DNA of 64,000 nucleotides. Source: Pseudomonadota bacterium. Its GTDB lineage: Bacteria; Pseudomonadota; Alphaproteobacteria; Rhodobacterales; Rhodobacteraceae. Position numbers and translations under genes: made by a program. The stretch spans positions 13,945 to 77,944 of the forward strand of contig JBCBHM010000007.1 of assembly GCA_038525585.1 (NCBI GenBank), given 5' to 3'. The notes below the pieces were generated by a model that worked only from the letters and a program-made list of their open reading frames with translations, was not told where the DNA came from and did no database searches. Shown one piece after another: positions 1 to 64,000 of this stretch (the first letter of the stretch is position 1; each line of letters opens with the position of its first letter).

Positions 1-202
1 GCAATATCTTGAAACGCAGTCCCATGCCCCGCAGGCATGTAAAGAGATGGGTGGAGGATTGACCTTGGGCCATGATCTCTGTCCCTGGCTGAGCCTCAAG
101 CTCACCGGTCTTGAACCGCTCCATGAACGCAATTTCGGACGCGGTCATCTCGTGAAACGCCTCCAGTTTCCGCAGTGGACAGTTTTTGCAATCAGTCGAC
201 AT
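1..202 (-). CDS. Crp/Fnr-family transcriptional regulator, N-terminal fragment (gene runs off the window start)
   Basis: Manual reverse-strand translation from the ATG (complement of 200-202) gives MSTDCKNCPLRKLEAFHEMTASEIAFMERFKTGELEAQPGTEIMAQGQSSTHLFTCLRGMGLRFKIL. This looks like the N-terminal effector (cNMP-binding-like) domain of Crp/Fnr regulators. It is open-ended, so it is absent from the ORF track. Confidence 0.5.
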   Translation of the reverse strand, partial: MSTDCKNCPLRKLEAFHEMTASEIAFMERFKTGELEAQPGTEIMAQGQSSTHLFTCLRGMGLRFKIL

Positions 203-287
203 TTTTTTCCCGTTGGTATGTCACAGTTTAATTCGCCTATCCCGGATCCGTGGCACCACCGAGGCTCCTGTAGCCAAAGGAAGCCCC

Positions 288-653
288 ATGAACCCTCGCG
301 ACCTCAGGCCGCGCCGTGCCCTCGTGATCGGCAAGAATGCCGTCGAGTTGATGGATATCGACGAATATCTGCGCGCGCGCGATTGGTTTGCACCGGTTAT
401 CGCAGAGGATGTGGACAGCGCGGCGCGCTTGCTTGCCGATTCCGGCGAACCTTTCCATCTTGTCATCCTCGCCGCTCCTCATGCGAACCCGCGCGCTGTG
501 TCGTTGATCCGTTTCTGTGTTGATGAGGCCTGTCCAATTTTGGTGATCGATGGCGCTTCGGCGACGGCGCAACCAGGTCGGGTTGTACTGATGGCACGGC
601 CCTTTATCGATGCGGATCTGGATGAGGCGCTGATGGCGCTGGGTTTGGCCTAG
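288..653 (+). CDS. Receiver-like (pseudo-receiver) single-domain protein
   Basis: ORF 186-653; the ATG at 288 is preceded by aaaggaag. The fold pattern is CheY-like (ALVIGKN..., HLVILAAP, PILVIDGAS, ARPF). The acidic pair, the phospho-accepting Asp and the conserved Lys positions are all substituted. Confidence 0.5.
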   Translation: MNPRDLRPRRALVIGKNAVELMDIDEYLRARDWFAPVIAEDVDSAARLLADSGEPFHLVILAAPHANPRAVSLIRFCVDEACPILVIDGASATAQPGRVVLMARPFIDADLDEALMALGLA

Positions 654-733
654 ATTTACGACAGGCGTCCCTCAGTTTCAGGGCTGCACAGCTCTGACAT
701 CGGTCATCTCCCTTTCCATTCAGTCTGTTGCCC

Positions 734-758
734 AACGGCAGAGTGCGGAATTGGTTCC
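734..758 (-). promoter_or_regulatory. EcfG-type promoter motif (GGAAC-N16-CGTT), no annotated gene downstream
   Basis: Reverse strand reads GGAAC caattccgcactctgc CGTT (complement of 734-758). It lies back-to-back with the + strand site at 769-793 and points toward the 3' end of the 288-653 gene. Confidence 0.45.
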
Positions 759-768
759 GTTGTGGCCG

Positions 769-793
769 GGAACTTTCCGCTGGCGGGCACGTT
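769..793 (+). promoter_or_regulatory. EcfG-type promoter motif upstream of the DUF1328 gene
   Basis: GGAAC tttccgctggcgggca CGTT, with the -10 element 31 nt upstream of the ATG at 825. Confidence 0.65.
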
Positions 794-824
794 GGACTTG
801 CGAAGCGAAATGAAAGGAAACGTT

Positions 825-989
825 ATGCTTACCTGGTCATTGTTGTTCCTGGCTGTCGCACTTGTTGCTGCCGTGTTTGGGTTTGGCGGCATCGCCGCCA
901 CGTCCGCAGGGATCGCACAAATTCTGTTTGTCCTGTTCATCGTCCTCTTCGCCATAACCCTTGTGGTGCGGCTTGTGCGGGGACGCTGA
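825..989 (+). CDS. DUF1328 (UPF0391) small membrane protein
   Basis: [54 protein letters not shown] is the typical two-TM DUF1328 sequence with the FGFGGIA core. RBS gaaaggaaa lies before the ATG at 825 (internal Met of ORF 762-989). Confidence 0.8.
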
Positions 990-1012
990 ACGACCCACGA
1001 CGACCAATAGAC

Positions 1013-1048
1013 GGCCGGGGCCTGCGAAACGTCCCGGCCATTTTGTGT
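1013..1048 (+). terminator. Putative rho-independent terminator after the DUF1328 gene
   Basis: ggccggg ... cccggcc stem followed by attttgtgtt. Confidence 0.5.
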
Positions 1049-1067
1049 TCTAGCCAAAGGAGTGTGC

Positions 1068-2411
1068 ATGGACCGTGCCACCGCCCTCACCGAACTGTTT
1101 TTCGACAGCCTATCCGACGCCGATCAAGACATGCCCAACCTGCGCCAGGCCATTTCCGAGGTCGCCGCGGATGTGATCACCGTGGAAAAGAACAACCCCG
1201 AGTGGGCCGCGGCCAAGGTGCTGCATCGGCTGGCCGAACCGGACCGGGTGATTTCCTTTCGCGTGACGTGGATGGATGATGCGGGCGAGGTGCAGGTGAA
1301 CAGGGGCTGGCGTGTGCAGGCGTCGAATGCCATCGGACCCTACAAGGGCGGGCTACGCTTCCACCCGGAGGTGACGTTGGATGATCTGCGCTTTCTCGCG
1401 TTCGAGCAATGTTTCAAAAACGCGCTCACCGGTTTGCCGCTGGGTGGCGGCAAAGGTGGCGCGGATTTCGATCCGAGCGGCCGGTCGGACGGGGAGATTA
1501 TGCGATTCTGTCAGGCGTTCATGCGCCAACTTGCGCCCTTTATCGGGCCGGATCGGGACGTACCCGCGGGCGACATTAATGTCGGCGCGCGCGAGATCGG
1601 GTACATGTTTGGTGCCTGGAGTGCCGCGTCGGGTGTCTATGCGGGTGCGATGACGGGCAAGGGGCTGTCTTATGGCGGGTCCGAAGTACGGACGGAAGCG
1701 ACGGGCTATGGCCTGATCTACTTCGTGCAGGCGATGCTCGCGCGGGCGGGCGACGCGCTGACCGGGCAGCGGGTGGCCGTGTCGGGCAAGGGCAACGTCG
1801 CCATCCATGCCGCCCGCAAGGCGCAGGCCGAGGGGGCAAAGGTGATCACGCTGTCCGACACGTCCGGCACGCTTTACGCCGCAGATGGGCTCAGCGTTGC
1901 AGCGATGGACTGGGTGGCCGACCAAAAAGCGGCTGGCGATGATCTGTCCAGCCCGCCCAAGACGCTCGATGCGACGTTCCTTGCAGGCGAACAGCCGTGG
2001 ACGCAAGAGGCGGATATTGCGCTGCCCTGTGCCACGCAGAACGAGATTGACGAAAAGGCTGCGCAGGCATTGGTCGACAACGGCGTTCGCATCCTGGCCG
2101 AAGGGGCGAACATGCCCACCACCGCAGAGGGTCTGCGGGTGCTGCGCAAGGGCGATGTGCTCTATGCGCCGGGCAAGGCCGCCAACGCGGGCGGTGTGGC
2201 TGTGAGTGGGCTCGAGATGAGCCAGATGAGCCATCGCCGGTTCATGTCCGCCGACGAGGTCGACCAGGCGTTGCGTACGCTCATGTCAGACATTCACGAC
2301 CGCGTCGCTGCTGAAGGGCAGGGCGGCGGGACCATTGATTATGCGCGCGGCGCCAACCTGGCGGGCTACCGCCGGTTGGCGCAGGCGATCACGGCACAGG
2401 GGGTACTGTAG
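1068..2411 (+). CDS. gdhA: NADP-specific glutamate dehydrogenase
   Basis: About 447 aa with hallmark GDH motifs (GPYKGGLRFHP, LPLGGGKGGADFDP, ATGYG, GKGNVA Rossmann). aaaggag lies 5 nt before the ATG at 1068; the ORF-track start at 1062 is a GTG. Confidence 0.92.
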   Translation: MDRATALTELFFDSLSDADQDMPNLRQAISEVAADVITVEKNNPEWAAAKVLHRLAEPDRVISFRVTWMDDAGEVQVNRGWRVQASNAIGPYKGGLRFHPEVTLDDLRFLAFEQCFKNALTGLPLGGGKGGADFDPSGRSDGEIMRFCQAFMRQLAPFIGPDRDVPAGDINVGAREIGYMFGAWSAASGVYAGAMTGKGLSYGGSEVRTEATGYGLIYFVQAMLARAGDALTGQRVAVSGKGNVAIHAARKAQAEGAKVITLSDTSGTLYAADGLSVAAMDWVADQKAAGDDLSSPPKTLDATFLAGEQPWTQEADIALPCATQNEIDEKAAQALVDNGVRILAEGANMPTTAEGLRVLRKGDVLYAPGKAANAGGVAVSGLEMSQMSHRRFMSADEVDQALRTLMSDIHDRVAAEGQGGGTIDYARGANLAGYRRLAQAITAQGVL

Positions 2412-4070
2412 ATGCCAAAGGATACAAGCACACCGACAGGCGCCCAAGTTATGGTCGACTGCCTCGTTGCGGCAGGCATAGACACGGTTTTCGGCGTTCC
2501 CGGCGAGGAAACGACAGCGCTGATGGTCGCACTTGAGGCCTCCGACATCGACTTTGTCCTGTGCCGCAACGAACAGGGGGCGGCGTTCATGGCGTCGGTG
2601 CACGGGCGGCTGACGGGGCAGCCGGGCGTCTGTCTGGCGACATTGGGCCCGGGGGCCACCAACCTTGTGACGGGCGTGGCGGATGCGCAGCTGGATCACG
2701 TTCCGCTGATCGCGATCACGGGGCAGGGGGGCCGGAACAGGCTGGGGCGGATGAGCCACCAGATGATCGACCTCGAGGCGCTGTTTGCGCCCGTGACCAA
2801 GCTGAGCCGGACGCTGCTGAGGCCTGACGACATTCCCGCAAGCTTTGCCGAGGCGATGCGTCTGGCGCTTGCCGGGCGCCCTGGTGCCGTGCACCTGTGC
2901 CTGCCCGAGGATGTGGCGGGCGCCGCATGCGAGGCCAAGCCCTTGCCCGTCCGCACCCCGCCACAGATCCGCGCGGGCCAGGACGATTTGCAGGCCGTCG
3001 CCAACCGTCTGACGCAGGCCGAACGGCCGGTCCTGATCGCGGGTGCCGGGGTAGTGCGCGATGGCGCCGCCGAAGCGGTGCGCATGTTCGCCGAGACGAC
3101 GGGCGTGCCGGTGGCGACCACGTTCATGGCCAAGGGTGTGTTGCCCCCCGATCATGGGGCGCATCTGTATTCGGTCGGTCAGAGCGAGGAGGACTGGATC
3201 GACCTCGCCCTGAAAGCCGCCGACCTGATCCTGCTCGTTGGGTTCGACGCGGTGGAATATCCGCCCGTTGCCCTTGGGGGCGACACGGAGGTGTGTGTGA
3301 TCGATACCGATCCGCCGCGGGCGGATACGGGCCTTGCCATTGCTGCGGAGGTGGTGGGCGATCTGGGTCACAGTTTGACGGACATCCGGGTGCGGCTGAA
3401 GGGCCAGCGCTGGCCCGCGGTGCCGTCCTTTGACGCTGCGCGGGACGGTATGAGCCTCGCCATGGAACGGCGGCTGACGCAAGGCGATACCGGCCCCATT
3501 GCGCCCACGGACATTTGTCGCGTGGTGACGCAGGCCCTGCGGCCTGAGGACACGGTGCTGTCAGGTGTCGGCATGCACAAGCTGTGGATCGCCCGCCACG
3601 TGCAGCCGAGCCGTGCGGGCCAGTTGATTGTTCCGAACGGGCTGGCGGGCATGGGCCTGGCGTTGCCCGGCGCGGTTGCGGCGGCGCGGTTGCAGGACAC
3701 GGGTCGCGTGCTGGCCATCTGTGGCGACGGCGACGTGATGATGAACGTGCAGGAGATGGAGACGATCACCCGCCTCGGCCTGCGCCTGACGGTGATGGTG
3801 TGGGTCGATGGGGGCCTGGGCCTGATTGACGAACATCAGGGCGACAGCGGCCCGAACTTTCCGTTTGGCAGTCCGATCTGGGGTCAATTGGCACAGGCCT
3901 TTGGCTGGACCTACGCGCCCGTGCAGGGCCTTGCCGATTTGCCGGAGCTGCTGCGCGCGGCCCACAGCGCGGAGGGGCCGACGCTGTTGAGCGTGCCGGT
4001 GGACTACGCCGCGGCGGGTCACATGCCCGGGCGGGAACGGCAAGTTTCTGGGAACTCTGATGCGGCCTGA
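2412..4070 (+). CDS. Thiamine-pyrophosphate-dependent enzyme, acetolactate-synthase-like
   Basis: 552 aa. N-terminal TPP pyrimidine-binding domain (GIDTVFGVPGEE...GPGATN) and C-terminal TPP motif (GDGDVMMNVQEMET). The start directly abuts the gdhA stop. Confidence 0.8.
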   Translation: MPKDTSTPTGAQVMVDCLVAAGIDTVFGVPGEETTALMVALEASDIDFVLCRNEQGAAFMASVHGRLTGQPGVCLATLGPGATNLVTGVADAQLDHVPLIAITGQGGRNRLGRMSHQMIDLEALFAPVTKLSRTLLRPDDIPASFAEAMRLALAGRPGAVHLCLPEDVAGAACEAKPLPVRTPPQIRAGQDDLQAVANRLTQAERPVLIAGAGVVRDGAAEAVRMFAETTGVPVATTFMAKGVLPPDHGAHLYSVGQSEEDWIDLALKAADLILLVGFDAVEYPPVALGGDTEVCVIDTDPPRADTGLAIAAEVVGDLGHSLTDIRVRLKGQRWPAVPSFDAARDGMSLAMERRLTQGDTGPIAPTDICRVVTQALRPEDTVLSGVGMHKLWIARHVQPSRAGQLIVPNGLAGMGLALPGAVAAARLQDTGRVLAICGDGDVMMNVQEMETITRLGLRLTVMVWVDGGLGLIDEHQGDSGPNFPFGSPIWGQLAQAFGWTYAPVQGLADLPELLRAAHSAEGPTLLSVPVDYAAAGHMPGRERQVSGNSDAA

Positions 4071-4076
4071 GCCGTT
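4051..4076 (+). promoter_or_regulatory. EcfG-type promoter motif upstream of dps
   Basis: GGAAC tctgatgcggcctgagc CGTT (N17). It overlaps the 3' end of the preceding CDS and lies 38 nt upstream of the ATG at 4115. Confidence 0.65.
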
Positions 4077-4114
4077 GTCTTTCCAACAGCTTCACAATGA
4101 AGGGAGACATAGAC

Positions 4115-4615
4115 ATGTCGAACGCACTGAATGTTATTCCAACCGAAGACGACGTCTCGACGGGCGTCCGTGACACCGCACCGATTGCCGAAGGTCTGGC
4201 AGATCTGCTGGCCGACACATATCGGATGGTGTTCAAGTCACACGCGTATCACTGGAACGTCGAAGGCCCGCTGTTCTACTCGGTCCACAATCTGACCGAA
4301 GAGCATTACGAAAATCTGTTCAGCGCCGCCGACGATCTGGCCGAGCGCATTCGCGCACTGGGCCATCTCGCACCGACCTCTATGGCGGACATCGTTGCCC
4401 GCTCGCGTATCGACGACGCATCTGGTAAGATGACAACCGAAGAGATGATCAATGATCTGGCACAGGATCACGAGCGCGTCGCGCATCGGTTCCACGCACT
4501 GATCGAGATTACGGAGGAGCGCAAGGATCCGGTGACCGAAGATATGGCGACCGAACGTAGTGCCTTCCACGAGAAAGCCGCATGGATGCTGCGGGCGCTG
4601 GCCAAGTCCAGCTAA
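4115..4615 (+). CDS. dps: Dps-family DNA starvation/stationary-phase protection protein
   Basis: HAYHWNVEGPLFYSVHNLTEEHYENLFSAADDLAERIRALG is the Dps ferroxidase-centre region. RBS gaagggag lies before the ATG at 4115; an alternative ATG is at 4097. Confidence 0.9.
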   Translation: MSNALNVIPTEDDVSTGVRDTAPIAEGLADLLADTYRMVFKSHAYHWNVEGPLFYSVHNLTEEHYENLFSAADDLAERIRALGHLAPTSMADIVARSRIDDASGKMTTEEMINDLAQDHERVAHRFHALIEITEERKDPVTEDMATERSAFHEKAAWMLRALAKSS

Positions 4616-4647
4616 GGTTTAACAAGTGGGTGAATGGTGGTGAGTAA

Positions 4648-4680
4648 CCCCGCGGCCTGATCGGGCCGCGGGGCTTTTTC
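4648..4680. terminator. Hairpin terminator between convergent dps and phyR
   Basis: ccccgcggcc tgatcg ggccgcgggg followed by cttttt. This is a perfect 10-bp GC stem located between two convergent stop codons. Confidence 0.75.
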
Positions 4681-4682
4681 AT

Positions 4683-5492
4683 TCACGCCTTGAGTACCGC
4701 GGAGGACGCGAAGAACATCGCCTGGCTGATCGCCGACCGCACCTGATCCTCCGTATACGGTTTGGAGATCAGGAACGCCGGTTCCGGCCCTTCGCCGGTC
4801 AGCAGACGCTCGGGGTAGGCTGTGATGAAGATCACGGGGATGTCGCCCGCGTTGGCGGTGATACGGTTGACCGCGTCGATCCCGCTGGAGCCATCGGCAA
4901 GCTGGATGTCAGACAGGATCAAATCGGGCTTTTCCCGTTCAAAGAGCGAAATCGCACCCTCTTCGGTGCGGGCGACGCCGGTCACGCGGTGACCCAGATC
5001 GGCGGCGATGTTTTCCAGATCGACGGCGATGATTGCCTCATCCTCGATAATCATCACGGCACCGCTGACCGATTTGGCCATCTCTGCATAGGCGATGTCG
5101 AGCAGATCGCCGACCTCATCGGCGGTGGTACCCATGATGTGCGCGACATCCTCGGCCGGAAACTCTTCGAGCGTGCGCAGCAGCAACGCCTCGCGTGTGC
5201 CATCGGTGAGGGCCGAAAGGTGGCGCAGGGCCTCGGCGGCCATGCCGCTTTCCTCTTCGTTCAGTTGGGCGCCGCTGGATTTCCAAATCGAGTGGAACAC
5301 CGTAAAGAGCGCCGTCTTGGGTGACACGTCGTCCGAGAATTGCGCCGGATCCGCCAGCACCGCCTCGAGCGCCGTGACGGCATAGGCGTCGCCGCGCGAC
5401 TGGCTGCCGGTTAGGGCCCTGGCATAACGCCGGAGGTAGGGCAGATTGGGTCCTATTTTCTCAGCAAGGGTCATTTCAGTGTGCTGCGACAT
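4683..5492 (-). CDS. phyR: PhyR anti-anti-sigma factor / response regulator (sigma-like domain plus receiver)
   Basis: N-terminus MSQHTEMTLAEKIGPNLPYLRRYARALTGSQSRGDAYV... is the ECF-sigma-like domain. The C-terminal receiver shows AVMIIEDEAIIA...DLILSDIQL...VIFITAYPE. It is divergent from nepR-ecfG. I chose the internal Met of ORF 4683-5549 as the start. Confidence 0.9.
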   Translation of the reverse strand: MSQHTEMTLAEKIGPNLPYLRRYARALTGSQSRGDAYAVTALEAVLADPAQFSDDVSPKTALFTVFHSIWKSSGAQLNEEESGMAAEALRHLSALTDGTREALLLRTLEEFPAEDVAHIMGTTADEVGDLLDIAYAEMAKSVSGAVMIIEDEAIIAVDLENIAADLGHRVTGVARTEEGAISLFEREKPDLILSDIQLADGSSGIDAVNRITANAGDIPVIFITAYPERLLTGEGPEPAFLISKPYTEDQVRSAISQAMFFASSAVLKA

Positions 5493-5525
5493 TCCGAGCC
5501 ACTCCATTTTTTTTGCACATTCTAT

Positions 5526-5557
5526 GGAACCAATGCCGGGCTGGCGCATTTAGTTCC
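5526..5557. promoter_or_regulatory. Overlapping divergent EcfG-like promoters for nepR-ecfG (+) and phyR (-), CATT variant of the -10
   Basis: + strand: GGAAC(5526-5530)-N16-CATT(5547-5550). - strand: GGAAC (complement of 5553-5557)-N17-CATT (complement of 5532-5535). The two motifs occupy the same 32 bp. Confidence 0.45.
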
Positions 5558-5592
5558 CAATGATACGTTAAATTTTGACAACTGTGAGCAGA

Positions 5593-5766
5593 ATGATGGG
5601 TCCAAAGCACAAGCCGTCAAGGATCGACCAAGAGATCGAGAGAAACTTGCGGCGGGCGTTTGACGACGTGGCCGAGCAAGAGTTGCCGAGCCGGTTTACG
5701 GACCTGCTGCAACAATTGCGCGCGCAGGAAACGCAAGTCAGAGCGTCGGAAGAAACAGATGAGTGA
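5593..5766 (+). CDS. nepR: NepR anti-sigma factor
   Basis: Small protein MMGPKHKPSRIDQEIERNLRRAFDDVAEQELPSRFTDLLQQLRAQE carrying the NepR signature (...Y/F..V..E.LP.RF..LL..L). It lies immediately upstream of ecfG with an 8-nt overlap (ATGAGTGA). The ORF-track start at 5575 is a TTG. Confidence 0.8.
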   Translation: MMGPKHKPSRIDQEIERNLRRAFDDVAEQELPSRFTDLLQQLRAQETQVRASEETDE

Positions 5767-6310
5767 CGACCCGCGCGAGCAGATCGTCACCCACTTGGGC
5801 CCGATGCGGGCCTTCGCCATTAGCCTGACACGTAATTCTGCGCTTGCCGACGATATGGTGCAGGATGCGCTGGTCAAGGCGTGGTCGAACATCGACAGCT
5901 TTCAGCCGGGCACGAATATGCGCGCGTGGTTGTTTACGATCCTGCGCAACACGTACTACTCGCATCATCGCAAGCGGCGTCGCGAGGTTGAGGATACCGA
6001 GGGCGAGTTGTCCGCCGGGTTGGCGCAAAAGCCGGACCATGACGGCCGGCTGCAGATGCGCGACTTTCACACCGCCTTTGACCAGCTGCCCGAAGAACAG
6101 CGCGAGGCGCTTGTGCTGGTGGGCGCGGGTGGCTTTTCCTATGACGAGGCGGCCGAGACGTGTGGCGTGGCCGTCGGTACGATCAAAAGCCGGGTGAACC
6201 GTGGCCGGGTGCGGCTGGTCGAGCTGATGGGCATCGCGGATGACGAGCCGATGGAGGTGACCGAAGCGGTGACCCAGGGTATTGTGACGCTGAACCAGAG
6301 CGCGGTATGA
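5759..6310 (+). CDS. ecfG: ECF sigma factor, EcfG group
   Basis: Sigma-70 region 2 (DDMVQDALVKAWSNIDSFQPGTNMRAWLFTILRNTYYS) and region 4 (LPEEQREALVLVGAGGFSYDEAAETCGVAVGTIKSRVNRGR). Synteny with nepR and phyR. Confidence 0.9.
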   Translation: MSDDPREQIVTHLGPMRAFAISLTRNSALADDMVQDALVKAWSNIDSFQPGTNMRAWLFTILRNTYYSHHRKRRREVEDTEGELSAGLAQKPDHDGRLQMRDFHTAFDQLPEEQREALVLVGAGGFSYDEAAETCGVAVGTIKSRVNRGRVRLVELMGIADDEPMEVTEAVTQGIVTLNQSAV

Positions 6311-8043
6311 CCTTGAAGGCCATGTTTGGCGGATTACGGATCAAGCTTGTCCTGCTGACATTGCTTGCGCTCCTTCCGCTTGGGCTGATCGCCTTGCTGC
6401 AAAGCTACCAAGAGGTCGAGGAAAATCGTGCGCTCAACGGGCGTATGTTGATCGACACAACCCGCGTGGCTGCCGCTGATCAACGCGCGCAGATCAAGCA
6501 GGCGGTGGGGGCGGGCTACGGTCTGGGCACCATCGCGCGCACCGTTGATTTGCAGACGTGCCGCAACGCGATGCAGCGGTTCCTGAAATTTGACTCCGCC
6601 TTCGCCTTTGCAGGGTTCGTGCCGGTAAATGGCATCATGGAGTGCAGCAGCGCGGGCGACACGGTTTTCGATTTTTCCGATTACGCTACATTGCAGGATG
6701 CCATTGATCGCGCGGATATCTACGTCGAGGTGAACGCGAATGGCGCTGTCAGCGGGATGGCGGTGGTCATCGTGAGCGTTCCGGTGTTCGAGGATGAAAC
6801 GCTGATCGGTTTCGTCTCGCTGTCGCTGCCGCAGGAGTCCGTGACGATGGAGGGTAGCGAGGATATTGTTCTGGCCGCCATCGGCACATCGGGCGAGGTT
6901 TTTGGCCTGTCCGCGGATGCGACCGATCCGGAGGCTTTTATGCCCGCCGACCTCACCCCGCTTGAGGTGGCGGCGCAGGCTGGGTCGAGTTTTACCGCCG
7001 AAGATGCATCAGGGCAGCCGCGCCTGTTTTCGGTCACGCAGCCTGTCGCGAACAGCTATGTAATCGTCGGCAGCTGGGCCCAGTCCGACCTGGTGGGGGT
7101 CGGTGTGTGGCGGCAGGCGCTGATGCCTGTTCTCTTCGCTGTGCTGATGTGGGCGGCGAGCATGGCGGTGGCCTATATCGGCCTCGACAGGCTGGTGCTG
7201 CGCCATCTGAAAGATCTGCGTTCCGCGATGCGTCAGTTCGCCCTGGGTGAGCGTAATTTTCAGGGGCTAAAGCTGGACAACGCACCGGCGGAGTTCAAGG
7301 ACGCCGAACGCGCGTTCAACCGCATGGCGCTGTTGATCACCGAGGCTGAGGCCAAACATATGACCGACTTGCATGACAAGGAGGTGCTGCTGCGCGAGGT
7401 GCACCACAGGGTCAAGAACAACCTTCAAATGATTGCCTCGATCATGAACCTCCAAGCGCGTACCGCCCAGAGCGACGAGGTTGCCGACGTTCTGGCAGGG
7501 TTGCAGCGTCGGGTGCGGGGCCTCGCCATGTTGCACCGCTCGCTCTATTCCGAGGCGGAGACATCGCGCGTGAACGCGCGCGATCTGATTGCTGCAGTTG
7601 TGTCCGACGGCAGCGCCGTGATCACCGACCCCAAACTCAAGATCGAGACGGATCTGGCGTCGGTCATGCTTTACCCCGACCAGGCGGTGCCGTTGTCCAT
7701 GTGGATGGCGGAGGCGCTGACGAATGCGGTGAAATATGTAGGCCGCGATGGGCAGGAAGCGGTCTATATCCGGGTGACCATGTCGCATGATGAGGCGGGC
7801 CGAGTGATGGTTCGGATCGAAAACAGCATCGGTACGCGTCTGGTGCACGCGCCGGAGGCCGAGAGCACAGGTCTGGGCACCAAGCTGATGAGCGCGTTTT
7901 GCCGCCAGCTCGAAGGCACGGTCGAAACGGATGACGCCGAAGGCGCCTATGTCCATATTCTGCGGTTCCAGGTGCAAGATTTTGACGCGGAGCCGGACCA
8001 ACCTCACCAGCACGCAGGCAGCGGGGACGTTGCGGCGGCGTGA
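6307..8043 (+). CDS. Membrane sensor histidine kinase, HisKA_2/HWE type (PhyK-like GSR kinase)
   Basis: N-terminal TM, periplasmic-sized domain, second TM and a HAMP-like linker, then the H-box EVHHRVKNNLQMIASIMNLQ and a HATPase domain. ATGA overlap with ecfG. Confidence 0.85.
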   Translation: MTLKAMFGGLRIKLVLLTLLALLPLGLIALLQSYQEVEENRALNGRMLIDTTRVAAADQRAQIKQAVGAGYGLGTIARTVDLQTCRNAMQRFLKFDSAFAFAGFVPVNGIMECSSAGDTVFDFSDYATLQDAIDRADIYVEVNANGAVSGMAVVIVSVPVFEDETLIGFVSLSLPQESVTMEGSEDIVLAAIGTSGEVFGLSADATDPEAFMPADLTPLEVAAQAGSSFTAEDASGQPRLFSVTQPVANSYVIVGSWAQSDLVGVGVWRQALMPVLFAVLMWAASMAVAYIGLDRLVLRHLKDLRSAMRQFALGERNFQGLKLDNAPAEFKDAERAFNRMALLITEAEAKHMTDLHDKEVLLREVHHRVKNNLQMIASIMNLQARTAQSDEVADVLAGLQRRVRGLAMLHRSLYSEAETSRVNARDLIAAVVSDGSAVITDPKLKIETDLASVMLYPDQAVPLSMWMAEALTNAVKYVGRDGQEAVYIRVTMSHDEAGRVMVRIENSIGTRLVHAPEAESTGLGTKLMSAFCRQLEGTVETDDAEGAYVHILRFQVQDFDAEPDQPHQHAGSGDVAAA

Positions 8044-8296
8044 AGTCGCGCCATACCTTGGAAAACGGGTTTCGTGTTGGCATTTGCCTACACAGCTGTG
8101 CGTCTTGGATGGCCATTCGTGCCTGTTGAGAAGGAGCGTTGGAATACGCCTGTCACAGCCGTTTCAGCATACGAAATAAGAGGCGCGGACGAGGGTTTAA
8201 CAAGACGTAAACTGCACGCACGCGGCGCTTAGCACTTGTTTACGGTGCTGCCCCAATCTGCGCTGGATTTCCTGCTCATTCTCTGAGGTATGCGTG

Positions 8297-9418
8297 ATGT
8301 CTGACAATTCGGCGCGGCTGGCTTTGCCCTATATTCAACCCTCCCAGGCGCAAAAGCATGTGACCCATAACGAAGCGCTCGCCCGCCTGGACGTTCTGGT
8401 GCAACTGGTTTTGGAAGAGACGGACGCATCCGCGCCGCCCGCACTGCCCGAACCTGGCCAAATCTGGGCGCTCGGCACTGCACCGCAGACCGCGTGGGCA
8501 GGACAATCGGGTATGTTGGCGCATTGGGACGGTTCCGGCTGGCTTTTTGTGGCGCCGCAAACAGGTTGGCGCGCCTGGATTCGTTCCAGCGGGTCGCTGG
8601 GCGTCTACGATGGCACCGGTTGGATCCAGACGGAGGCCAGCCAAACGGTGGACGGTCTGGGCATTCAGGCAAGCTGGGATGCCACCAATCGCCTGGCGGT
8701 TTCCGCGCCGGCAAGCCTGTTCAGCCACGCCGGGCAGGGCCATCAGGTCAAGGTGAACAAGGCCGGGGCGTCGGACACGGCGAGCCTGCTGTACCAGTCC
8801 GACTGGACAGGTCATGCCGAGATGGGTCTGGCCGGGAACAATGACTTTGCAATCAAGGTCTCACCAGATGGCGCAAACTGGACGGATGCGATGGTCGTGG
8901 ATGCCGCGACGGGCACGGTGCGTGGCGCTGCGGTGCAGAGCAGCGCGACGGATCTTGCGGCCGGCAAGTTGGCGCAGGCCGCGCTGACCTATGGGCCGGG
9001 CAATGTCGTGGGAACGGTTGCGCAGTCCGGCGGCGTGCCGACGGGAGCGGTGATCGAAAGCGGTACAAATGCCGATGGTGCCTATGTCCGCTTTGCCGAT
9101 GGCACACAGATCTGCACGCGGATTGTCGATATTGCAGGCCTCGACATCACGACGGACCTTGGCGGTGTTTTTGTATGCGATCCCGTCAGCTACGATTTTC
9201 CTGCCAGCTTTACCGAGGTGCACCATGTCAGTGGCACGTTGGGCGCAAGTGAAAACACGGATATCGATGACCGCGCGTGGTTTGGCAAATTCAGGGCAGG
9301 GGGCCAGGGCCTGGATGCGGCTTGGCGCAACATTGCCATTTACAGCCCAAGTGCCGTTTCCGCGACGCCGACCGAGGCAACCCGGCTGAGCCTTTTCGCG
9401 TCAGGCCGTTGGGTCTGA
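8297..9418 (+). CDS. DUF2793-like protein with phage tail-fibre-like C-terminal domain
   Basis: The N-terminus LALPYIQPSQAQKHVTHNEALARLD resembles DUF2793 as I recall it. The C-terminus GAVIESGTNADGAYVRFADGTQICT resembles knob domains of phage/pyocin tail fibres. ATG at 8297 (the track start at 8294 is GTG). Confidence 0.55.
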   Translation: MSDNSARLALPYIQPSQAQKHVTHNEALARLDVLVQLVLEETDASAPPALPEPGQIWALGTAPQTAWAGQSGMLAHWDGSGWLFVAPQTGWRAWIRSSGSLGVYDGTGWIQTEASQTVDGLGIQASWDATNRLAVSAPASLFSHAGQGHQVKVNKAGASDTASLLYQSDWTGHAEMGLAGNNDFAIKVSPDGANWTDAMVVDAATGTVRGAAVQSSATDLAAGKLAQAALTYGPGNVVGTVAQSGGVPTGAVIESGTNADGAYVRFADGTQICTRIVDIAGLDITTDLGGVFVCDPVSYDFPASFTEVHHVSGTLGASENTDIDDRAWFGKFRAGGQGLDAAWRNIAIYSPSAVSATPTEATRLSLFASGRWV

Positions 9419-9519
9419 CGCGGATCTGCCAACAGGCGTCGGCGCCGCAAATCCGCCTTGCATCAGGGTGATGCCATGGATCATAAAAACGCCTACACGT
9501 TCAACGTTAGGTATTTGCT

Positions 9520-9573
9520 ATGATCACGCCTGTATTGCTTTGCGGCGGTTCCGGAACACGGCTGTGGCCCTGA
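9520..9573 (+). pseudogene. Mannose-1-phosphate guanylyltransferase (manC-type) 5' fragment, cut off by an IS end
   Basis: MITPVLLCGGSGTRLWP followed by TGA. This is the canonical N-terminal nucleotidyltransferase loop (GGSGTRLWP). The stop is supplied by the first bases of the IS terminal repeat at 9571. Confidence 0.6.
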
Positions 9574-10493
9574 TCAGCCCCACCTGAGTGGTCCGGTTTG
9601 ATTGTGAGTGCATGGTGGGCCTCTGGTCCATTGGGACGATGCTTTAGGGCGCAGGCGGGCGGTCGCCCAGAGAGCTGTGCGGCCTGACCACTGCCCGGCA
9701 GGGCATTGCGTTGCAATGTCCCGAAAGGGGGTGTTGGAATGGGTGCGCCATTGCTCGATCAGGATTTGCGCTTCGGGCAAGCTGTAGAACATCTCGCCAT
9801 TGAGAAACACGTCGCGGAACCGGGCGTTGAAGCTTTCGCAGTCGCCGTGTTCCCAAGGTGATCCTGGCTCGATATAGGCCGTCTTGGCCCCAACCGCCGC
9901 GATCCAGTCGCGCACCTTCTGCGCAATGAACTCGGGGCCATTGTCGGATCTGATTTATTCTGGTGGGCCACGCAGGATGAACAGGTCGGTCAGCGCGCCC
10001 AGCACGTCCGTGCAGTTGAGTTTGCGATCGATGCGGATCATGAGCGCCTCCCTGGTGTATGCGTCGATGATATTGAGCGTCCGGTAAGTGCGGATACGCC
10101 AAGCTCCTGCCGCACGTGGTCGATGCACTTTCGGCGACGCGAAGGGCTTAGAAGCTTTCCTTTGCTGCCTCGGTCAGGATCAGCTTGTCCAACGTGAGAT
10201 CGGAGACCGCGCGCCAAAGCCGCTGGTTCTCCTTCTCCAGCTCTTTCAGACGAGCGCGTTGCGGCTGCTGCATCCCACCATAGAGCGTCCGCCATCGGCA
10301 GTACGTCTTCTGCGTCACGCCGATCTGGCGCACCGCCTCGGCAATCGTCGCGCCTCGTCCCTGCAGAACTTCAACCTGCCGAAGCTTCGACACTATCTCT
10401 TCGGGCTTCTCTCGTTTGCCAGCCAGCGCGGATCCTCAAATTTGAGGGGCAAATCTATCCCAGCTGGTGGAACACTTTTGGCGGGCTATTTCA
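9571..10493 (-). mobile_element. IS3-family insertion sequence, decayed copy A (internal deletion, frameshifts)
   Basis: Terminal inverted repeats are TGATCAGCCCCACCTGAGTGGTCC (9571 inward) and TGAAATAGCCCGCCAAAAGTGTTCC (complement from 10493). OrfA-like ORF 10148-10393 reads SKLRQVEVLQGRGATIAEAVRQIGVTQKTYCRWR...LEKENQRL. The OrfB DDE C-terminus at 9574-9915 reads YIEPGSPWEHGDCESFNARFRDVFLNGEMFYSLPEAQILIEQWR, with the remainder in another frame. It is 923 bp versus 1216 bp for copy B. Confidence 0.75.
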
Positions 10494-10579
10494 AGTTTTT
10501 GCGGGAATTACCCATGGGCGAGGTGTGACGAAAATTCATGGTAAGAAATGGTCCAAGGGTGTTCAAAAAGCCGTATCTG

Positions 10580-11347
10580 CTATTTTTGATGCCTAACCCG
10601 ATTTTGCTGCACATGAGAATGCAAGCTATCGATCGCCAGCATATCTAGCTCCCACAGAACGTTCTTATTGGTATTGAGTTCGGTTACCAGTGAGTTATCG
10701 CGGCGCCGTTTAAAGATAATCGTATCCGGCACCACGTGGTGAATGAATCCGGCTTGGAGCGTCTCAATATTCCAGCACCAATCCTCATATCCAAACCCAT
10801 TGTTTTTGTCGCGCCCGCGATATGGGATCTCTAAAAAGGTCTGTGTGTCAGCCATAGCCAATGAGTCAAAGTGGTTTCCAACACGCCAATAATACGGTGT
10901 GTAAAACACACTTTTTGGATCCGGATTTACCAGAACCGCGTTTGCGGCGTCAAAAAACCAGTTGAGCTCTGGGTGAAGTATTGCCCTTTGCCCCTGTTCC
11001 GCTGCGGCTTTGAGCGCCTTGGCACCTTCAACGAGCCAGTTTTCAGAAAAAAGGTCATCTGCATCCATGAAAGCTAGAAACGCGCCTTGCGCACTCTGTG
11101 CCAGACCGTTGCGCGCCAGACCGAGGTCACCCACATCAAGTGGAACTTTTTTCCAATGTTCCAAATCCGGCTGATGAAAATACTCCGTTGCTTCGGATGT
11201 CGCATTGTCCAAGCCAATCAGACGCTCCACCAAATAGCCTGCGCGCTCGGCAGCAGAAATTGCGGCGTCGCAAGATCGTATCGTTGGCCCGGCAACAAAC
11301 GTCTCCGCATGCGCGGTTATCGCGACAGTGATGTCAAATGGGCTCAT
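10580..11347 (-). CDS. Family 2 glycosyltransferase (low-GC paralogue of the N-terminal domain of 30230-32839)
   Basis: ITVAITAHAE...LIGLDNAT...AFLAFMDADDLF is the GT-A fold with DxD. It aligns along its length with residues 1-250 of the 869-aa fused transferase. ATGA overlap with the upstream gene. Confidence 0.8.
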   Translation of the reverse strand: MSPFDITVAITAHAETFVAGPTIRSCDAAISAAERAGYLVERLIGLDNATSEATEYFHQPDLEHWKKVPLDVGDLGLARNGLAQSAQGAFLAFMDADDLFSENWLVEGAKALKAAAEQGQRAILHPELNWFFDAANAVLVNPDPKSVFYTPYYWRVGNHFDSLAMADTQTFLEIPYRGRDKNNGFGYEDWCWNIETLQAGFIHHVVPDTIIFKRRRDNSLVTELNTNKNVLWELDMLAIDSLHSHVQQNRVRHQK

Positions 11348-13386
11348 GGCTGCACTGTCTCCATCACAGCCAGAACTTGCTGTTTATAGCGCTCTTCAGT
11401 CCGCTGCTCTACGATGCGTTCTCGCAGCTTTTTCGCGTTCTCACGTGCCTTGACGGGTTCTGCGAATACCTCTTGAAGAGCTGTCACATACCGCGTCGCA
11501 TCGTCAAAAGGCGCGATCGGCCATGAAAGATCATCGTGCAACACTTCGCCGGTTCCGCCGACCAGTGATCCGACGATTGGCAATCCAGTCATCGCCACCT
11601 CTAAGAGCATGGAAGGCACACCATCCCATTCGGAGGTGTACAACCACGCGTCAGCCTCATTGAGGGGCAGCTCCTCAAATGACGTGTATGACCCGAAAAA
11701 GGTCACATTTTCCGGGCAATTTTTTTGCAAATCAGGCCCGCTCGCGACTGTTTCACCCCAAATCCTGAAGTCGGCAGACGGCATGTTTTTTGCGATCTCA
11801 AACAGCACATCCGGTCTTTTTTGATGGTCAAGACGCCCCGCCCAAAAGACCTGTGGACGTTCGTTTCCAGGCGGTTGCGCAGACACCTGGGTCAAGCTGC
11901 CGTCAACTGGCGCTTCCAACACATGAATCCGTCTTTGCTCTACCTTTGAGACGAAAAATTGCTCAATCAGACTGTCACGCAGAAAATGGCTGTCTGTGCA
12001 GACAGCTTTCATGTTCGGAAACTGTCTGTAAAATTGGACTGAAGGATACCCACCCCATGTGCCGTAGATGCTTTTGTCATTGCAAAAGAAGCACCCAACG
12101 ACCGGCAAATCATGTTTGACGATGGTCTCGAAGGAACTTTGGATGCCCCAAAGCAGTGCTGCATTCACATTGAATACGGCATTGGGTCGTAATGAACGTA
12201 AGAATTCTAGTGCAACGCGTTGTTTTTCCGGTTCGCTTAAAGGTTGCAGAAGTGATGCGCCATCCACACATCGCACACCTTCAGGGTATTTATGCGTCGG
12301 AACTTCGCCAGAGTTATCTAGCGTCAAAAATAGAACATTCTCAGGTCCGTAAAGATCGGCCAAAGCGTGGGTCACGTGCCCTTCAAGCCTGCGATTGCTG
12401 CCCCAACGTGGGCGGTTTACGCAAACAACGGCTTTTGCACGTTGATAGCCCACCGCCTTTTGCAACCTGGAAATGGCCACAAGACGTTTCGACAGACTGT
12501 CCTGATGAAAGGGTTGAATGTTGGGCGCCATAGCACCGCGCCATGTCCGTCCGACAAGCGGATCACATTGCTCTGCTCTGCGCACCATGTCACCCAAAAT
12601 ACCATTGGATAAACGCTCTCTGATGTTTTCTTGGTGAGAGATAATCTCTTCTTGGCATGTCTCGGGAGTCATCCCCAAGATATCTGCGACCTCTTCAAAG
12701 CCCGCCATGGGGTGGGCAATCATGCCTTTTTTGCGACCTTCGGTAATCCAATGGTAAAACAGGTTACTCTGGCCTTCCAATTGCTTGGCATAGCGTTTCC
12801 GATAGGATCTCGCAGAAAAGTACGGCACAGGAGACCGGTTTTCTTTCTCCTCCGAGTTCACATAGTGTTTCGCAAGGTCGAATGATGGCTTGCTCTGCGC
12901 TAAATCAAAATGCTTGGCAATGTAGTTCAGGTAATCCATATGGGCACGTACGGTGCGGTAAACCGGGCTTGCCGATTTTGGCCAGGCCAAGGATTTCTGA
13001 GCACGCACACGACGCGTCATTCTGTCCGGAATATGGGTCAGAGGCGTGTCTTCGTCGTCGGTCACAGTGTCCGAGTTCACATCCCCGAAACCAGTACGCA
13101 GCCTGTTAGGGAAAATCGACAGAGGCGTGCTGTTACCAAACTTTAAAAAGTGAACGAGTGGATTTTGCCCTTTGGCATCTGGATTGACTTCCAAATACCC
13201 CATTGGGTCGAAATGCTTTGACGGAAATCGCAAAAGTGGGCCGCCCAAGAGCACGTAGTGTTCCTCTGGGCGGACGGGCACCTCAGCGACGTCCGGATAC
13301 CGCCTCAGATACCACTCGGCATCAAAGAGATCGGACGCGGCAACCAACTTGATATCGTCAGCACAGCCATGCCAGTTCGCACTCAT
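11344..13386 (-). CDS. Glycosyltransferase, GT-B/GT4-like C-terminal domain with N-terminal linker repeats (low-GC paralogue of the C-terminal part of 30230-32839)
   Basis: QVFWAGRLDHQKRPDVLFEIAKNMP...SEWDGVPSMLLEVAMTGLPIV is an EX7E-type motif. AVVCVNRPRWGSNRRLEGHVTHALADLYG parallels AVVLVNRPRFGGARRMEGQLGHALAARYG in the fused protein. Confidence 0.75.
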   Translation of the reverse strand: MSANWHGCADDIKLVAASDLFDAEWYLRRYPDVAEVPVRPEEHYVLLGGPLLRFPSKHFDPMGYLEVNPDAKGQNPLVHFLKFGNSTPLSIFPNRLRTGFGDVNSDTVTDDEDTPLTHIPDRMTRRVRAQKSLAWPKSASPVYRTVRAHMDYLNYIAKHFDLAQSKPSFDLAKHYVNSEEKENRSPVPYFSARSYRKRYAKQLEGQSNLFYHWITEGRKKGMIAHPMAGFEEVADILGMTPETCQEEIISHQENIRERLSNGILGDMVRRAEQCDPLVGRTWRGAMAPNIQPFHQDSLSKRLVAISRLQKAVGYQRAKAVVCVNRPRWGSNRRLEGHVTHALADLYGPENVLFLTLDNSGEVPTHKYPEGVRCVDGASLLQPLSEPEKQRVALEFLRSLRPNAVFNVNAALLWGIQSSFETIVKHDLPVVGCFFCNDKSIYGTWGGYPSVQFYRQFPNMKAVCTDSHFLRDSLIEQFFVSKVEQRRIHVLEAPVDGSLTQVSAQPPGNERPQVFWAGRLDHQKRPDVLFEIAKNMPSADFRIWGETVASGPDLQKNCPENVTFFGSYTSFEELPLNEADAWLYTSEWDGVPSMLLEVAMTGLPIVGSLVGGTGEVLHDDLSWPIAPFDDATRYVTALQEVFAEPVKARENAKKLRERIVEQRTEERYKQQVLAVMETVQP

Positions 13387-13916
13387 TCGCCGGCCCCGAT
13401 CGCAAATGCCGGATGCGGGCAGTGTCCAGCGTCAATTCCCTTCGTAACGAAGAAGATTGCTGGGTCTTGCCCGCTTGCAGCCACCTCGGGATAGGTTTTC
13501 TTGTACCATTCCGGGTCGATAAGTTGACGCTGTTTCAGTGCGTTAGCCAAACGTCGAGCATGCCGATCCTTGAAAAATTGAAGCCGCATCACCCAAGGTA
13601 CGCGGGTGAGTTGCAAACTCATTGCCATAACCGCAAATATTTCACCCTGCCTTTTCGCAGCAGTGCTGTCCTGAAGAGGTGGCGCCGCCTGGGTCTGAGC
13701 AGCCTTGCAGGCTTCAGCCATGTCTTTGAACTTTTTCCTCTCTTCGAGCAACGTGATGTACATCTTGGACAGCGACACTATCTCTGCCCTGAGACGGTCG
13801 TTATCCGATGCTAAGATTGAAGCCTGTTCTGACTGGCCATCATCCGTCCGCACGGTCGACGTCCTCTCGTTCTCGCCGCAAAAACATTGTGCGGGTACAC
13901 TCCAAATCCAACACAA
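13383..13916 (-). CDS. Hypothetical coiled-coil protein, start uncertain (possibly N-terminally truncated by IS copy B)
   Basis: ORF with ATGA overlap onto the GT4-like gene. It has a coiled-coil-like stretch (DRLRAEIVSLSKMYITLLEERKKFKDMAE) and the DPEWYKKTYPEVA motif also seen in neighbouring transferases. The track start is a TTG. Confidence 0.35.
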   Translation of the reverse strand: MCWIWSVPAQCFCGENERTSTVRTDDGQSEQASILASDNDRLRAEIVSLSKMYITLLEERKKFKDMAEACKAAQTQAAPPLQDSTAAKRQGEIFAVMAMSLQLTRVPWVMRLQFFKDRHARRLANALKQRQLIDPEWYKKTYPEVAASGQDPAIFFVTKGIDAGHCPHPAFAIGAGE

Positions 13917-14045
13917 AATCTACAGCCTTCGGCCCCGAACTAACTGCCGTATGCATCTCGGAGGTGCAAGGCAAATCTGCCTATGATCAAGGCAAGCATT
14001 CGTAACCATGCAGCCACCGCTGTGTCTGATTTTCCGCACGGATGG

Positions 14046-15261
14046 TGATCAGCCCCACTTGGGTGATCCAATTTGATTGTTCGTGCATGATCGGCCTTTG
14101 GTCTATCCGAACGATGGTTTTCAGGGCCGGTGGGCGGTAGCCCAGAGCACTGTGCGGTCACTTTGTATTGTCGTGTTTTCTCCACTCTTTGATCAGGATT
14201 TGTGCCTCGCGTCGGTTGTAAAACATCTCGCCATTCAGGAACTCATCCCTGAACCGTGCATTGAAGCGTTCACAATATCCATTCTCCCTCTGTGATCCTG
14301 GCTCGATTTAGGACATCTGTGCGCCGACCGCTTTGATCTAATCCTGCATGGCCCGAACAGCGAACTCCGGGCCGTCGTCAAACCGAATGAACGACGGCAC
14401 GCCGCGCAGGATAAACAGGTCGCTCAGCACATCAATGACATTGCCTGAGTTGAGCTTGCGATCCACACGCATGGCCAGGCATTCCCGGCTGTACTCATCT
14501 ATGATGTTCAGCTTGCGGAACGCTGTTCCGTCGTCGGTGCGGCAATGGACAAAGTCGCAAGACCAGACATGGTCGCGATGCTCCGGCCGTGGTCTGACGG
14601 ACGATCCGTCATTCAGCCAGAGCCGCCCCTTCTTCGGTTGCTGCATTGGCACTTTCAGCCCCTCCCGCTGCCACAGCCTTTCGACCCGCTTGTCGTTCAT
14701 ATGCCAGCCCGCATCTCTCAGCAGCGCAGCAATCCGACGGTAGCCATATCGCCCATATTGCCGAGCAGCTCGATCACGTCGGCGACCAATCGTTCTTCGT
14801 CCGGGTGATCAACTGGCGCCCTGCGCTGCGTGGATCAGTGTTGCCTGAGACCGCGGCAAGCGCGGCGTTCCGAGACATTTAGCGCCGCACGAACACGATC
14901 AATGCAGGCACGACGGCGAGCGGGGCTTAGAAGTTTCCCTTCGCAGCTTCCGCCAGGATCAACGTGTCCAACATCAGGTCAGAAACAACCTTGCGCAGTC
15001 GCTCGTTCTCTTTTTGAAACCGCTTCAGTTCCTTCAATTGGTGAGCGCCCATTCCACCTTACTTCTTCTTTCAGCGGTAGGAGGTTTGTTCAGCTACGCC
15101 AATTTGCCGGATCGCATCCAGACGCGGCATACCTTGCCCCGTCAGAACGTCAACCTGCCGCAACTTCGTGACAGGCTCTTCGGGCTTCGGTCGCTTGTTG
15201 GCCATGTGTTGCCTCCGTTTTCTTAAACGTAGCGGAGGACCACTTCGGTGGGGCAGGATCA
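14046..15261 (-). mobile_element. IS3-family insertion sequence, decayed copy B (nonsense and frameshift mutations)
   Basis: Inverted repeats are TGATCAGCCCCACTTGGGTGATCC (14046 inward) and TGATCCTGCCCCACCGAAGTGGTCC (complement from 15261). OrfA starts at 15205: MANKRPKPEEPVTKLRQVDVLTGQGMPRLDAIRQIGVAEQTSYR. OrfB core at 14338-14700 reads HVWSCDFVHCRTDDGTAFRKLNIIDEYSRECLAMRVD. The C-terminal IEPGSQRENGYCERFNARFRDEFLNGEMFY is preceded by an in-frame TAA. Same orientation as copy A. Confidence 0.8.
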
Positions 15262-15409
15262 AAACGGTTGTCTTGGGTAAAGCAGATGAGCGCGGTTTTC
15301 TAAAAGTTAAACACAAATCAATCGCTTACGTCCTCGCTCCGCCATAATCCAGCCGGAAAAAGAGAGCCATCGTCCGCCATTTCAAACCCTGCAACTCAAG
15401 GGGAGTGAA

Positions 15410-17923
15410 ATGGACCTTTCGTGGCGTAACATCTTTGTAAGCGGACATGAGCTTCATGACAATGATATCCGCGACGTGACCATCAGCTGGCACAACGGGT
15501 CTGCCTATCTGTTTGGGACCACAGGGTATCATGGGGGTCTGTTTTCATATCAGCTAAGTGGCAGTGGGGCCGTGCTGGTCGATACGGCATATTTTAACGC
15601 GGCCCGCGGTACCGCGGCGACCGGGACAGTCGAGGTCTACAGCCAAGATGGTCAGGAATACCTGCTGTATGGCACCTGGGAAAATGGTGACCTGGCACGC
15701 ATTCATGTGCAAGACAGCGGCGGGCTTGGCAATTTTGGTGAACATGACAGGTTCGAAGGCTTTGGAGCAGGGGCCATTGTCGAAGCGGTCCCCTTGGGTG
15801 GCGGCGAGATCGGGCTGTACACGATTGACGCGGCCACCGGATCCCTTTGGGCGCACGATCTGAACACGACCCAAAGCCTTTCCATTGAATCAGATTTGGG
15901 CGCCGGCGCGCCCCTGGTGCATACGGGCAGCCAAGACGATGTGTTTATCGTTGTAGGGGATACGAAGTCCGGAGAGGTGATCAGCTACCGCGTCGGCGCC
16001 AATCCCGAGGATCTAGTCGAAACCGCCCGACTGGGAGCATCAGACGGGCTAAGTATCGGAGCGCCAACCGTACTGGCCGCGATCACTGCCTATGGTTCTA
16101 ATTGGATCGTGGTCGGCGGAGCGGACAACAACGCCCTGGCGGTGGTCAAGCAGAGTGCATCTGGCTTTTTGCATACCACCGATTTGGTGATGGATACACA
16201 GGCCACGCGCTTTGCCGATGTCTCAACGCTAGAGCTCATCACTGTGAACGGACAGGTTCTGGTCTTTGCCGCGGGCAGCGATGATGGGTTGAGTGTGTTT
16301 TCCCTGTTGCCCGACGGGCAGTTGGTACTTCGTGATACGCTGGTGCATGACACTGGGCTGGGCCTGGAAAACGTGCAGGATATCGAGGCAATTCAGATTG
16401 GTGACACGCTGCATGTCTATGTCGCCTCCGCCACGAGCGATGGCCTTGCCTGGTTGACGGTGGATGTCGGAGACATGACTGCTCCGGTCACCGCGGCAGT
16501 CGGCGCGCGCACTGTGACCGGAACGGTCGGTGATGACATCATATTGGGCTCTGATACCGGTGCAGATACGTTGTTTGGGGGTGCGGGTGATGATCTGCTG
16601 GTCAGTGCCGCGGCGGGCGGAGACCTCACGGGCGGGACGGGGGCCGACATTTTTGTCATCGGTCAGGCGGGCACGACCATCCGGGTTACCGATTTCGAAC
16701 TTGGGGTCGACCGGCTCGACTTGTCTGCCCTGCCCTTTCTCTATGATCCGGCTTCCATCGACTTTGCTCGCAGTGGTCAAGATGTGATCCTGACCCACCG
16801 TGACACGATCATTGGGCTGTCCTTTGCCTCAGTACCAGCAGGAGGGGTCGAGATCGGGGATATCTTTCCGAGTGGTACGTTCGCAGATGCCGACCGGGTG
16901 CAGATCCTGTCCTTTGCGCCGGGGCTCTTTGCTGAAGGCGGCAATGGGGACGATACACTGACGGGGGGTGTTTTTGCGGATACGCTCATGGGGGGAGGCG
17001 GCAGTGATCAGGCCCGCGGCGGTGACGGCGACGACACGATCATAGGCGAGCAAGGCGATGACAGCCTGTCGGGCGAATTGGGCAATGACAGTCTGATGGG
17101 CGGTGACGGTGTTGACACGCTTCTGGGCGACGACGGGGATGATACGCTCATGGGCGGGGACGGCAATGACAGCCTCGATGGCGGATTGGGCAATGACATA
17201 CTCGATGGGCAAAGTGGCAACGATGCCATTGTTGCCGGTCGCGGTGATGACACGATCTATGGCGGTGCTGGCGACGATGACATCCGCAGCGACGGAGGCA
17301 ACGATATCATTTACGGTGGCCCGGGCGTCGATTTCCTCCGCGGCGGGCGGGACGAGGACACGATCTATGGTGAAGAGGACAACGATATCATCCGCGGCCA
17401 GAAAAACGCCGATACAATCTATGGCGGGGCAGGAGACGATAACATCAAGGGCGGCGGCGGCAATGACTGGCTTGCCGGTGGGGACGGCGCAGATTTTATA
17501 AAAGGCGGCACCCGCAGTGACGTCCTGCTGGGCGGACAGGGCGATGACCGGATATTCGCCAACTCTTTCGACGACACGCTCGACGGGGGCAGGGGTGATG
17601 ATTTTCTGAACGGCGGGGGCGGTGACGACCGGCTGATTGGTGGGCGGGGCAACGATACGGTGAAGGGTGGGTCCGGTGCCGACACGTTCGTGTTTGCCAG
17701 CAATATGGGGCAGGACCAAGTTCTGGACTTCACGCCGGGCGAGGATGTGCTCGAGTTGAACGGTAATTTATTGAATGGCGCGTCCACGGCCGCGCAGGTG
17801 GTGAGCCGCTTTGGTGAGATCGACAATGGCACTGCGGTGTTTGATTTTGACAGCGGTCAAGTGATCACGCTGAACGGTGTCACATCCTTGGGCGGTTTGG
17901 CTGATGACATCTTGATTGTCTAA
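15410..17923 (+). CDS. RTX (hemolysin-type calcium-binding repeat) protein, 837 aa
   Basis: Many GGxGxDxxx nonapeptides (GGAGDDTIYGG, GGDGNDSLDGG and others) lie in the C-terminal half. The C-terminal tail (DTFVFASNMGQDQVLDF...VITLNGV...DDILIV) is typical of T1SS substrates. The N-terminal 450 aa are non-repetitive. RBS aaggggag precedes the ATG. Confidence 0.85.
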   Translation: MDLSWRNIFVSGHELHDNDIRDVTISWHNGSAYLFGTTGYHGGLFSYQLSGSGAVLVDTAYFNAARGTAATGTVEVYSQDGQEYLLYGTWENGDLARIHVQDSGGLGNFGEHDRFEGFGAGAIVEAVPLGGGEIGLYTIDAATGSLWAHDLNTTQSLSIESDLGAGAPLVHTGSQDDVFIVVGDTKSGEVISYRVGANPEDLVETARLGASDGLSIGAPTVLAAITAYGSNWIVVGGADNNALAVVKQSASGFLHTTDLVMDTQATRFADVSTLELITVNGQVLVFAAGSDDGLSVFSLLPDGQLVLRDTLVHDTGLGLENVQDIEAIQIGDTLHVYVASATSDGLAWLTVDVGDMTAPVTAAVGARTVTGTVGDDIILGSDTGADTLFGGAGDDLLVSAAAGGDLTGGTGADIFVIGQAGTTIRVTDFELGVDRLDLSALPFLYDPASIDFARSGQDVILTHRDTIIGLSFASVPAGGVEIGDIFPSGTFADADRVQILSFAPGLFAEGGNGDDTLTGGVFADTLMGGGGSDQARGGDGDDTIIGEQGDDSLSGELGNDSLMGGDGVDTLLGDDGDDTLMGGDGNDSLDGGLGNDILDGQSGNDAIVAGRGDDTIYGGAGDDDIRSDGGNDIIYGGPGVDFLRGGRDEDTIYGEEDNDIIRGQKNADTIYGGAGDDNIKGGGGNDWLAGGDGADFIKGGTRSDVLLGGQGDDRIFANSFDDTLDGGRGDDFLNGGGGDDRLIGGRGNDTVKGGSGADTFVFASNMGQDQVLDFTPGEDVLELNGNLLNGASTAAQVVSRFGEIDNGTAVFDFDSGQVITLNGVTSLGGLADDILIV

Positions 17924-18030
17924 TCCGCCGCCCTCAGATGGCGCGCCCCTGACCGGGTGTGTGACGGCTTGACGGTCCAGCCTTGGCACGACACAAGCGG
18001 TAGCAGCACAGAACAGCGCTCATACATAGA

Positions 18031-19410
18031 TTGCCGCCCTTGTTTTCAAAGCTTAAGCAATATTTGCAGCCCAAGTCGGTAAACCCTGACATCCGTGTGG
18101 ACCGCCTGGGTGAGACCGTCGCAGGTGCGACATTGCACTGGCCGGATGTGCCGGTGCAACATCTCGATGTCAGCATCGCACGCAAGCATATCCCCCTGAG
18201 GTGCTTTGAAAAGGTCATTGTCGCCCCGGTCGAGGACCGCCGGGTGAGTTCGGTCTATTGGCCCAACGGCCGCCAGCAGGCGTTGATCAAGGGCCGGCGG
18301 TTCAAACTGCGCAGCTATTCCTCGCCCCCCGAACCTGCGCCGTCGCCGGTTGCTCATGTGACTGACCCTGCCTTTTGGATCGGGCGGCTGGATCGGCATT
18401 TCGGGCATTTCACGCTCGAGGTGGCGCCGCGGCTGGTACAAGCCATCGAAGAGCGGCCCAATGATCTCTATGTCTTTTGCGCCTGGCCCGATGACTATCG
18501 GCCCGATGATACCCCCTCATATTTTCATCAGGTGATCGATTGGTTCGGCGTGCCCAGGGACCAGGTCAAGATCGTAGCGGAACCGACCGAATTTGCCGAA
18601 TTGCGTGCCGGGGCGCAGCCTGAATACATGAACGGGCCGGGCGTGTGTGATGCTTATCTCGACACGCTGGACCGCGTACAGCGCGGCCATGGGGTCCACG
18701 CGCCCAATGGCCCGCCCGTCTTTGTCACCCGGGCCGAGATGCCCATTGCCAAGGGGCGGCTGGCCGGAGAGGTCTATTTGGCCAAAGTGCTTGCAGAGGC
18801 GGGGGTGCAGGTGATCGCGCCGGAAAAGATGTCTCTGCGCGCCCAGCTTGAGGTCTACGGCACGGCGCGCTGGATCATTTTTTCTGAAGGCTCGGCCTTG
18901 CATGGGCGCCAGCTGTTAGGACGGCTTGCGCAGAATATCCTGGTGATCAACCGCCGTGAGGCAAGCCGATTGGCCCAGCCGGGTCTTTTGGCGCGTTGCG
19001 ATCACTTGGCCTACTACGATGGGGTACTGGGGGAGATCTATACTCTCAATCCCGGTACGGGCGATCGCAATACCAGCACGACCCTGTCAATCTGCGCCGC
19101 CAAAGGCCTGCGCGAGATGTTTGCCGCCTTTGGGCTGGATCTGTCGGGTGCTTGGTCCGATGATGCGTTCGTCGCGGCGCGTGATGCCGACGTGTTGGCT
19201 TATGCCGAGGCGCAGCGGAAAATTTACTCAAAAATTCCGGTCGAAGACCATGCGCAGCTTGACAGCATCTTTCGTAGCTCCCTTGAGGATGCAGGCTTGG
19301 GCGGCCTGTGGCCGCAGGTGGCGCCCAAGCTGGCGCGTGCCAGTGAGATTGGTCGGATCAATCGTGATCGGCGGTTGGGGCACGGTCGTGGGTCTAACAC
19401 GGCTGTTTGA
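18031..19410 (+). CDS. Putative glycosyltransferase 61 / DUF563-like capsular polysaccharide protein (start uncertain)
   Basis: FGHFTLEVAPRLV and IIFSEGSALHGRQLL resemble the two conserved DUF563 blocks. The track start is a TTG; an in-frame GTG is at 18148. Confidence 0.4.
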   Translation: MPPLFSKLKQYLQPKSVNPDIRVDRLGETVAGATLHWPDVPVQHLDVSIARKHIPLRCFEKVIVAPVEDRRVSSVYWPNGRQQALIKGRRFKLRSYSSPPEPAPSPVAHVTDPAFWIGRLDRHFGHFTLEVAPRLVQAIEERPNDLYVFCAWPDDYRPDDTPSYFHQVIDWFGVPRDQVKIVAEPTEFAELRAGAQPEYMNGPGVCDAYLDTLDRVQRGHGVHAPNGPPVFVTRAEMPIAKGRLAGEVYLAKVLAEAGVQVIAPEKMSLRAQLEVYGTARWIIFSEGSALHGRQLLGRLAQNILVINRREASRLAQPGLLARCDHLAYYDGVLGEIYTLNPGTGDRNTSTTLSICAAKGLREMFAAFGLDLSGAWSDDAFVAARDADVLAYAEAQRKIYSKIPVEDHAQLDSIFRSSLEDAGLGGLWPQVAPKLARASEIGRINRDRRLGHGRGSNTAV

Positions 19411-19412
19411 TC

Positions 19413-20066
19413 TTATTGAACAAGGTCGAGATGGTGGGCGATTGCCTCTTCGAGGTCGTCGAAATACTGTAATTTGCCCCGATCCAGCACGATGCCTGCA
19501 TCGCAGAACTCGCGCACTTGCGGCATAGAGTGGGTGACCATAATGGCGCTGGCATGTTGCATGCGCTCGCGGAAAATCGCGCGGCTTTTAGCGTTGAAAC
19601 TTGCGTCTCCGACGGCCGTGACTTCGTCCACAAGGTAGGTGTCAAAGCGGATGCCCATGGACAGACCAAAGGTCAGTCGGGCGCGCATCCCTGCCGAATA
19701 GGTGCGCACGGGCATGTGGTAGTGCTCGCCCAGTTCCGCAAATTGCTGAACAAAGATCTCCAGTGCGGCGGTGTCCACCCCATAGACCCGACCCACAAAA
19801 CGCACGTTTTGTCGCCCTGTCATTTCTGGGTGAAACGAGCCGCCAAAGCCCACGGGCCACGAGATGGTTCCGTCTGACACCACCTTGCCCCGGTCGGTTG
19901 GCAGCACACCTGCGATAATCGACAAAAGAGTGGACTTGCCCGCTCCGTTGCGCCCCAGCAGCGCCAGGGATTTGCCCGTCGGCAGCGTCAGGTTGAGATT
20001 ATCGATCACCACTTTGCGTTGACCGCGCACCCAAAAGCTTTTGGTCAGGTTCTCAAAGCAGATCAT
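19413..20066 (-). CDS. kpsT: Capsular polysaccharide ABC exporter, ATP-binding protein
   Basis: 217 aa with Walker A GRNGAGKSTLL, signature YSAGMRARL and Walker B TYLVDE. The size and the adjacency to kpsE and kpsM fit KpsT. Confidence 0.85.
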   Translation of the reverse strand: MICFENLTKSFWVRGQRKVVIDNLNLTLPTGKSLALLGRNGAGKSTLLSIIAGVLPTDRGKVVSDGTISWPVGFGGSFHPEMTGRQNVRFVGRVYGVDTAALEIFVQQFAELGEHYHMPVRTYSAGMRARLTFGLSMGIRFDTYLVDEVTAVGDASFNAKSRAIFRERMQHASAIMVTHSMPQVREFCDAGIVLDRGKLQYFDDLEEAIAHHLDLVQ

Positions 20067-20072
20067 ACGCTG

Positions 20073-21530
20073 TCACCGGCTGTCGCGCGCCGAATAGTAT
20101 ATCAGCATCCCTACGGCCCAGATCAGGCTGGCGAAGATAGCCACCAGTGCCACCAGCAGCAGGCGCTGCGGATACTCGGACTGTTCTGCCAGGGTCGGGT
20201 TTATAAAGACCGCCAGATAACGGCTTTGCCGTTGCGCATTGGCACTGGCAATGTCTAACGCTGTGAGGCTTGCCCGATAGCTTTCCTCTGCAAACTGGCG
20301 ATCCACGAGCAATCCTTCGTATTCGGCCAGCAGGCTCGGGTAATCGGTGCCGTCGGCGGCTGCTGTACTGCTGGTCACTGTGCGCCGTTCTTCCTGAATA
20401 CGATTGCGGATCACTTCGATCAGCCGGCTGCTTTGCACGACACGGGGGTCATTGGCCGACGTTTGCTGGCCCAAAAGATCGCTTTCAACCAACGCTTCGG
20501 CCAATTGCTGTTGCAGGTTGTTGACCACACCGAGCCGACCTTGGAGATCCGTTTCCAGATCCACGATCTGAGTGCGCGTGCGGAAGCGGATCAAGGCTTC
20601 GCGCGCAGCTTTGAGCCTATTTAGAGACTGTTCGAGGTCCGATTGAGCATATCTGATCGCTTCATTCCGGGCGGTCTGGTTGAGCGCGTTGATCATGCTC
20701 TGGCTTTCATCCAGTACCGCGCGGGTCAACAGCTGCGCGGTCCGTGGTTCAAAGCTGAGGATCCGCAGATTAACCAACCCACTGGACTGGTCATAAGACA
20801 CCCGCGCCATCCGTCCCCAATACCAGGTCAGATCCTCGACTGTCGCATCGGGCCAGATCGAAAAGGCGGGGTCAGTGTCCCACGTCTGAGAGTAAAGCGA
20901 CACCAGATCATATTTTTCATTCAACCGGGCGACGAGCTCCTGGCTTTGAATAAATTCATAGAGGATGTCGTTGTCACTTTGGGTGCTGGATCCGCTGATC
21001 TGAGAGGCAAAACCGCCCAACAGATCGGTGCCGGACCCGCCGTCCTCGCGACGTACGGTAAACCCGGTGACAGAGGCAAACTGATCCGTGCTACGTGTCC
21101 ACAAATAGACTGCGGTCGTGGCGACAGGCACAAGAACGATCAGTGCAAAGATCAAGAGCCCGATCCAATGCCGCATCTCCATCTTGGCGCGGGGGGCTAC
21201 GGGTGCAATTTCGATGACCCGCGCGCCGGCTTTCGGAGGATGGGGTTTCGCGGACTTTGCGTGTGGCACGGGCGCTGGGGCGACCTCGGCCCGCGCCTCG
21301 GCTTTGGGGAGCTGATGCGCTACGTTGCTGGTCGTGTCTGGGCCTGTATCTGGGCCTTTATTTGGTTCTTGATCTGGGGAACGCCGCGAGGCAGGACCGT
21401 CGTGCGCGCTGTTGGTACGCTCTTGGTGCAGGGTCTTGACAGCCGTTTGGCTGGCCTGCGCGTTTGGGCCAGGGCGAAACCATCTCTGCTTCGGGGGGGT
21501 TTTCTCCGGATTGCTCACGGGTATACTCAC
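20073..21530 (-). CDS. kpsE: Capsule polysaccharide export inner-membrane (polysaccharide co-polymerase) protein, KpsE-like; N-terminal extension uncertain
   Basis: TM helix HWIGLLIFALIVLVPVATTAVYLW, a long coiled periplasmic region and a C-terminal TM (LLLVALVAIFASLIWAVGMLIYY). The track start is a GTG, and the first ~115 aa are Pro/Ala/Lys-rich low complexity. An alternative ATG (MEMRHW) would give about 368 aa. Confidence 0.75.
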   Translation of the reverse strand: MSIPVSNPEKTPPKQRWFRPGPNAQASQTAVKTLHQERTNSAHDGPASRRSPDQEPNKGPDTGPDTTSNVAHQLPKAEARAEVAPAPVPHAKSAKPHPPKAGARVIEIAPVAPRAKMEMRHWIGLLIFALIVLVPVATTAVYLWTRSTDQFASVTGFTVRREDGGSGTDLLGGFASQISGSSTQSDNDILYEFIQSQELVARLNEKYDLVSLYSQTWDTDPAFSIWPDATVEDLTWYWGRMARVSYDQSSGLVNLRILSFEPRTAQLLTRAVLDESQSMINALNQTARNEAIRYAQSDLEQSLNRLKAAREALIRFRTRTQIVDLETDLQGRLGVVNNLQQQLAEALVESDLLGQQTSANDPRVVQSSRLIEVIRNRIQEERRTVTSSTAAADGTDYPSLLAEYEGLLVDRQFAEESYRASLTALDIASANAQRQSRYLAVFINPTLAEQSEYPQRLLLVALVAIFASLIWAVGMLIYYSARDSR

Positions 21531-21640
21531 TTTATCGCGCTGTTCTAGCTATGTTATACGTCGCGCCCCATGCGGTCGAGGCGGAACCTGCCGCGAAAAG
21601 GCCGACCCGCGATGCCAAACAGAGGACACAGCAGCCCAGC

Positions 21641-22456
21641 ATGAGTGAATTTCCGTTGCCCTTGCCACCAGGCGGCGCCCAAAAGCCCCGCCAGAGTGCG
21701 GGTCGGTGGCGTACAGTGAGCGCGCTGATGCTGCGCGAAATGGGGTCGCGCTATGGGCGGTCGCCGGGAGGGTATCTATGGGCCATTCTGGAGCCCATAG
21801 GGATGATCATCATTATGGCCGTCGCCTTTTCCCTGCTCTTGCGGTCCCCGTCTTTGGGCAACAGTTTCATCCTGTTTTACGCCACGGGCTACGTGCCGTT
21901 TAATCTGTTCATCAAGATTTCGCAGACTGTTGCCGCAGGCATCCGCTATTCAAAGCCGTTGCTGACCTACCCGGCGGTCTCCTGGATCGACGCAATTTTC
22001 GCGCGTGCACTCTTGAACTTCCTGACCAATGCGCTGGTCGCCGTTATCCTGTTTGCGATGCTTATCGCCGTACTGGATCTGCAAGTGGTGTTCCGCATTG
22101 GTTTTGTGTTGGAAGCCTTCGCGATGGCGTTTTTGATGGGGCTTGGAATAGGAATGCTCAATTGCGTAATCATGGGATTTGTACCTGTTTGGGAGACGAT
22201 CTGGGGTATCATCACCCGGCCTCTTTTTCTAGCGTCGGGTGTGCTGATCATCTATGAGGACGTGCCGCGGACGGTACAGGAAATCCTGATCTGGAATCCG
22301 TTGCTGCACATCAGTGGTATCATGCGCATGGGGTTTTACTCGACCTATGCGCCACAATACATCTCGTATCCTTTTGTGCTTTTTGTGGCTCTGGCTCTTG
22401 TCGTTTTCGGCATGCTGCTGTTGCGTCGGCATTATCGGTGGCTGCTGCAGATCTAG
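21641..22456 (+). CDS. kpsM: Capsular polysaccharide ABC exporter, permease
   Basis: ABC-2 type permease: MLREMGSRYGRSPGGYLWAILEPIGMIIIMAVAF plus 6 TM segments, about 271 aa from the ATG at 21641. Divergent from kpsE-kpsT. Confidence 0.85.
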   Translation: MSEFPLPLPPGGAQKPRQSAGRWRTVSALMLREMGSRYGRSPGGYLWAILEPIGMIIIMAVAFSLLLRSPSLGNSFILFYATGYVPFNLFIKISQTVAAGIRYSKPLLTYPAVSWIDAIFARALLNFLTNALVAVILFAMLIAVLDLQVVFRIGFVLEAFAMAFLMGLGIGMLNCVIMGFVPVWETIWGIITRPLFLASGVLIIYEDVPRTVQEILIWNPLLHISGIMRMGFYSTYAPQYISYPFVLFVALALVVFGMLLLRRHYRWLLQI

Positions 22457-22459
22457 ACC

Positions 22460-23443
22460 CTAAACTTGGGAAAGTGACGCAATTTCGGCATGGGTACGGC
22501 GTGTGTGCCCTCGTAGCCCGTCCATCAGAGCTATGCGGCAGAGCCGTTTATAGGCGCGTCGGTCGGTGTCGTGATAGTGTCGCTGCGCGTACCACCAGCG
22601 CGCCGCAAAGAGCGCCATGACAGGCCATATCAAAACCGGTCCAGCAGCAACGCGGTACATAAAGATGCGGTTGCGTTGCAGATAATACACCTTCCACAGC
22701 GGCGTGACGCTTGGCCCGGCTTGGGACATGGTGGCGCAGTCATGTTCAAAGCGTAGGCCTGCATCAAACATGATCTGCCCGCCTGCTTGTGACAGGGCGA
22801 GTGAAAACAACACATCATCGCCGTAAAGGAAGAGGTCGGCCCGCGGCAGCCCCGCCATTTCGATGGCTTTTCTGTGCAAGAACATGCCGACAAAAGAGCC
22901 GCCGTGCACCGCCTGTGGAGCTGAGGCGGTATAGCTGGTGTCCGGGACATGGAACCCGGCCCGTCCTCGTCGCAGCGTGGCAAGAGCTGTGCGCCAATCT
23001 GCGAACGGGCGCCGCCAGGGTCGGTTCATCTCGCACAGACTTCCATCAGGATAGTGCACCGCAGCCAGCCAGGCCTGGGCGTTATCGCGGGGCACAGCTG
23101 TGAAAGCGGCCAACGTGTCAGGCAGGGGGCGACCATCGTCATCCATCAGCACCACCCAATCACGGCCTGGTGCTTGGGTTGGCAGCGCCTGAAACGCAGC
23201 CAACCCTGATGCAAAGCCATTTGCCCCACCGCGATTTTCCGCCAGTGTTAAGGTCAAAATACGCGGGTCTGTCTGATCTGCCAGCCAGTCGCCCGTCCCA
23301 TCGGTCGACGCGCTATCAACCACGATCACGCGCGCCAGTACATGCTCGTCGCTGCTCAGCAGGGCCGCAAGCGTGGTTTGTAGTTGGGATAGGCGGTTAA
23401 ACGTGACCACAAGGGCGGTGATGGGGTTACGAGGTTGTCTCAC
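22460..23443 (-). CDS. Family 2 glycosyltransferase (rhamnosyl/galactofuranosyl-transferase-like)
   Basis: ITALVVTFNRLSQLQTTLAALL...VIVVDSASTDGT...NRGGANGF...LMDDDG is the GT-A fold with DDD. GTG start. Confidence 0.75.
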   Translation of the reverse strand: MRQPRNPITALVVTFNRLSQLQTTLAALLSSDEHVLARVIVVDSASTDGTGDWLADQTDPRILTLTLAENRGGANGFASGLAAFQALPTQAPGRDWVVLMDDDGRPLPDTLAAFTAVPRDNAQAWLAAVHYPDGSLCEMNRPWRRPFADWRTALATLRRGRAGFHVPDTSYTASAPQAVHGGSFVGMFLHRKAIEMAGLPRADLFLYGDDVLFSLALSQAGGQIMFDAGLRFEHDCATMSQAGPSVTPLWKVYYLQRNRIFMYRVAAGPVLIWPVMALFAARWWYAQRHYHDTDRRAYKRLCRIALMDGLRGHTRRTHAEIASLSQV

Positions 23444-23491
23444 CGCTCCTTGCCCTTTTCAGAAAGTCACGTGTCATCACGCTCCGGTCAT

Positions 23492-24200
23492 CTACATAAA
23501 CGTGATGTCATTCACCAGCACGCTGGCATCCATTACCCCATTCAGCGTGATGGTGTTACCCTCGCCAAAGTCAAAGACGGTGTTGCCATTGATCACATTG
23601 GCAAAGGTATCAACCACGACCGCCGCATCAGTCAATCCGCCCGTAAGCGCTGTCGAGATTTGAAGTGTGTCGGTGTCGTCGGCGAAATCAAGGATAATAT
23701 CGGCGCCCATGTCTGCCTCGAAGACAAAGGTATCATTTCCATCACCACCCCTGAGGGTGTCATTGCCCGTGCCGCCGTTCAGAGTGTCATTGTCGCCGCC
23801 CGCATTGAGCAAGTCATTGCCTGCATCGCCATTGAGCACATCTGCAAAGGAGTTGGCAAAGATCCTGTCATCGCCCTCGCCACCATTAAGCACGTCCGCT
23901 CGGGTGCCGCCCTTGATAAAGTCGTTGCCAGCGCCGCCGTCGATGCTGTCATTGCCGCCGCCGCCTTTGAGAGTGTCTTCGCCGATGCCGCCCTCAAGCG
24001 TGTCGGCATTGCGCTGACCGACGATGCTGTCGTTGCCCTCGCCTCCAATCAGCGTATCCTCGCCACGGCCGCCGCGCAGGAAGTCGTCTCCCAACCCGCC
24101 ATCAACACTGTCCTCGCCGACACCTGCACGTACGTCGTCGTCGCCGTCGCCCGCTTCGACCGTATCGTTGCCGCGCCCGGCATCAATGGTGTCATCCCCC
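23492..24200. repeat. Dispersed repeat 1 of 2: conserved RTX C-terminal module
   Basis: DNA is highly similar to 25080-25790. For example 23800-23990 and 25395-25570 align with only scattered mismatches. Confidence 0.7.
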
Positions 24201-24814
24201 ATCCCGCCGTCCAGATCGTTGTTGCCGGTGTCGCCGGTTACCTCGATCCCCGGCGGAACCGGGTCAGGATTGTCCACGACGCTATCCCAAGGCAGCGTTG
24301 TCAGTGCGATGTCGCTGTCCGGTGCGAATGGTGTGGTTGGCGGCTCAAGAAACTCGGCGTTCGGGTCGGAGGCGAAGAACTGTTCGATGGTGTCGTCATT
24401 GGCTGTGTTGGGGTCGAACGGTAGATCAGGGCCCCAAGTAAAGGCGTAATCGAATTCGTCGAAATTACCGTTTGTCTCGAACCCGAAGAAATAGAAGAAG
24501 ATCAGGTAGGTGCTGCCCTCGCTCCAATTGATCTGAAAAAATTCTACGTCAAACCCATCGAATTGCACGCCTATTTCATTCAGAGACAGCCCGTCGAGCC
24601 GAATGGCGTCCTGGATTGTGTTTTCAAATGTGATCTCGTCGGGATCGTCGTTCGGATCGTCCAATGAATACCGGAATGTCGTGATGTCGTCGTCCAGCGT
24701 CATAGTCAGCGTGGTTGCCTGGGTCCCTACGATGATGTTTGTATCGTTTTCCGGGTCGGGGTTGTTGTCGAAGTATTGAATGCGTGTGCCGTTCAGTGTG
24801 TATGTTGTCGTCAT
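23492..24814 (-). CDS. RTX calcium-binding repeat protein, 440 aa
   Basis: Acidic N-terminal domain followed by GGxGxD nonapeptides. The C-terminal ~235 aa are nearly identical to those of 25080-26930. ATG at 24814 (the track start at 24817 is TTG). Confidence 0.85.
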   Translation of the reverse strand: MTTTYTLNGTRIQYFDNNPDPENDTNIIVGTQATTLTMTLDDDITTFRYSLDDPNDDPDEITFENTIQDAIRLDGLSLNEIGVQFDGFDVEFFQINWSEGSTYLIFFYFFGFETNGNFDEFDYAFTWGPDLPFDPNTANDDTIEQFFASDPNAEFLEPPTTPFAPDSDIALTTLPWDSVVDNPDPVPPGIEVTGDTGNNDLDGGMGDDTIDAGRGNDTVEAGDGDDDVRAGVGEDSVDGGLGDDFLRGGRGEDTLIGGEGNDSIVGQRNADTLEGGIGEDTLKGGGGNDSIDGGAGNDFIKGGTRADVLNGGEGDDRIFANSFADVLNGDAGNDLLNAGGDNDTLNGGTGNDTLRGGDGNDTFVFEADMGADIILDFADDTDTLQISTALTGGLTDAAVVVDTFANVINGNTVFDFGEGNTITLNGVMDASVLVNDITFM

Positions 24815-25079
24815 CAACTGTGTTCCTGATTACGCCGAGATGGCTGGAATGTGGTGCAATCGGACCGTGCCGCGTGGGCATAATTTCCCCCGTAAACACC
24901 TGTGATTCCAAGATTAGCGTTCAGGTATCGCGAATGCCAACGTTATATTTTTGTTACCTTTTATGTCATGGTGTGGTGTACGCCTGCTTCGGCGCTCACC
25001 TTATTGGCGCGCGGGATCTTGGGTCGCTGTCATGTGGTGCTGTCAGAGCCTTAGATGACACGAATCCGTGCGCAAGCTA

Positions 25080-25790
25080 TCAGATGAAGGTCATATCGTT
25101 GACCAAGGCGGTGTCTATCATGACACCGTTCAGCGTGATTGTGTTGCCCCCGCCAAAGTCAAAAACGGTATTGCCCGCGATCACATCGGCAAATGTGGCT
25201 ACCACGCGAGCGGCATCAGTGTCGCCGCCCGTCAGCGCGCTCGAGATCTGCAGCGCGTCTACGTCATCCTGAAAATCCAGCACCACATCGGCGCCCATAT
25301 CGGCCTCGAAGACGAAAACATCCTGCCCGCCGCCGCCTTTGAGCGTGTCGTTTCCGGTGCCCCCGTTTAGCGTATCGGCGTCGCCGCCCGCATTCAGAAG
25401 ATCATTGCCCGCATCCCCGTTCAGCACATCCGCAAAGGAGTTGGCAAAGATCCTGTCATCGCCTTCGCCACCATTGAGCACGTCCGCTCGGGTACCGCCC
25501 TTGATAAAGTCGTTGCCTGCGCCGCCGTCGATGCTGTCATTGCCGCCGCCGCCCTTGAGGTTGTCTTCGCCCGCGCCGCCATCGATGCTGTCGGCGTTGC
25601 GCTGGCCCACGATCCGGTCATTGTCATCGCCACCGTTTAGCGTGTCTTCGCCCACGCCGCCGCGAATGAAATCCTCGCCCGTGCCGCCATCGACGCTGTC
25701 GTCGCCTGTGCCGGCGCGCACGTCGTCATTGCCCGCCCCGCCTTCGATGGTGTCATCGCCGCGACCGCCATCGACGGTGTCGTTGTCAGC
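25080..25790. repeat. Dispersed repeat 2 of 2: conserved RTX C-terminal module
   Basis: See 23492-24200. Same orientation, about 1.6 kb apart. Confidence 0.7.
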
Positions 25791-26930
25791 GTCACCATAA
25801 AACTCTTCGTCGCCATTGGTGCCGACCAAACTGTCATTGCCCATGCCGCCATAAAGGCCCTGGGTCCCAAACCCACCAGACGTGATCGTATCATTGCCCT
25901 CGCCGCCATAGAGATATGTGATGAGTTGGTTCGAGCCGGTGATGTTGTCATTACCCTGGCCGCCATAGATCTCGCTCCATTCCGGGCCGGTGGGGCTGTC
26001 TATGGTTATGCCCAGATTGGGAGCAACGATCGTGTCACCTGCCGAAGTGCCAAGGATGACAGCATTGTCTTGGGTGACGTCCGCAACGGAAAGAGCCAGC
26101 TGCATAATACTGGTATATTGGGGGCTGCTCCCCTCTCCGGTGTTGTACCAGCCGACGAATTCGAACGGTGATGAGCCGTCCCCGTTCAGGATAACCGTTG
26201 TGGTGTGCCCCTGGAAGGAGGTGAGGACCAAGGTTGACCCGGTGTTGATGAATTCACCGGCATCGCGTCCGTCAAAATCCAGCCGGATCAGATTATCTTT
26301 GCCAGTGCTGTCACTGGCCAGAACCGTTCCGCTGCCATCGCGCCCATCAATTATGATACTGTCGTTGCCCGCACCGCCTTCGATCGTGTCATCGCCCAAG
26401 GCGGTATAGATGCTGTCATCGGTAACAGTGCCGGTAAAGTGGTCATTGTCGCTGACGACAACGCCGGGCAAAGTGCTGAGGTCCACCACATCCCCGATCT
26501 GAAAGCCTTGACGCACGTCGCGGGACAAGTCTGTCACCTGCCTAAAGAAGCTGAGGGCATCGCCGATATTGTTGATCGGTGGCAGGGGATCCCCCGCCAG
26601 GAAAAAGAGCAGGTCATCACCGGTGGACGCGTCGGTAATATCCATCACAAGGGTCTGATTGCCTGCCCCCCATGAGATTTCAATAAGCGCGGCATCCAGA
26701 TTGATGTTGGGGTCGTTCTGGGACACCCCATCGACATTTATGGCCTGAAAACTGTCTTCGTCAAAAATGATGTCCAGAACTTCGGGGAAAAAGAACGGCT
26801 CTTCGGAATAGGTAATGGTGTTGGTGCCGTCGGCGACTATAATGCCTAGGGTTACCGGCGCGCCGCCGTTCACCAGATTGCCGTCGTCGTCAAATCGCAG
26901 GCGCACGCCTGCAAGGGAGAATGTTGCCAT
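25080..26930 (-). CDS. RTX calcium-binding repeat protein, 616 aa
   Basis: N-terminus MATFSLAGVRLRFDDDG is similar in style to that of the 440-aa paralogue. Multiple GGxGxD repeats follow. The C-terminal tail FVFEADMGADVVLDF...NTITLNGVM...LVNDMTFI is present. Confidence 0.85.
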   Translation of the reverse strand: MATFSLAGVRLRFDDDGNLVNGGAPVTLGIIVADGTNTITYSEEPFFFPEVLDIIFDEDSFQAINVDGVSQNDPNINLDAALIEISWGAGNQTLVMDITDASTGDDLLFFLAGDPLPPINNIGDALSFFRQVTDLSRDVRQGFQIGDVVDLSTLPGVVVSDNDHFTGTVTDDSIYTALGDDTIEGGAGNDSIIIDGRDGSGTVLASDSTGKDNLIRLDFDGRDAGEFINTGSTLVLTSFQGHTTTVILNGDGSSPFEFVGWYNTGEGSSPQYTSIMQLALSVADVTQDNAVILGTSAGDTIVAPNLGITIDSPTGPEWSEIYGGQGNDNITGSNQLITYLYGGEGNDTITSGGFGTQGLYGGMGNDSLVGTNGDEEFYGDADNDTVDGGRGDDTIEGGAGNDDVRAGTGDDSVDGGTGEDFIRGGVGEDTLNGGDDNDRIVGQRNADSIDGGAGEDNLKGGGGNDSIDGGAGNDFIKGGTRADVLNGGEGDDRIFANSFADVLNGDAGNDLLNAGGDADTLNGGTGNDTLKGGGGQDVFVFEADMGADVVLDFQDDVDALQISSALTGGDTDAARVVATFADVIAGNTVFDFGGGNTITLNGVMIDTALVNDMTFI

Positions 26931-27104
26931 GTCCCCGCCCCCGTTTATTATTTTTTCCCCTCAGATATCCTAGGGAGTTGTTCCGAGCGGGGCAACAGCG
27001 GAGAGGTCAGAGAAAGCTGATATCATCTGCCAGCACTGTCTCGTCCGCGAGCACGATCAGGGCGATCGTGGTGCACAAATTTATCGGGGCACTTTTAATC
27101 TGTG

Positions 27105-28256
27105 CTAAAAGGGCCCCGCCGAAAACACCGGCGGTTTTTCCCCCGACGCAAACGCATCCACACAGGCCTGGCCCAGATCCAGCGCTTCGCGGATGGTCAC
27201 GTCCATATCCAGGTACCGATAGGTGCCAAGGCGTCCGGCAAAGCTGACACCCTGCAGCTCTTTGGCCCGGGTCACGTAGTCTTGCAGCAGCGCTTTTTCC
27301 TCGACCAGTCGGATCGGGTAGTAGGGAATGTCGTCCGGGCCCGCCAACCGCGAGGTTTCGCGGTAACATGTGGTGCGTTCGTGCGTCTCCCAGGGGGCGA
27401 AGTGTTTGTGTTCGGTGATCCGCGTGTGCGCCACGTCCGCGTCTCCGTAATTCATCACTGGCGTGCCTTGGTAATCCCCCTCCGCCGTGAACCGCTCGAA
27501 ATCCAACGTCCGGTAGCCCAGCCGGCCCAAATCATGCCCAAAATAGGCGTCGAGCGGACCGGTATAGATCACATGATCCCCACGGTGCACATCCGGATCA
27601 TAGCGCGTGTTGAGCGTCACCTCGATGCCTGGATGATCTAGAATCGCGGCGACTAACGCGGTGTACCCATCACGGGGAATACCTTGATGGGGGTGGTCAA
27701 AATAGCTGTCGTCATAAGAAAACCGCAGCGGCAGGCGTTTGAGGATTGCCGCGGGCAGCGCGCTGGGGTGCACGCCCCATTGCTTTTGCGTGTAGCCCTT
27801 GAAGAATGCCTCGTAGAGCTCAGGGCCCACAAAGGCTAAGGCTTGCTCTTCAAAGCTTTGCGGGTCTTCGATGTTTTGATCGGCGCGGGCGGCGACAAAA
27901 GCGCGGGCCTCGTCCGGACCCATGGCCGTGCCGAAGAACTGGTTGATCAGCATCAGGTTCATGGGCAAGCCATAGACGCGACCGCCTACTGTGGTCTGCA
28001 CCCGGTGGCGGTAGGGTTCAAATCCCCCGAAACGGGTTACATACTCCCAGACTTCATCATCCCCGGTGTGAAAGATATGTGGCCCGTAGACATGGACCAT
28101 GACGCCGGTTTCAGGGTCGCGGGCGGTGTGGCAATTGCCTGCCACATGGTTGCGGCTTTCCAAGATGCTGACGCGGTGCCCGGCCTCGGCCAGCGAGCGA
28201 CCGGTCACAGCGCCTGAAAATCCTGCGCCGACTATAAGGACATGCCGCGCGCCCAT
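27105..28256 (-). CDS. glf: UDP-galactopyranose mutase
   Basis: 383 aa. FAD motif VLIVGAGFSGAV, then ESRNHVAGNCHT...VHVYGPHIFHT, which is characteristic of Glf. Confidence 0.9.
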   Translation of the reverse strand: MGARHVLIVGAGFSGAVTGRSLAEAGHRVSILESRNHVAGNCHTARDPETGVMVHVYGPHIFHTGDDEVWEYVTRFGGFEPYRHRVQTTVGGRVYGLPMNLMLINQFFGTAMGPDEARAFVAARADQNIEDPQSFEEQALAFVGPELYEAFFKGYTQKQWGVHPSALPAAILKRLPLRFSYDDSYFDHPHQGIPRDGYTALVAAILDHPGIEVTLNTRYDPDVHRGDHVIYTGPLDAYFGHDLGRLGYRTLDFERFTAEGDYQGTPVMNYGDADVAHTRITEHKHFAPWETHERTTCYRETSRLAGPDDIPYYPIRLVEEKALLQDYVTRAKELQGVSFAGRLGTYRYLDMDVTIREALDLGQACVDAFASGEKPPVFSAGPF

Positions 28257-29216
28257 TCAGCGGTCCGCATAGTAGCGATAGGTTTCGGCGATGGCTTGGG
28301 CAAAAGGGGTGATCATGTCACCCAGCAGGACGCGCACATCCTGCGGGTTGGCGATAACATCGCGCGGCTCGGTTGCCAAAAGATCTTTGGCGGGGATCTT
28401 GTCATAGGCAAGGGGTTTGCCGGTTGCGACCTCAATGGCCGCGACCACATCCATCAGCGTGGTGGAAGCGCCTGCGCCAAGCATGTTGACCGGGAGGGTG
28501 TCCTTCCCACTTTGCAGCCGGGCGGCCAATGTGGCAATCCCGCGGCCCACATCGCCGGCATAGATGAAATCGCGGCTTTGCTGACCATCGCCATTGATGG
28601 TCACCCGGTCGTCGGCAATGGCGGCACGGACAAAGGCGTGGATGGCGCTTTTCTTGTTGTCGGAAAACCGGCCAAAGACATTGGTCAGCCGCACCACACG
28701 GAATGTGCCACCGCGCAGCCCCACCAGCTTTTCCAGGATCATTTCCTCGGCCGCCTTGGTGGCCCCATAGAAGTTCTTGGGGCAATAAGAGCTATCCACA
28801 CGCACCTCAAAGGTGCCGTCAAAAAGCGCGCCTGCGGTGGACACGAGGATAAAGGCATCCCTCGGCTGCACTGCCTGCATGACAAAGCGGGAGGGGGCGG
28901 TGATATTGGCCTCGATGAAATCGAGCGGGCGGTCCTTCGATTCCGCTACCCGCGTCTCGCCGGCCAGAAACACAAAGACGCGTCCCCCCTCGGGAACCTC
29001 TTGCCCGGCGAGAAAGTCAAACGCCCCCGCATCGTCGTAGTTGCCGATGAAATTTGGCAGGCCGAGGGTGTCGTGTCCGGGCGCGGGGTTTGATAGGTTG
29101 TCGATCACCACGGGCGCCAACTGCGCCAGATCAGGCTCTTTGGCCACCGCCTCGAGGATATTGCGGCCAACAAAGCCGTATCCGCCAATGAGGGCCAGAA
29201 GGGATGCGTTTTTCAT
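28257..29216 (-). CDS. NAD-dependent sugar epimerase/dehydratase (extended SDR)
   Basis: Rossmann motif ALIGGYGFVGRN and catalytic YGATKAAEE (YxxxK). ATG at 29216. Its stop directly abuts the glf start. Confidence 0.75.
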   Translation of the reverse strand: MKNASLLALIGGYGFVGRNILEAVAKEPDLAQLAPVVIDNLSNPAPGHDTLGLPNFIGNYDDAGAFDFLAGQEVPEGGRVFVFLAGETRVAESKDRPLDFIEANITAPSRFVMQAVQPRDAFILVSTAGALFDGTFEVRVDSSYCPKNFYGATKAAEEMILEKLVGLRGGTFRVVRLTNVFGRFSDNKKSAIHAFVRAAIADDRVTINGDGQQSRDFIYAGDVGRGIATLAARLQSGKDTLPVNMLGAGASTTLMDVVAAIEVATGKPLAYDKIPAKDLLATEPRDVIANPQDVRVLLGDMITPFAQAIAETYRYYADR

Positions 29217-29304
29217 TGTCAATTCCAGAAAGAGAGGTTGGGGCCGCTATGACGGACGCGGCGAAGTCAGATGCGTGTGGACGGGCCGGGAGACCTCGGT
29301 TCGG

Positions 29305-30072
29305 CTATGACAGATCGCGTATGACAAGGCCGATCCCCATCCAGCGTTTTGGATTATGCGCGAATTCATACACATAATTGTCAAGCAGCGCGGTTCCCTT
29401 GACCTCTTCCCAAAGTCTGACTGTCCCACCATCATGCTTGTCATATTCATGTGCATGTATGTCGTGGAACCCATATGCGACGCGTGCGTGACGTCCGAGA
29501 TTGAGGTAGTCCTTTTTCGCCCCCATAAACGAGTGATCCCCGTCAATGAAAACATAGTCAAAAACCTGGCCTGCAAAGTCATCTGATGTTGCTGGCGCAG
29601 CTTTGATCAGGTTCAGGCGTTTGGCGAAGCGATCAAAGGCCACAAGGCGGTCCTGAATATCGATCATCGTGTAGGTCAGCCCCGGATTGGCGCGGGTCAG
29701 AATGGCGGCGGCCAAATAGGACGATCCGCCCCAAAACACACCGATCTCGGCGGCAGTCTGAAGCTTTAGCCTCGACAAGGTCATCAGATAATCCGTGAAT
29801 TCAGTAGGGATTTGCTGATGCCCGAATTTGGATGAGTTCATGTTGTCAGACCATCGCGCCCATGGCCGCCAGGGCATCCTGCACAGGCCAAATTCCAAAA
29901 CTTTTGACAGGATGAAACGGCGTGATGCAAACGCCTGGTCGCTGGCGGCGAGGATATCATCAACCACCTTCAGGGCCTTATCAACGTCTTTGGCGATCAG
30001 ACCTTCTTCCTGTTGTGCCGTTGTGTCGGTCAATTTACGGGCCACCTTTCTGACAGTGCTTTTGAGACGCAT
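29305..30072 (-). CDS. Class I SAM-dependent methyltransferase (sugar O-methyltransferase-like)
   Basis: AAEIGVFWGGSSYLAA is a motif-I-like sequence, and VFDYVFIDGDHSFMGAKKDY is typical of Methyltransf_24 / TylF-like enzymes. Confidence 0.6.
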   Translation of the reverse strand: MRLKSTVRKVARKLTDTTAQQEEGLIAKDVDKALKVVDDILAASDQAFASRRFILSKVLEFGLCRMPWRPWARWSDNMNSSKFGHQQIPTEFTDYLMTLSRLKLQTAAEIGVFWGGSSYLAAAILTRANPGLTYTMIDIQDRLVAFDRFAKRLNLIKAAPATSDDFAGQVFDYVFIDGDHSFMGAKKDYLNLGRHARVAYGFHDIHAHEYDKHDGGTVRLWEEVKGTALLDNYVYEFAHNPKRWMGIGLVIRDLS

Positions 30073-30229
30073 TGAGGGGGTTCCTTAAACAGGTATGCTA
30101 CTTCCCTAAAGCGGCTATGACTGGTGTCAATCTACTAGTGCCGTGCGGATCTGGCCGAATTGCGCTGACACGGACCTTTCTCTAGAACCACAAAACAAGA
30201 AGAATCGGGCAGTGTGAACCAAGCGTAGA

Positions 30230-32839
30230 ATGACATCCCCCACAGATCTTTCGGTTGTTGTCACCGTTCATTCCGAGACATGTGTGGCGGGCCCCACCAT
30301 GCGCGCCGCTGACACGGCGATCGCGCAGGCGGAGGCGGCGGGACTGTCTGTCGAGCGGATGATTGCCTATGACAATCCCACGGCACGCGCGCGGACCTAT
30401 TTTGACCAGTCCGCCCTTGATCACTGGGACAGGCGGGATGTGAATGGCGGCGATCTGGGCCCCACGCGCAACGCCGTAGTCGCTGAACATGCCAAAGGCG
30501 CGGCCATTGCCTTTCTGGATGCGGATGATTTGTTTTCGCCGCATTGGCTGAGCCGTGGCATGGCGCGGTTGCGCGCGGCCGAGGCAGAGGGCCTGCGGCC
30601 TATCGTTCATCCGGAGGTGAATTGGCTCTTTGACGGGGCGGGTGCGGTCTATTGGAACCCGGATCAGGATGACCCGCTTTTTTCGCCACAGTATTTTTAC
30701 GTGTCGAACTACTATGACAGTCTGTGTCTGGCCCCCCGCGCGGCCCATCTGGAACACCCTTATGTGACCCGCGACATTGCGCGGGGCCTTTCCTTTCAGG
30801 ACTGGCAATTTGCGATTGAGACGATGGCGGCTGGCTGGCAGCATGTGTCGGCGCCCGGCACCATCATCTTCAAACGCCGCCGGGATGCTTCGCTGGTGAC
30901 TGAAAGTCGGGGACGGCAGGCCATCGTGCGCGACATGCGCGCGATGCGCATCGACCGGGTGGCGGACCTGGGGCGCACTGATGCTGCGTCTGCGCCTGCC
31001 GCACCGCCCCGTTTTGATGTTTCCATCGCAGCGTTGGCCGGTCTCAACGCCCGGGCCAGGACAGAAACCCCGCATTGGGGCACAGTCTTTCAGTCGCGTG
31101 TCCAGCGGGCCGAAGCGCGGCGCGCCATCACGCGCAACGCTTTGGCTGAGATGCCAAAGCGATTGGCCGCTTACGAGGCTGTGGCGAAGGTCTTTGACAC
31201 CGCTTTTTATCTGGCGGCCAATTCCGATGTCGCCGAACACGAAGATGTGGACCCGCTCCGTCACTACCTGCGTAGCGGACATAAGGAAGATCGCGAGCCG
31301 TCCCCGCTTCTGGGCACGCTCGCTTTGGCGCAACGATTGGCCGCGCCGGAGGGCAAGCCCGATACGGCCAGCGCCGTTTCCGATTGGCTGGGGCTTGATC
31401 CCGCGTCCCGGCCGCTGGCCTTTCCCTTTACACGCGGCGAGTCGCTGGCAAAGTGTATAGGCTCCGATCCGGCGCGACTGCAGGATCAGTGGGCAGCGCG
31501 TCATGTGGACTTGCGCGCGCGGCTTATGTTTGGGGATTTGGGGCAGGAAGTGGCTCTCACCGCTCAAACAGAGCCGCTTGTGACCCAAGGTTGGGCCGAG
31601 GCGTTGCAGATCAAGATCCCGGCGCTGCACAGCGAAATGTTTGTCACACGGCAAGCGGTTCTCGCCGATTTGCAGCGCGCCGCCGGGGGACGGCCCGCGC
31701 GCGCAGTGGTGCTCGTCAACCGCCCCCGCTTTGGCGGTGCGCGCAGAATGGAGGGACAGCTTGGCCACGCCCTGGCGGCTCGTTATGGCGCGGAAAACGT
31801 AGTTGTTGTCAGCACTGACAAACCCGGGAACATGCCGCCGGGCAAATTCCCGCCGGGCGTGCGTCATGTGGATCTGGCGGCGCTCACCATGCATGTACGC
31901 CCCCATATCCGGCTGCGCCTGATGGTGCTTTTTTTGCGCTCTCTGGGGCCGGAGGTCATCTTTAACGTCAACAGCCGCCGTTTCTGGGAAGCGATGGAGC
32001 CGTACGGGCAGGCGCTGGCCGTTTCATCTCATCTGGTGGGGTGCTTTTTATGTAATGAGCAGACAGTGCTGGGCCAGTGGACGGGCTACCCCTTGCGCCG
32101 CTTTTATCGCCATTTCGACGTTTTGGCCGCCGTCTGCACGGACAGTATTGCTTTGGCGTCTGAGTTGCGTTCGAGCTATATGTTGCCCGAAGGCGACCAG
32201 GACCGGGTGCAGGTCTTGGCCGCACCTGTGCGCGGTGACATCGCCTTGGCCCCCGCCCCGCGACACCCCCTTTTGGCCAGGCCGCGGCGGCAGGTTTTTT
32301 GGGCGGGCCGGATGGATCCGCAAAAGCGGGTTGATCTGGCATTGGAGGTGGCGCGCTTGATGCCGGACGTGCGGCTCCGTATGTGGGGAGACGTAGTGTC
32401 GGGCAGTGCGTTGGCTTGGCCAGACTTGCCCGAAAACGTGACCCTCGAAGGGGTCTATACTGACTTTGCCGAGCTGCCTTTGCACGAGGCGGATGCCTGG
32501 CTTTACACTTCGGGTTGGGATGGGGTGCCGCAGGTGCTTTTGGAAGTGGCCATGGCGGGCTTGCCGGTTGTGGCCAGTGACGTGGGTGGTGTAGCCGAGG
32601 CGTTGTGCCCTGATGGGGTTGATGCCGCGACTGCCCTGATGCCCCCGGAGGCAGGGCCAGAGGCCTATGCGGCAGCCTTGCGGGCGCTGTTTAAATCGGC
32701 CAAACCCGCCCGTCAGGCTGCGGCTGCCCGCCGCGCTCATCTGCTGGAGACCCGCACCGAGGCGGGGTATCACGCCGCAGTGGACCGGGTGCTAGATCGG
32801 CTTTGCCCGCAGCACAAAAGAGGCGGCGTGTATGGCTGA
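30230..32839 (+). CDS. Bifunctional glycosyltransferase: N-terminal GT2 domain fused to a C-terminal GT4-like domain (869 aa)
   Basis: Residues 1-250 (LSVVVTVHSE...AFLDADDLF) parallel 10580-11347. Residues about 330-869 (FDTAFYLAANSDVAEHEDVDPLRHY, VVLVNRPRFGGARRMEG, QVFWAGRMDPQKRVD, SGWDGVPQVLLEVAMAGLPVV) parallel 11344-13386. Confidence 0.8.
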   Translation: MTSPTDLSVVVTVHSETCVAGPTMRAADTAIAQAEAAGLSVERMIAYDNPTARARTYFDQSALDHWDRRDVNGGDLGPTRNAVVAEHAKGAAIAFLDADDLFSPHWLSRGMARLRAAEAEGLRPIVHPEVNWLFDGAGAVYWNPDQDDPLFSPQYFYVSNYYDSLCLAPRAAHLEHPYVTRDIARGLSFQDWQFAIETMAAGWQHVSAPGTIIFKRRRDASLVTESRGRQAIVRDMRAMRIDRVADLGRTDAASAPAAPPRFDVSIAALAGLNARARTETPHWGTVFQSRVQRAEARRAITRNALAEMPKRLAAYEAVAKVFDTAFYLAANSDVAEHEDVDPLRHYLRSGHKEDREPSPLLGTLALAQRLAAPEGKPDTASAVSDWLGLDPASRPLAFPFTRGESLAKCIGSDPARLQDQWAARHVDLRARLMFGDLGQEVALTAQTEPLVTQGWAEALQIKIPALHSEMFVTRQAVLADLQRAAGGRPARAVVLVNRPRFGGARRMEGQLGHALAARYGAENVVVVSTDKPGNMPPGKFPPGVRHVDLAALTMHVRPHIRLRLMVLFLRSLGPEVIFNVNSRRFWEAMEPYGQALAVSSHLVGCFLCNEQTVLGQWTGYPLRRFYRHFDVLAAVCTDSIALASELRSSYMLPEGDQDRVQVLAAPVRGDIALAPAPRHPLLARPRRQVFWAGRMDPQKRVDLALEVARLMPDVRLRMWGDVVSGSALAWPDLPENVTLEGVYTDFAELPLHEADAWLYTSGWDGVPQVLLEVAMAGLPVVASDVGGVAEALCPDGVDAATALMPPEAGPEAYAAALRALFKSAKPARQAAAARRAHLLETRTEAGYHAAVDRVLDRLCPQHKRGGVYG

Positions 32840-33770
32840 GATCATGCCTGATTTTGTTGTGGTGGGGCAGGGCAAGGCGGGCACGTCATTGCTTTATCGT
32901 CAGTTGCGGAAGGTGTCCGGAGTGGGTCTGTCCCACCCCAAGGAATTGCACTTTTTCAGCGCCAAGAATGCTGAGCCCGTTGCCTGGTACAAAGACCGGT
33001 TTGCCCATCTGGCTGATCAGGATGTGACGCGCGTGGGCGAGGTCTCTCCATCTTATCTCAAGCCGGGGGTCGCGCAAAAAATAGCGAACCTTCTGGGGCG
33101 CGACATCCAGATCATATTCATTCTGCGCCATCCGGTCGAACAGGCCTATTCCCGTTACCTGCAAAACATCTGCGCCACCCAGAAAGGTGATACGTTTGCC
33201 CCGATCATGGAGCGTGCATCCGTGCGTTTGAACACCTTCTTTTCTGCCATTGCGGAGTATTATGAGATTTTCGGACCGGACCGTATCCTGCCGCTTGTCT
33301 TTGAACGCGATGTGGCGGTGCCGGGCGAGATCTATCTGCAGCGGGTACTGGCGTTTGTCGGAATGGGCGATGTGATGCCCGCCTTGCCAACGCGCGAGGT
33401 GAATTCTGGGGTCATGCCGCGCTATCTTTATAGCGGGTCCAATCCGCTTCACCTTACGGCGGCGGGTGCCCGGTATACGGTGCCGCCCGAGACGCTTGTC
33501 TTTTGCGCCCAGGAGCGCAACAGCGCGGTGGTGACCGAGCCTAGGAAACAGGACGCGCTGCGCGCCTTTCGCAATCAGAGCGCCTGGACCACCGACGTGA
33601 CCATGCAAGAATATACCCGGTGGCACGCGGCGCATGTGCGCCCCTTTGCTGCGCGGCTTGAGACGGCGTTTGGGCTGGACCTGTCGGTCTGGGAAGGGCG
33701 CGCGCGGGATCTGTCCTATCCTCTTGCCCCGCCGCCCAAGGCCCTGCTGTCCCCGGGTCAGCCATCGTGA
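32832..33770 (+). CDS. Sulfotransferase (PAPS-dependent, Sulfotransfer_1/3-like)
   Basis: 5'-PSB loop DFVVVGQGKAGTSLLY and 3'-PB-like FILRHPVEQAYSRY. 8-nt overlap with the upstream transferase gene. Confidence 0.75.
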   Translation: MAEIMPDFVVVGQGKAGTSLLYRQLRKVSGVGLSHPKELHFFSAKNAEPVAWYKDRFAHLADQDVTRVGEVSPSYLKPGVAQKIANLLGRDIQIIFILRHPVEQAYSRYLQNICATQKGDTFAPIMERASVRLNTFFSAIAEYYEIFGPDRILPLVFERDVAVPGEIYLQRVLAFVGMGDVMPALPTREVNSGVMPRYLYSGSNPLHLTAAGARYTVPPETLVFCAQERNSAVVTEPRKQDALRAFRNQSAWTTDVTMQEYTRWHAAHVRPFAARLETAFGLDLSVWEGRARDLSYPLAPPPKALLSPGQPS

Positions 33771-34453
33771 GCCGGCTCACGCCAATGCCTGCCGCCCGGT
33801 TCTTGCGTTCCTTGCATATCTGCCGGCGTCACAATGTGGCCTATGTGAACAATGCCAAAGTGGCCTGTTCCTCAATCAAGCTGGCGTTGCAGCGTGCGCA
33901 AACCGGCGATCCGACTTATCAGCCGCCTTTGGGCGTGCATGACTGGAAAAGCTCGCCCCTGATCACGGCCCGCGACTTGACGCAAGAGAACTGGGCAGAT
34001 GCGCTGAAGGGCTGTTTTGTCTTCAGCTTCGTACGCTCGCCCTGGGCGCGGCTGCGCTCGGCCTATCTCAACAAGATCGTGACGGGCCAAAAACAAGGGG
34101 GATTTCGCACCCAGCTCGGGTTTGATGCTGATACGTTGCCCAGTTTCGAGGCATTCGTGTATGCGCTTGGATGGCAGGATCCGGCGGGCATGAACGCTCA
34201 TTGGCGACCGCAGTGGATCAACATCTCGCATGACGTGATACATTTTGATTTCGTTGGCCGATTGGAAGAGGTGCAAGAGGATTGGGCGCATGTGGCAGCG
34301 CTCACCGGGCTCGATCCCGTGCTCCCTCGTGCCGGCAAGCGCACCGGCTGGCATCCCGACGCATTGCCGTTCGATGCAGCCATGGCGGATGTGGTGCATA
34401 GAATTTATGCTGAGGACTTTGCGCGCTTCGATTACCCACTCACCCCCTCTTGA
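33767..34453 (+). CDS. Sulfotransferase family 2 protein
   Basis: YVNNAKVACSSIKLAL and FSFVRSPWARLRSAYLNKI match the two PAPS-binding blocks of Sulfotransfer_2. GTGA overlap with the previous gene; an alternative ATG is at 33785. Confidence 0.7.
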   Translation: MSRLTPMPAARFLRSLHICRRHNVAYVNNAKVACSSIKLALQRAQTGDPTYQPPLGVHDWKSSPLITARDLTQENWADALKGCFVFSFVRSPWARLRSAYLNKIVTGQKQGGFRTQLGFDADTLPSFEAFVYALGWQDPAGMNAHWRPQWINISHDVIHFDFVGRLEEVQEDWAHVAALTGLDPVLPRAGKRTGWHPDALPFDAAMADVVHRIYAEDFARFDYPLTPS

Positions 34454-34702
34454 CCCTGTGGGACTTCGAGGAGGTGCCATACCGTAACCACTTTGCCATG
34501 CCCTTACTGCTCTCGGGACGACTTTGGCATGTCGTTGCGTGGGTTCGGGCGCTCTCTAGCCAACGGTCACCCCGTCCACCCTGCCGGAATTTTTGAACAA
34601 CATCGTATGGGCTCGACCACCCCAGTTCGGTCGGATTTCTTCGACCACCCAACCTGCGCTTTTTGCCATGCCGACGAGGGCTGTTTCGGTAAACAACCAC
34701 CA

Positions 34703-35307
34703 TCAGGGAGTGTAGTCGGTATCGTCGAACTTATAGGGTTTGTTGATCCCCCAGATCGGCGAGCGATTCTTGCGTGCATAATGTTCGGTAAAGACCGCCT
34801 TTTGCATATCCGTCATGGTCGGTATAAAAATCACCTCTCCACCGGTCAGCTCGAGAACCCCGGCACTGTTTTGGATTTTGTGGGGGATACTGGCTGTTGT
34901 CATGATACAATGTTCACGGGTAACGGAGCGGAGGGCTTGCAGATATTGAATGGGGTTCGGGCAGTGATAGAGAATGCCCGAGCTGTGCGTCACATCAAAA
35001 GCTTGGCACTTAGAATGCATGATATCTACGGACAGGGCACGGTAATTTTCGATCCCTTTTCGGCCATGCGTTTGCGAAATTCGCCCCACCATTTGTTCAA
35101 TGGGAGCGGGATGTCGATCATCGTGACCGATTTGCGGCCGTACCTATGGGCTGTGCTGACACGTTCTTCTTTTGCGCTCTAGAGCTCGCCAATTTCGGCA
35201 AAGGATTAATCTTTAACCAAAGCTTGGAAATGCTCGTCGCGCGTATCTTTTTGGATTGTCATTTTGTAAAAAGCCCCGGCCAAAATCCGTCTCAATTCGT
35301 CCTCCAT
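34703..35307 (-). pseudogene. Class I SAM methyltransferase pseudogene (frameshifted, internal stops), lower GC
   Basis: ORF 34703-35092 carries FDVTHSSGILYHCPNPIQYLQALR. The expected upstream motif I (GRKSVTMIDI) lies in a different frame. A further upstream piece starting at ATG 35307 (MEDELRRILAGAFYK...) ends in TAA. Confidence 0.45.
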
Positions 35308-35388
35308 GTGTTTCACTGGGGCGGAGACGAAGTCAAGCGGATAGCCAGACCCGGACTTGCGTGTGTCCACCTGAGTCGCCTGGCCTGA

Positions 35389-36144
35389 TTATGCCTTGCG
35401 CCGCACGAGTTTGCCGTTCTCAAAGTGGATACCGCATTCGATCTTTTCGGTGTCGGCCCAGCGGCCCGCACGGGCGTCTTCACCCGGGTTGACGGCGCGC
35501 GTGCAGGGCGCGCAACCTACCGACAGATAACCGCGTGCCTTCAGGGGATGTTCGGGCAGACCATGGTCCCGGTAATGGGCCTCAACATCTTCGGTGCTCC
35601 AGTCCAGCAACGGGTTAAGTTTCAGCCAGCGGTCCTGGCTTTCAAATAGGGTCATGTCCGCACGCGTAGCCGCTTGGCCGCGCTTGCGGCCCGTGATCCA
35701 ACAATCAAGCCCGCGCAGGGCTTTGAGCATGGGAATAGTCTTGCGCACATGACAGCACAGATCGGGGTTGCGCGCGTGCAGCGTGCCATCGCCATCATCT
35801 GCGGCCACCGCATCTGACCGGGGGCGCACCAGCTGGATGTTGCATAGACCCAGTTCGGCAATCAGCTGGTCACGGTAGGCAAGCGTTTCGGGAAAATGTT
35901 TCCAGGTATCGAGAAAGATGACTGGGACATACGGGTCAATACGCGCCACCATATGGAGCGTCACCGCCGCCTCGGTACCAAAGGACGACACCAGCCCGAT
36001 GCGCCCTGAAAAGTGTTTGCGAATAGCCTGGTCCAGCACCTCTTGGGCGCTCCGCCCGGCAAATTGATCGTTTAGGTCTGCGGCGCGGGCACGCAAATTG
36101 CTTCTTTGGCTGGTTTCCAATGCCTGCTGTTGCGGATCCATCAT
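35389..36144 (-). CDS. cysH: Assimilatory APS/PAPS reductase, Fe-S cluster type
   Basis: LVSSFGTEAAV is a PP-loop-like sequence. The Cys pair NPDLCCHVRK plus SVGCAPCT (CC...CxxC) is diagnostic of the 4Fe-4S class. The catalytic C-terminal motif is ECGIH. Start at MMDPQQ (36144); the 395-aa track ORF overruns into sqdB. Confidence 0.85.
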   Translation of the reverse strand: MMDPQQQALETSQRSNLRARAADLNDQFAGRSAQEVLDQAIRKHFSGRIGLVSSFGTEAAVTLHMVARIDPYVPVIFLDTWKHFPETLAYRDQLIAELGLCNIQLVRPRSDAVAADDGDGTLHARNPDLCCHVRKTIPMLKALRGLDCWITGRKRGQAATRADMTLFESQDRWLKLNPLLDWSTEDVEAHYRDHGLPEHPLKARGYLSVGCAPCTRAVNPGEDARAGRWADTEKIECGIHFENGKLVRRKA

Positions 36145-36344
36145 ACAGGTCCTTTGCGTCAATGCCTGACGATACCATGCGGCCCACAGCGCTGGCCAGC
36201 ACCAGTCTGGTTTTGACCGATGACATAAGGTGAAGCGCCTATACTTTTTGCAAATTGCGGGTGGCCATGGCCCATGGGTCTGGTCCCGTTGGGATGTATT
36301 TTCGTTCAGGCCCGAGCCCGACCGGTTTACAGGGACATCTGTGG

Positions 36345-36376
36345 GACGGCGGGCAGCCAGAGTGCTGCCTGCCGTC
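36345..36376 (-). terminator. GC-rich hairpin just downstream of the sqdB stop (no clear U-tract)
   Basis: gacggcgggcagc cagagt gctgcctgccgtc, a 13-bp stem with one mismatch. Confidence 0.3.
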
Positions 36377-36382
36377 TGGCCC

Positions 36383-37540
36383 TTAGCTCCACTTGGACAC
36401 GCACGGGATCTTGGTCGTATCGCAGCGGTCCTTGTATTTCTGGGCGATCTCGCGCACCTCGGCCAGCACGCCGTCCGACAGCTTGATCGGCTCGAGCCCC
36501 AAGCCCAAGAAGCGATCATTCGCCACGTGCAGGTCGTTTTCCGCCGCCTCGTTGCGAGGGTTGTCCAGATAGGCAATTTCTGCGCCCATCAGATCGTGGA
36601 TCATCTGTGCCAGATCCCGCACCCGATGGGTTTCGGTCATCTGGTTAAGGATGTTCACGCGTTCGCCCTTTTGCGGCGGGTTTTCCAGCGCCAGCTCAAT
36701 GCAGCGGCACGTATCCTGGATGTGGATGAACGCGCGGGTCTGTCCGCCTGTGCCATGTACGGTCATCGGGTATTCCACCGCCGCCTGCATCAGGAACCGA
36801 TTCAGCACGGTGCCGTAATCACCATCGTAGTCAAAGCGGTTGATGAGCCGGTCATCCATGCGCGTCTCGTCTGTTTGGGTGCCCCAAACAATGCCCTGGT
36901 GCAGATCGGTGATCTTGACCCCATCATTCTTGTTATAAAAGTGGAAGAACAGCTGATCCTGGCTTTTGGTCATGTGATAGATCGAGCCGGGGTTCGTGGG
37001 ATAGAGGATTTCCTGTTCGCTCTCGCCCTCGGGCGTGTCGATGCGCACTTTCAGATAGCCCTCGGGGATCTGCATGCCGGCGGTGCCATAGCCGTACACC
37101 CCCATGGTGCCCAGGTGCACCAGGTGGATATCAAGTCCCGATTCCACGATCGCGGCCAGCACGTCATTTGTGGCGTTGAGGTTGTTGGAAACTGTATAGC
37201 GTTTGTGGGTGCTCGACTTCATCGAATAGGGGGCTGCGCGCTGCTCGGCAAAGTGGATGACGGCATCAGGCTCTTCTTCTTTGAAGAGTGTCAGCAGACG
37301 GTGATAGTGTTCGCCCACGGTGAAGTTTTCGAACTTGATTTCCTTGCCGGTCAGTTCCTTCCAGACCCGCAGGCGTTCGCCGATGGGGCGGATGGGGGTG
37401 AGGCTGTCCACCTCGAGCTCGACGTCGATATTCCGGCGGCTGAGGTTGTCGACAATGATGACATCGTGCCCGCGCTGCGACAGGTGCAGTGCGTTGGGCC
37501 AGCCACAAAACCCGTCTCCGCCCAAAATAACAATCTTCAT
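36383..37540 (-). CDS. sqdB: UDP-sulfoquinovose synthase
   Basis: 385 aa: [15 protein letters not shown]..., [27 protein letters not shown] (YxxxK), [33 protein letters not shown] recognise this as the strongly conserved SqdB/SQD1 sequence. Confidence 0.88.
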
Positions 37541-38148
37541 ATTGATGTCCTACAATCTAGCCAACGTCGGGGACGTATCTCCCAAATTGGCGTGAAGTAA
37601 AAGCCTAAACCTATGAGTACGGCGGATGTTAGCGTGGGCTAAGGTTCTGATGCAGGAGAGGTTCGTCACGTAGGCAGATAACTGGCTGCTTGAACTTGAT
37701 CCCAGATGGAACATTCTTCTTCCAGAGGAACGAAGGTGCTGTGTCGCCAATCCGCCGACTTGATCAACTTACTCTCGTGGCGCGGTGTCATTCGTTAGTT
37801 CAGATCTGGTTGTGCAAGACTGAGCGAACTGGCTTGCCATAGCTCGAGATCTATGGATTTAACTCAGTCTGAGCTTCCAGACGTGCGTGGCTGTGTCTGA
37901 TATGAAAGTTGGTGCTGCAAACAACCGTGCGTGATTTTGAGGTGACCGCAGTGAAACGGCGTGTCACAAAGACCTCGATGCATCGGCGCAGACAAAGCTG
38001 GGCAAAAACCGAGCAACATGACGATTGTTTTTACTTGCGGAACTTTTGACTTGTTTCATGAATATCGAGTTCAAACGTTATTGCGCTTCACACAATGTAA
38101 ACAGTTCTTTATTTTGTATTGAACTGACATCCATACGGGCATAGCGAA

Positions 38149-39534
38149 ATGAGCAAGCTAGATGAAATAAAGCAGAATTTCCTTGACGGGAAAAAAATAA
38201 TAAGCCCCAAACACATTTCGAGTTCAGACCGTCAACTTGCAGCTGACTTGTTTCAAAACTTGGAAGAAGTTTCAATTGTGGAAGACAATGCGCTTCGTCG
38301 AAAGATGGTCCATTTCCTTCTCCAGGTAATCTACTATTCAGAGGGTTATGATGGATATCAAAATGCATTTTTATTGATCACGCAAAAGATATCAGAAGCG
38401 GACTGGATCTCGGCGCATCTTGATATCCTGACAGCTGATGCGCGATTTGACGATCTGCTAAAGCTCACCAAGGAGCGTGCTGAAAGAGCCCCAAACAATC
38501 ATTGGATTTGGCGACGTCATTTGCATTCCTTACTCGCTGCCGCAGAGGTAGCTGAAGCGATTACTTTTGCTGAGGATCGTATCAAAAAGATTTATTTTGA
38601 AAATCCAAAAAGTCTCATACATAACAGTTTACGCACAGCTATACGGCTGCTTGTTTCCGTTAAATCCTTCAATACGATCGTCAAACAGTATTCAAAAGCG
38701 TCTGAAGAGATCGCACACCACCTGGGGGGCACAATACCTGAGCCAACAATGGTTGAGCAGGATGAAAGCGTATTTCAGATTTATGTGCTGAACCTCGACC
38801 GCGATGCGCACCGTTTTCGTCGTTTTAAAGGGCTACTGAACGGAAAACACCTTGTTAACCGTGTGCCGGGTGTTCCGGGCGCGTCCGTGCCACGTGCCCT
38901 AACGAATGCTGCCGGATTAAAGATCGATGTTCCTAGACCAGCAATGATTGGGTGTCATTTGTCGCATTTGCACGCATGGGAAAAGATTTCCATGTCCTGC
39001 GAACCCGGTGAATATGCCTTGGTTATGGAAGACGATGCGCAGTTTGTTTTCGGGCCGGGCGCTGGCCTTGACAGAGCAGCCAACATTGCGCGCACAAACG
39101 GGTTGGATTTAATGTTCATCAACGAAAACGCTGTGAAAGCAGCGCAAAATTTGAATGCTCGTGATGTCTATAGTCCTGACGAAGTTTTCTTCAACCTAGA
39201 TCGTGGTGCTAAAGCTCCAAAAACGTGGGGTGGAGAGGCTTACATGGTTTCCGCAGAAGGCGCCAAGAAGCTAATCCAATTTGAGCTAAAACTAGGCATT
39301 GTAGCTCCATTGGATTACCAGCTGGCCTTGTGCGGAATAAAAGATCTAAACAACGTGGATCCGGATTGTGTATATGGTAATCTGGCAAAACAAATATCTA
39401 ATAGCAGTAACTTGCCTAAAATTCATTCAGCGATTTATAGCATGCCTTTGGCGCTGGCAATGCCATATGGCTTTATATCACATTTAATGGAGCAAATTTC
39501 CTTCAAACAATCTGTCGTTACACATAATGAATGA
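38149..39534 (+). CDS. Family 25 glycosyltransferase with N-terminal helical (TPR-like) domain, low GC
   Basis: The C-terminal half FQIYVLNLDRDAHRFRRF...VPGVPGA...MIGCHLSHLHAWEKI...YALVMEDDAQF matches Glyco_transf_25 blocks. The N-terminal ~200 aa are helical repeats. A spot count on line 38161-38220 gave 21/60 G+C. Confidence 0.6.
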   Translation: MSKLDEIKQNFLDGKKIISPKHISSSDRQLAADLFQNLEEVSIVEDNALRRKMVHFLLQVIYYSEGYDGYQNAFLLITQKISEADWISAHLDILTADARFDDLLKLTKERAERAPNNHWIWRRHLHSLLAAAEVAEAITFAEDRIKKIYFENPKSLIHNSLRTAIRLLVSVKSFNTIVKQYSKASEEIAHHLGGTIPEPTMVEQDESVFQIYVLNLDRDAHRFRRFKGLLNGKHLVNRVPGVPGASVPRALTNAAGLKIDVPRPAMIGCHLSHLHAWEKISMSCEPGEYALVMEDDAQFVFGPGAGLDRAANIARTNGLDLMFINENAVKAAQNLNARDVYSPDEVFFNLDRGAKAPKTWGGEAYMVSAEGAKKLIQFELKLGIVAPLDYQLALCGIKDLNNVDPDCVYGNLAKQISNSSNLPKIHSAIYSMPLALAMPYGFISHLMEQISFKQSVVTHNE

Positions 39535-39703
39535 CGAAAAAATGGGCAATGCAAACCCTTTCAACGGGCGAGCGAGATCATTTTCCACTTGTGGTCTTCA
39601 AGCGAAAATCCCACGCTGTCGTGCGATTAGTTCAGTGTCAGGTCAGTGTTTCTGGCGATCTGGATGTTACCCCAGTTGGCATCGTTGCCGTACGTGATGT
39701 TCC

Positions 39704-39825
39704 TGATCCCGCCCCCTGAAGTGGTCCTTCGCTATGTTTAGGAAAACTGAGGAAACACATGGCCAACGAGCGATCAAAGGCCGAAGAGACTGTCACGAAG
39801 TTGCGGCAGGTTGCGGTCCACCTCG
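39704..39825 (+). mobile_element. IS3-family left-end remnant (same IS type as copies A and B), + orientation
   Basis: TGATCCCGCCCCCTGAAGTGGTCCTTCGCTATGTTTAGGAAAACTGAGGAAACAC ATG GCC AAC GAG..., encoding MANERSKAEETVTKLRQV. Compare copy B: TGATCCTGCCCCACCGAAGTGGTCCTCCGCTACGTTTAAGAAAACGGAGGCAACAC ATG, encoding MANKRPKPEEPVTKLRQV. Homology is lost after about 120 bp. Confidence 0.65.
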
Positions 39826-40568
39826 CGTGATCGGTGTACGCTCTGATCGCGATACTGCTAAGTTTTTCATGCCTATCGTTTCTATGTTTTTCTAGGCACG
39901 CGTACGCCGATCAAAAAATGTACAAATAGTTAGGCCACTTACGCCGACCGCACAGAGTTATGTTGAAACAGGCCTATTGCACGAACCCGTTCAGAACGCC
40001 CAAGTGTCGACTTTTTCTTTGGTCAAACGGCCAGCCCGCACGCCGCGTTGGACACATTGGTTCCACATTTGACACTTGGTTTCGTGTCGTAAACTCGGCC
40101 GATTTTGACCGGGCGGATGATTCCAATCCCGCGGAGCGTTGCGCTATTAGGACGGAGTTTCCCAGGCGCCGTCGATAACCGAGAAGCTGTTTTAACGCAG
40201 AGTGATTGCTCTGGATCCAAATGTTCCGCCATTTCTTGTCAATACCCTTGACGCTTCTGAAAAACGGGGGGTGCGGTTTGGTTTACCTTAGGCGGAGCAT
40301 CACGTGCGTGGGTGATCAAGACGCGGTTCGAGATGGGAGCGTCAATTGGCATCCTGCGCACACGGATCAGGCTGCGGTGGCAGAACCGTGCCTTATGCAT
40401 GGGGATGGCCACGGATTTTTGCATAATGCCGACCTCGATGCAGGCGTGCAGACAAGCCTGACTATCCTGAGAAAGACGCTGGAAACCTGCCGACCGAACC
40501 ACAACTGCGCAAATTGATACCACGTTGCGCGCTTCGAGAAGAGAGAGGCGCGCGCTGCAACGGTATCG

Positions 40569-42239
40569 TTAGCGCTTCAGAATTCCGGGAAGGTTCAGCC
40601 CTTTTTCCCGCGCGCAGTCCAGCGCGTCCGCATAGCCTGCATCGGCGTGGCGCATGACGCCCGTGGCCGGATCGTTCCACAGCACGTTGGCAATGCGGCG
40701 GTCCGCATCGTCGCTTCCGTCGCAACAGATCACCATGCCCGAATGCTGGGAAAAGCCCATACCGACGCCCCCGCCGTGGTGAATGGACACCCAAGTGGCG
40801 CCCCCGGCCACGTTCAGCATCGCATTCAGCAGCGGCCAGTCGGACACCGCGTCAGAGCCATCCTTCATCGCCTCCGTCTCGCGGTTGGGCGAGGCGACAG
40901 AGCCACTGTCGAGGTGGTCGCGGCCGATGACGACGGGGGCCGACAGCTCTCCGGTGCGGACCATGTCGTTGAAGGCCAGACCCAGCTTGTCGCGCAGGCC
41001 GAGCCCCACCCAGCAGATCCGCGCGGGCAAGCCCTGGAACGCGATCCTTTCGCGCGCCATGTCGAGCCAGTTGTGCAGGTGCGGATCGTCGATGATTTCC
41101 TTCACCTTGGCGTCGGTCTTGTAGATATCTTCCGGGTCGCCGGACAGGGCGCACCAGCGGAACGGGCCGACGCCCCGGCAAAACAGCGGGCGGATATAGG
41201 CGGGCACGAAACCGGGGAAGGCAAAGGCATTTTCCAGCCCCTCCTCCTGCGCGACCTGCCGGATGTTGTTGCCGTAATCCAGCGTCGGCACACCGGCATT
41301 CCAGAAATCGACCATCGCGGCGACCTGCACCTTCATGCTGGCACGGGCGGCCGCTTCGACCGCCTTCGGATCACTTTCCTGCCGGGCGCGCCAGTCCGCG
41401 ACAGACCAGCCTTGGGGCAGGTAGCCGTGGGTCGGGTCATGGGCAGATGTCTGGTCGGTGACGATGTCGGGCCGCACACCGCGTGCGACCAGTTCGGGAA
41501 ACACGTCCGCCGCATTGCCGATAAGCGCGACGGATTTCGCCTCGCCCGCTTTGGTCCAGCGGTCGATCATCTTGAGCGCATCGTCCAGCGTGTGGGTCTC
41601 TTCATCCACATAGCGCGTGCGCAGGCGGAAATCGGCACGTGTCTCATCGCATTCCACGGCCAAACAGCAGGCCCCCGCCATCACCGCCGCCAGCGGTTGC
41701 GCGCCGCCCATGCCGCCAAGCCCCGCGGTCAGGATCCAGCGTCCCTTGAGGTCACCATCGTAATGCTGCCGCCCGGCTTCCATGAAGGTCTCGTAGGTGC
41801 CCTGTACGATGCCCTGCGTGCCGATATAGATCCAGGACCCGGCGGTCATCTGTCCGTACATCGCCAGGCCGCGCTGATCGAGCGCGTTGAAATGGTCCCA
41901 CGTCGCCCAATGCGGCACGAGGTTTGAATTTGCGATCAGCACGCGCGGCGCGTCCTTGTGGGTGTTAAACACGCCGACCGGCTTGCCCGACTGCACCAGC
42001 AAGGTCTGCGTGTCCTCCAGATCCTTGAGTGCGGCGATGATGGCGTCGAAATCCGCCCATGTCCGGGCCGCGCGTCCGATGCCGCCATAGACGACCAGCT
42101 CGTGCGGGTTTTCGGCCACGTCCGGGTGCAGGTTGTTCATCAGCATCCGCATCGGGGCCTCGGTCAGCCAGCTTTTTGCAGTGATCTCGGGGCCCGTGGG
42201 CGGGAAGACGTCACGCTGGTTGTGGCGGGGATCGGTCAT
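40569..42239 (-). CDS. hutU: Urocanate hydratase
   Basis: 556 aa with canonical urocanase sequence ([31 protein letters not shown]). Confidence 0.95.
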
Positions 42240-43033
42240 GAGGCACCTCCGAGGGTTGGGGCAAGAGCGGCGAGAGCGGACAGGATCCGGGCGAGGATCG
42301 GGCGCACCGTGGCCGCCTTGGCGGCGTCATAGGCCCAAGGCTCTGCCTCGGTCGTCAGATAGGTGGACTGCGCCAGTTCCATCTGGATTGCATGCAGACC
42401 GTCGGCCGGGAGTCCATAGTGCCGCGTGGTCCAGCCGCCCTTGAAGTGTTCGTTGATGGCGAGGCTGTAGGGCGCACTTTTGCACAAAGCGACCGCTGTG
42501 GCCTCTATCTGCGGGGCGCAGGTCGTGCCAGCATTGGTGCCGATGTTGAGATCCGGGAGGGTGCCATCGAAGAGGAACGGGATATGCGCGCGGATCGAGT
42601 GGCAATCATACAGGATTGCAACGCCGTGCAGATCGCGTACACGGACCAGTTCCTGCATGAGCGCCGCGTGATAAGGCGCGTGGAACGCCGCGCGGCGGGC
42701 TTCGACCTCGGCCGCAGTAGGCGGTATGTCCCAGATGTCCTGGCCGTCGAAATCTGTGAGCGGCACGAGCGTCGTGGTGTTCTGACCGGGATAGAGGCTT
42801 GCTCCGGCAGGATCGCGGTTGGCGTCTATCACATACCGGTGGAAATTGGCCGTGACCGTCGTCGCACCGGGTGCGAGACCCTCGTATAGCTGGTCGATAT
42901 GCCAATCGGTATCGGCCAAAGTCCTGCCCCGGGCGTTCAGCCTGTCGGCGATCTCTGCAGGCACATGCGTACCCGTATGCGGCAGGCCCAAAATGATGGG
43001 CCTGTCCCCGCGCGTGATGCTGACCGGGGTCAT
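42236..43033 (-). CDS. hutG: N-formylglutamate amidohydrolase
   Basis: 265 aa. [14 protein letters not shown]...YVIDANRD...DCHS is the FGase family pattern. ATGA overlaps with both hutU and hutH. Confidence 0.85.
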
Positions 43034-44571
43034 GTCGCGTGGCCCAGCACGAAGGCGGGCAGATCGACGGCACCGACCAGCTTACCGTCCCGCACGAGGC
43101 CACTCGCCGCTTCGATCGACGGCGCCATGTAGCGGTCATCCTCGATCCTCGGAACCTCCGCGCGCAGCACGGCCATCGCCGCCTGCAAAGGCGCGCTGGT
43201 CCGAAGCGGCGCGCGGAACTCGATGCCTTGCGCGCCGCACATCGCCTCCACCCCGAGGATCACGTTGAGATTGCGGTTCATCCGTTCCAGCCGCCGGGCC
43301 GCGTGGGCGGCCATGCTGACGTGATCCTCCTGATTGGCTGAGGTTGGGGTCGAGTCGATCGTGCACGGGTTGGCCAGGTGCTTGTTCTCGCTCATCAGCG
43401 CGGCGGTCGTGACCTCGGCGATCATCAGGCCGGAGTTGAGGCCGGGGTTCGGTGTCAGGAAGGGCGGCAGATCGAAGCTGAGCGTCGGATCCACCATAAG
43501 GGCCACCCGGCGCTGCGCGATGGCGCCGATCTCAGACAGGGCGACCGCGATTTGATCCGCGGCAAATCCGACGGGTTCCGCATGGAAATTCCCGCCTGAT
43601 ACGATCAGCCCGGCGTCCACCAGCACCAGCGGGTTGTCGGTCACGGCGTTGGCTTCGACCTCCAGCGCGCGGGCTGCAAAGTGCAGCAGATCCATCGCCG
43701 CCCCGGTGACCTGTGGCTGGCAGCGGATACAGTAGGGATCCTGCACGCGGGTGTCGCCGTCGCGGTGGCTTTCGCGGATCCGGGAGCCCGCCATGAGCGC
43801 CCTTTGCGCCCGCGCCACGGCGATCTGACCCGGATGGCCGCGCAGGGTGTGGATGGCGTCCTGCAGGGGCGCGGTGGAGCCCATGATGGCATCTGTGGAC
43901 AGCGCCCCGGTCAGAACCGACGTCGCCGCGTTCCGCCACGCATCCCACAAGCCCACCAGCGCGCAGGCGGTTGAAAACTGGGTGCCGTTGATCAGTGCGA
44001 GGCCCTCTTTGGGACCAAGGATGATCGGGTTCAGACCTGCCTGCGCCAATGCTTGCTGCGCTGGCATACGCGTGCCGTCGAACGTGGCTTCGCCTGCGCC
44101 GATCATCACGGCGGCCATATGGGCCAGCGGCGCCAGATCGCCCGACGCGCCGACTGAGCCTTGCGTAGGGATGATCGGGGACACGCCGCGCGCCAGCATA
44201 TCCTCGATCATCGTGACCGTACGCCTCGCTACGCCAGAGGCGCCGCGTCCCAGCGACAGCAGCTTGAGGACCATCATCAGCCGGGTGGTGGACACGTCCA
44301 ACGCGTCGCCGACGCCGCAGCAATGGGACAGGATCAGGTTGCGCTGGAGCGTTGCCACATCCTGCGCAGCGATCTTGACGGAGGCGAGTTTGCCAAAGCC
44401 CGTATTCACACCATAAATGGCCGCGTCCCCGGCCGCTGCCGTGGCAACAAGGGCGTGGGCCGCTTCGATCCCGTCGTGGGACGACGGGTGCAACCGCGCT
44501 GCGCGCCCCTGCGCCCAGATGTCTTGCAATTGCGCGAGCGTGGCTTCTCCGGGGGTCAAGGTGACGGTCAC
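43030..44571 (-). CDS. hutH: Histidine ammonia-lyase
   Basis: [11 protein letters not shown] and [14 protein letters not shown] (the MIO-forming ASG triad). I place the start at the GTG (complement of 44569-44571), which overlaps the hutI stop as GTGA and gives 513 aa. The 599-aa track ORF would overlap hutI. Confidence 0.9.
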
Positions 44572-45761
44572 TGCACGCCCCCGAAGATCCGCGCATGGAG
44601 CGGGTTGAAGCCGATCCGGTACGCCAGTTCCGACGGGTGGTCGACGTCCCAGACGCACAGATCCGCCCGTGCGCCCGGCAGGATACGGCCCCGTTTTGTC
44701 AAACCCAAGGCGCGCCCGGCATGCGCGGTAAAGCCAAGCAGCGCCTCCAGCGGCGTCATGCGAAACAGCGTGCAGGCCATGTTCATCGCCAGCAGCGGCG
44801 AGGCCAGCGGGGAAGAGCCGGGGTTGCAATCCGTGGCCAGCGCCATCGGCACACCGTGCGCGCGGAAGGATTGGATCGGCGGCAGCTGGCGTTCACGCAG
44901 CGTGTAGAAGGCGCCAGGCAGCAGGACGGCAACGGAATGCGCTGCAGCCAGCGCGCGCGCGTCAGCGTCTGTGGCGTATTCTAGGTGATCGGCGCTCAAC
45001 GCGGCACAGCGCGCGGCAAGCGCTGTGCCGCCGCGATGCGACAGCTGCTCGGCATGGAGTTTGACCGGCAGGCCAAGCTGCCGCGCCACGTCAAAGACCC
45101 GCGTGATCTGTTCGGTGTCAAAGGCGATCCCCTCACAGAACCCGTCCACCGCGTCCACCAGCCCTTCGGCATGGGCGGCGCGCAACGCGGGAATGCACAC
45201 CGCGTCGATATAGGCATCCCGGCGGCTTGCGTATTCCGGCGGCACGGCGTGCGCCCCGAGGAAAGTGGTCCGGACCTCCACCGGTCGAACCGTGGCGATG
45301 CGGCGCGCGGTGCGGAGCATTTTCAACTCGGTCTCAAGGTCGAGACCGTAGCCTGATTTCACTTCGATCAGCGTCACGCCCTCGGCGATCATAGCGTCAA
45401 CGCGGCGCAAGGCATCGGCCAGCAGAGTGTCCTCGCTGGCGGCGCGCGTGGCCCGCACGGTTGAGACGATGCCGCCACCTGCGCGGGCGACATCCGCGTA
45501 ACTGGCGCCATTCAGGCGCTGCTCGAACTCTGACGCGCGATTGCCGCCAAACACGATATGCGTGTGGCAATCGATCAGGGCCGGTGTGATCAGACGCCCG
45601 GCAAGGTCCTGTACCTCGTCCGCGCGATGACCGGCGGGCACATCCGCCGCACGACCGACCCAGGCAATGCAGTCCCCGTCCAGGGCGACGGCGCCATCCT
45701 CGATCAGACGGTATTCCTGATCGTCCGCAAGGGTCGCAACGCGCGCATTCGTCAGAAGCAT
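44568..45761 (-). CDS. hutI: Imidazolonepropionase
   Basis: 397 aa amidohydrolase: [33 protein letters not shown]. Confidence 0.9.
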
Positions 45762-45799
45762 GGGGGCGGCTCACTTGCAAAAGACGGTCATTAATGATT

Positions 45800-45815
45800 T
45801 TATGTGCACACATAA
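45800..45815. promoter_or_regulatory. Perfect 7-2-7 inverted repeat in the hutI/hutF divergent intergenic region (candidate HutC operator)
   Basis: TTATGTG ca CACATAA. It lies in the 78-bp gap between divergent hutI and hutF. GntR/HutC-type regulators bind short GT...AC palindromes. Confidence 0.4.
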
Positions 45816-45839
45816 TAACCTGTCAAGCGGAGTGCTTGT

Positions 45840-47204
45840 ATGCAGACGATCTGGGCGGAAACGGCGCTGCTGCCCGCGGGTTGGGCGGCGCAGGTTCGGG
45901 TCAGCGTCGACACCGAAGGCCGCATCAGAACCGTAGAGCAAGACGCGCCCCCGAATGGGATCTGCGTGCAGTTGCTGTTACCGGCGCCGGTCAACGCCCA
46001 CAGTCATGCGTTTCAACGCGCCATGGCTGGCCTGACGGAGGCGCGCGGACCAAACGCGAGGGACAGTTTCTGGACATGGCGGCAGTTGATGTTCCGCTTC
46101 CTCGACCGTCTGACCCCCGAGCATATCGAGGCCATCACCGCGTTCGTGCAGATGGAGATGTTGGAGGCGGGCTACGGCGCGTCCGTCGAATTTCATTACC
46201 TCCACCATCAGCCCGGCGGTGCGCCCTACGATGACGTTGCCGAGATGTCGGCGCGTATCCTGTCCGCGTCCGCGCAGACGGGGATGGGCCTTTGCCTGCT
46301 GCCGGTGCACTATCAATTCGGCGGTTGTGACGGACGCACCCTGGGACCGGGACAAATCCGGTTCGGCAACACCTTCGAGGCCTTTCAGACGCTGCATCAA
46401 TCTGCTGCCAAATATGTTAAAGATGCCGCTGCGGACGCGCGCATTGGCGCCGCACCTCATTCGCTGCGGGCGGTCGGGGTGGACGATCTCAGGGCGTACA
46501 CCACCGCATTTCCATCCGGCCCGATCCACATGCATCTGGCCGAACAGCGGGACGAGGTGGCGGAGGTTGAGGCCCAATGGGGTAAAGGGCCCGTGACATG
46601 GGCCCTCGAACACATGGGGCTCGATGACCGCTGGAGCTTGATCCATTGCACACAGATGACACCGCGCGAGACCGTTGCGCTCGCGCAGACCGGTGCCGTC
46701 GCCGGCCTGTGCCCGATCACCGAAAGCAGCCTGGGCGACGGCATCTTTGACGGGGTGCGATGGTTGGAGGCGGGCGGCAGCATAGCGATCGGGTCGGACA
46801 GCAACATCCGCATTGCGCTGGCCGAGGAAGTGCGCACGCTGGAATATTCCCAGCGCCTGCGCGACGGCACGCGGGCGGCCCTCGCCCTGCCCGACATGTC
46901 GACCGGGCGGCGGCTGTTCGACGCCATCGTTCGCGGCGGGGCGCAGGCCGCGGGCCGCCAGACGGGACGGATCGAAGCGGGGTGCTGGGCGGATCTCATG
47001 GCGCTCGATACGACGTCGGAGCATCTGTGGGGTCGCGAGCGTGATACCGCGCTGGACAGCTGGATTTTTGCGGGCGATGACCGATTGGTGACAGACGTGT
47101 GGTCCGCCGGGCGTCACATGGTATCAGAGGGTCGGCACCGACTGCGTCAGCAGATCGTTGCGGCCTACACACGCACGCTAGACGCCTTGAGAGACGCCCT
47201 ATGA
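45840..47204 (+). CDS. hutF: Formimidoylglutamate deiminase
   Basis: 454 aa amidohydrolase (LLLPAPVNAHSHAFQRAMAG...HMHLAEQ). Its co-occurrence with hutG defines the five-step Hut route. Confidence 0.85.
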   Translation: MQTIWAETALLPAGWAAQVRVSVDTEGRIRTVEQDAPPNGICVQLLLPAPVNAHSHAFQRAMAGLTEARGPNARDSFWTWRQLMFRFLDRLTPEHIEAITAFVQMEMLEAGYGASVEFHYLHHQPGGAPYDDVAEMSARILSASAQTGMGLCLLPVHYQFGGCDGRTLGPGQIRFGNTFEAFQTLHQSAAKYVKDAAADARIGAAPHSLRAVGVDDLRAYTTAFPSGPIHMHLAEQRDEVAEVEAQWGKGPVTWALEHMGLDDRWSLIHCTQMTPRETVALAQTGAVAGLCPITESSLGDGIFDGVRWLEAGGSIAIGSDSNIRIALAEEVRTLEYSQRLRDGTRAALALPDMSTGRRLFDAIVRGGAQAAGRQTGRIEAGCWADLMALDTTSEHLWGRERDTALDSWIFAGDDRLVTDVWSAGRHMVSEGRHRLRQQIVAAYTRTLDALRDAL

Positions 47205-47902
47205 ACAGCCCAACCTTTCGCAACTGGCAAAGCGTGCAGGACGAAGTGCTGCGCCGTATCCACGCCCGCGAATGGGCCCCCGGAGAGCTGATCCCGAACG
47301 AGGCCGACCTGGCGCAGGAGTTCGGCTGCGCCAGGTCGACCGTCAACCGCGCCCTGCGCGCGCTCGCAGCAAATGGCCTGCTGGATCGCAGGCGCAAGGC
47401 GGGCACACGGGTTGCCGCGGAACCTGTGGCGAAGGCAACGCTCGACATCGCGCTCTTGCGCCATGAAGTGGAGGAGAAGGGCGCCACATATGGCTACCAC
47501 CTGATCGAGCGCACCCTTGCCGTGCCGCCGGTCAGCGTCAGCGCGGCCATGAAGACGCGGATACAGGACGCGCTCCTGCACATCCGCGCGCTGCATTTGT
47601 CCGACGCGGCCCCCTATGCTTTCGAAGACAGGTGGATCAACATTGACCAGGTGTTGGATGCGCGGGCGGAAACATTTCAGAGCGTGAGCGCGAACGAATG
47701 GCTTTTGAAACACGCGCCATACACCCATGGCGACATCGCGTTTTCGGCCGTTCAGGCCACGCCGGACCAAGCGCGCATTCTGGCGGTGCCCAACAACAGC
47801 GCCCTCTTTGCGATTGACCGGATCACATGGGATGACGCGCACTCCGTCACCAAGGTCAGGCTCGTCTTCGCACCGGGATACCAGCTTCGGACTAGCGTGT
47901 GA
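47201..47902 (+). CDS. hutC: Histidine utilisation repressor, GntR/HutC family
   Basis: Winged HTH (LIPNEADLAQEFGCARSTVNRALRALAANGLL) plus a UTRA effector domain. ATGA overlap with hutF (internal Met of track ORF 47099-47902). Confidence 0.85.
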   Translation: MNSPTFRNWQSVQDEVLRRIHAREWAPGELIPNEADLAQEFGCARSTVNRALRALAANGLLDRRRKAGTRVAAEPVAKATLDIALLRHEVEEKGATYGYHLIERTLAVPPVSVSAAMKTRIQDALLHIRALHLSDAAPYAFEDRWINIDQVLDARAETFQSVSANEWLLKHAPYTHGDIAFSAVQATPDQARILAVPNNSALFAIDRITWDDAHSVTKVRLVFAPGYQLRTSV

Positions 47903-48153
47903 CGCTAGGCTCCGACGGCTTGAGCAAAATGGTTCAACCCGAAGAACCGGAGCACGTGTGCTATCACATGTCAGAAGGTTAAGCGCGAGGCGTTGATATG
48001 CCTTAGGGCACGTGCCAAACGACACGCGCCCTGTGAGATACTTCTTAGTTCGGTCAATAACCGCTGGTTTGGACTGGCCGATTGGCGATGGATCTACGCT
48101 CGCAGGATAGACGAGACCCGATTGACATGCCCGACGCAATCGTCCGCGTCAGA

Positions 48154-48351
48154 TCATACTGCCGCGCGGGCGCCGCCACGGGGGCCAGCGATGAGCCAGA
48201 CGATAAAACCGATGACCGGCAGGATCAGGACAAGCAGGACCCACAGCACTTTGCTGCCGGTGCCCGCGCCCGAACCGATGATGGACACGATGGCCCAGAT
48301 GTTGAGGATGAGGAGGATCAGACCGCCGATGCCGGCAACTTCGATACCCAT
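48154..48351 (-). CDS. PLDc_N-domain small membrane protein
   Basis: MGIEVAGIGGLILLILNIWAIVSIIGSGAGTGSKVLWVLLVLILPVIGFIVWLIAGPR is the typical cardiolipin-synthase-N-like mini-protein. Confidence 0.7.
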   Translation of the reverse strand: MGIEVAGIGGLILLILNIWAIVSIIGSGAGTGSKVLWVLLVLILPVIGFIVWLIAGPRGGARAAV

Positions 48352-48375
48352 GATGTAGTCTCCTTTCGGTGGTGG

Positions 48376-48588
48376 TTATGCGGCTTCGATTTCGGAGCCG
48401 CTCTTGAGGACGCGATCACCATCATCCTGTTCGATGAGGTAGGCGGGATCGTCGTCAGTGGCATTGCGGGTGACATCCGTGCCCTTGATCGTCTTGGTCA
48501 CCTTGTCCGTGTAAATCTGCTTGATCGTGCCCGTGGCGGTGCCATCGCCCCAAGCCCAGCTCACGCTATCGCCGATCGACAGGTTCAT
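48376..48588 (-). CDS. DUF2945 (hypervirulence-associated Tudor-like) protein
   Basis: GDSVSWAWGDGTATGTIKQIYTDKVTKTIKGTDVTRNATDDDPAYLIEQDDGDRVLKSGSEI matches the DUF2945 pattern. Confidence 0.75.
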   Translation of the reverse strand: MNLSIGDSVSWAWGDGTATGTIKQIYTDKVTKTIKGTDVTRNATDDDPAYLIEQDDGDRVLKSGSEIEAA

Positions 48589-48845
48589 GACCCGCTCCGT
48601 TGGGCGCGCAACGCCTCGATCAACTCGTCCTTGGTCATGGAGGAGCGGCCGTCGATGTCACGCTCTTGCGCGAGATCATAGAGGTCGTCTTTGGTCCGGT
48701 CCTCATAGGCCGACCCGTCATGGTCGACATCGTCGCTGGCCTGAGCGTTGGCAATGCGCGCGGCGACCTCTTTGGAATAGCCGTCCTCGCGCATGGCGTC
48801 ATAGGCCTCTTCGTCCTTGATGCTGGGGCGGGTGTCACCGTCCAT
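48585..48845 (-). CDS. Rho_N (SAP-like) domain small protein
   Basis: SIKDEEAYDAMREDGYSKEVAARIANA...DDLYDLAQERDIDGRSSMTKDELIEAL. GGAG lies 9 nt before the ATG at 48845. ATGA overlap with the DUF2945 gene. Confidence 0.6.
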   Translation of the reverse strand: MDGDTRPSIKDEEAYDAMREDGYSKEVAARIANAQASDDVDHDGSAYEDRTKDDLYDLAQERDIDGRSSMTKDELIEALRAQRSGS

Positions 48846-48876
48846 GTCGCAATCTCCATCGTGTTTACGAATTGGA

Positions 48877-48901
48877 AACGCGAGGGATCGTGAAAGGTTC
48901 C
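48877..48901 (-). promoter_or_regulatory. EcfG-type promoter motif for the Rho_N/DUF2945/PLDc_N operon
   Basis: Reverse strand reads GGAAC ctttcacgatccctcg CGTT, with the -10 element 31 nt upstream of the ATG at 48845. Confidence 0.65.
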
Positions 48902-48905
48902 GCAA

Positions 48906-49553
48906 TCAGGGGGCAAAACAGCGCTCCAACGCCTTGACCTCGTCCGCGGGCACGACAAACAGCACGTGGCCGCAGCCCTTGAGCGTGCTGTCGTCGCGGG
49001 GCAGCGTTTCGTCCTCACCATCAATCAGCGCAATGGGCCGCGTGTCCTTGGGCAGATCCAGCTCTGCCAGCGTCTTGCCATCCATCGCCGCGGGCACCTC
49101 GACGCGTTTGAGGCGCAGGGCGCCGGACAGGTTGAGGTCTTCGGTCACCTCGGTGTCTTCCTCCAGCGCGCGGCACAGGGATTTGGCGACGGTGGCGTGA
49201 GGTGTGATGGTGTCGTTCAGCTCAAGCTCGGCACAGACCTCGAGCAGTTCGGGCGAAATGATCTGCGGGATCACCCTGCTGAAACCGACGGAGCGGGCCA
49301 CAAGGGCTGTCAGAATGTTGTCGTCCGAGGCGTTGGTGAGCGCGATGAGCAGGTCATTGTCGCCGCGATGCGCCTCACGCAGCACCGAAGGGGAGGAGCC
49401 GTCGCCCTCGATCAATCCGCAATCAAGCTGCTCGCTGAGCCGTTCCAGCTTGGCCCGGTCCTTGTCGATCAGCACGACCTCGTGGCCGTGATCGATCATC
49501 TGCTCGGCGGTGGCGACCCCGAATTTGGAGCCGCCGACGATGACGATGCGCAT
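48906..49553 (-). CDS. trkA: Trk/Ktr potassium uptake system, RCK (NAD-binding) subunit
   Basis: MRIVIVGGSKFGVATAEQMIDHGHEVVLIDKD Rossmann motif plus a TrkA_C-like C-terminal domain. 215 aa. Confidence 0.8.
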   Translation of the reverse strand: MRIVIVGGSKFGVATAEQMIDHGHEVVLIDKDRAKLERLSEQLDCGLIEGDGSSPSVLREAHRGDNDLLIALTNASDDNILTALVARSVGFSRVIPQIISPELLEVCAELELNDTITPHATVAKSLCRALEEDTEVTEDLNLSGALRLKRVEVPAAMDGKTLAELDLPKDTRPIALIDGEDETLPRDDSTLKGCGHVLFVVPADEVKALERCFAP

Positions 49554-49556
49554 GTG

Positions 49557-51026
49557 TTATCCTTTCTGCGTGTGAGGGCGGGTCCAGGTTCCGGGCAGGA
49601 TCAGGACCAGCACTGCAATGAACTCCAGCCGCCCAAGCCACATAGCCAGCGTCAGCATGAGCTGCGCGCCCGGCGGCAGATCGGGGCCGATGACGCCGGT
49701 CGACAGGCCCACGGTCGACAGCGCCGAGATGGCGTCAAAAAGAGCGGGCAGGGCCGGGTGGCCGAGCGAGACGAGCACAGCCCAAACCGTGCCAGCGGTG
49801 GCGAGGTACAGCATCAGCAGACCCACGAGCGACACCAGCAGCGTGTCCTTGACCGGGGCCCCGCGATGGCGCAGCGGGCTGACCGCGCGGTCGGGCAAAC
49901 GGGGCAGGGTCAGGGCATGCCGGATGGCGCGGGTCAGGATGCTGAACCGCCACAGCTTGAGCCCCCCGGCGGTCGATCCGCGGTCGCCACCGATCAGCAT
50001 CGCGACGATGAAAACCACCAGCAGGGCAGGGGTCACCGGCATGGCGCCGGTGGCAAAGCCCGCGGTGGAAAAGGCGCTGAGCAGGTTGAGCAGCGTGGGC
50101 AGAAAGGGCTCGTCGCTGCCTGCGATCAGTCGGGCGAGCGCAAGAACGGCGGCGCAGGCCAATGTCATCAGCGCCACACGCCGCACCGAGGGCGATGCCC
50201 AGATCGGTGTGCCGCCGCGGCGCACGGCTTGCGCAAAAGCCAAAAGCGATATGGCACCGGCAACGCAGGCCAAGATCACGAGGCATTGCACGAGGGCGGT
50301 GTAGCTGGCCAGGCTGTCGGACCGGGGCGCAAAGCCCCCGGTTGAGATGGCGGAAAGGGCCAGCACGAGGCCTTCGGCCGCATTGCCGAGCGTCAGGGCG
50401 ATGAGCGCGGCAAAGAGCGCGGTGAGCAACACATAGGCCCCCAGCAATTCGCGGGCCTGCGTTCGGGCCGATTGGATGCGGTTTCGGTCGTCGATCCCCG
50501 CCTTGCCGATGGTGCGCGCGGCGGGGCCCGGGCCCAGCACAAGGGCTAGCACCGCCGTGGCCATGGCCAGCCCGCCGCACCATTGCATCCACGATCGCAG
50601 GACATGAGCGGCAAAGGGCCAGCTGTCGGGATCACGGGCCATCGACAGACCCGTTGTGGTGATCGCACTCATCCCCTCGAACAGCGCCGCTGCAATCGGC
50701 AGCCCAAGCCACATGAAGGCGGGAACGGAAAAGACAGCGGCCAGCAGGAACAGGAGCGCAATGGACACCATCGCCTCGACCCCGCGCAGATCGTCGGGCA
50801 GCGCGTGCCGCCACACGGCGAGTGAGGCCAGAAGGCCAATCCCGATGGGTAAGGCGAGCGCCAGCGCAAGCGGCATCGCACCTTCGGCCATCGCCCAGAT
50901 CAGCGGCGGACCAAAGAGCAGGGCGGCGAGGGGGCCGTGCTTGGCGATGACCAGCCCCACTGTCCCAAGCCGCGCCTGCTGCAGCAGCGTGTCGGCACCG
51001 TTACCGGCGCTGCGAAACTGCGCCAC
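49557..51026 (-). CDS. trkH: TrkH/KtrB-family potassium transporter
   Basis: Polytopic membrane protein with repeated MPM-like units (TTTGLSM, ISTGGFA, FSTAGFA, STVGLSTG selectivity-filter glycines). I prefer the GTG at 51026, just after the mscS stop; the track ATG at 51056 overlaps mscS. Confidence 0.8.
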   Translation of the reverse strand: MAQFRSAGNGADTLLQQARLGTVGLVIAKHGPLAALLFGPPLIWAMAEGAMPLALALALPIGIGLLASLAVWRHALPDDLRGVEAMVSIALLFLLAAVFSVPAFMWLGLPIAAALFEGMSAITTTGLSMARDPDSWPFAAHVLRSWMQWCGGLAMATAVLALVLGPGPAARTIGKAGIDDRNRIQSARTQARELLGAYVLLTALFAALIALTLGNAAEGLVLALSAISTGGFAPRSDSLASYTALVQCLVILACVAGAISLLAFAQAVRRGGTPIWASPSVRRVALMTLACAAVLALARLIAGSDEPFLPTLLNLLSAFSTAGFATGAMPVTPALLVVFIVAMLIGGDRGSTAGGLKLWRFSILTRAIRHALTLPRLPDRAVSPLRHRGAPVKDTLLVSLVGLLMLYLATAGTVWAVLVSLGHPALPALFDAISALSTVGLSTGVIGPDLPPGAQLMLTLAMWLGRLEFIAVLVLILPGTWTRPHTQKG

Positions 51027-51030
51027 CTGC

Positions 51031-51930
51031 CTATTCCGCGGCCTCGGACACGGCACGCACAGGCAGCGGGCCGTTCACGGTGAGGGTGCGATAGGGGAAC
51101 GGGATCTCGATCCCGGCATCGTCGAGGGCGCGTTTGATGGCGGCCACAACCTTGTCGCGGCTCGCGCGGATGTCCACCGGTTCGGACCCGGTCCACCACG
51201 TCACTTCGAAGTCAATGGAACTGGCGCCGAATGACTTGGCAAATACCTGGATGTCGCGCACGTCGTCACGCACCATATCCACGGCGCGGGTCGCTTCGGC
51301 GATCACGTCGCGGGCGGCGTCAACGTCTTCTCCATACGCCACGCCGACCATAATCGCAGTGCGGCGGTAGGCCTTGTCGGTGCGGACAGTGACAGCGTTG
51401 TGGAACAGTTGCGCATTCGGAACGACAACCAGTTGACCGTCAGTCTGACGAATATGGGTGTCACGAATGGTGATTGCCTCGACCTTGCCTTCGGCGCCAT
51501 CGCATTCGACGTGGTCGCCGATCTGGAAGGGCTCGCGCAGCAGGATCAACAGACCCGCCAGAAAGTTTTCGAACGTATCCTTGAACGCAAAACCGATTGC
51601 GACGGAACCAAGCCCGAGCGTGGTCAGCGCGCGTCCGGGGGTGATGGTCGGGAACACAACGGTGAGCGCAACAAGTATCCCCGCCAGCCAAACGACAACC
51701 CCGGTCAAGAGGCGCAGTACGTCGATCAGGTTGCGCCGCAGACCCGCGCGGCGGCCCAGGCGGGTGATGATTGCCTTGATCGCCCAGACAAGCAGGGCAG
51801 TGACCAGAATGACAAGAATGGCGATGCCGAGGCGCGGCAGGGCGGCGATGCCCGCACTGACCCAGCCCGAAAGCTGTTCGATAAGCGGGGCAGTGACGGT
51901 GTCGGGCATGATCTGTTCGAGCTGTTCCAT
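51031..51930 (-). CDS. mscS: Small-conductance mechanosensitive channel family protein
   Basis: Three N-terminal TMs, then the MscS beta-domain PFQIGDHVECDGAEGKVEAITIRDTHIRQTDGQLVVVPNAQLF. Confidence 0.85.
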   Translation of the reverse strand: MEQLEQIMPDTVTAPLIEQLSGWVSAGIAALPRLGIAILVILVTALLVWAIKAIITRLGRRAGLRRNLIDVLRLLTGVVVWLAGILVALTVVFPTITPGRALTTLGLGSVAIGFAFKDTFENFLAGLLILLREPFQIGDHVECDGAEGKVEAITIRDTHIRQTDGQLVVVPNAQLFHNAVTVRTDKAYRRTAIMVGVAYGEDVDAARDVIAEATRAVDMVRDDVRDIQVFAKSFGASSIDFEVTWWTGSEPVDIRASRDKVVAAIKRALDDAGIEIPFPYRTLTVNGPLPVRAVSEAAE

Positions 51931-51938
51931 GACGGCGC

Positions 51939-51963
51939 AACGCGTGGTCGTGGGGATCGTTCC
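51939..51963 (-). promoter_or_regulatory. EcfG-type promoter motif for mscS(-trkH-trkA); probably gives a leaderless or near-leaderless mRNA
   Basis: Reverse strand reads GGAAC gatccccacgaccacg CGTT gcgccgtc ATG. Only 8 nt separate the -10 element from the mscS ATG. Confidence 0.6.
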
Positions 51964-51969
51964 ATGGGT

Positions 51970-51995
51970 GGAACGAAAGCCAGCCTCTTTGCGTT
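51970..51995 (+). promoter_or_regulatory. EcfG-type promoter motif for the FNT-family channel gene
   Basis: GGAAC gaaagccagcctctttg CGTT (N17). Its -35 lies 6 nt from the -35 of the divergent mscS promoter (GTTCC atgggt GGAAC). Confidence 0.65.
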
Positions 51996-52037
51996 GGTCC
52001 TTAAATTGTGCGCTCGCGCACGACAGCGGAGACTCAC

Positions 52038-52877
52038 ATGTCCAATAGCACCACTGGATCGCGCCCTGGCGACCTGACCGACGATCAGACCGAGGCCAAA
52101 GCGGTTGAGAATGTGGCCCCGCTGTCGCCTAAGCTGATTTTCGAAGCGATCCGCCGTAATGGTGAGGAAGAGCTGGAGCGCCCCGACCGCGCGCTGTGGT
52201 TTTCGGGGATTGCCGCAGGCATCCTGATCTCGTTTTCGGTGCTGGGCGAGGCGCTCTTGCGATCCGCGCTCCCCGACACCGACTGGCGCTATATCGTGGA
52301 AAACATGGGCTACACTCTGGGCTTCATGCTCGTGATCCTTGGCCGGATGCAGCTGTTTACCGAAAACACGATCACGACAGTCGCCCCGGTATTGGTCAAG
52401 CGGACACGCGCCTGTCTAGTCCGCACGGTGCAATTGTGGACGATTGTTCTTGCCGCAAATGTGGTGGGCGCGTTCGCAGTGGCTGCGTTCTTTGCCTACG
52501 GGCCCGTTCTGTCGCCCGAGGTCGCCGCGGCCTTTACCGAGCTCAGCCGCCACGCCACTGGCATGCCACCGATGGAGGGGTTGATGCGCGGCATTCCGGC
52601 GGGTGTGCTGATTGCGGCGCTGGTATGGATGATGCCCACGGCCAACGGCAACGCGGTTGCGCTGATCTTTCTGTTTACCTGGCTGATTGCCCTTGGTGAC
52701 TTTACCCACATCGTCGCAGGCTCGGTGGAAATGGCGTATTTGATGGTGCAGGGCGATCTGGCGCTGACACAAGCCGTCTTTGGCTTTTTCCTTCCCGTGC
52801 TGACCGGCAATGTCATTGGCGGCACCGTGATCTTCACCCTGTTGGCGTGGGCCCAGATCCAGCCCGAAGTGGAGTGA
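52038..52877 (+). CDS. Formate/nitrite transporter (FNT) family channel protein
   Basis: ALWFSGIAAGILISFSVLGE...GFMLVILGRMQLFTENTIT...ALGDFTHIVAGSVE is an FNT-like six-TM pattern. I chose the ATG at 52038 because the putative TSS lies at or beyond the track start at 52008. Confidence 0.7.
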   Translation: MSNSTTGSRPGDLTDDQTEAKAVENVAPLSPKLIFEAIRRNGEEELERPDRALWFSGIAAGILISFSVLGEALLRSALPDTDWRYIVENMGYTLGFMLVILGRMQLFTENTITTVAPVLVKRTRACLVRTVQLWTIVLAANVVGAFAVAAFFAYGPVLSPEVAAAFTELSRHATGMPPMEGLMRGIPAGVLIAALVWMMPTANGNAVALIFLFTWLIALGDFTHIVAGSVEMAYLMVQGDLALTQAVFGFFLPVLTGNVIGGTVIFTLLAWAQIQPEVE

Positions 52878-52884
52878 CAAAAAA

Positions 52885-52920
52885 CGCCGCGTACCCAGTG
52901 CGGGGCGCGGCGCTTTTGTT
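52885..52920. terminator. Bidirectional hairpin terminator between the FNT gene and a convergent small gene
   Basis: aaaaaa cgccgcg ...loop... cgcggcg cttttgtt. An A-tract precedes the stem and a T-tract follows it. Confidence 0.5.
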
Positions 52921-52936
52921 GCATCTAATGTCGCGC

Positions 52937-53086
52937 TCAGTGGTCAGGCGCGTCCTTTGCCAAAGTCGATTTTTCGGCGTTTGGATCTTCCATCTTCTTC
53001 TCGGTGGCGCGTTTGCTTGCCAGGGCCCAAATGACAACCGCCGCAGCGGTCAAGCCAAACAGAATGGGCAGGATCGAGATGTCCAT
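52937..53086 (-). CDS. Small single-TM membrane protein (49 aa), hypothetical
   Basis: Manual translation gives MDISILPILFGLTAAAVVIWALASKRATEKKMEDPNAEKSTLAKDAPDH. It lies 12 nt downstream of the preceding small gene and is below the ORF-track size cut-off. Confidence 0.4.
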   Translation of the reverse strand: MDISILPILFGLTAAAVVIWALASKRATEKKMEDPNAEKSTLAKDAPDH

Positions 53087-53098
53087 GATTGTTCTCCT

Positions 53099-53269
53099 TT
53101 ATTCAGAAGCCGCGGTGGGCACGGTTGCATTGGTGGCGTCATCGTCAGGCGCCACCGGCGCCATGAAAAAGATGAAGCCGACAACAGCCAAAACGACAAA
53201 CCCCATTCCCAGAAGGGCGGGGTAGTGGCGGCGTTGCTGCTTTTCGATATTCGTGTCGGGTGCGGTCAT
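53099..53269 (-). CDS. Small single-TM membrane protein (56 aa), hypothetical
   Basis: MTAPDTNIEKQQRRHYPALLGMGFVVLAVVGFIFFMAPVAPDDDATNATVPTAASE. RBS aaaggag precedes the ATG at 53269. This is the 3' part of the 195-aa track ORF. Confidence 0.5.
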   Translation of the reverse strand: MTAPDTNIEKQQRRHYPALLGMGFVVLAVVGFIFFMAPVAPDDDATNATVPTAASE

Positions 53270-53302
53270 GATCACACTCCTTTCTTTCCAGTCTGAAATA
53301 GA

Positions 53303-53327
53303 AACGCAGGGCGCTGCAATTCGTTCC
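53303..53327 (-). promoter_or_regulatory. EcfG-type promoter motif for the two small membrane-protein genes
   Basis: Reverse strand reads GGAAC gaattgcagcgccctg CGTT, with the -10 element 33 nt upstream of the ATG at 53269. Confidence 0.65.
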
Positions 53328-53364
53328 GCGCAGCCCCCGGGGCAACATTTTTTCGCGGCGATCT

Positions 53365-53389
53365 GGAACCTTTGTCGCACCCAGCCGTT
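53365..53389 (+). promoter_or_regulatory. EcfG-type promoter motif for the secreted PRC-barrel protein gene
   Basis: GGAAC ctttgtcgcacccagc CGTT, with the -10 element 58 nt upstream of the ATG at 53448. Confidence 0.65.
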
Positions 53390-53447
53390 CCTCTGACACA
53401 TCGCGGCACACGTGCCGCAACATTCTGAACTTACTGGAGGAATCACT

Positions 53448-53945
53448 ATGAAACGCATTTTTGCGTCTGTTCTCGCTTTGACTGTTGCCACGCCGGCCCT
53501 CGCTGGTTCGACCGGCTCGGAAGAAGCCAAAGTGCCCGCCATGAACGCAGCATCCGAAGAAGCGCCCGCCACGGATCGCCCCATCGTGATGGACGACAGC
53601 TGGGACGTCGAAGACCTTGCCACATTCGACGCGCCACAGGTGTCGCGCGAAGGTTGGGTTGCTGCCGATACGGCCGAGATGACCACCGAAGAGATGACCG
53701 GCCTGCGCGTTTACAGCGCCAATGACGAATGGATCGGCGAGATCGACAACCTGATCGTCAATGGCGAAGGCGAAATTCAGGGCGCCGTGCTGGGTGTCGG
53801 CGGTTTTGTCGGTATCGGCGAAAAGGACGTGCTGGTCAGCTTTGACAGCCTGACGATCAAGACCGAGACCGACGGCGAAGACATGCGCGCCTATGCGAAC
53901 ATGACCGAAGAGCAGCTGGAAGCGCTGCCCGCCTACGAATCGTAA
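53448..53945 (+). CDS. Secreted PRC-barrel domain protein
   Basis: Signal peptide MKRIFASVLALTVATPALA and an acidic linker, then the PRC barrel GLRVYSANDEWIGEIDNLIVNGEGEIQGAVLGVGGFVGIGEKDVLVSF. RBS ggagg. Confidence 0.75.
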   Translation: MKRIFASVLALTVATPALAGSTGSEEAKVPAMNAASEEAPATDRPIVMDDSWDVEDLATFDAPQVSREGWVAADTAEMTTEEMTGLRVYSANDEWIGEIDNLIVNGEGEIQGAVLGVGGFVGIGEKDVLVSFDSLTIKTETDGEDMRAYANMTEEQLEALPAYES

Positions 53946-54013
53946 ACACATCGAAGGTTGGATTGTCCCCCGACCTTCCATGCGCCGGATCACCTCCTCG
54001 TTGATCCGGCAGT

Positions 54014-54056
54014 GACGCGCCGCCTTTCCCCAAAAGGCGGCGCGTCTTTCGCTTTT
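54014..54056 (+). terminator. Rho-independent terminator after the PRC-barrel gene
   Basis: gacgcgccgcc tttccccaaaa ggcggcgcgtc followed by tttcgctttt. Confidence 0.7.
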
Positions 54057-54076
54057 GTCCGACGGAGACCTTGCCC

Positions 54077-55438
54077 ATGACCGACCGTAACCTGACCGAA
54101 GGACCCGTATGGAGGGCATTGATGGCTGTGTCGGCCCCGATGACGTTCGGGGTGCTGGCCGTCGTGAGCGTCGGGCTCGCGGATGCGTATTTCCTGGGCC
54201 AGCTGGGTGCGGCTCCGCTGGCGGCGGTCGGGTTTGTCTACCCGGTGACGGCGGCGATCACGTCGCTGGCCATCGGGCTGTCTGCGGGCGCAAATGCGGT
54301 GATCTCGCAGGCCTTGGGCCTGGATGCCGGGCGCGAGGCCGTGCAGCGGCTTGCATTGCATGCGACGGGCCTGGGCGTTCTGCTGGCGCTGATCGTCGCG
54401 GTGGCCTTTGCCTTTGGCGCCGAAGGCATCTTTGGCCTGATGGGCGCAGGGGACGCCGCCCTGACCGAGGCGATGGCCTTTGCACCCGTCTGGGCCATAT
54501 CCTTTCCGTTCCTCGTGGGTTCCATGGCGCTGAATGCCGTGTTTCGCGCACATGGGGATGGGGCCGCGTCGGCGGCGATCATGATACTGTCGGCGGTCTT
54601 TGCCATTGGTCTGAACCCGGTGCTGATCTTTGGCTGGGGTCCGCTCGACGGCATGGGCACCGCCGGGGCGGCGACGGCCACGCTGATCGGTCGTGTCGTG
54701 GCAGTGGTCGCTGCCGTCATCTATGCGGTGCGGCGCGGATATCTGTCGATCTGCCTGTCGCCCTTGCAAGGTCTTTGGGGTTCGGTGAAGGAGGTTGTGC
54801 TCGTGGGCGCGCCGGCCGCCTTTTCCAATGCGATCAATCCTGCGGGTATGGCGCTGGTGACGGCTGCGGTTGCCACGCTGGGCGAGGCTGCCGTGGCCGG
54901 GTTTGGGGCAGCCACCCGTGTGCAGACTGTGGCGCTTGTCCCGTTGCTTGCCCTGTCGGCCGGTATCGGTCCGGTGGTGGGTCAGAACTGGGGGGCCGAG
55001 ATGCAGGATCGCGCACGCAGTGCCGTCGCGGTCGCCTGGGCGCTGTGCCTGGGCTACGGTCTTGCCGTCGGGGCTGCACTTGCGATCTGGGCGGAACCCA
55101 TCGCGTCGCTCTTTGCGGATGAGGGCGGAGAGGCGTTGCCCTATGCAACCGACTACCTGCGCATCGTCGGTTGGAGCCTGTTTGGCTACGGCATGCTGGT
55201 GACGGCGAACGCGGCGATGAACGCACGGTCAAGGCCGCTCTATTCCATGGGTTTGGGCCTGGGGCGGATCAGCCTGATCTACGTGCCCGGCGCGTGGCTT
55301 GGGGTCGTGACCTTTGGCTATTCCGGGATTTTGGGGGCGGCTGTCGCAGCCAACGTGTTGACGGTGGCTGCCGCGCTCTGGTGCCTGTCGCGCACCGACT
55401 TGAAGCCGCGCCCACCGGCGCAATTGGCTATCGCCTAA
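54077..55438 (+). CDS. MATE-family efflux transporter
   Basis: About 453 aa, 12 TM. The N-terminus LTEGPVWRALMAVSAPMTFGVLAVVSVGLADAYFLGQLG is typical of NorM/DinF-type MATE proteins. Confidence 0.85.
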   Translation: MTDRNLTEGPVWRALMAVSAPMTFGVLAVVSVGLADAYFLGQLGAAPLAAVGFVYPVTAAITSLAIGLSAGANAVISQALGLDAGREAVQRLALHATGLGVLLALIVAVAFAFGAEGIFGLMGAGDAALTEAMAFAPVWAISFPFLVGSMALNAVFRAHGDGAASAAIMILSAVFAIGLNPVLIFGWGPLDGMGTAGAATATLIGRVVAVVAAVIYAVRRGYLSICLSPLQGLWGSVKEVVLVGAPAAFSNAINPAGMALVTAAVATLGEAAVAGFGAATRVQTVALVPLLALSAGIGPVVGQNWGAEMQDRARSAVAVAWALCLGYGLAVGAALAIWAEPIASLFADEGGEALPYATDYLRIVGWSLFGYGMLVTANAAMNARSRPLYSMGLGLGRISLIYVPGAWLGVVTFGYSGILGAAVAANVLTVAAALWCLSRTDLKPRPPAQLAIA

Positions 55439-56397
55439 CCGAGAAAGCGCAGCAGCGCCGCCTCACCCTGGCGCAGCTCGGTCGGGCCGTCGTCATCGAG
55501 TGTGGCCACCCGGGCCGCGCCCCCATCCGCCAAGGCGATGACGTCAGGGTGGATGTAGCTGGCGCGGGCAATGGTCGGCGTGTTGTGCAACCGCTCTGCG
55601 GTGGCCTCGGCCATATCCTTGATCCGAACGGCACCGCCAAGGCTGCGCGCGACGCGGAACGCGGCCAATGTGCCGGCCCATGTGCGCAGGCTCTTGGGGG
55701 TGACGCCGTCGCCTGCCACATCGCCCAGCACGTCCGACAGGTGCTCGGCCCTCAGCGGCACCATCTCGCCGCCCTCGCCCCGATAGTCAAACAGCCGTGG
55801 GCCCGGCAGATCGGCCGACCGATGCAGAACATGCGCCAGCCGCGCGCCGGTAAGCTGTTTGGCGACCTCGGTGCCGCCCTTGGCGGTGTAATGCAGCGCG
55901 ATGCGCGCGCCATCGGTGCTCAGGTGCCGATCCTCGAGGGTGAGCGCGCCGTAGCTGCCATTGTCCTCCGTATAGGCCAGATCGCCGGGCCGCATCGCCC
56001 CCCTGTCGATCAGTGCGAGCACAGCGGCAATCGCAGTGCTCTGCTCACCCGCGGCGCCGCCAAGGTTTTGCGTGATCCAACGGCGCAGCCGAGGCAAGGC
56101 GTGGCCCACTTCCGCCAGCGTGTCGAATTTGGTCCGGTCACGGGCAGCGGTCCAATCGGGGTGATAGCGGTACTGCTTGCGCCCCCGCGCATCGCGACCG
56201 GTCGCCAGCAGATGCGCGTTGGGCATCGGCGCCATCCACACGTCGCGATAGGCCGGTGGAACGGCGAGGGCCGCAAGGCGATCCCGCTCGGCCCGGTCGG
56301 TGATCCGCGTGCCATCCGGCGCGAGGTAGGAAAAGCCGCGACCCTGCGCCCGGCGCAGAATGCCGGGGTTGTTGTCGGGATAGTAGATTAGGGGCAT
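55435..56397 (-). CDS. DNA topoisomerase IB (bacterial, poxvirus-like)
   Basis: 320 aa: MPLIYYPDNNPGILRRAQGRGFSYLAPDG...ATGRDARGRKQYRYHPDW...LHYTAKGG...PKSLRTWAGT...TPTIARASYIHPDV, with the catalytic Tyr in SYIHP. The 713-aa track ORF is an upstream overrun. Confidence 0.85.
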   Translation of the reverse strand: MPLIYYPDNNPGILRRAQGRGFSYLAPDGTRITDRAERDRLAALAVPPAYRDVWMAPMPNAHLLATGRDARGRKQYRYHPDWTAARDRTKFDTLAEVGHALPRLRRWITQNLGGAAGEQSTAIAAVLALIDRGAMRPGDLAYTEDNGSYGALTLEDRHLSTDGARIALHYTAKGGTEVAKQLTGARLAHVLHRSADLPGPRLFDYRGEGGEMVPLRAEHLSDVLGDVAGDGVTPKSLRTWAGTLAAFRVARSLGGAVRIKDMAEATAERLHNTPTIARASYIHPDVIALADGGAARVATLDDDGPTELRQGEAALLRFLG

Positions 56398-56422
56398 GAC
56401 ACGGTCCTGTGAATGATCTGCA

Positions 56423-56448
56423 AACGCGAAACGGGGCCGCTGGGTTCC
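56423..56448 (-). promoter_or_regulatory. EcfG-type promoter motif for topoisomerase IB
   Basis: Reverse strand reads GGAAC ccagcggccccgtttcg CGTT (N17), with the -10 element 25 nt upstream of the ATG at 56397. Confidence 0.6.
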
Positions 56449-56456
56449 CGTCTCGC

Positions 56457-56482
56457 GGAACCCGGGCCTCACGTGGCGCGTT
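56457..56482 (+). promoter_or_regulatory. EcfG-type promoter motif for the cytoplasmic PRC-barrel protein gene
   Basis: GGAAC ccgggcctcacgtggcg CGTT (N17). Back-to-back with the topIB promoter (GTTCC cgtctcgc GGAAC). Confidence 0.65.
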
Positions 56483-56520
56483 GACGTCTCAGCACTTGGA
56501 TGTAGCCCAGGAGGACCATC

Positions 56521-57174
56521 ATGACCCACGCTTTCAATCGTATGCGCACCGCCACGCTCACCACCGAAGGAGAGCGGACGGCGACCATCAACGATCTGTG
56601 GTTTGATGAGGATACCGGGGCGGTGCACCATATCCGCGTCGATCTGGGTGGATGGCTGACCTCGGATGAGGCGCTGATCGGAGTGCGCCATCTTGCCGCG
56701 CCGGAGACGGCGGACGGTGCCTGGGATCTGGACATGACGCAAACGCAACTCGACGCCGCCCCGCGCTGGCCCGATGCCGCGCAGACGGCGATGGCGGATT
56801 GGCCGCCCATCATCATCGGGCCGTTCGGCAATGCGCTGTCGTTGCCGCTGGTCGGGGCTCAGTTGACCGCGGCGCGCGGTCCATCTGAGACGGGCGACGG
56901 CGCTGCACCGCGCCTGACGCAGGCTTTGTCCAGCGCAACCGAGTTCCTGTCGCAACCGGTCTTTGCCCGCGATGGAGAGCTGGGGACAGTCGAAGACGTC
57001 TGGGTCGATTGCGATGCGTGGTCGGTGCATGCGCTCGATGTGTCGACAGATGATCCATCCAAGCCCGTACGCGTCCCATATTCCGCACTGCGCCACCGCG
57101 GGTCGGAGGCGGGCCATATCGTGATCGCAGGTGTTCGCGCTGATTATTCGGACATTCACAAGCAGGCGTCGTAG
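56521..57174 (+). CDS. PRC-barrel domain protein (two barrel-like halves)
   Basis: INDLWFDEDTGAVHHIRVDLGGWLTSDEALIGV and VFARDGELGTVEDVWVDCDAWSVHALDV are PRC-barrel-like. RBS aggagg. Confidence 0.65.
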   Translation: MTHAFNRMRTATLTTEGERTATINDLWFDEDTGAVHHIRVDLGGWLTSDEALIGVRHLAAPETADGAWDLDMTQTQLDAAPRWPDAAQTAMADWPPIIIGPFGNALSLPLVGAQLTAARGPSETGDGAAPRLTQALSSATEFLSQPVFARDGELGTVEDVWVDCDAWSVHALDVSTDDPSKPVRVPYSALRHRGSEAGHIVIAGVRADYSDIHKQAS

Positions 57175-57194
57175 GCCCCACGTTACGGATGATT

Positions 57195-57219
57195 GGAACA
57201 TTGCGGCGGCTTGGGCGTT
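57195..57219 (+). promoter_or_regulatory. EcfG-type promoter motif for the amidoligase-amidotransferase operon (near-leaderless)
   Basis: GGAAC attgcggcggcttggg CGTT gctaaccgg ATG. There are 9 nt between the -10 element and the ATG at 57229. Confidence 0.6.
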
Positions 57220-57228
57220 GCTAACCGG

Positions 57229-58179
57229 ATGGAACACGCCTCCGATACAACCACGCCTGCCTTTCCGCCGCTGCCGCGGCAGGACACCTCCGACGGTGCT
57301 CCGAGGCGTGTAGGCGTGGAAGTGGAATTCGCCGGACTGGACCTGTCGCAGACAGCCGAAGTGATCGTCAGCACGCTGGGCGGCACGGTTGGACTGGCCG
57401 AAGATCATGCTTTTAGTGTGACCGATACGTCCCTCGGCGACATCACCGTCGAATTGGATACAGCCCTCACCAAGCTGGGTGAGGGCGTTGCAATGGATGC
57501 CGTCCTGGATGTTGCGCGTCAGGTCGTTCCGGTGGAAATCGTGACAGAGCCGCTCGCGCCCGATGCGCTGCCCCATCTCGACACACTGATGTCTGCACTA
57601 CGACAGGCTGGTGCGCGCGGTTCGCGCGACGGCTTGGTCTACGGCTTTGGCGTGCATCTGAATGTGGAGATCACCGGGCGCGATGATGCGTTTGTCGGCG
57701 AGACCGTGCGCGCCTACGGGCTGCTGGAGCATATCTTGCGCGCGGACATGCAGATCGACAATACGCGGCGCGTTCTGCCCTTTGTGCAGCCTTGGCCCGA
57801 CGGCTTGGTGGCTGATCTGCTTGTCGAAGACGCGCTGGACCTCGCGAAACTCATGACGATCTATGCCCGCCATACGCAATCGCGCAATCACGGGCTGGAC
57901 CTGTTGCCTTTGCTCAAATGGGCAGCACCGGAACAGTTTGATCGTCACTTTCCAAGTGTCAAAAGCGCTGCCCGCCCCGCCTTTCACTTCCGCCTACCCG
58001 AATCCCGGATTGATGAGCCGGACTGGTCTCTCGCCCAAGCATGGGCGCAGTGGTTGCAGGTGGAACGGCTGGCGGATGATCCGACTCTGCTGCGCGCGAT
58101 GGCAGAGGCATGGCACCGCTCGGACCGGACAAAGGCGCTGCGCGCCGTCCTCGAAACCAAAGGAAACGACGATGTTTGA
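57229..58179 (+). CDS. Amidoligase_2-family (glutamine-synthetase-fold) putative amidoligase
   Basis: RVGVEVEFAGLDLSQTAEVIVSTLGG...VPVEIVTEPL...YGFGVHLNVE resembles the putative amidoligase family. 8-nt overlap with the downstream amidotransferase gene. Confidence 0.6.
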   Translation: MEHASDTTTPAFPPLPRQDTSDGAPRRVGVEVEFAGLDLSQTAEVIVSTLGGTVGLAEDHAFSVTDTSLGDITVELDTALTKLGEGVAMDAVLDVARQVVPVEIVTEPLAPDALPHLDTLMSALRQAGARGSRDGLVYGFGVHLNVEITGRDDAFVGETVRAYGLLEHILRADMQIDNTRRVLPFVQPWPDGLVADLLVEDALDLAKLMTIYARHTQSRNHGLDLLPLLKWAAPEQFDRHFPSVKSAARPAFHFRLPESRIDEPDWSLAQAWAQWLQVERLADDPTLLRAMAEAWHRSDRTKALRAVLETKGNDDV

Positions 58180-58900
58180 CCGCCGAGACCGCCCACTGAT
58201 CGGTGTGACCACCTCGGCCCGTTCTGGCTGGCGCATCTTCCCGCTGGTTGCCCTCAATCTCTGGGCGGTGGGTGCGCGGGCTGTGCGGTGGGGCACGGGT
58301 CGGCCGCATGACCTGGATCTCGTGGATGGGATCATCATTGGCGGTGGCGACGATATCTCGCCCGACCTGTATGGCGGCGAAATGGGCGTGAGCGTGCGGC
58401 TCGACCCCGCCCGTGACGCGTTCGAGCGTGATCTGGCATGCGCCGCTTTCGAACGTGGTATCCCTGTTCTGGGCATTTGCCGCGGGGCGCAGATGTTGAA
58501 CATCGCTCTGGGCGGAGCGCTGGATCAGAACGCCTGGGCCACATATCCCGAGATGAAGCCGATCAAGACCGTCCTGCCGCGACGCCACATCCGGCCCGTG
58601 GCGGGCAGTCGCCTGGCGCGGATCGTGGGCCCGGAGGAAATGAAGGTAAACGCGCTGCACACCCAGGCCGTCAGCAAGTTGGGCCGCGGCCTGAACGTCG
58701 CTGCCCGCGACCTGGGCGGCATGGTGCAGGCGGTCGAACGGGTCGAAGATCCGTTTGCCCTTGGCGTGCAGTGGCACCCCGAGCATCTGATCTACGCGCG
58801 ACGGCAGCGGGCGATCTTTGGCGCGCTGGCGGGTGCCGCCCGGGCCCGACGCGAGAATACGCAGCAAGTGCGTGCAGCTGTATTACAGGTTGCGGAATGA
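58172..58900 (+). CDS. Class I glutamine amidotransferase / gamma-glutamyl hydrolase (peptidase C26) family
   Basis: PLIGVTT...IIIGGGDDISPDLYG...RDAFERDL...PVLGICRGAQMLNIALGG...VQWHPE is the Cys-His-Glu triad context. Start at MFDRRD (58172); the track ORF from 57863 is an overrun. Confidence 0.8.
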   Translation: MFDRRDRPLIGVTTSARSGWRIFPLVALNLWAVGARAVRWGTGRPHDLDLVDGIIIGGGDDISPDLYGGEMGVSVRLDPARDAFERDLACAAFERGIPVLGICRGAQMLNIALGGALDQNAWATYPEMKPIKTVLPRRHIRPVAGSRLARIVGPEEMKVNALHTQAVSKLGRGLNVAARDLGGMVQAVERVEDPFALGVQWHPEHLIYARRQRAIFGALAGAARARRENTQQVRAAVLQVAE

Positions 58901-59259
58901 TTGGAAACGCTGGTTTTTACTTGGATTCATAGAAAGCAATTTATGGAAAGATCAAAAATATCTTTGCTCTTTTTCGTCACTTTACGGAGTGACTTGTCGC
59001 CCACATATTACGCGGTGTAATTCACGTGAAGAGAGCAAGTGATGAAACGCTTTACAAAGACACTCGTGACCAGAGCCACTCTGCGCTCACCGGCATTGCT
59101 GCAACCTTTTCGTTTCACGACGTGTTGAGAATGAGGGCATCAAACGGCTCGGAGGTCTCCACCAGCGACGGCAAACCGTTCGGTGCGCTGACCCATTTCG
59201 GGTACGATGGATCCGAATGAAACAGCGCGGATCATTCTGAACAACTGGTACTGTCTTGC

Positions 59260-59289
59260 TGATCAGGCCCACCATTTTGGCGGGTCCGG
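59260..59289 (+). repeat. Possible solo terminal-repeat remnant of the same IS3-type element
   Basis: TGATCAGGCCCACCATTTTGGCGGGTCCGG compared with the copy A end TGATCAGCCCCACCTGAGTGGTCCGG. No IS interior follows. Confidence 0.3.
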
Positions 59290-59394
59290 ATTTTTTATTT
59301 CGATATCCAATAATTCATTTTTTCATGACGCATCTTACGATATATGCTTAAAGCTTTGAGATGATCGCCAAAAAACTTGAATACTAAATACTCG

Positions 59395-60267
59395 CTACGG
59401 CAATAACCCCTTTAGGTAAGCGCCGTATTGCGTTTTGGCGAACAGCGCCGCGCGTGCTGCCAGTTCATCCGCGCTGATCCATCCCAACTCATAGGCGATC
59501 TCTTCGGGGCAACCGACCTGCTGTCCCTGTCGGTCGCTGAGCGTGCGCACAAAGTTACCGGCATCCAGCAGTGAACCATGCGTACCCGTGTCGAGCCAGG
59601 CATAGCCGCGTCCCATTTGCTGTACGTTCAGCTGCCCATCCGCCAGATACATCTCGAGCAGCGAGGTGATCTCCAATTCGCCCCGTTCTGAGGGTCGGAC
59701 AGCCGCCGCCCGCTCCGGCGCCGTACCGTCGAGGAAATACAACCCCGTCACCGCATAGTTCGAAGGCGGCACCGGCGGCTTTTCCACGATCGCCCTAGCT
59801 GCGCCATCGGGCGCGAAATCCACCACGCCGTAGCGCTCGGGATCCGCAACGCGGTAGCCAAAGACGGTGCCGCCCGTCTCGACCGCATCCGCGCTGGCCA
59901 GCCGTTCGGGCAGGCCGTGGCCGAAAAAGATGTTGTCGCCCAGCACCATGGCCGAAGGGGCGCCATCCAAGAAATCACTGGCCAGCAGATAGGCTTGCGC
60001 CAGCCCGTCGGGTGAGGGCTGCTCGACATATGTCAGCGAAAGCCCCCATTGCGCCCCGTCACCCAGCGTGCGCTGGAACTGTGCCTGGTCCTGGGGCGTA
60101 GTGATCACGCATATCTCGCGAATGCCCGCGAGCATCAGCACCGACAGCGGATAGTAGATCATCGGCTTGTCGTAGATCGGCAGAAGCTGTTTCGACACGC
60201 CCATCGTGATTGGGTACAGCCGTGTGCCCGAACCCCCTGCCAGAATGATGCCTTTGCGTTTCGTCAT
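59395..60267 (-). CDS. rfbA: Glucose-1-phosphate thymidylyltransferase
   Basis: [52 protein letters not shown] is canonical RmlA. 290 aa. Confidence 0.95.
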   Translation of the reverse strand: MTKRKGIILAGGSGTRLYPITMGVSKQLLPIYDKPMIYYPLSVLMLAGIREICVITTPQDQAQFQRTLGDGAQWGLSLTYVEQPSPDGLAQAYLLASDFLDGAPSAMVLGDNIFFGHGLPERLASADAVETGGTVFGYRVADPERYGVVDFAPDGAARAIVEKPPVPPSNYAVTGLYFLDGTAPERAAAVRPSERGELEITSLLEMYLADGQLNVQQMGRGYAWLDTGTHGSLLDAGNFVRTLSDRQGQQVGCPEEIAYELGWISADELAARAALFAKTQYGAYLKGLLP

Positions 60268-61103
60268 GTGAGTGCTTTCAGAACGAGGGCCAGGTCACGG
60301 CGCCAGTCCGCAGGGGTAACGCCGAATTCCGTCTCCAGTGTGGTGCAATCGAGCCTGGAATTGAGCGGGCGTGTAGCGGGTGTGGGGTAATCGGCGGTTG
60401 CAATGCCGGTGACCGAGACATCACGCCCGGCCTGCGCAAAAATCTCGCGTGCGAAACCGGCCCATGACGTGTTTGGCGCACCAGCATAATGGTACGTGCC
60501 GCCCTTGTGGCCGTCCAGCAGGGCGCCGGTGATCTTGAGAACGGTCTCGGCAATGCCCCGGGCAGGCGTCGGCCCGCCAACTTGATCGTCGACCACGCTG
60601 AGCGCATTGCGCGCCTCGCTCAGCCGCAGCATCGTTTTGACAAAGTTCGTGCCGTGGGCGGAAAACACCCAGGAGGTGCGCAGGATCACATGGCGCCCGC
60701 CCGCGTTCCAGATCAACGCCTCGCCCCCCAGCTTACTCGCCCCATAGACACCCAGAGGGGCCACGGGGTCGTCAGGCCGATGCGGCGTTGTCCCAGCACC
60801 GTCAAACACGTAGTCGGTCGAGATATGAACCAGCGGGATGTCCCGGGCTGCGGCATGTTCGGCCATCGTGCCGACGGACGCACCATTCACCGCCATGGCA
60901 AGGTCGCGCTCGTCTTCGGCACGGTCAACGGCGGTGTAGGCCGCCGCATTGATTATCGCGCGGGCCTGCGTGTTCTTGAGGAATGCGGCGACCTGCGTCG
61001 GCTTGGCCAGATCAACCTCATCCCGTGGCACATAGCGCGCCTCCGGCTCCAAGAGGGCCAATTCGGTGGCGACCTGCCCGGTTTTGCCAAAAACGACGAT
61101 CAT
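60264..61103 (-). CDS. rfbD: dTDP-4-dehydrorhamnose reductase
   Basis: [15 protein letters not shown]...[13 protein letters not shown]...YGASKLGGE is RmlD-like. ATGA overlaps on both sides. Confidence 0.9.
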
Positions 61104-62143
61104 GCCTTGGTCCCGAGCCGCTGACCGACCCCGTCGCGGTGTTGCAGCGCCTGCCACCATGCGGCGTTGTCGAGATACCAGTCCACAGTGCGCGCGAGCC
61201 CCTCTTCGACCGTGACCGACGGGCGCCAGCCCAGCTCCTCGCGGATACGGGTGGGGTCGATCGCATAGCGCGCGTCATGCCCGGGCCGGTCGGTGACGAA
61301 TGTGATCAGATCCGCATAAGACCCTTCATTGAGCGGCCGCTTGTCATCGAGGATGGCGCACAGCGTTTGCACAAGCTCGAGGTTCGTGCGCTCGTTCTCG
61401 CCCCCGATATTGTAGCTTTGCCCAAGCGCGCCTTTTTTCAGTACACACAGCAGCGCATCGGCGTGATCCTCGACATAGAGCCAGTCACGCACGTTCGACC
61501 CGTCGCCATAGATAGGCAACGGCTTGCCTGCCAGCGCGTTGAGGATCACGACCGGGATCAGCTTTTCGGGGAAATGGTAGGGGCCATAATTGTTCGAACA
61601 ATTGCTCAGCACCACCGGCAGCCCGTAAGTATGGTGCCAGGCGCGGACCAGATGGTCCGACGCAGCCTTGGACGCCGAATAGGGCGAACGCGGGTCATAG
61701 GGTGTCGTTTCCGTGAAGAGGCCATCGGGCCCCAGCGACCCAAATACCTCATCGGTAGACACGTGGTGAAAGCGGAACCCCTCGGGCGTGCCGCGCGCCT
61801 CCCAATATGCCCGCGCCGCTTCGAGCAGCGTGTAGGTGCCCATCACATTCGTGTCCATGAACGCGCCCGGCCCGTCGATGGAGCGGTCCACATGGCTTTC
61901 GGCGGCCAGATGCATCACCGCATCTGGCGCGTGTTCGGAAAAAACTTTATCCAATGCGGCCCTGTCGCGAATATCGGCCTGCACAAACACATAGCCCGGC
62001 GCGTCTGCCACGCTGGCCACGTTGTCGAGGCACGCGGCATAGGTCAGCGCATCGAGGTTGATGACGGCGTGCCCCTGCGCCACGGCGTGGCGCACAACCG
62101 CAGAGCCGATGAACCCGGCCCCGCCGGTGATGAGAAGTTTCAT
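61100..62143 (-). CDS. rfbB: dTDP-glucose 4,6-dehydratase
   Basis: [15 protein letters not shown]...[11 protein letters not shown]...[12 protein letters not shown]. 347 aa. Confidence 0.95.
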
Positions 62144-62703
62144 TTGCGCACCTTGTCCGGGACAAACGGGCTGGTCCAGCTGGCAAAATCAGGCGCGGCG
62201 GCGTCCTTGTCAGAGATCAACGGCGCGCCGTCCAGAGGCCAGTCGATCCCGCAACTGTCCCAGTGCACGGCGCCATCGGCGTCAGGTGCGTAAAAGTCCG
62301 TGCACTTGTAGACGATCTCTGTGTTGTCTTCGAGCGTGACAAACCCGTGCAAAAAGCCCTCCGGGATCATCAATTGCTTGCCATTGGCAAAGCTCAGCTC
62401 CAGCCCAAACCATTGGCCATAGGTCGGTGACGTGCAGCGTATGTCAACAGCGACGTCCCAAAGCCGCCCCTGCCCACAACGTACCAGCTTGCCTTGGGCA
62501 TGCGGGGGCGCCTGGTAGTGCAGGCCGCGCACGGTTCCGCGCTGCGCCGACACAGAATGGTTGTCTTGCACAAACTCATAATCGAGGCCGGCCTCCGCCA
62601 TGCGGCGGGCATTCCAGCTTTCACAGAAAAACCCGCGCGGATCTTCAATGCGGCGAGGTGTGAGGATTTTCAGCCCAGGCAGGGGCGTGTCTTCGATCAT
62701 CAT
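62140..62703 (-). CDS. rfbC: dTDP-4-dehydrorhamnose 3,5-epimerase
   Basis: [13 protein letters not shown]...[18 protein letters not shown]...[17 protein letters not shown] is the RmlC cupin pattern. Start at the MM pair (62703). Confidence 0.9.
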
Positions 62704-62811
62704 CAGCGGGGCGCTTACCTTGCGAGCTATGATATGCGGTGGCACGCACGCGGCGTCCGCCCTTTGTCCTAAGGTACACAGGGATTTGTGTAAATGATGC
62801 TGCGCTTAGAG

Positions 62812-63240
62812 TGTAGCCGCAGATCGTCACTCGAGGTGCCTCGAGTTTTGCAGAGGCTTTGCCCCCTAATTTTGAGGCAAGCGGGCCATCATGTGGACAA
62901 GTAATTGCAGCGACGAGTTCAAGCGGGATGCTGTGGATCAGATGACAGTGCGGGAAGTTTTGCAGCGGTTAGGTGTCAGTACCCATTCGCTGTGCACATG
63001 GATAAAGTTGTTCGGGGGACCGGCATCCAAAGCGAACGAGATCGACCATGAAGCCGAGAGCCGACGGTTGAAGCGTGAGCTGGCCCGCATGACCGAGGAG
63101 CGCGACATCGCAAAAACGGCAACGAAACGTTTCGCGCGCGAACCCAAATGAAGTAAGCGTTCAGCCGGGCGCATCGCGGGGAGTTCGGCGTTCGGGCCAT
63201 GTGTCCTGTACCGCGGGTTCAATTCAGCGCTTCGATGTAG
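62812..63240 (+). mobile_element. Truncated IS3-family element of a different type (OrfA plus the first codons of OrfB)
   Basis: ORF 62891-63151 reads CSDEFKRDAVDQMTVREVLQRLGVSTHSLCTWIKLF...ESRRLKRELARMTEERDIAKTATKRFARE (IS3/IS911 OrfA). It is followed by AHRGEFGVRAMC, the start of an OrfB-like frame, and then terminates. The left boundary is approximate. Confidence 0.55.
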
Positions 63241-63477
63241 CATTTGACTTGTCATTCAGTTTGGCCGGTGCCCTCGTCAGTTCAAACTCAAACGTATGGC
63301 GCAGGGCTCCGAAGCAGGCGCGCAGCGTGGTGATCGTCACAACATCACCATCGGCAAGAAGGCCCTCAACTTTTTCGCGCGCTAAGCCCAAACATCGCCT
63401 CACCACAGGCTTCTTGCAGGGCGCAATGCACTTTGTCGTGCTGCTGCCGCACATCTAGTGGCCGTACTCTTGGGCCA
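63241..63477 (-). pseudogene. Possible serine recombinase (resolvase/invertase) N-terminal remnant, heavily decayed
   Basis: The reverse strand gives MKNGPRVRPLDVRQQHDKVHCALQEACGEAMF in one frame and EKVEGLLADGDVVTITTLRACFGALRHTFEFELTRAPAKL in another. This loosely parallels the resolvase pattern M..GY.RVST.DQ...Q...L..AGC..IF ... L..GD.LVV..LDRL.RS...L......L...G. Confidence 0.25.
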
Positions 63478-64000
63478 TTCTTCATGCCCGTACGGGCATG
63501 ATCGACCTTATTTTCTAATTCAGATCGGGCCAAAGGATACAACCAGCTTGCCCCGGCGACTGTTATCTTGCCCTGAATGATTCCAATGACGAGCGCTCAT
63601 TTTCGCTTCGCCGTCCATCTTTTCACTACCTCCGTCGTCATCTCGCTCATTGCTATGTCTTTTCTTATAGCACGAGCAGGGTTGCACTGTGTCGATACAA
63701 CTGTGCACCTTTGAACGACATTATTTATAGGATCTTGCCATCTCCCCGCGGCCGAATAGCCATTGCCATCAAGTCTGCGACAAAACCGATCTCGGTCCCT
63801 GTGTCCACAACTATAGCATCGGGTTAGTACGCGATAAGCTCTTATCCTAGCTCAGTATTTTTGCAGCCTCTATTTTTTCGGCCAGTGAAGCTATGAATAT
63901 GTGTACAGGGCACTGCAACTCGGTTAACTTTTGGTTACGTGGGTGGGTTAGATATACGCAAACCAATCACTTTTACGGGAATTCTTCGATTGCCGAGGAG

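Follow-up and report, generated by a model that had tools for sequence, protein, structure and literature searches.

A proposed polysaccharide cassette pairing sqdB with cysH suggests a sulfonated surface glycan in a marine roseobacter and other bacteria

Introduction

In Alphaproteobacteria such as Rhodobacter sphaeroides and Sinorhizobium meliloti, the sulfolipid SQDG is made by the products of sqdB-sqdD-sqdC and sqdA. The cassette described here is likewise found in Rhodobacterales and has the same first enzyme, SqdB, with the same presumed product, UDP-sulfoquinovose. However, sqdD (GT8, 267-292 aa) and sqdC, which adjoin sqdB in the sulfolipid operons, are both missing near the cassette sqdB, which is linked instead to cysH, sulfotransferases, a GT2-GT4 fusion, DUF4422-GT8 enzymes, glf and kps genes; neither cysH nor a sulfotransferase was present in any of the five sulfolipid-type loci examined.

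The sulfite used by plant SQD1 comes from the plastid APS reductase. The two-step logic is the same, a CC..CxxC-type APS reductase giving sulfite that is joined to UDP-glucose to form UDP-sulfoquinovose, but plants are not known to encode the two enzymes as one unit, and their UDP-sulfoquinovose ends up in SQDG. In the cassette the genes are physically paired, which lends genetic support to a route from APS through sulfite to UDP-sulfoquinovose.

Beyond sulfolipids, sulfoquinovose has one established precedent, the N-glycan of archaeal Agl3 (PMC8987622). Agl3 supplies UDP-sulfoquinovose for a non-lipid cell-surface glycan, as the cassette would do; yet Agl3 is archaeal, serves to N-glycosylate proteins and is far less closely related to the cassette SqdB, the copies on archaeal plasmids being about 33% identical. 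To our knowledge, no dedicated APS reductase or sulfotransferases accompany it.

PAPS-type sulfotransferases also occur, with dedicated sulfur-activation genes, in rhizobial surface-glycan loci (NodH with NodPQ; LpsS acting on LPS and K-antigen), where ATP sulfurylase and APS kinase are co-encoded and make PAPS. The cassette differs in co-encoding an APS reductase, for sulfite, together with SqdB, which would imply a carbon-sulfur bond besides sulfate esters. Finally, ABC-transporter-dependent (group 2-like, kps) capsule loci share with our locus a KpsM-like permease, a KpsT-like ATPase and a KpsE-like gene; capsule polymerases building alternating disaccharides resemble its large bifunctional GT-A + GT-B enzyme, and the modification enzymes are cytoplasmic.

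We propose, as a fairly likely interpretation, that the locus is a polysaccharide cassette that would make its own sulfonated sugar donor and feed it into an O-sulfated surface polysaccharide. No report of such a cassette, or of sulfoquinovose in a bacterial polysaccharide, was found in the literature searched.

Results

All genes that the initial annotation had named are present in the 64-kb stretch of DNA analysed here (the window), with strong profile matches that are not due to chance; its description follows the minus strand and therefore proceeds leftwards. The central genes are:

29305-30072, minus: SAM methyltransferase, Methyltransf_24 (PF13578, 29.8 bits, cut-off 26.3), divergent from the GT2-GT4 gene
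30230-32839, plus: GT2-GT4 fusion (Pfam, AlphaFold), a GT-A (GT2-like) domain, a helical linker and a GT-B (GT4) domain
32832-33770, plus: Sulfotransfer_3/1 sulfotransferase (PF13469, 36.8 bits, cut-off 27)
33767-34453, plus: Sulfotransfer_2 sulfotransferase, carbohydrate sulfotransferase type (PF03567, E 9e-20, 72 bits, cut-off 22)
34703-35092, minus: probable methyltransferase remnant, class I SAM, C-terminal part only
35389-36144, minus: cysH, thioredoxin-dependent Fe-S APS reductase, the sulfite producer (251 aa; PAPS_reduct E 2e-38)
36383-37540, minus: sqdB, UDP-sulfoquinovose synthase (385 aa; Pfam Epimerase E 4e-23)
38149-39534, plus: GT25-like glycosyltransferase (PF01755, E 4e-6), divergent from sqdB

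These genes were compared in 80 species loci, on two plasmids and in five more loci to which the GT2-GT4 protein led independently; linkage counts refer to the 73 loci that span 12 kb or more and to a neighbourhood of 10 kb on each side of sqdB.

The SqdB protein aligns over its full length with plant SQD1 (PDB 1qrr, 326 bits) and carries the [ST]MG...Yx3K signature given for SQD1/Agl3 (PMC8987622). Every catalytic or substrate-contact motif checked (TMG, YHxxK, EQR and QG) is kept in at least 108 of 109 aligned homologues. The NCBIfam UDP-sulfoquinovose synthase profile matches it with E 6e-101 and a score of 338, under the equivalog cut-off of 575.

The cysH gene lies directly downstream of sqdB, as had been noted at the outset together with its CC...CxxC and ECGIH motifs; the gap is 238 bp, and the cysteines of these motifs, Fe-S and catalytic, are invariant in all 31 sequences aligned. 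NF002537 matches the protein with 273 bits (cut-off 154), and its best PDB match is 7lhr. A same-strand cysH directly 3' of sqdB recurs in 20 other loci, one of them on a 41-kb plasmid, starting 12-458 bp downstream; overall cysH is present in 25 of the 73 loci and missing in about two thirds. The housekeeping cysH of Rhodobacterales sits in a cysG-DUF2849-cysI-cysH-DUF934 context, and its product shares just 50-53% identity with the sqdB-linked CysH proteins and falls outside their clade. The sulfite reductase partner of the housekeeping operon is missing beside the sqdB-linked gene. The CysH encoded beside sqdB is therefore a separate paralogue of the housekeeping enzyme from cysI-cysH, and these observations lend comparative support to the suggestion of a dedicated sulfite supply.

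The same data bear on a different chemistry, in which the 385-aa enzyme would stop at UDP-glucose-5,6-ene or take another nucleophile or nucleotide sugar, cysH only balancing APS/PAPS flux for the sulfotransferases. SQD1/Agl3-type enzymes do behave as 5,6-dehydratases without sulfite (PMC8987622), our SqdB falls under the equivalog cut-off, and sulfotransferases are common neighbours (28 of 73 loci). However, 12 cysH-positive loci have no nearby sulfotransferase, so that cysH tracks sqdB rather than the sulfotransferases; an APS reductase that has no sulfite reductase beside it yields sulfite, the very co-substrate of SqdB; and the protein is 64-65% identical to the 405-406-aa SqdB of sqdB-sqdD-sqdC sulfolipid operons, including the experimentally defined enzyme of S. 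meliloti, in addition to its conserved motifs. We regard this different chemistry as very improbable.

On the plus strand, the GT2-GT4 gene and the two sulfotransferase genes form a translationally coupled operon (30230-34453) converging on sqdB, cysH and the methyltransferase remnant: the last 8 bp of the GT2-GT4 gene are shared with the Sulfotransfer_3 gene, and the start of the Sulfotransfer_2 gene overlaps the preceding stop by 4 bp. The two PAPS-type sulfotransferases and the fused transferase stand as first described. The Sulfotransfer_3 protein matches PDB 3rnl (E 1.5e-11) and resembles heparan sulfate 3-O-sulfotransferases in the PDB (HS 3-OST-3A1, E 7e-9), with aligned 5'-PSB (GKAGTS) and 3'-PB (RHPVEQAYS) motifs, and Sulfotransfer_2 homologues adjoin sqdB in loci L023, L032, L035, L049, L051, L081 and L132. 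A decayed methyltransferase had also been named; this call is weakly supported because the matches to class I methyltransferases (Methyltransf_31 and Methyltransf_9, E ~3e-4), confined to their C-terminal part, are sub-threshold. L006, the closest relative, lacks the segment and has about 30 bp between cysH and the sulfotransferase gene. The Methyltransf_24 gene is kept in L001 and L006.

The confident AlphaFold model of the GT2-GT4 protein (pLDDT 91.7, pTM 0.91) shows a GT-A domain and a complete GT-B retaining GT4 domain. The C-terminal half matches retaining UDP-sugar GT4 enzymes such as BshA, MshA and PglA, and the protein keeps a DADD motif, E772 (invariant) and E790 (at least 90% of sequences). 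It belongs to a narrow, uncharacterised family of about 60 full-length clusters, and we consider it a candidate polymerase and candidate user of UDP-sulfoquinovose, its donor being predicted.

Gene linkage was seen in both directions. From the sqdB side, the GT2-GT4 family occurs in 24-27 of the 73 loci and DUF4422-GT8 in 24, one or the other in 40; from the GT2-GT4 side, a 385-aa-type sqdB lay directly downstream in all five homologues sampled (Leisingera, Ruegeria, Shimia and two MAGs). Co-directional strings of GT2-GT4, two sulfotransferases and sqdB, sometimes followed by cysH, are found in several genera (L023, L032, L035, L051, L081 and L132). Comparatively, these strings and the reverse sampling support the earlier suggestion that the sugar may enter a surface glycan also carrying sulfate esters.

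Could this nonetheless be an ordinary sulfolipid gene in an odd place, its product supplying SQDG or another sulfoquinovosyl glycolipid through an unlinked sqdD, sqdC, sqdA or SqdX-type transferase, its position in a polysaccharide locus being incidental? Among SQDG producers SqdB is the one step that all have in common, and known systems already include an unlinked sqdA (bioRxiv 10.1101/2022.08.18.504050). The view of this genome is 64 kb, so unlinked sqd genes may lie elsewhere, and in about a third of the loci (24 of 73), some with sqdB among unrelated genes, both candidate transferases are missing from the 10 kb on either side. Moreover, in Microbulbifer, the nearest outgroup (SqdB 74% identical), sqdB pairs with a lipid-type GT4, suggesting that close relatives are able to serve glycolipid synthesis. 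The GT4 domain of the GT2-GT4 protein has only generic similarity to the Microbulbifer GT4, so that its donor specificity is a prediction.

Several lines of evidence argue against the sulfolipid explanation: (i), in a neighbour-joining tree the 385-aa SqdB forms a clade separate from sqdBDC-type SqdB, its members being 75-95% identical across Rhodobacterales, Hyphomicrobiales, Caulobacterales-like taxa, Sphingomonadales and one gammaproteobacterium (the lowest value in the GT2-GT4-sampled loci). (ii), no sqdD (E<1e-6) or SqdX-like GT4 was found within 10 kb on either side in the 80 species loci, no sqdD, sqdC or SqdX-like gene lies beside a 385-aa-type sqdB in more than 85 loci, and none occurs anywhere in the window, in agreement with the initial description of a stand-alone sqdB; the five sulfolipid-type loci, in contrast, all have a 405-406-aa SqdB with sqdD and sqdC. 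(iii), sqdB shares one operon with GT2-GT4 and sulfotransferase genes in several genera, and the reverse sampling was uniformly positive. (iv), small polysaccharide plasmids also bear the sqdB-cysH pair (Pelagovum, 41 kb, the genes 20 bp apart; strain M382, 103 kb). (v), the genera concerned also have a separate sulfolipid-type operon, and so does one of the species, Loktanella salsilacus, in which one assembly has the 385-aa type with cysH and another strain has sqdBDC on a plasmid. Weighing the other way, the two SqdB types were not found together in any one of the assemblies examined. A sulfolipid role for this sqdB is, on balance, improbable.

To the left of the proposed cassette lie genes for UDP-galactofuranose supply and, about 8 kb away, for export:

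19413-20066, minus: kpsT-like ABC ATPase (PF00005, E 8e-15; 71% identical to the ATPase cluster of related loci)
20073-21530, minus: KpsE-like export protein (52% identical to cluster 11 of related loci)
21623-22453, plus: kpsM-like ABC-2 permease (PF01061, E 5e-15; 50% identical to the permease cluster near other sqdB loci)
22460-23443, minus: GT2 glycosyltransferase (Pfam GT2), weakly GlfT1-like (galactofuranosyltransferase; NF050113, E 2e-17, below cut-off)
27105-28256, minus: glf, UDP-galactopyranose mutase (PF03275, E 2e-72; TIGR00031, 294 bits, just under the cut-off of 303.75)
28257-29222, minus: GalE-like SDR nucleotide-sugar epimerase/dehydratase (Pfam Epimerase, E 4e-24; PDB epimerase/dehydratase matches)

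Homologues of the GalE-like SDR (56-77% identical) adjoin GT2-GT4 or GLF in many loci, and Glf occurs in 15 of 73. The KpsE-like protein has no Pfam match and is assigned only from where its gene lies and from its similarity to proteins encoded at neighbouring positions in related loci. The locus had been described as a kpsMTE capsule locus: the three export genes are there, but the capsule assignment is incomplete because no kpsC, kpsS or kpsD was found in the window.

The glycan may be real without being a capsule; it could be LPS O-antigen or core, an EPS or a glycosylation of neighbouring RTX-type secreted proteins, kpsMTE serving another polymer. Besides the missing kps genes, this is consistent with the presence of KpsM/T/E within 10 kb in only 20 of 73 loci, with RTX proteins in 19 of 73, with the LPS-type GT25 and DUF4422-GT8 genes, and with the sole established sulfoquinovose glycan being an archaeal S-layer N-glycan. 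The GT25-like gene itself is present only in the same-species contigs L001-L003, in a low-GC stretch (38001-40000, 45.6% G+C). On the other hand, sulfotransferases that act in the cytoplasm and a polymerase-like transferase of two domains suit a pathway that depends on an ABC transporter; next to the cassette, kpsT, kpsE and kpsM are met again in L131, L017, L021, L032 and L065; and glycosylation of type I-secreted proteins is unsupported by the loci examined. We consider a non-capsular product unlikely.

Discussion

The gene content suggests how an exported, sulfonated polysaccharide could be made. CysH would reduce APS to sulfite, which would flow to SqdB and be combined with UDP-glucose to give UDP-sulfoquinovose. 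A glycosyltransferase of the locus would then place sulfoquinovose in a glycan chain; the most likely one is the tightly linked GT2-GT4 protein, working with its retaining GT4 half, and the DUF4422-GT8 enzyme is a further candidate in other genomes. Galactofuranose, provided by the GalE-like SDR and Glf, would probably be part of the chain as well, and the two PAPS-dependent sulfotransferases would add sulfate esters in the cytoplasm. The polymer would then leave through the ABC transporter formed by KpsM and KpsT, together with the KpsE-like protein. We infer from the genes the flow of sulfite from CysH to SqdB, the transferase using UDP-sulfoquinovose, its acceptor and the export route, as well as the presence of sulfoquinovose in any polymer.

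Dozens of species share the cassette, in no case next to sulfolipid genes, which makes a sulfonated surface glycan probable. The bacteria that carry it, a marine roseobacter among them, probably build an undescribed surface glycan that is sulfonated and, probably, also sulfated.

Organization of the sqdB locus

The window (G+C about 60%) comes from a MAG of the Rhodobacterales (roseobacter group), and several metagenome assemblies hold identical or near-identical contigs. The closest named relatives of its SqdB are found in a Pseudomonadota MAG (95% identical) and in Roseovarius mucosus (93%). The initial annotation described the stretch 32832-37540 as sqdB followed by cysH, a decayed methyltransferase gene and two sulfotransferase genes within a capsule locus; this gene set and order are accurate when followed leftwards from sqdB, along the minus strand.

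Genes of the sqdB-cysH-sulfotransferase-GT2-GT4 cassette in the window
30230-32839, plus strand: GT2-GT4 fusion gene
32832-33770, plus strand: Sulfotransfer_3/1 protein of 312 aa; 8-bp overlap with the GT2-GT4 gene
33767-34453, plus strand: Sulfotransfer_2 protein of 228 aa; 4-bp overlap with the preceding sulfotransferase gene
34703-35092, minus strand: short ORF whose matches to class I methyltransferases (their C-terminal part) stay below threshold
35389-36144, minus strand: cysH, after a gap of 238 bp from sqdB
36383-37540, minus strand: sqdB

The plus-strand operon formed by the GT2-GT4 gene and the two sulfotransferase genes converges from the left on the minus-strand sqdB-cysH pair. To the left of this operon lie genes for a methyltransferase, a GalE-like SDR, Glf, two RTX proteins, a GlfT1-like GT2, KpsM, a KpsE-like protein, KpsT and a GT61-like protein. 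Neither sqdD, sqdC nor a SqdX-like gene was found within the 64-kb window, and the same is true of cysDN, cysC, cysI and cysG. An Rfam search of the window returned no RNA element, a riboswitch between sqdB and cysH included, and promoter and terminator scans of the window did no better than on shuffled sequence. Directly 3' of the sqdB stop codon is a GC-rich, near-perfect hairpin without a T tract (36340-36380, minus strand); unflagged by the consensus scans, it could act as an attenuator, a stabiliser or a weak terminator between sqdB and cysH.

Two lineages of SqdB

Residues 2-382 of the window SqdB align with residues 3-381 of Arabidopsis SQD1 (1qrr; 326 bits, E 3e-96), and the protein is 64.5% identical to SqdB of Sinorhizobium meliloti, which belongs to a genetically defined sqdBDC operon. 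It holds the [ST]MG...Yx3K signature given for SQD1/Agl3 (PMC8987622), a His after the Tyr, and the EQR and QG (HQGIVWG) motifs, the motif positions each being conserved in at least 108 of 109 aligned sequences drawn from both SqdB clades. Its score against the NCBIfam equivalog NF041015 (338 bits, with coverage from end to end) is under the cut-off of 575, which seems tuned to a narrower group. We predict that the protein is a UDP-sulfoquinovose synthase, converting UDP-glucose and sulfite into UDP-sulfoquinovose.

The sqdB genes of Rhodobacteraceae have been treated as part of the sulfolipid (SQDG) pathway only, and an alphaproteobacterial sqdB cluster has been read as reflecting that pathway (bioRxiv 10.1101/2022.08.18.504050). 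A scan of one genome per species yielded 80 loci with an SqdB at 79-95% identity to the window protein (hereafter window-type), distributed over Rhodobacterales, Roseibium and other Hyphomicrobiales, Hyphomonas, Henriciella, Caulobacterales-like MAGs, Parasphingopyxis and the gammaproteobacterium Gilvimarinus. Examples of complete genomes with the 385-aa type are Sulfitobacter sp. LCG007, OY969718.1, CP051231.1 and Aquisalinus flavus CP042288.1. Searching plasmids with tblastn revealed a second group at 64-65% identity: in S. meliloti, on a Loktanella salsilacus plasmid and on Marinovum algicola pMaD5, an SqdB of 405-406 aa is followed by a GT8 (SqdD) and an SDR (SqdC), an order also present in one metagenome contig and one Marivivens MAG. 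Rhodobacterales have many members of this sulfolipid-type lineage as well. The two types form clean clades in a neighbour-joining tree, with the window protein inside the 385-aa clade; sister to that clade is SqdB of Microbulbifer (74% identical), whose gene precedes a lipid-type GT4 gene.

The neighbourhoods differ in the same way. Within 10 kb on either side of sqdB, no SqdD homologue (E<1e-6) was found in the window or the 80 related loci and no homologue of the sqdB-adjacent GT4 of Microbulbifer (E<1e-8) in the window or any related locus; searches for SqdC in the same set gave generic matches only, at about 30% identity. All five sulfolipid-type loci carry sqdD and sqdC, whereas cysH, sulfotransferases and the GT2-GT4 gene occur in none of the five. 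The stand-alone sqdB first noted in the window, free of sqdD, sqdC or sqdX neighbours, is a property of the window-type loci, which belong to a separate SqdB clade. We consider it likely that window-type sqdB serves something other than classical SQDG.

Both SqdB types were sought within one assembly and none was found with the two. In Loktanella salsilacus, the assembly with window-type sqdB also contains cysH, a GT2 gene and Epimerase/GDP_Man_Dehyd-type and ManC-type genes, the latter two being typical of GDP-sugar pathways; another strain carries sqdBDC on a plasmid. A Loktanella-like sulfolipid-type protein (P0121) was found in a metagenome only, and the sulfolipid-type and window-type Marivivens MAGs are different assemblies.

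A probable dedicated cysH behind sqdB

The window CysH exceeds the cut-off of NF002537 (273 bits vs 154), matches PF01507 (PAPS_reduct, 132.6 bits) and has the APS reductase of Mycobacterium tuberculosis (7lhr) as its best PDB match. The motifs CCHVRK and GCAPCT (the CC...CxxC ligands of the Fe-S cluster) and ECGIH (the catalytic Cys) are present, and none of these cysteines varies among 31 aligned sequences. On these grounds CysH is identified as an APS reductase, with sulfite as its product.

Besides the window, there are 20 loci where cysH starts 12-458 bp past sqdB on the same strand. Sulfotransferase genes are missing from the vicinity in 12 of the cysH-positive loci, linking cysH with sqdB rather than with the sulfotransferases. 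Away from sqdB, plasmid-borne cysH genes of Rhodobacterales lie in a canonical cysG/cobA-DUF2849-cysI-cysH-DUF934 operon (seen in Falsirhodobacter and Rhodovulum), and the window CysH is only 50-53% identical to such cysI-linked housekeeping CysH. In a neighbour-joining tree, which with two housekeeping references is indicative, the sqdB-linked CysH proteins of Rhodobacterales, Roseibium and a Hyphomicrobiaceae MAG cluster apart from these references, pointing to a dedicated paralogue. The CysH copies of Henriciella and Caulobacterales diverge further and may have been recruited independently. Since no sulfite reductase is encoded with it, and since it directly follows the gene of the single enzyme using free sulfite, the simplest reading of cysH is that it supplies SqdB with sulfite. 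This role had been proposed from its position immediately downstream of sqdB in the window; the recurrence of the pairing and the separate paralogue support it.

Conserved neighbours of window-type sqdB

Neighbours were clustered, the cluster representatives annotated, and their occurrence counted with tblastn across the 73 loci that span 12 kb or more.

Features within 10 kb of window-type sqdB (loci out of 73)
cysH: 25
At least one sulfotransferase (several families): 28
GT2-GT4 family: 24-27
DUF4422-GT8 fusion: 24
GT2-GT4 or DUF4422-GT8: 40
KpsM/T/E: 20
glf: 15
CysQ-like PAP phosphatase: 3

Six of the related loci (L023, L032, L035, L081, L132 and, in Tropicibacter naphthalenivorans, L051) show a one-direction string composed, in this order, of the GT2-GT4 gene, two sulfotransferase genes and sqdB, which may be followed by cysH, as it is in T. 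naphthalenivorans DSM 19561. The window and its closest relative (L006) differ from this string solely by the inversion of the sqdB-cysH pair. Small plasmids with polysaccharide genes carry the cassette as well: on a 41-kb plasmid of Pelagovum pacificum SM1903, sqdB and cysH are 20 bp apart with a DUF4422-GT8 gene and an ABC permease gene close by, and on a 103-kb plasmid of Rhodobacteraceae M382 a sulfotransferase gene stands between sqdB and cysH. In several related loci the cassette has RepA/ParA-like and replication-initiator genes at its sides. Cultured carriers further include Roseovarius mucosus DSM 17069, Shimia abyssi and a Leisingera strain.

Other genes recur around window-type sqdB. 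In some Caulobacterales-like MAGs, a CysQ-like gene of the inositol-monophosphatase family (PAP phosphatase) directly follows sqdB in two loci (L075, L083) and lies near sqdB, beyond cysH, in a third (L079); it is a further sulfur-nucleotide housekeeping gene recruited to the sqdB locus. A protein of about 235 aa without any Pfam match (cluster 10) is encoded directly upstream of DUF4422-GT8 in 17 loci (L010, L013, L017, L031, L036, L071 and L074 among them). Its counterpart in L131, a locus reached through the GT2-GT4 protein, matches Sulfotransfer_4, so cluster 10 may be another divergent sulfotransferase family. DUF2793 proteins (cluster 9; 8294-9418 in the window) are likewise recurrent neighbours, including on the Pelagovum and M382 plasmids. 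RTX calcium-binding repeat proteins are encoded beside window-type sqdB in 19 of the 73 loci, in L131 and L132, and in the window at 15410-17923, 23492-24817 and 25080-26930; a CAP domain is part of some of those near sqdB, and in one locus a type I secretion system is encoded alongside. The RTX proteins might be secreted to the surface, perhaps in an S-layer-like role, and bind the anionic polymer via calcium, or they might be polymer-modifying enzymes.

Sulfotransferases and the GT2-GT4 protein

Both sulfotransferases exceed the Pfam gathering thresholds, the 228-aa protein for PF03567 (72.3 bits vs 22) and the 312-aa protein for PF13469 (36.8 bits vs 27). In the latter, GKAGTS (5'-phosphosulfate) and RHPVEQAYS (3'-phosphate) align with the motifs of 3rnl and of heparan sulfate 3-O-sulfotransferase (HS 3-OST). 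The 228-aa protein had no PDB match, and KVACSS and RSPWARLRSAY are proposed as its binding motifs from the sequence only. Given the 8-bp and 4-bp overlaps that join these genes to the GT2-GT4 operon, we infer that the acceptor is probably the polysaccharide of their own locus.

With about 60 full-length clusters in a set of 5.8 billion proteins, the GT2-GT4 fusion family is small, and it is nearly confined to Rhodobacterales; an NCBIfam search matched no specific family. In a reverse test, five homologues were chosen from the family list and not via sqdB (from Leisingera, Ruegeria, Shimia abyssi and two MAGs). Window-type sqdB (75-88% identical) lies downstream on the same strand in all five, either immediately or after two sulfotransferase genes. 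A metagenome scan with the GT2-GT4 alignment gave at least three true relatives among the matches listed, one of them with a sulfotransferase gene and a partial sqdB, a yield too small to serve as the reverse test. The proposal of the initial annotation, a sulfoquinovose-containing or sulfated surface glycan, is supported by comparative genomics both ways, from sqdB to its neighbours and from GT2-GT4 back to sqdB.

A confident AlphaFold model of the GT2-GT4 protein (pLDDT 91.7, pTM 0.91) shows GT-A at the N terminus, where a DADD motif is conserved, joined by a helical linker to a GT-B domain that is complete. In a PDB fold search, this GT-B domain matched generic retaining UDP-sugar GT4 enzymes, among them BshA, MshA, WbnH and PglA. 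With the sqdB-adjacent GT4 of Microbulbifer, the GT4 domain shares generic similarity only (BLASTP, E 0.002). The known users of UDP-sulfoquinovose, SQD2 and SqdX, are likewise retaining GT4 enzymes, which makes the GT4 half the best candidate sulfoquinovosyltransferase, the similarities being generic.

A second, split copy of the family is present on the minus strand of the window (GT4 at 11344-13386, GT2 part at 10622-11347). Its segment is of lower G+C (52-53%) and lies between integrase-core fragments (9574-9915 and 14338-14700). Two or three paralogues of the family occur in several of the related loci, too.

Export genes and genomic surroundings

The cassette had been placed in a kpsMTE capsule locus. 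This holds for the KpsM-like ABC-2 permease (PF01061, E 5e-15) and the KpsT-like ATPase (PF00005, E 8e-15); the 485-aa KpsE-like ORF between kpsT and kpsM is 52% identical to its counterpart in related loci and has no Pfam match. The remaining capsule genes were not found: KpsC/KpsS (Capsule_synth) and KpsD (Poly_export) are missing among about 45 larger window ORFs searched with Pfam, and the Wza-like cluster of other loci has no match in the window. kpsC, kpsS and kpsD may be sited in other parts of the genome. Of the proposed steps, export is the least secure: as these three genes were not found in the window and kps genes are within reach of sqdB in only 20 of the 73 loci, the glycan may be destined for LPS or EPS instead of a capsule.

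A 102-nt inverted repeat (15151-15252 and 39712-39813, 88% complementary) brackets a polysaccharide module of 24.5 kb, from the first RTX gene to a GT25 gene. Its left arm is inside a decayed IS3-family element (14338-15316, with OrfA fragments and an rve fragment). As a composite unit, the module may have been mobilised or may be capable of inversion. No tRNA genes or integrases were found at the region borders. The GT25-like glycosyltransferase gene (38149-39534), divergent from sqdB, looks recently acquired, as the stretch 38001-40000 has a G+C content of 45.6% vs about 60% for the genome and the gene occurs in same-species contigs only. About 20 kb from the cassette is a dTDP-rhamnose operon, rmlA-rmlD-rmlB-rmlC (59395-62745), a hallmark of roseobacter 'biofilm plasmid' polysaccharide loci. 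The window also encodes a general stress response module (4683-8043: a PhyR-type anti-anti-sigma response regulator, an ECF sigma factor and a HWE/HisKA_2 histidine kinase) and a 713-aa protein (55435-57576) whose C-terminal half has the domains of bacterial type IB topoisomerases and whose long N-terminal region is without annotation.

A possible pathway and its implications

We propose the following pathway: (i), the dedicated CysH would reduce APS to sulfite. (ii), SqdB would add the sulfite to UDP-glucose. (iii), the GT2-GT4 protein, or DUF4422-GT8 in other loci, would incorporate sulfoquinovose, with galactofuranose, supplied via the GalE-like SDR and Glf, probably entering the same chain. 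(iv), the two PAPS-type sulfotransferases, one of them heparan sulfate 3-O-sulfotransferase-like, would O-sulfate the chain in the cytoplasm and, (v), the polymer, perhaps O-methylated, would be exported by the KpsM/T ABC transporter. For the mechanism in full, which is built from gene content and homology, we lean modestly towards its being correct. The broader statement, that at least 70 species in the genome collection, from among the roseobacters and other alphaproteobacteria of the sea, make a sulfoquinovose surface polysaccharide via a dedicated APS reductase-SqdB pair and a hitherto uncharacterised GT2-GT4 polymerase and further O-sulfate it, appears to us evenly balanced.

A full-text search of open-access papers and preprints turned up neither the sqdB-cysH pairing nor sulfoquinovose in a bacterial polysaccharide; an older, subscription-only report is possible. 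The known non-lipid use of sulfoquinovose is in the N-glycan of Sulfolobus (PMC8987622). The enzymes discussed here are themselves known, and their recruitment into a new conserved cassette predicts new glycan chemistry. On this reading, a small, testable glycosyltransferase family would be named as candidate sulfoquinovosyltransferase. The route from APS reductase through sulfite to SQD1/SqdB has long been assumed; if our reading is true, the physical pairing of cysH and sqdB would give it genetic support.

Sulfoquinovose is among the most abundant organosulfur compounds and is thought to come almost wholly from the SQDG of phototrophs; to our knowledge, its sole use outside lipids is in an archaeal N-glycan. 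If true, the polysaccharide proposed here would give bacteria their first glycan with a sulfonate sugar, in which carbon is bonded to sulfur. Abundant marine heterotrophs would then supply sulfoquinovose to the ocean from a source other than lipids, and the marine sulfur cycle would gain a polymer class. Metagenome counts of sqdB mix two clades of probably different function, separable by length (385 vs 405 aa) and sequence, so that some of what is at present taken for sulfolipid potential in environmental sqdB counts would reflect capsule potential.

Follow-up and report, generated by a model that had tools for sequence, protein, structure and literature searches.

Does the dense group of sigma-factor motifs in this alphaproteobacterial DNA mark a physically clustered general stress response (GSR) regulon, and which sigma factor would read it? 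The window, meaning the whole stretch of 64,000 nucleotides analysed here, holds exactly 11 matches to GGAAC-N16/17-CGTT (nine fixed bases, two spacer lengths) when both strands are scanned. Eight lie in an island at 48877-57219 and three around a GSR locus (734-758, 769-793, 4051-4076). The original prediction came from a by-eye scan described as non-exhaustive; for exact matches it was exhaustive, since our rescan returned identical coordinates and strands for the eight, the same coordinates for the three, and no others. It also correctly named the motif as the published alphaproteobacterial sigma-EcfG consensus, and the cognate PhyR/NepR/EcfG/kinase locus is present. From the motifs, their conservation and the regulators nearby, we infer with considerable confidence that the eight island sites are transcribed as functional promoters and depend on EcfG-RNA polymerase.

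The GSR regulatory locus

By sequence, the window holds a canonical PhyR-NepR-EcfG-HWE/HisKA_2 kinase locus (4683..8043), with a match to NCBIfam NF009198 above its cutoff. Its features are:

4683-5507, minus strand: phyR (Pfam; PDB 3n0r, 4g97 and 4qic at 1e-65 to 1e-74)
5526-5550, plus strand: one-mismatch EcfG promoter GGAAC-N16-CATT of nepR-ecfG, predicted autoregulation
5532-5557, minus strand: one-mismatch EcfG promoter GGAAC-N17-CATT of phyR, predicted autoregulation
5593-5766, plus strand: nepR-like ORF
5759-6310, plus strand: ecfG (Pfam; PDB 5uxx sigma factor at 1e-47)
6307-8043, plus strand: HWE/HisKA_2 kinase (Pfam)

The two promoters are divergent and overlap (5526..5557); an exact-motif scan misses them because their -10 box is CATT. 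Exact-CGTT versions of the overlapping sites, with a 7-bp offset, are found at 27 other loci, and in a sequence survey all 45 related loci had the autoregulatory motif at phyR and nepR-ecfG. A palindromic bidirectional EcfG site was hypothesised by Staron et al. 2009 and has support from Erythrobacter litoralis transcriptomics (bioRxiv 10.1101/641647). The window resembles it at 5526-5557, where two fully overlapping opposed sites use the GGAAC/GTTCC symmetry, but with CATT at both -10 positions. The divergent pairs of the island differ from it in consisting of two separate back-to-back promoters, with 6-37 bp between the -35 boxes.

Predicted promoters and genes of the island

The eight island sites all carry the exact motif. 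In the list below, the distance from CGTT to the start codon is given in brackets.

48877..48901, minus strand: P1, predicted EcfG promoter of the DUF7218/Rho_N - Hva1_TUDOR - PLDc_N operon (31 nt)
51939..51963, minus strand: P2, predicted EcfG promoter of mscS-trkH-trkA (8 nt)
51970..51995, plus strand: P3, predicted EcfG promoter of the FNT channel gene (42 nt)
53303..53327, minus strand: P4, predicted EcfG promoter of the 56-aa and then 49-aa membrane proteins (33 nt)
53365..53389, plus strand: P5, predicted EcfG promoter of PRC-barrel protein 1 (58 nt)
56423..56448, minus strand: P6, predicted EcfG promoter of topoisomerase IB (25 nt)
56457..56482, plus strand: P7, predicted EcfG promoter of the double PRC-barrel protein (38 nt)
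57195..57219, plus strand: P8, predicted EcfG promoter of the amidoligase-GATase operon (9 nt)

The genes of the island are:

48154-48351, minus strand: PLDc_N (Pfam)
48376-48588, minus strand: Hva1_TUDOR/DUF2945 (Pfam)
48585-48845, minus strand: DUF7218 plus Rho_N (Pfam), first gene of operon 48154..48845
48906-49553, minus strand: trkA (Pfam)
49557-51056, minus strand: trkH (Pfam)
51031-51930, minus strand: mscS (Pfam)
52038..52877, plus strand: formate/nitrite transporter family channel, FNT (Pfam)
52937-53086, minus strand: 49-aa small membrane protein
53099-53269, minus strand: 56-aa small membrane protein
53448..53945, plus strand: PRC-barrel protein 1 (Pfam), signal-peptide-like N-terminus
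54077..55438, plus strand: MATE efflux gene, excluded from the regulon count
55435..56397, minus strand: topoisomerase IB (TopIB; Pfam Top1B_N_bact and Topoisom_I)
56521..57174, plus strand: double PRC-barrel protein (Pfam)
57229-58179, plus strand: Amidoligase_2 (Pfam; also called in related locus L059)
58172-58900, plus strand: Peptidase_C26/GATase (Pfam; also called in L059)

The predicted EcfG-driven set very probably comprises eight transcription units with 16 genes in about 10 kb. The proposed contiguous stress island stands as an eight-unit cluster, but it encloses a MATE gene with no EcfG motif, exact or one-mismatch. Pfam agrees with the earlier gene assignments. The current name of DUF2945 is Hva1_TUDOR, and DUF7218 is a second domain of the Rho_N protein. 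A strong terminator (54014-54046) lies 3' of the PRC-barrel protein 1 gene, and MATE and TopIB remain syntenic in L001-L003, L036 and L087.

A Shine-Dalgarno sequence and ATG follow every promoter whose leader is at least 20 nt long. P1, for example, lies in the 60-nt gap after trkA with GGAG before its ATG, and GGAGG precedes the ATG of P5. The two promoters with gaps of 8-9 nt, at mscS and the amidoligase gene, have no Shine-Dalgarno sequence, and because the ATG follows so closely the mRNAs from P2 and P8 are both probably leaderless. The mscS gene of L003 has an identical 8-nt gap and shares the N-terminus ME(Q/L)(L/I)(E/D)Q; the amidoligase gap there is 8 nt, and an independent gene call in L059 gives an identical amidoligase start (316 aa). 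The 8-nt CGTT-ATG gaps are also kept in relatives.

Three divergent pairs account for six of the eight promoters, with -35 boxes 6 bp (P3/P2), 8 bp (P7/P6) and 37 bp apart. An identical 8-bp pair occurs in L001, and 18 back-to-back pairs across all loci have 1-13 bp between their -35 boxes.

In the orthologous intergenic DNA of L001, L002, L003 and L027, the boxes, Shine-Dalgarno sequence and ATG are kept and the spacers have diverged; for P1 the same holds for boxes and spacer in L001 and L003. A five-way alignment of P4 conserves only GGAAC, the -10 region, AGGAG and ATG (once gapped it keeps one T of CGTT, and each orthologue has an exact GGAAC-N16/17-CGTT). The P1 operon is syntenic in L001 and L003, mscS-trkH-trkA (48906..51930) is syntenic in L003, and a motif-preceded FNT gene recurs in L001, L003, L004 and L027. 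Neither small membrane protein has a Pfam or NCBIfam match. The 56-aa gene has conserved counterparts in L001-L003, L027, L068 and L084, and L004 has a motif-preceded small ORF with its N-terminal motif; for the 49-aa gene they are found in L001, L002 and, weakly conserved, in L110. Both were called independently in L059. The amidoligase-GATase pair adjoins phyR or TopIB in L003, L027, L065, L068 and L110.

The TopIB promoter was compared across 51 alphaproteobacterial loci: 20 have the exact motif, and another 21 have it with a single changed base, mostly as GGTT or TGTT. Its distance is fixed, in most cases 20-30 nt ahead of TopIB or of an Hva1-TopIB pair. None of seven non-alphaproteobacterial loci has it. 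The host, a marine, Tateyamaria-like alphaproteobacterium, belongs to the roseobacter group; its TopIB is 85% identical to that of the closest genome, Tateyamaria sp. 1078.

Predicted promoters of DUF1328 and dps, and an orphan site

The three remaining exact motifs lie near the GSR locus:

734..758, minus strand: orphan predicted EcfG promoter
769..793, plus strand: predicted EcfG promoter of DUF1328/UPF0391, conserved in L001
825-989, plus strand: DUF1328/UPF0391 gene
4051..4076, plus strand: predicted EcfG promoter of dps
4097 to 4615, plus strand: dps ORF, likely start 4115, after AAGGGAGA

The dps arrangement is identical in L066 and L070, including a common GGAACTCTGA. The orphan site and the DUF1328 promoter stand back-to-back, their -35 boxes 10 bp apart. 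A Shine-Dalgarno sequence and ATG follow the orphan site, yet the ORF has only 11-14 codons and is no credible gene; the transcript would go on to enter the 3' end of ORF 288-653 in antisense. The equivalent promoter in L065, L083 and L094 drives a protein of about 100 aa. Because the Shine-Dalgarno sequence and ATG are conserved, the site suggests a remnant of a lost protein gene. It shares two of three search features with GsrN-type small RNAs, which depend on EcfG and are encoded close to the GSR locus (Tien et al. 2018; PMC5869019), namely a consensus EcfG site without a protein gene and phyR-ecfG 4 kb away. It differs in having no sequence similarity to them and no C-rich 5' loop, and its transcript region has no Rfam match and no stable fold (z = +0.87 and +0.34 against shuffled controls).

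Experimental precedent and the identity of the reader

EcfG dependence has been established by experiment for TopoIB and PRC-barrel genes in S. melonis (PMC6599016), and for a topoisomerase-mscS operon, UPF0391/DUF1328 and a PRC-type protein in S. granuli, whose UPF0391 promoter is similar to the DUF1328 promoter of the window (PMC7083833). The regulons of S. granuli TFA and S. melonis Fr1 share with the window a GGAAC-N16/17-(G)CGTT consensus no more than about 100 bp from the start codon, the families topoisomerase IB, MscS, PRC-barrel and UPF0391/DUF1328, autoregulation of phyR and nepR-ecfG, and some very short distances from -10 box to coding sequence (PMC7083833, PMC6599016). Relative to these sphingomonad regulons, the window adds Trk, FNT, the amidoligase/GATase pair and the two unassigned small membrane proteins, all without experimental EcfG precedent in the literature searched. 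No GSR study on roseobacters was found there, and PhyR has just a limited role in Rhodobacter sphaeroides.

The promoters may be real and read by something else, either an EcfG paralogue or other ECF sigma factor whose gene lies beyond the window, or a dimeric transcription factor binding the GGAAC...GTTCC symmetry. GGAAC is a common -35 element among ECF sigma factors, many alphaproteobacteria carry several EcfG paralogues with overlapping specificity (S. granuli is one), and our analysis covers the 64,000 nucleotides of the window. We nevertheless regard another reader as improbable. A CGTT -10 box at a spacing of 16-17 nt matches the published signature of EcfG; strict orientation towards genes at a fixed ATG distance favours promoters over operators; and the phyR and nepR-ecfG motifs of all the surveyed loci, together with gene families that match experimentally defined regulons, point to EcfG.

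Clustering in relatives and the origin of the island

The original prediction assumed that GSR regulons elsewhere are scattered around the chromosome. This premise fails: in S. granuli TFA, six EcfG units lie within SGRAN_1761-1777 (17 genes) and three within SGRAN_1797-1800 (PMC7083833). The predicted island is somewhat denser, with eight units in 17 genes. A survey of 45 Rhodobacterales contigs anchored on phyR showed the motif at 4-25 times its chance density as far out as 10 kb; the densest locus (L084) has nine motifs in 9 kb, and the clusters adjoining phyR in marine Rhodobacterales carry recurring, window-like gene families. Clustering of predicted EcfG promoters near stress-regulator genes is thus common among relatives, not peculiar to this genome.

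Recent import of a mobile stress island could also give such density. Gene content does vary among close relatives, L001 having no mscS-trkHA, PRC genes or amidoligase pair, and cassettes are reshuffled in L003, L027 and L068. However, GC content in the island (0.59-0.68) is like that of flanking core genes, no integrase, transposase, tRNA or flanking repeat was found at it, and the presence of the cassettes beside phyR in several genera argues for vertical persistence with local rearrangement. The mobile-looking DNA is instead the 9.5-40.5 kb segment between the two blocks; the DNA that separates the island from phyR consists of an IS-bearing, low-GC polysaccharide/RTX region and the hut operon. 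Horizontal acquisition of the island therefore seems to us improbable.

Motif frequency and placement

The original estimate of about one chance match agrees with dinucleotide-preserving shuffles, which gave a mean of 1.06 matches and a maximum of 4. Ten of the 11 exact sites are fully non-coding, and the one at 4051-4076 extends across the stop codon of the TPP-enzyme gene that precedes it; random placement of all 11 in non-coding DNA (19% of the window) has P ~1e-8. The island packs its eight into merely 751 nt of non-coding DNA. Ten of the 11 point towards a conserved start codon 8-58 nt downstream, the range first reported. Over 960 kb of alphaproteobacterial loci, too, the motif is denser in non-coding DNA (0.23 per kb) than in coding DNA (0.037 per kb). 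As in published logos, the base before CGTT is G in 71% of sites (31% background), the base after GGAAC is C in 51%, and the next two positions are A/T-biased.

Nine fixed bases are few, and versions with a single mismatch abound: at spacers of 15-18 nt the window has 76, of which 45 fall within genes. Both points would favour reading the sites as functionless chance or compositional matches in GC-rich intergenic DNA. This reading is effectively refuted: none of 100 shuffles reached 11, no exact match lies within coding DNA or in the 10.8 kb of non-coding DNA outside both blocks, the boxes outlast their spacers in relatives, and the flanking positions are biased. Nor is there any realistic chance that the sites are dispersed REP-/MITE-like repeats or copies of a promoter cassette, as their inverted pairs and several near-palindromes (GGAACG...CGTTCC) might suggest, since every spacer differs, a repeat search of the window found no family covering them, and the sole site-to-site pairing (72% complementary over 25 nt) is the motif itself.

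A proposed set of stress cassettes, displaced from phyR

If the island promoters are read by EcfG, the established partner-switch model predicts that stress would cause the kinase to phosphorylate PhyR; phospho-PhyR would sequester NepR and free EcfG, which would fire the eight island promoters together with those of DUF1328, dps, phyR and nepR-ecfG. The island package would then serve ion and osmotic homeostasis (MscS, TrkH/TrkA, the FNT channel) and DNA topology and protection (topoisomerase IB, with Dps at the other block), and would supply small stress proteins (DUF7218/Rho_N, Hva1_TUDOR, PLDc_N, two tiny membrane and two PRC-barrel proteins) and the amidoligase/amidotransferase pair. In all likelihood, the island represents one version of a set of promoter-gene cassettes that recombine and, in Rhodobacterales, usually lie next to phyR-nepR-ecfG; here about 40 kb of other DNA has displaced it from that locus.

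Exact EcfG sites and their conservation

A pattern search of both strands of the window returned 11 matches to GGAAC-N16/17-CGTT, against a mean of 1.06 matches in 100 dinucleotide-preserving shuffles. These are the same sites listed in the original prediction, and none had been missed. The spacing of the two elements, a -35 GGAAC and a -10 CGTT separated by 16-17 nt, is the published consensus for promoters read by sigma-EcfG (ECF15) in the general stress response (GSR) (PMC7083833, PMC6599016, PMC5869019). Ten of the sites point towards a gene whose conserved start codon is 8-58 nt away.

We placed the sites on a gene map built from GC3-supported open reading frames and Pfam matches, which agrees with genes called independently on a public contig of 7 kb (L059) identical to part of the island. 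The exact TopIB (topoisomerase IB) protein of the window is recorded nowhere but on a 7-kb Logan contig, SRR22824309. On this map non-coding DNA makes up 19% of the window, and ten of the 11 sites are wholly intergenic; that at 4051-4076 spans the stop codon of the upstream gene. Eight sites fall in the 751 nt of non-coding DNA of the island (48154-58900), and the 10.8 kb of non-coding DNA beyond the two motif-bearing blocks contains no exact site. Within the window, then, the motif is not equally frequent in coding sequence or in unrelated intergenic DNA.

Two sets of loci stand in for a whole-genome motif scan. The first is anchored on topoisomerase IB (TopIB) and comprises 58 genomic loci, 51 alphaproteobacterial and seven non-alphaproteobacterial, the closest being that of Tateyamaria sp. 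1078 (85% identity). The second is anchored on phyR, with 80 metagenomic loci fetched with PhyR and the 45 of at least 9 kb (756 kb) used. In the orthologous intergenic DNA of loci L001, L002, L003 and L027, GGAAC, the -10 region, the Shine-Dalgarno sequence and the ATG are kept, whereas spacers and leaders have diverged. A single T of CGTT is the sole invariant -10 column in a five-way gapped alignment, yet every orthologue still has an exact motif. An exact site precedes TopIB, or a Hva1-TopIB pair, in 20 of the 51 alphaproteobacterial loci, and a further 21 have a one-mismatch TopIB site, mostly GGTT or TGTT; most lie 20-30 nt from the start. None of the seven non-alphaproteobacterial TopIB loci has an exact or one-mismatch site. 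Over 960 kb of TopIB-anchored loci, for which gene calls are approximate, the motif occurs at 0.23 per kb in non-coding DNA versus 0.037 per kb in coding DNA. Positions left free in the search pattern show a bias resembling published logos, with G ahead of CGTT in 71% of sites versus 31% in the background, C after GGAAC in 51%, and A/T-rich bases at the next two positions.

The phyR-nepR-ecfG locus

The window encodes a cognate EcfG together with PhyR, a NepR-like ORF and an adjacent HWE/HisKA_2 kinase:

4683-5507, minus strand: PhyR, with N-terminal PhyR_sigma2 and PhyR_sigma-like domains and a C-terminal receiver (solved PhyR structures, 1e-65 to 1e-104)
5593-5766, plus strand: NepR-like ORF of 57 aa, overlapping ecfG by 8 nt and divergent from phyR
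5759-6310, plus strand: EcfG, an ECF sigma factor (NF009198 above cutoff; PDB 5uxx, 1e-47)
6307-8043, plus strand: HWE/HisKA_2 kinase (HisKA_2, 6.5e-22; HWE_HK, 6.6e-8)

No Pfam or NCBIfam model matches the ORF at 5593-5766. Its position, its size and the segment ...PSRFTDLLQQL..., which we take to be NepR-like, mark it as a putative NepR.

The intergenic region between phyR and nepR contains two opposed, fully overlapping sites at 5526-5557, GGAAC-N16-CATT and GGAAC-N17-CATT. Together they form a 32-bp quasi-palindrome, with CATT as both -10 boxes, that is common to phyR and nepR-ecfG. We predict that these are autoregulatory promoters, each with one mismatch and therefore overlooked by an exact search. 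Because both occupy the same DNA, the phyR and nepR-ecfG promoters should exclude each other. Exact-CGTT versions are found at the same place, with the same 7-bp offset, in 27 related loci. A palindromic bidirectional EcfG site was proposed by Staron 2009 and is supported in an E. litoralis preprint.

Predicted transcription units of the island

The eight exact sites of the island define eight predicted transcription units, given here with the distance from CGTT to ATG:

P1, 48877-48901, minus strand: DUF7218/Rho_N, Hva1_TUDOR (formerly DUF2945) and PLDc_N; 31 nt
P2, 51939-51963, minus strand: mscS, trkH and trkA; 8 nt
P3, 51970-51995, plus strand: FNT channel; 42 nt
P4, 53303-53327, minus strand: 56-aa and 49-aa membrane proteins; 33 nt
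P5, 53365-53389, plus strand: PRC-barrel protein; 58 nt
P6, 56423-56448, minus strand: topoisomerase IB; 25 nt
P7, 56457-56482, plus strand: double PRC-barrel protein; 38 nt
P8, 57195-57219, plus strand: Amidoligase_2 and Peptidase_C26/GATase; 9 nt

No site, exact or with one mismatch, accompanies the MATE transporter gene in the island (54077-55438). All units with a leader of at least 20 nt carry a GGAG-type Shine-Dalgarno sequence before the ATG. The mscS and amidoligase start codons follow the -10 box after gaps of only 8-9 nt (51930-51939 and 57219-57229) and lack such a sequence, as would be expected of transcripts that begin immediately past the -10 box and have no leader. Both mRNAs are probably leaderless and EcfG-dependent. 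The 8-nt gaps for the two genes are kept in L003, as are the N-terminal residues, and L027 has a similarly short gap of 7 nt before the gene for a 361-aa membrane protein.

P2/P3 and P6/P7 are arranged back-to-back, their -35 boxes 6 and 8 bp apart, and P4/P5 are separated by 37 bp. Such pairs of separate promoters are a second divergent architecture beside the overlapping sites of phyR and nepR-ecfG. Across the window the back-to-back pairs (758/769, 51963/51970 and 56448/56457) have -35 boxes within the range of 1-13 bp apart that is also seen in L001, L003, L004, L027, L066, L068 and L084. In 1.9 Mb of loci, 18 back-to-back pairs have gaps of 1-13 bp and only five have gaps of 16-80 bp.

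The gene for the 56-aa protein (53099-53269, minus strand) belongs to a family of small membrane proteins with one transmembrane helix and a conserved N-terminus, M(S/T)APDTN(I/L/V)E(K/R)Q..(R/K)H(R/K/Y)P. Neither it nor the 49-aa protein has a Pfam, NCBIfam or PDB match. Other family members are:

L001, 12528-12695
L002, 12547-12714
L003, 11210-11377
L004, 4716-4910
L027, 20482-20664

An exact EcfG motif lies 23-35 nt 5' of the family gene in the window, in L001-L004 and L027, and also in L068 and L084; nearly every locus containing the gene has the motif upstream. The 56-aa protein is a candidate core GSR small protein.

Regulation and origin of the island

We consider it highly probable that most of the eight island sites are EcfG-dependent promoters. 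The standard partner switch explains them best: the kinase would phosphorylate PhyR, phospho-PhyR would capture NepR, and the EcfG so freed would switch on all of these promoters together. Strong sequence evidence indicates that the sites function as promoters. That they depend on this sigma factor in particular, where their transcripts start and that two mRNAs are leaderless are inferences. Among the alternatives only one keeps appreciable weight, namely that a paralogous or different regulator reads the promoters, because the genome extends beyond the window.

Horizontal import of the 48-59 kb island has no appreciable weight. Its GC content resembles that of neighbouring DNA, and no tRNA, integrase, transposase or flanking repeats were found there. 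Deviant composition and mobility features occur instead at 9.5-40.5 kb, in the segment that, together with the hut operon at 40.5-47.9 kb, splits the two motif-bearing halves of the window. This variable segment is low in GC, down to 0.456 at 38-40 kb, and contains IS3-type transposase fragments at 9574-10393 and 14338-14700. It encodes three RTX calcium-binding proteins, an ABC-2 exporter, UDP-galactopyranose mutase, glycosyltransferases, three sulfotransferases and a PAPS-reductase-domain protein. The segment has probably been exchanged horizontally and would serve to make adhesins and a sulfated surface polysaccharide. Relative to the island, the phyR block is oriented differently from L001, L087 and L095.

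Chance matches or a repeat element likewise carry no appreciable weight: no shuffle gave more than four matches against the 11 observed, no repeat family links the sites in a repeat search, all spacers differ, and the copies share no extended sequence beyond the short motif, as a dispersed (REP/MITE) repeat would.

Directly upstream, the island is flanked by a complete histidine-utilisation cluster (40569-47902) with hutU, hutG, hutH, hutI-like, hutF and a GntR/UTRA regulator. On its downstream side is a dTDP-rhamnose operon, rmlA-D-B-C (59395-62745). Both are without EcfG motifs. The adjacent rml operon recalls the biofilm plasmids of roseobacters and raised the question of a plasmid origin, but a megablast search of the island against PLSDB returned only a 76%-identical MATE fragment and so gave no evidence for one.

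The DUF1328/dps end

Three exact sites lie at the other end of the window:

734-758, minus strand: orphan EcfG site with no obvious gene served
769-793: predicted EcfG site for DUF1328
4051-4076: predicted EcfG site for dps

Downstream of the orphan site there is a conserved Shine-Dalgarno sequence and then an ATG at 33 nt, opening an ORF of only 11-14 codons whose sequence is not conserved (comparison of 654-758, minus strand, with L001 19529-19624). The predicted transcript would enter the 3' end of ORF 288-653 antisense. The promoter that faces away from DUF1328 in L065, L083 and L094 drives a gene for a protein of about 100 aa rich in alanine and charge; the orphan site may therefore have outlasted the gene it once served, and it might now produce an antisense or short RNA. 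A GsrN-like small RNA was considered and rejected. The predicted RNAs of the window and of L001 fold no better than shuffles (z-scores +0.87 and +0.34), neither an exposed C-rich 5' loop nor homology to known GsrN was found, and there was no Rfam match at the gathering threshold or at E<=5. More broadly, Rfam gave no family anywhere in the window at the gathering threshold and nothing meaningful in 1-1100 at E<=5.

ORF 288-653 (plus strand, 121 aa) looks receiver-like by eye only, with ...HLVILAAPH... at the place of the phospho-accepting Asp, and has no match in Pfam, NCBIfam or PDB. It is kept beside DUF1328 in L001 (61%) and is near phyR in L068, L069 and L079. The ORF may be an uncharacterised component associated with the GSR locus, possibly a pseudo-receiver.

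Known and predicted EcfG targets

EcfG-dependence has been shown elsewhere for several of the downstream families, namely TopIB, MscS, PRC-barrel and DUF1328/UPF0391. Both topoisomerase IB and a PRC-barrel gene of Sphingomonas melonis depend on EcfG and have the motif 24-27 nt upstream (PMC6599016). The direct regulon of Sphingopyxis granuli TFA, of 79 units, includes a topoisomerase-mscS operon, UPF0391 (DUF1328) and a 'reaction center subunit H' PRC-type protein (PMC7083833). For FNT, TrkH/A, the amidoligase-GATase pair and the two small membrane proteins we found no precedent in published EcfG regulons. No GSR study of a roseobacter turned up in the literature searched; according to a 2018 paper, R. 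sphaeroides, in which PhyR plays a limited role, was the first of the Rhodobacterales where the protein was analysed. Already established are the motif and its regulators, as well as several target families and the palindromic bidirectional site. New are the predicted regulon for a roseobacter, some candidate effectors without precedent, the two probable leaderless targets and, as a survey result, the clustering of targets near phyR.

Clustering of predicted EcfG targets near phyR

The original prediction took GSR regulons elsewhere to be scattered, a premise contradicted by both the S. granuli TFA table and our phyR-anchored survey. In S. granuli TFA, promoters at SGRAN_1761, 1762, 1766, 1769, 1770 and 1777 represent six units in 17 genes, with further promoters at SGRAN_1797, 1799 and 1800 (PMC7083833). 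By comparison, the island has eight units in 17 genes.

The 45 phyR-anchored loci, which are phylogenetically non-independent, contain 142 exact sites, or 12 per 64 kb versus about one by chance; the densest are L084 (nine sites in 9 kb) and L083 (eight in 21 kb). Motif density is 0.06-0.42 per kb on both sides of phyR out to 10 kb, versus 0.017 per kb by chance, except where nepR-ecfG and the kinase gene fill the 2 kb next to phyR on the nepR side. In L004, L005, L027, L036, L044 and L045, phyR-nepR-ecfG has TopIB and further genes of the island within 10 kb. The DUF1328-GDH block, which in the window is the neighbour of phyR, is 4.5 kb from the island in L001.

Gene families of the window within 10 kb of phyR in the phyR-anchored loci
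DUF1328: 19/45
FNT: 14/45
Dps: 13/45
PLDc_N: 13/45
Amidoligase: 9/45
GATase: 8/45
PRC: 5/45
DUF7218: 4/45
Hva1: 3/45

The survey suggests a build-up of EcfG targets next to the regulator genes in Rhodobacterales, a widespread arrangement of which the window is one version. A more far-reaching reading, which we advance tentatively and think rather unlikely, is that a sizeable share of the GSR regulon in marine Rhodobacterales forms a 'regulon island' tethered to phyR-nepR-ecfG. It would be composed of self-contained promoter-gene cassettes, often with back-to-back EcfG pairs, which lineages would gain, lose and rearrange while selection keeps them near the regulator, and the window would be a version recently split by an IS-bearing polysaccharide/RTX insertion. 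Such selection might act because regulator and targets are inherited or transferred together, or because the sigma factor is available locally. To our knowledge, no earlier work on the alphaproteobacterial GSR describes a sigma-factor regulon clustered in this way around its regulator.

The finding leaves the view of how the GSR works unchanged. It provides a testable regulon prediction for roseobacters, in which 13 promoters of a single window would drive about 22 genes and two of the EcfG-dependent mRNAs would be leaderless. It also adds Trk potassium uptake, the FNT channel, the amidoligase/amidotransferase pair and the conserved 56-aa membrane protein as candidate GSR effectors. If the clustering holds in complete genomes, the neighbourhood of phyR would be a shortcut to the stress genes of uncultured marine bacteria.
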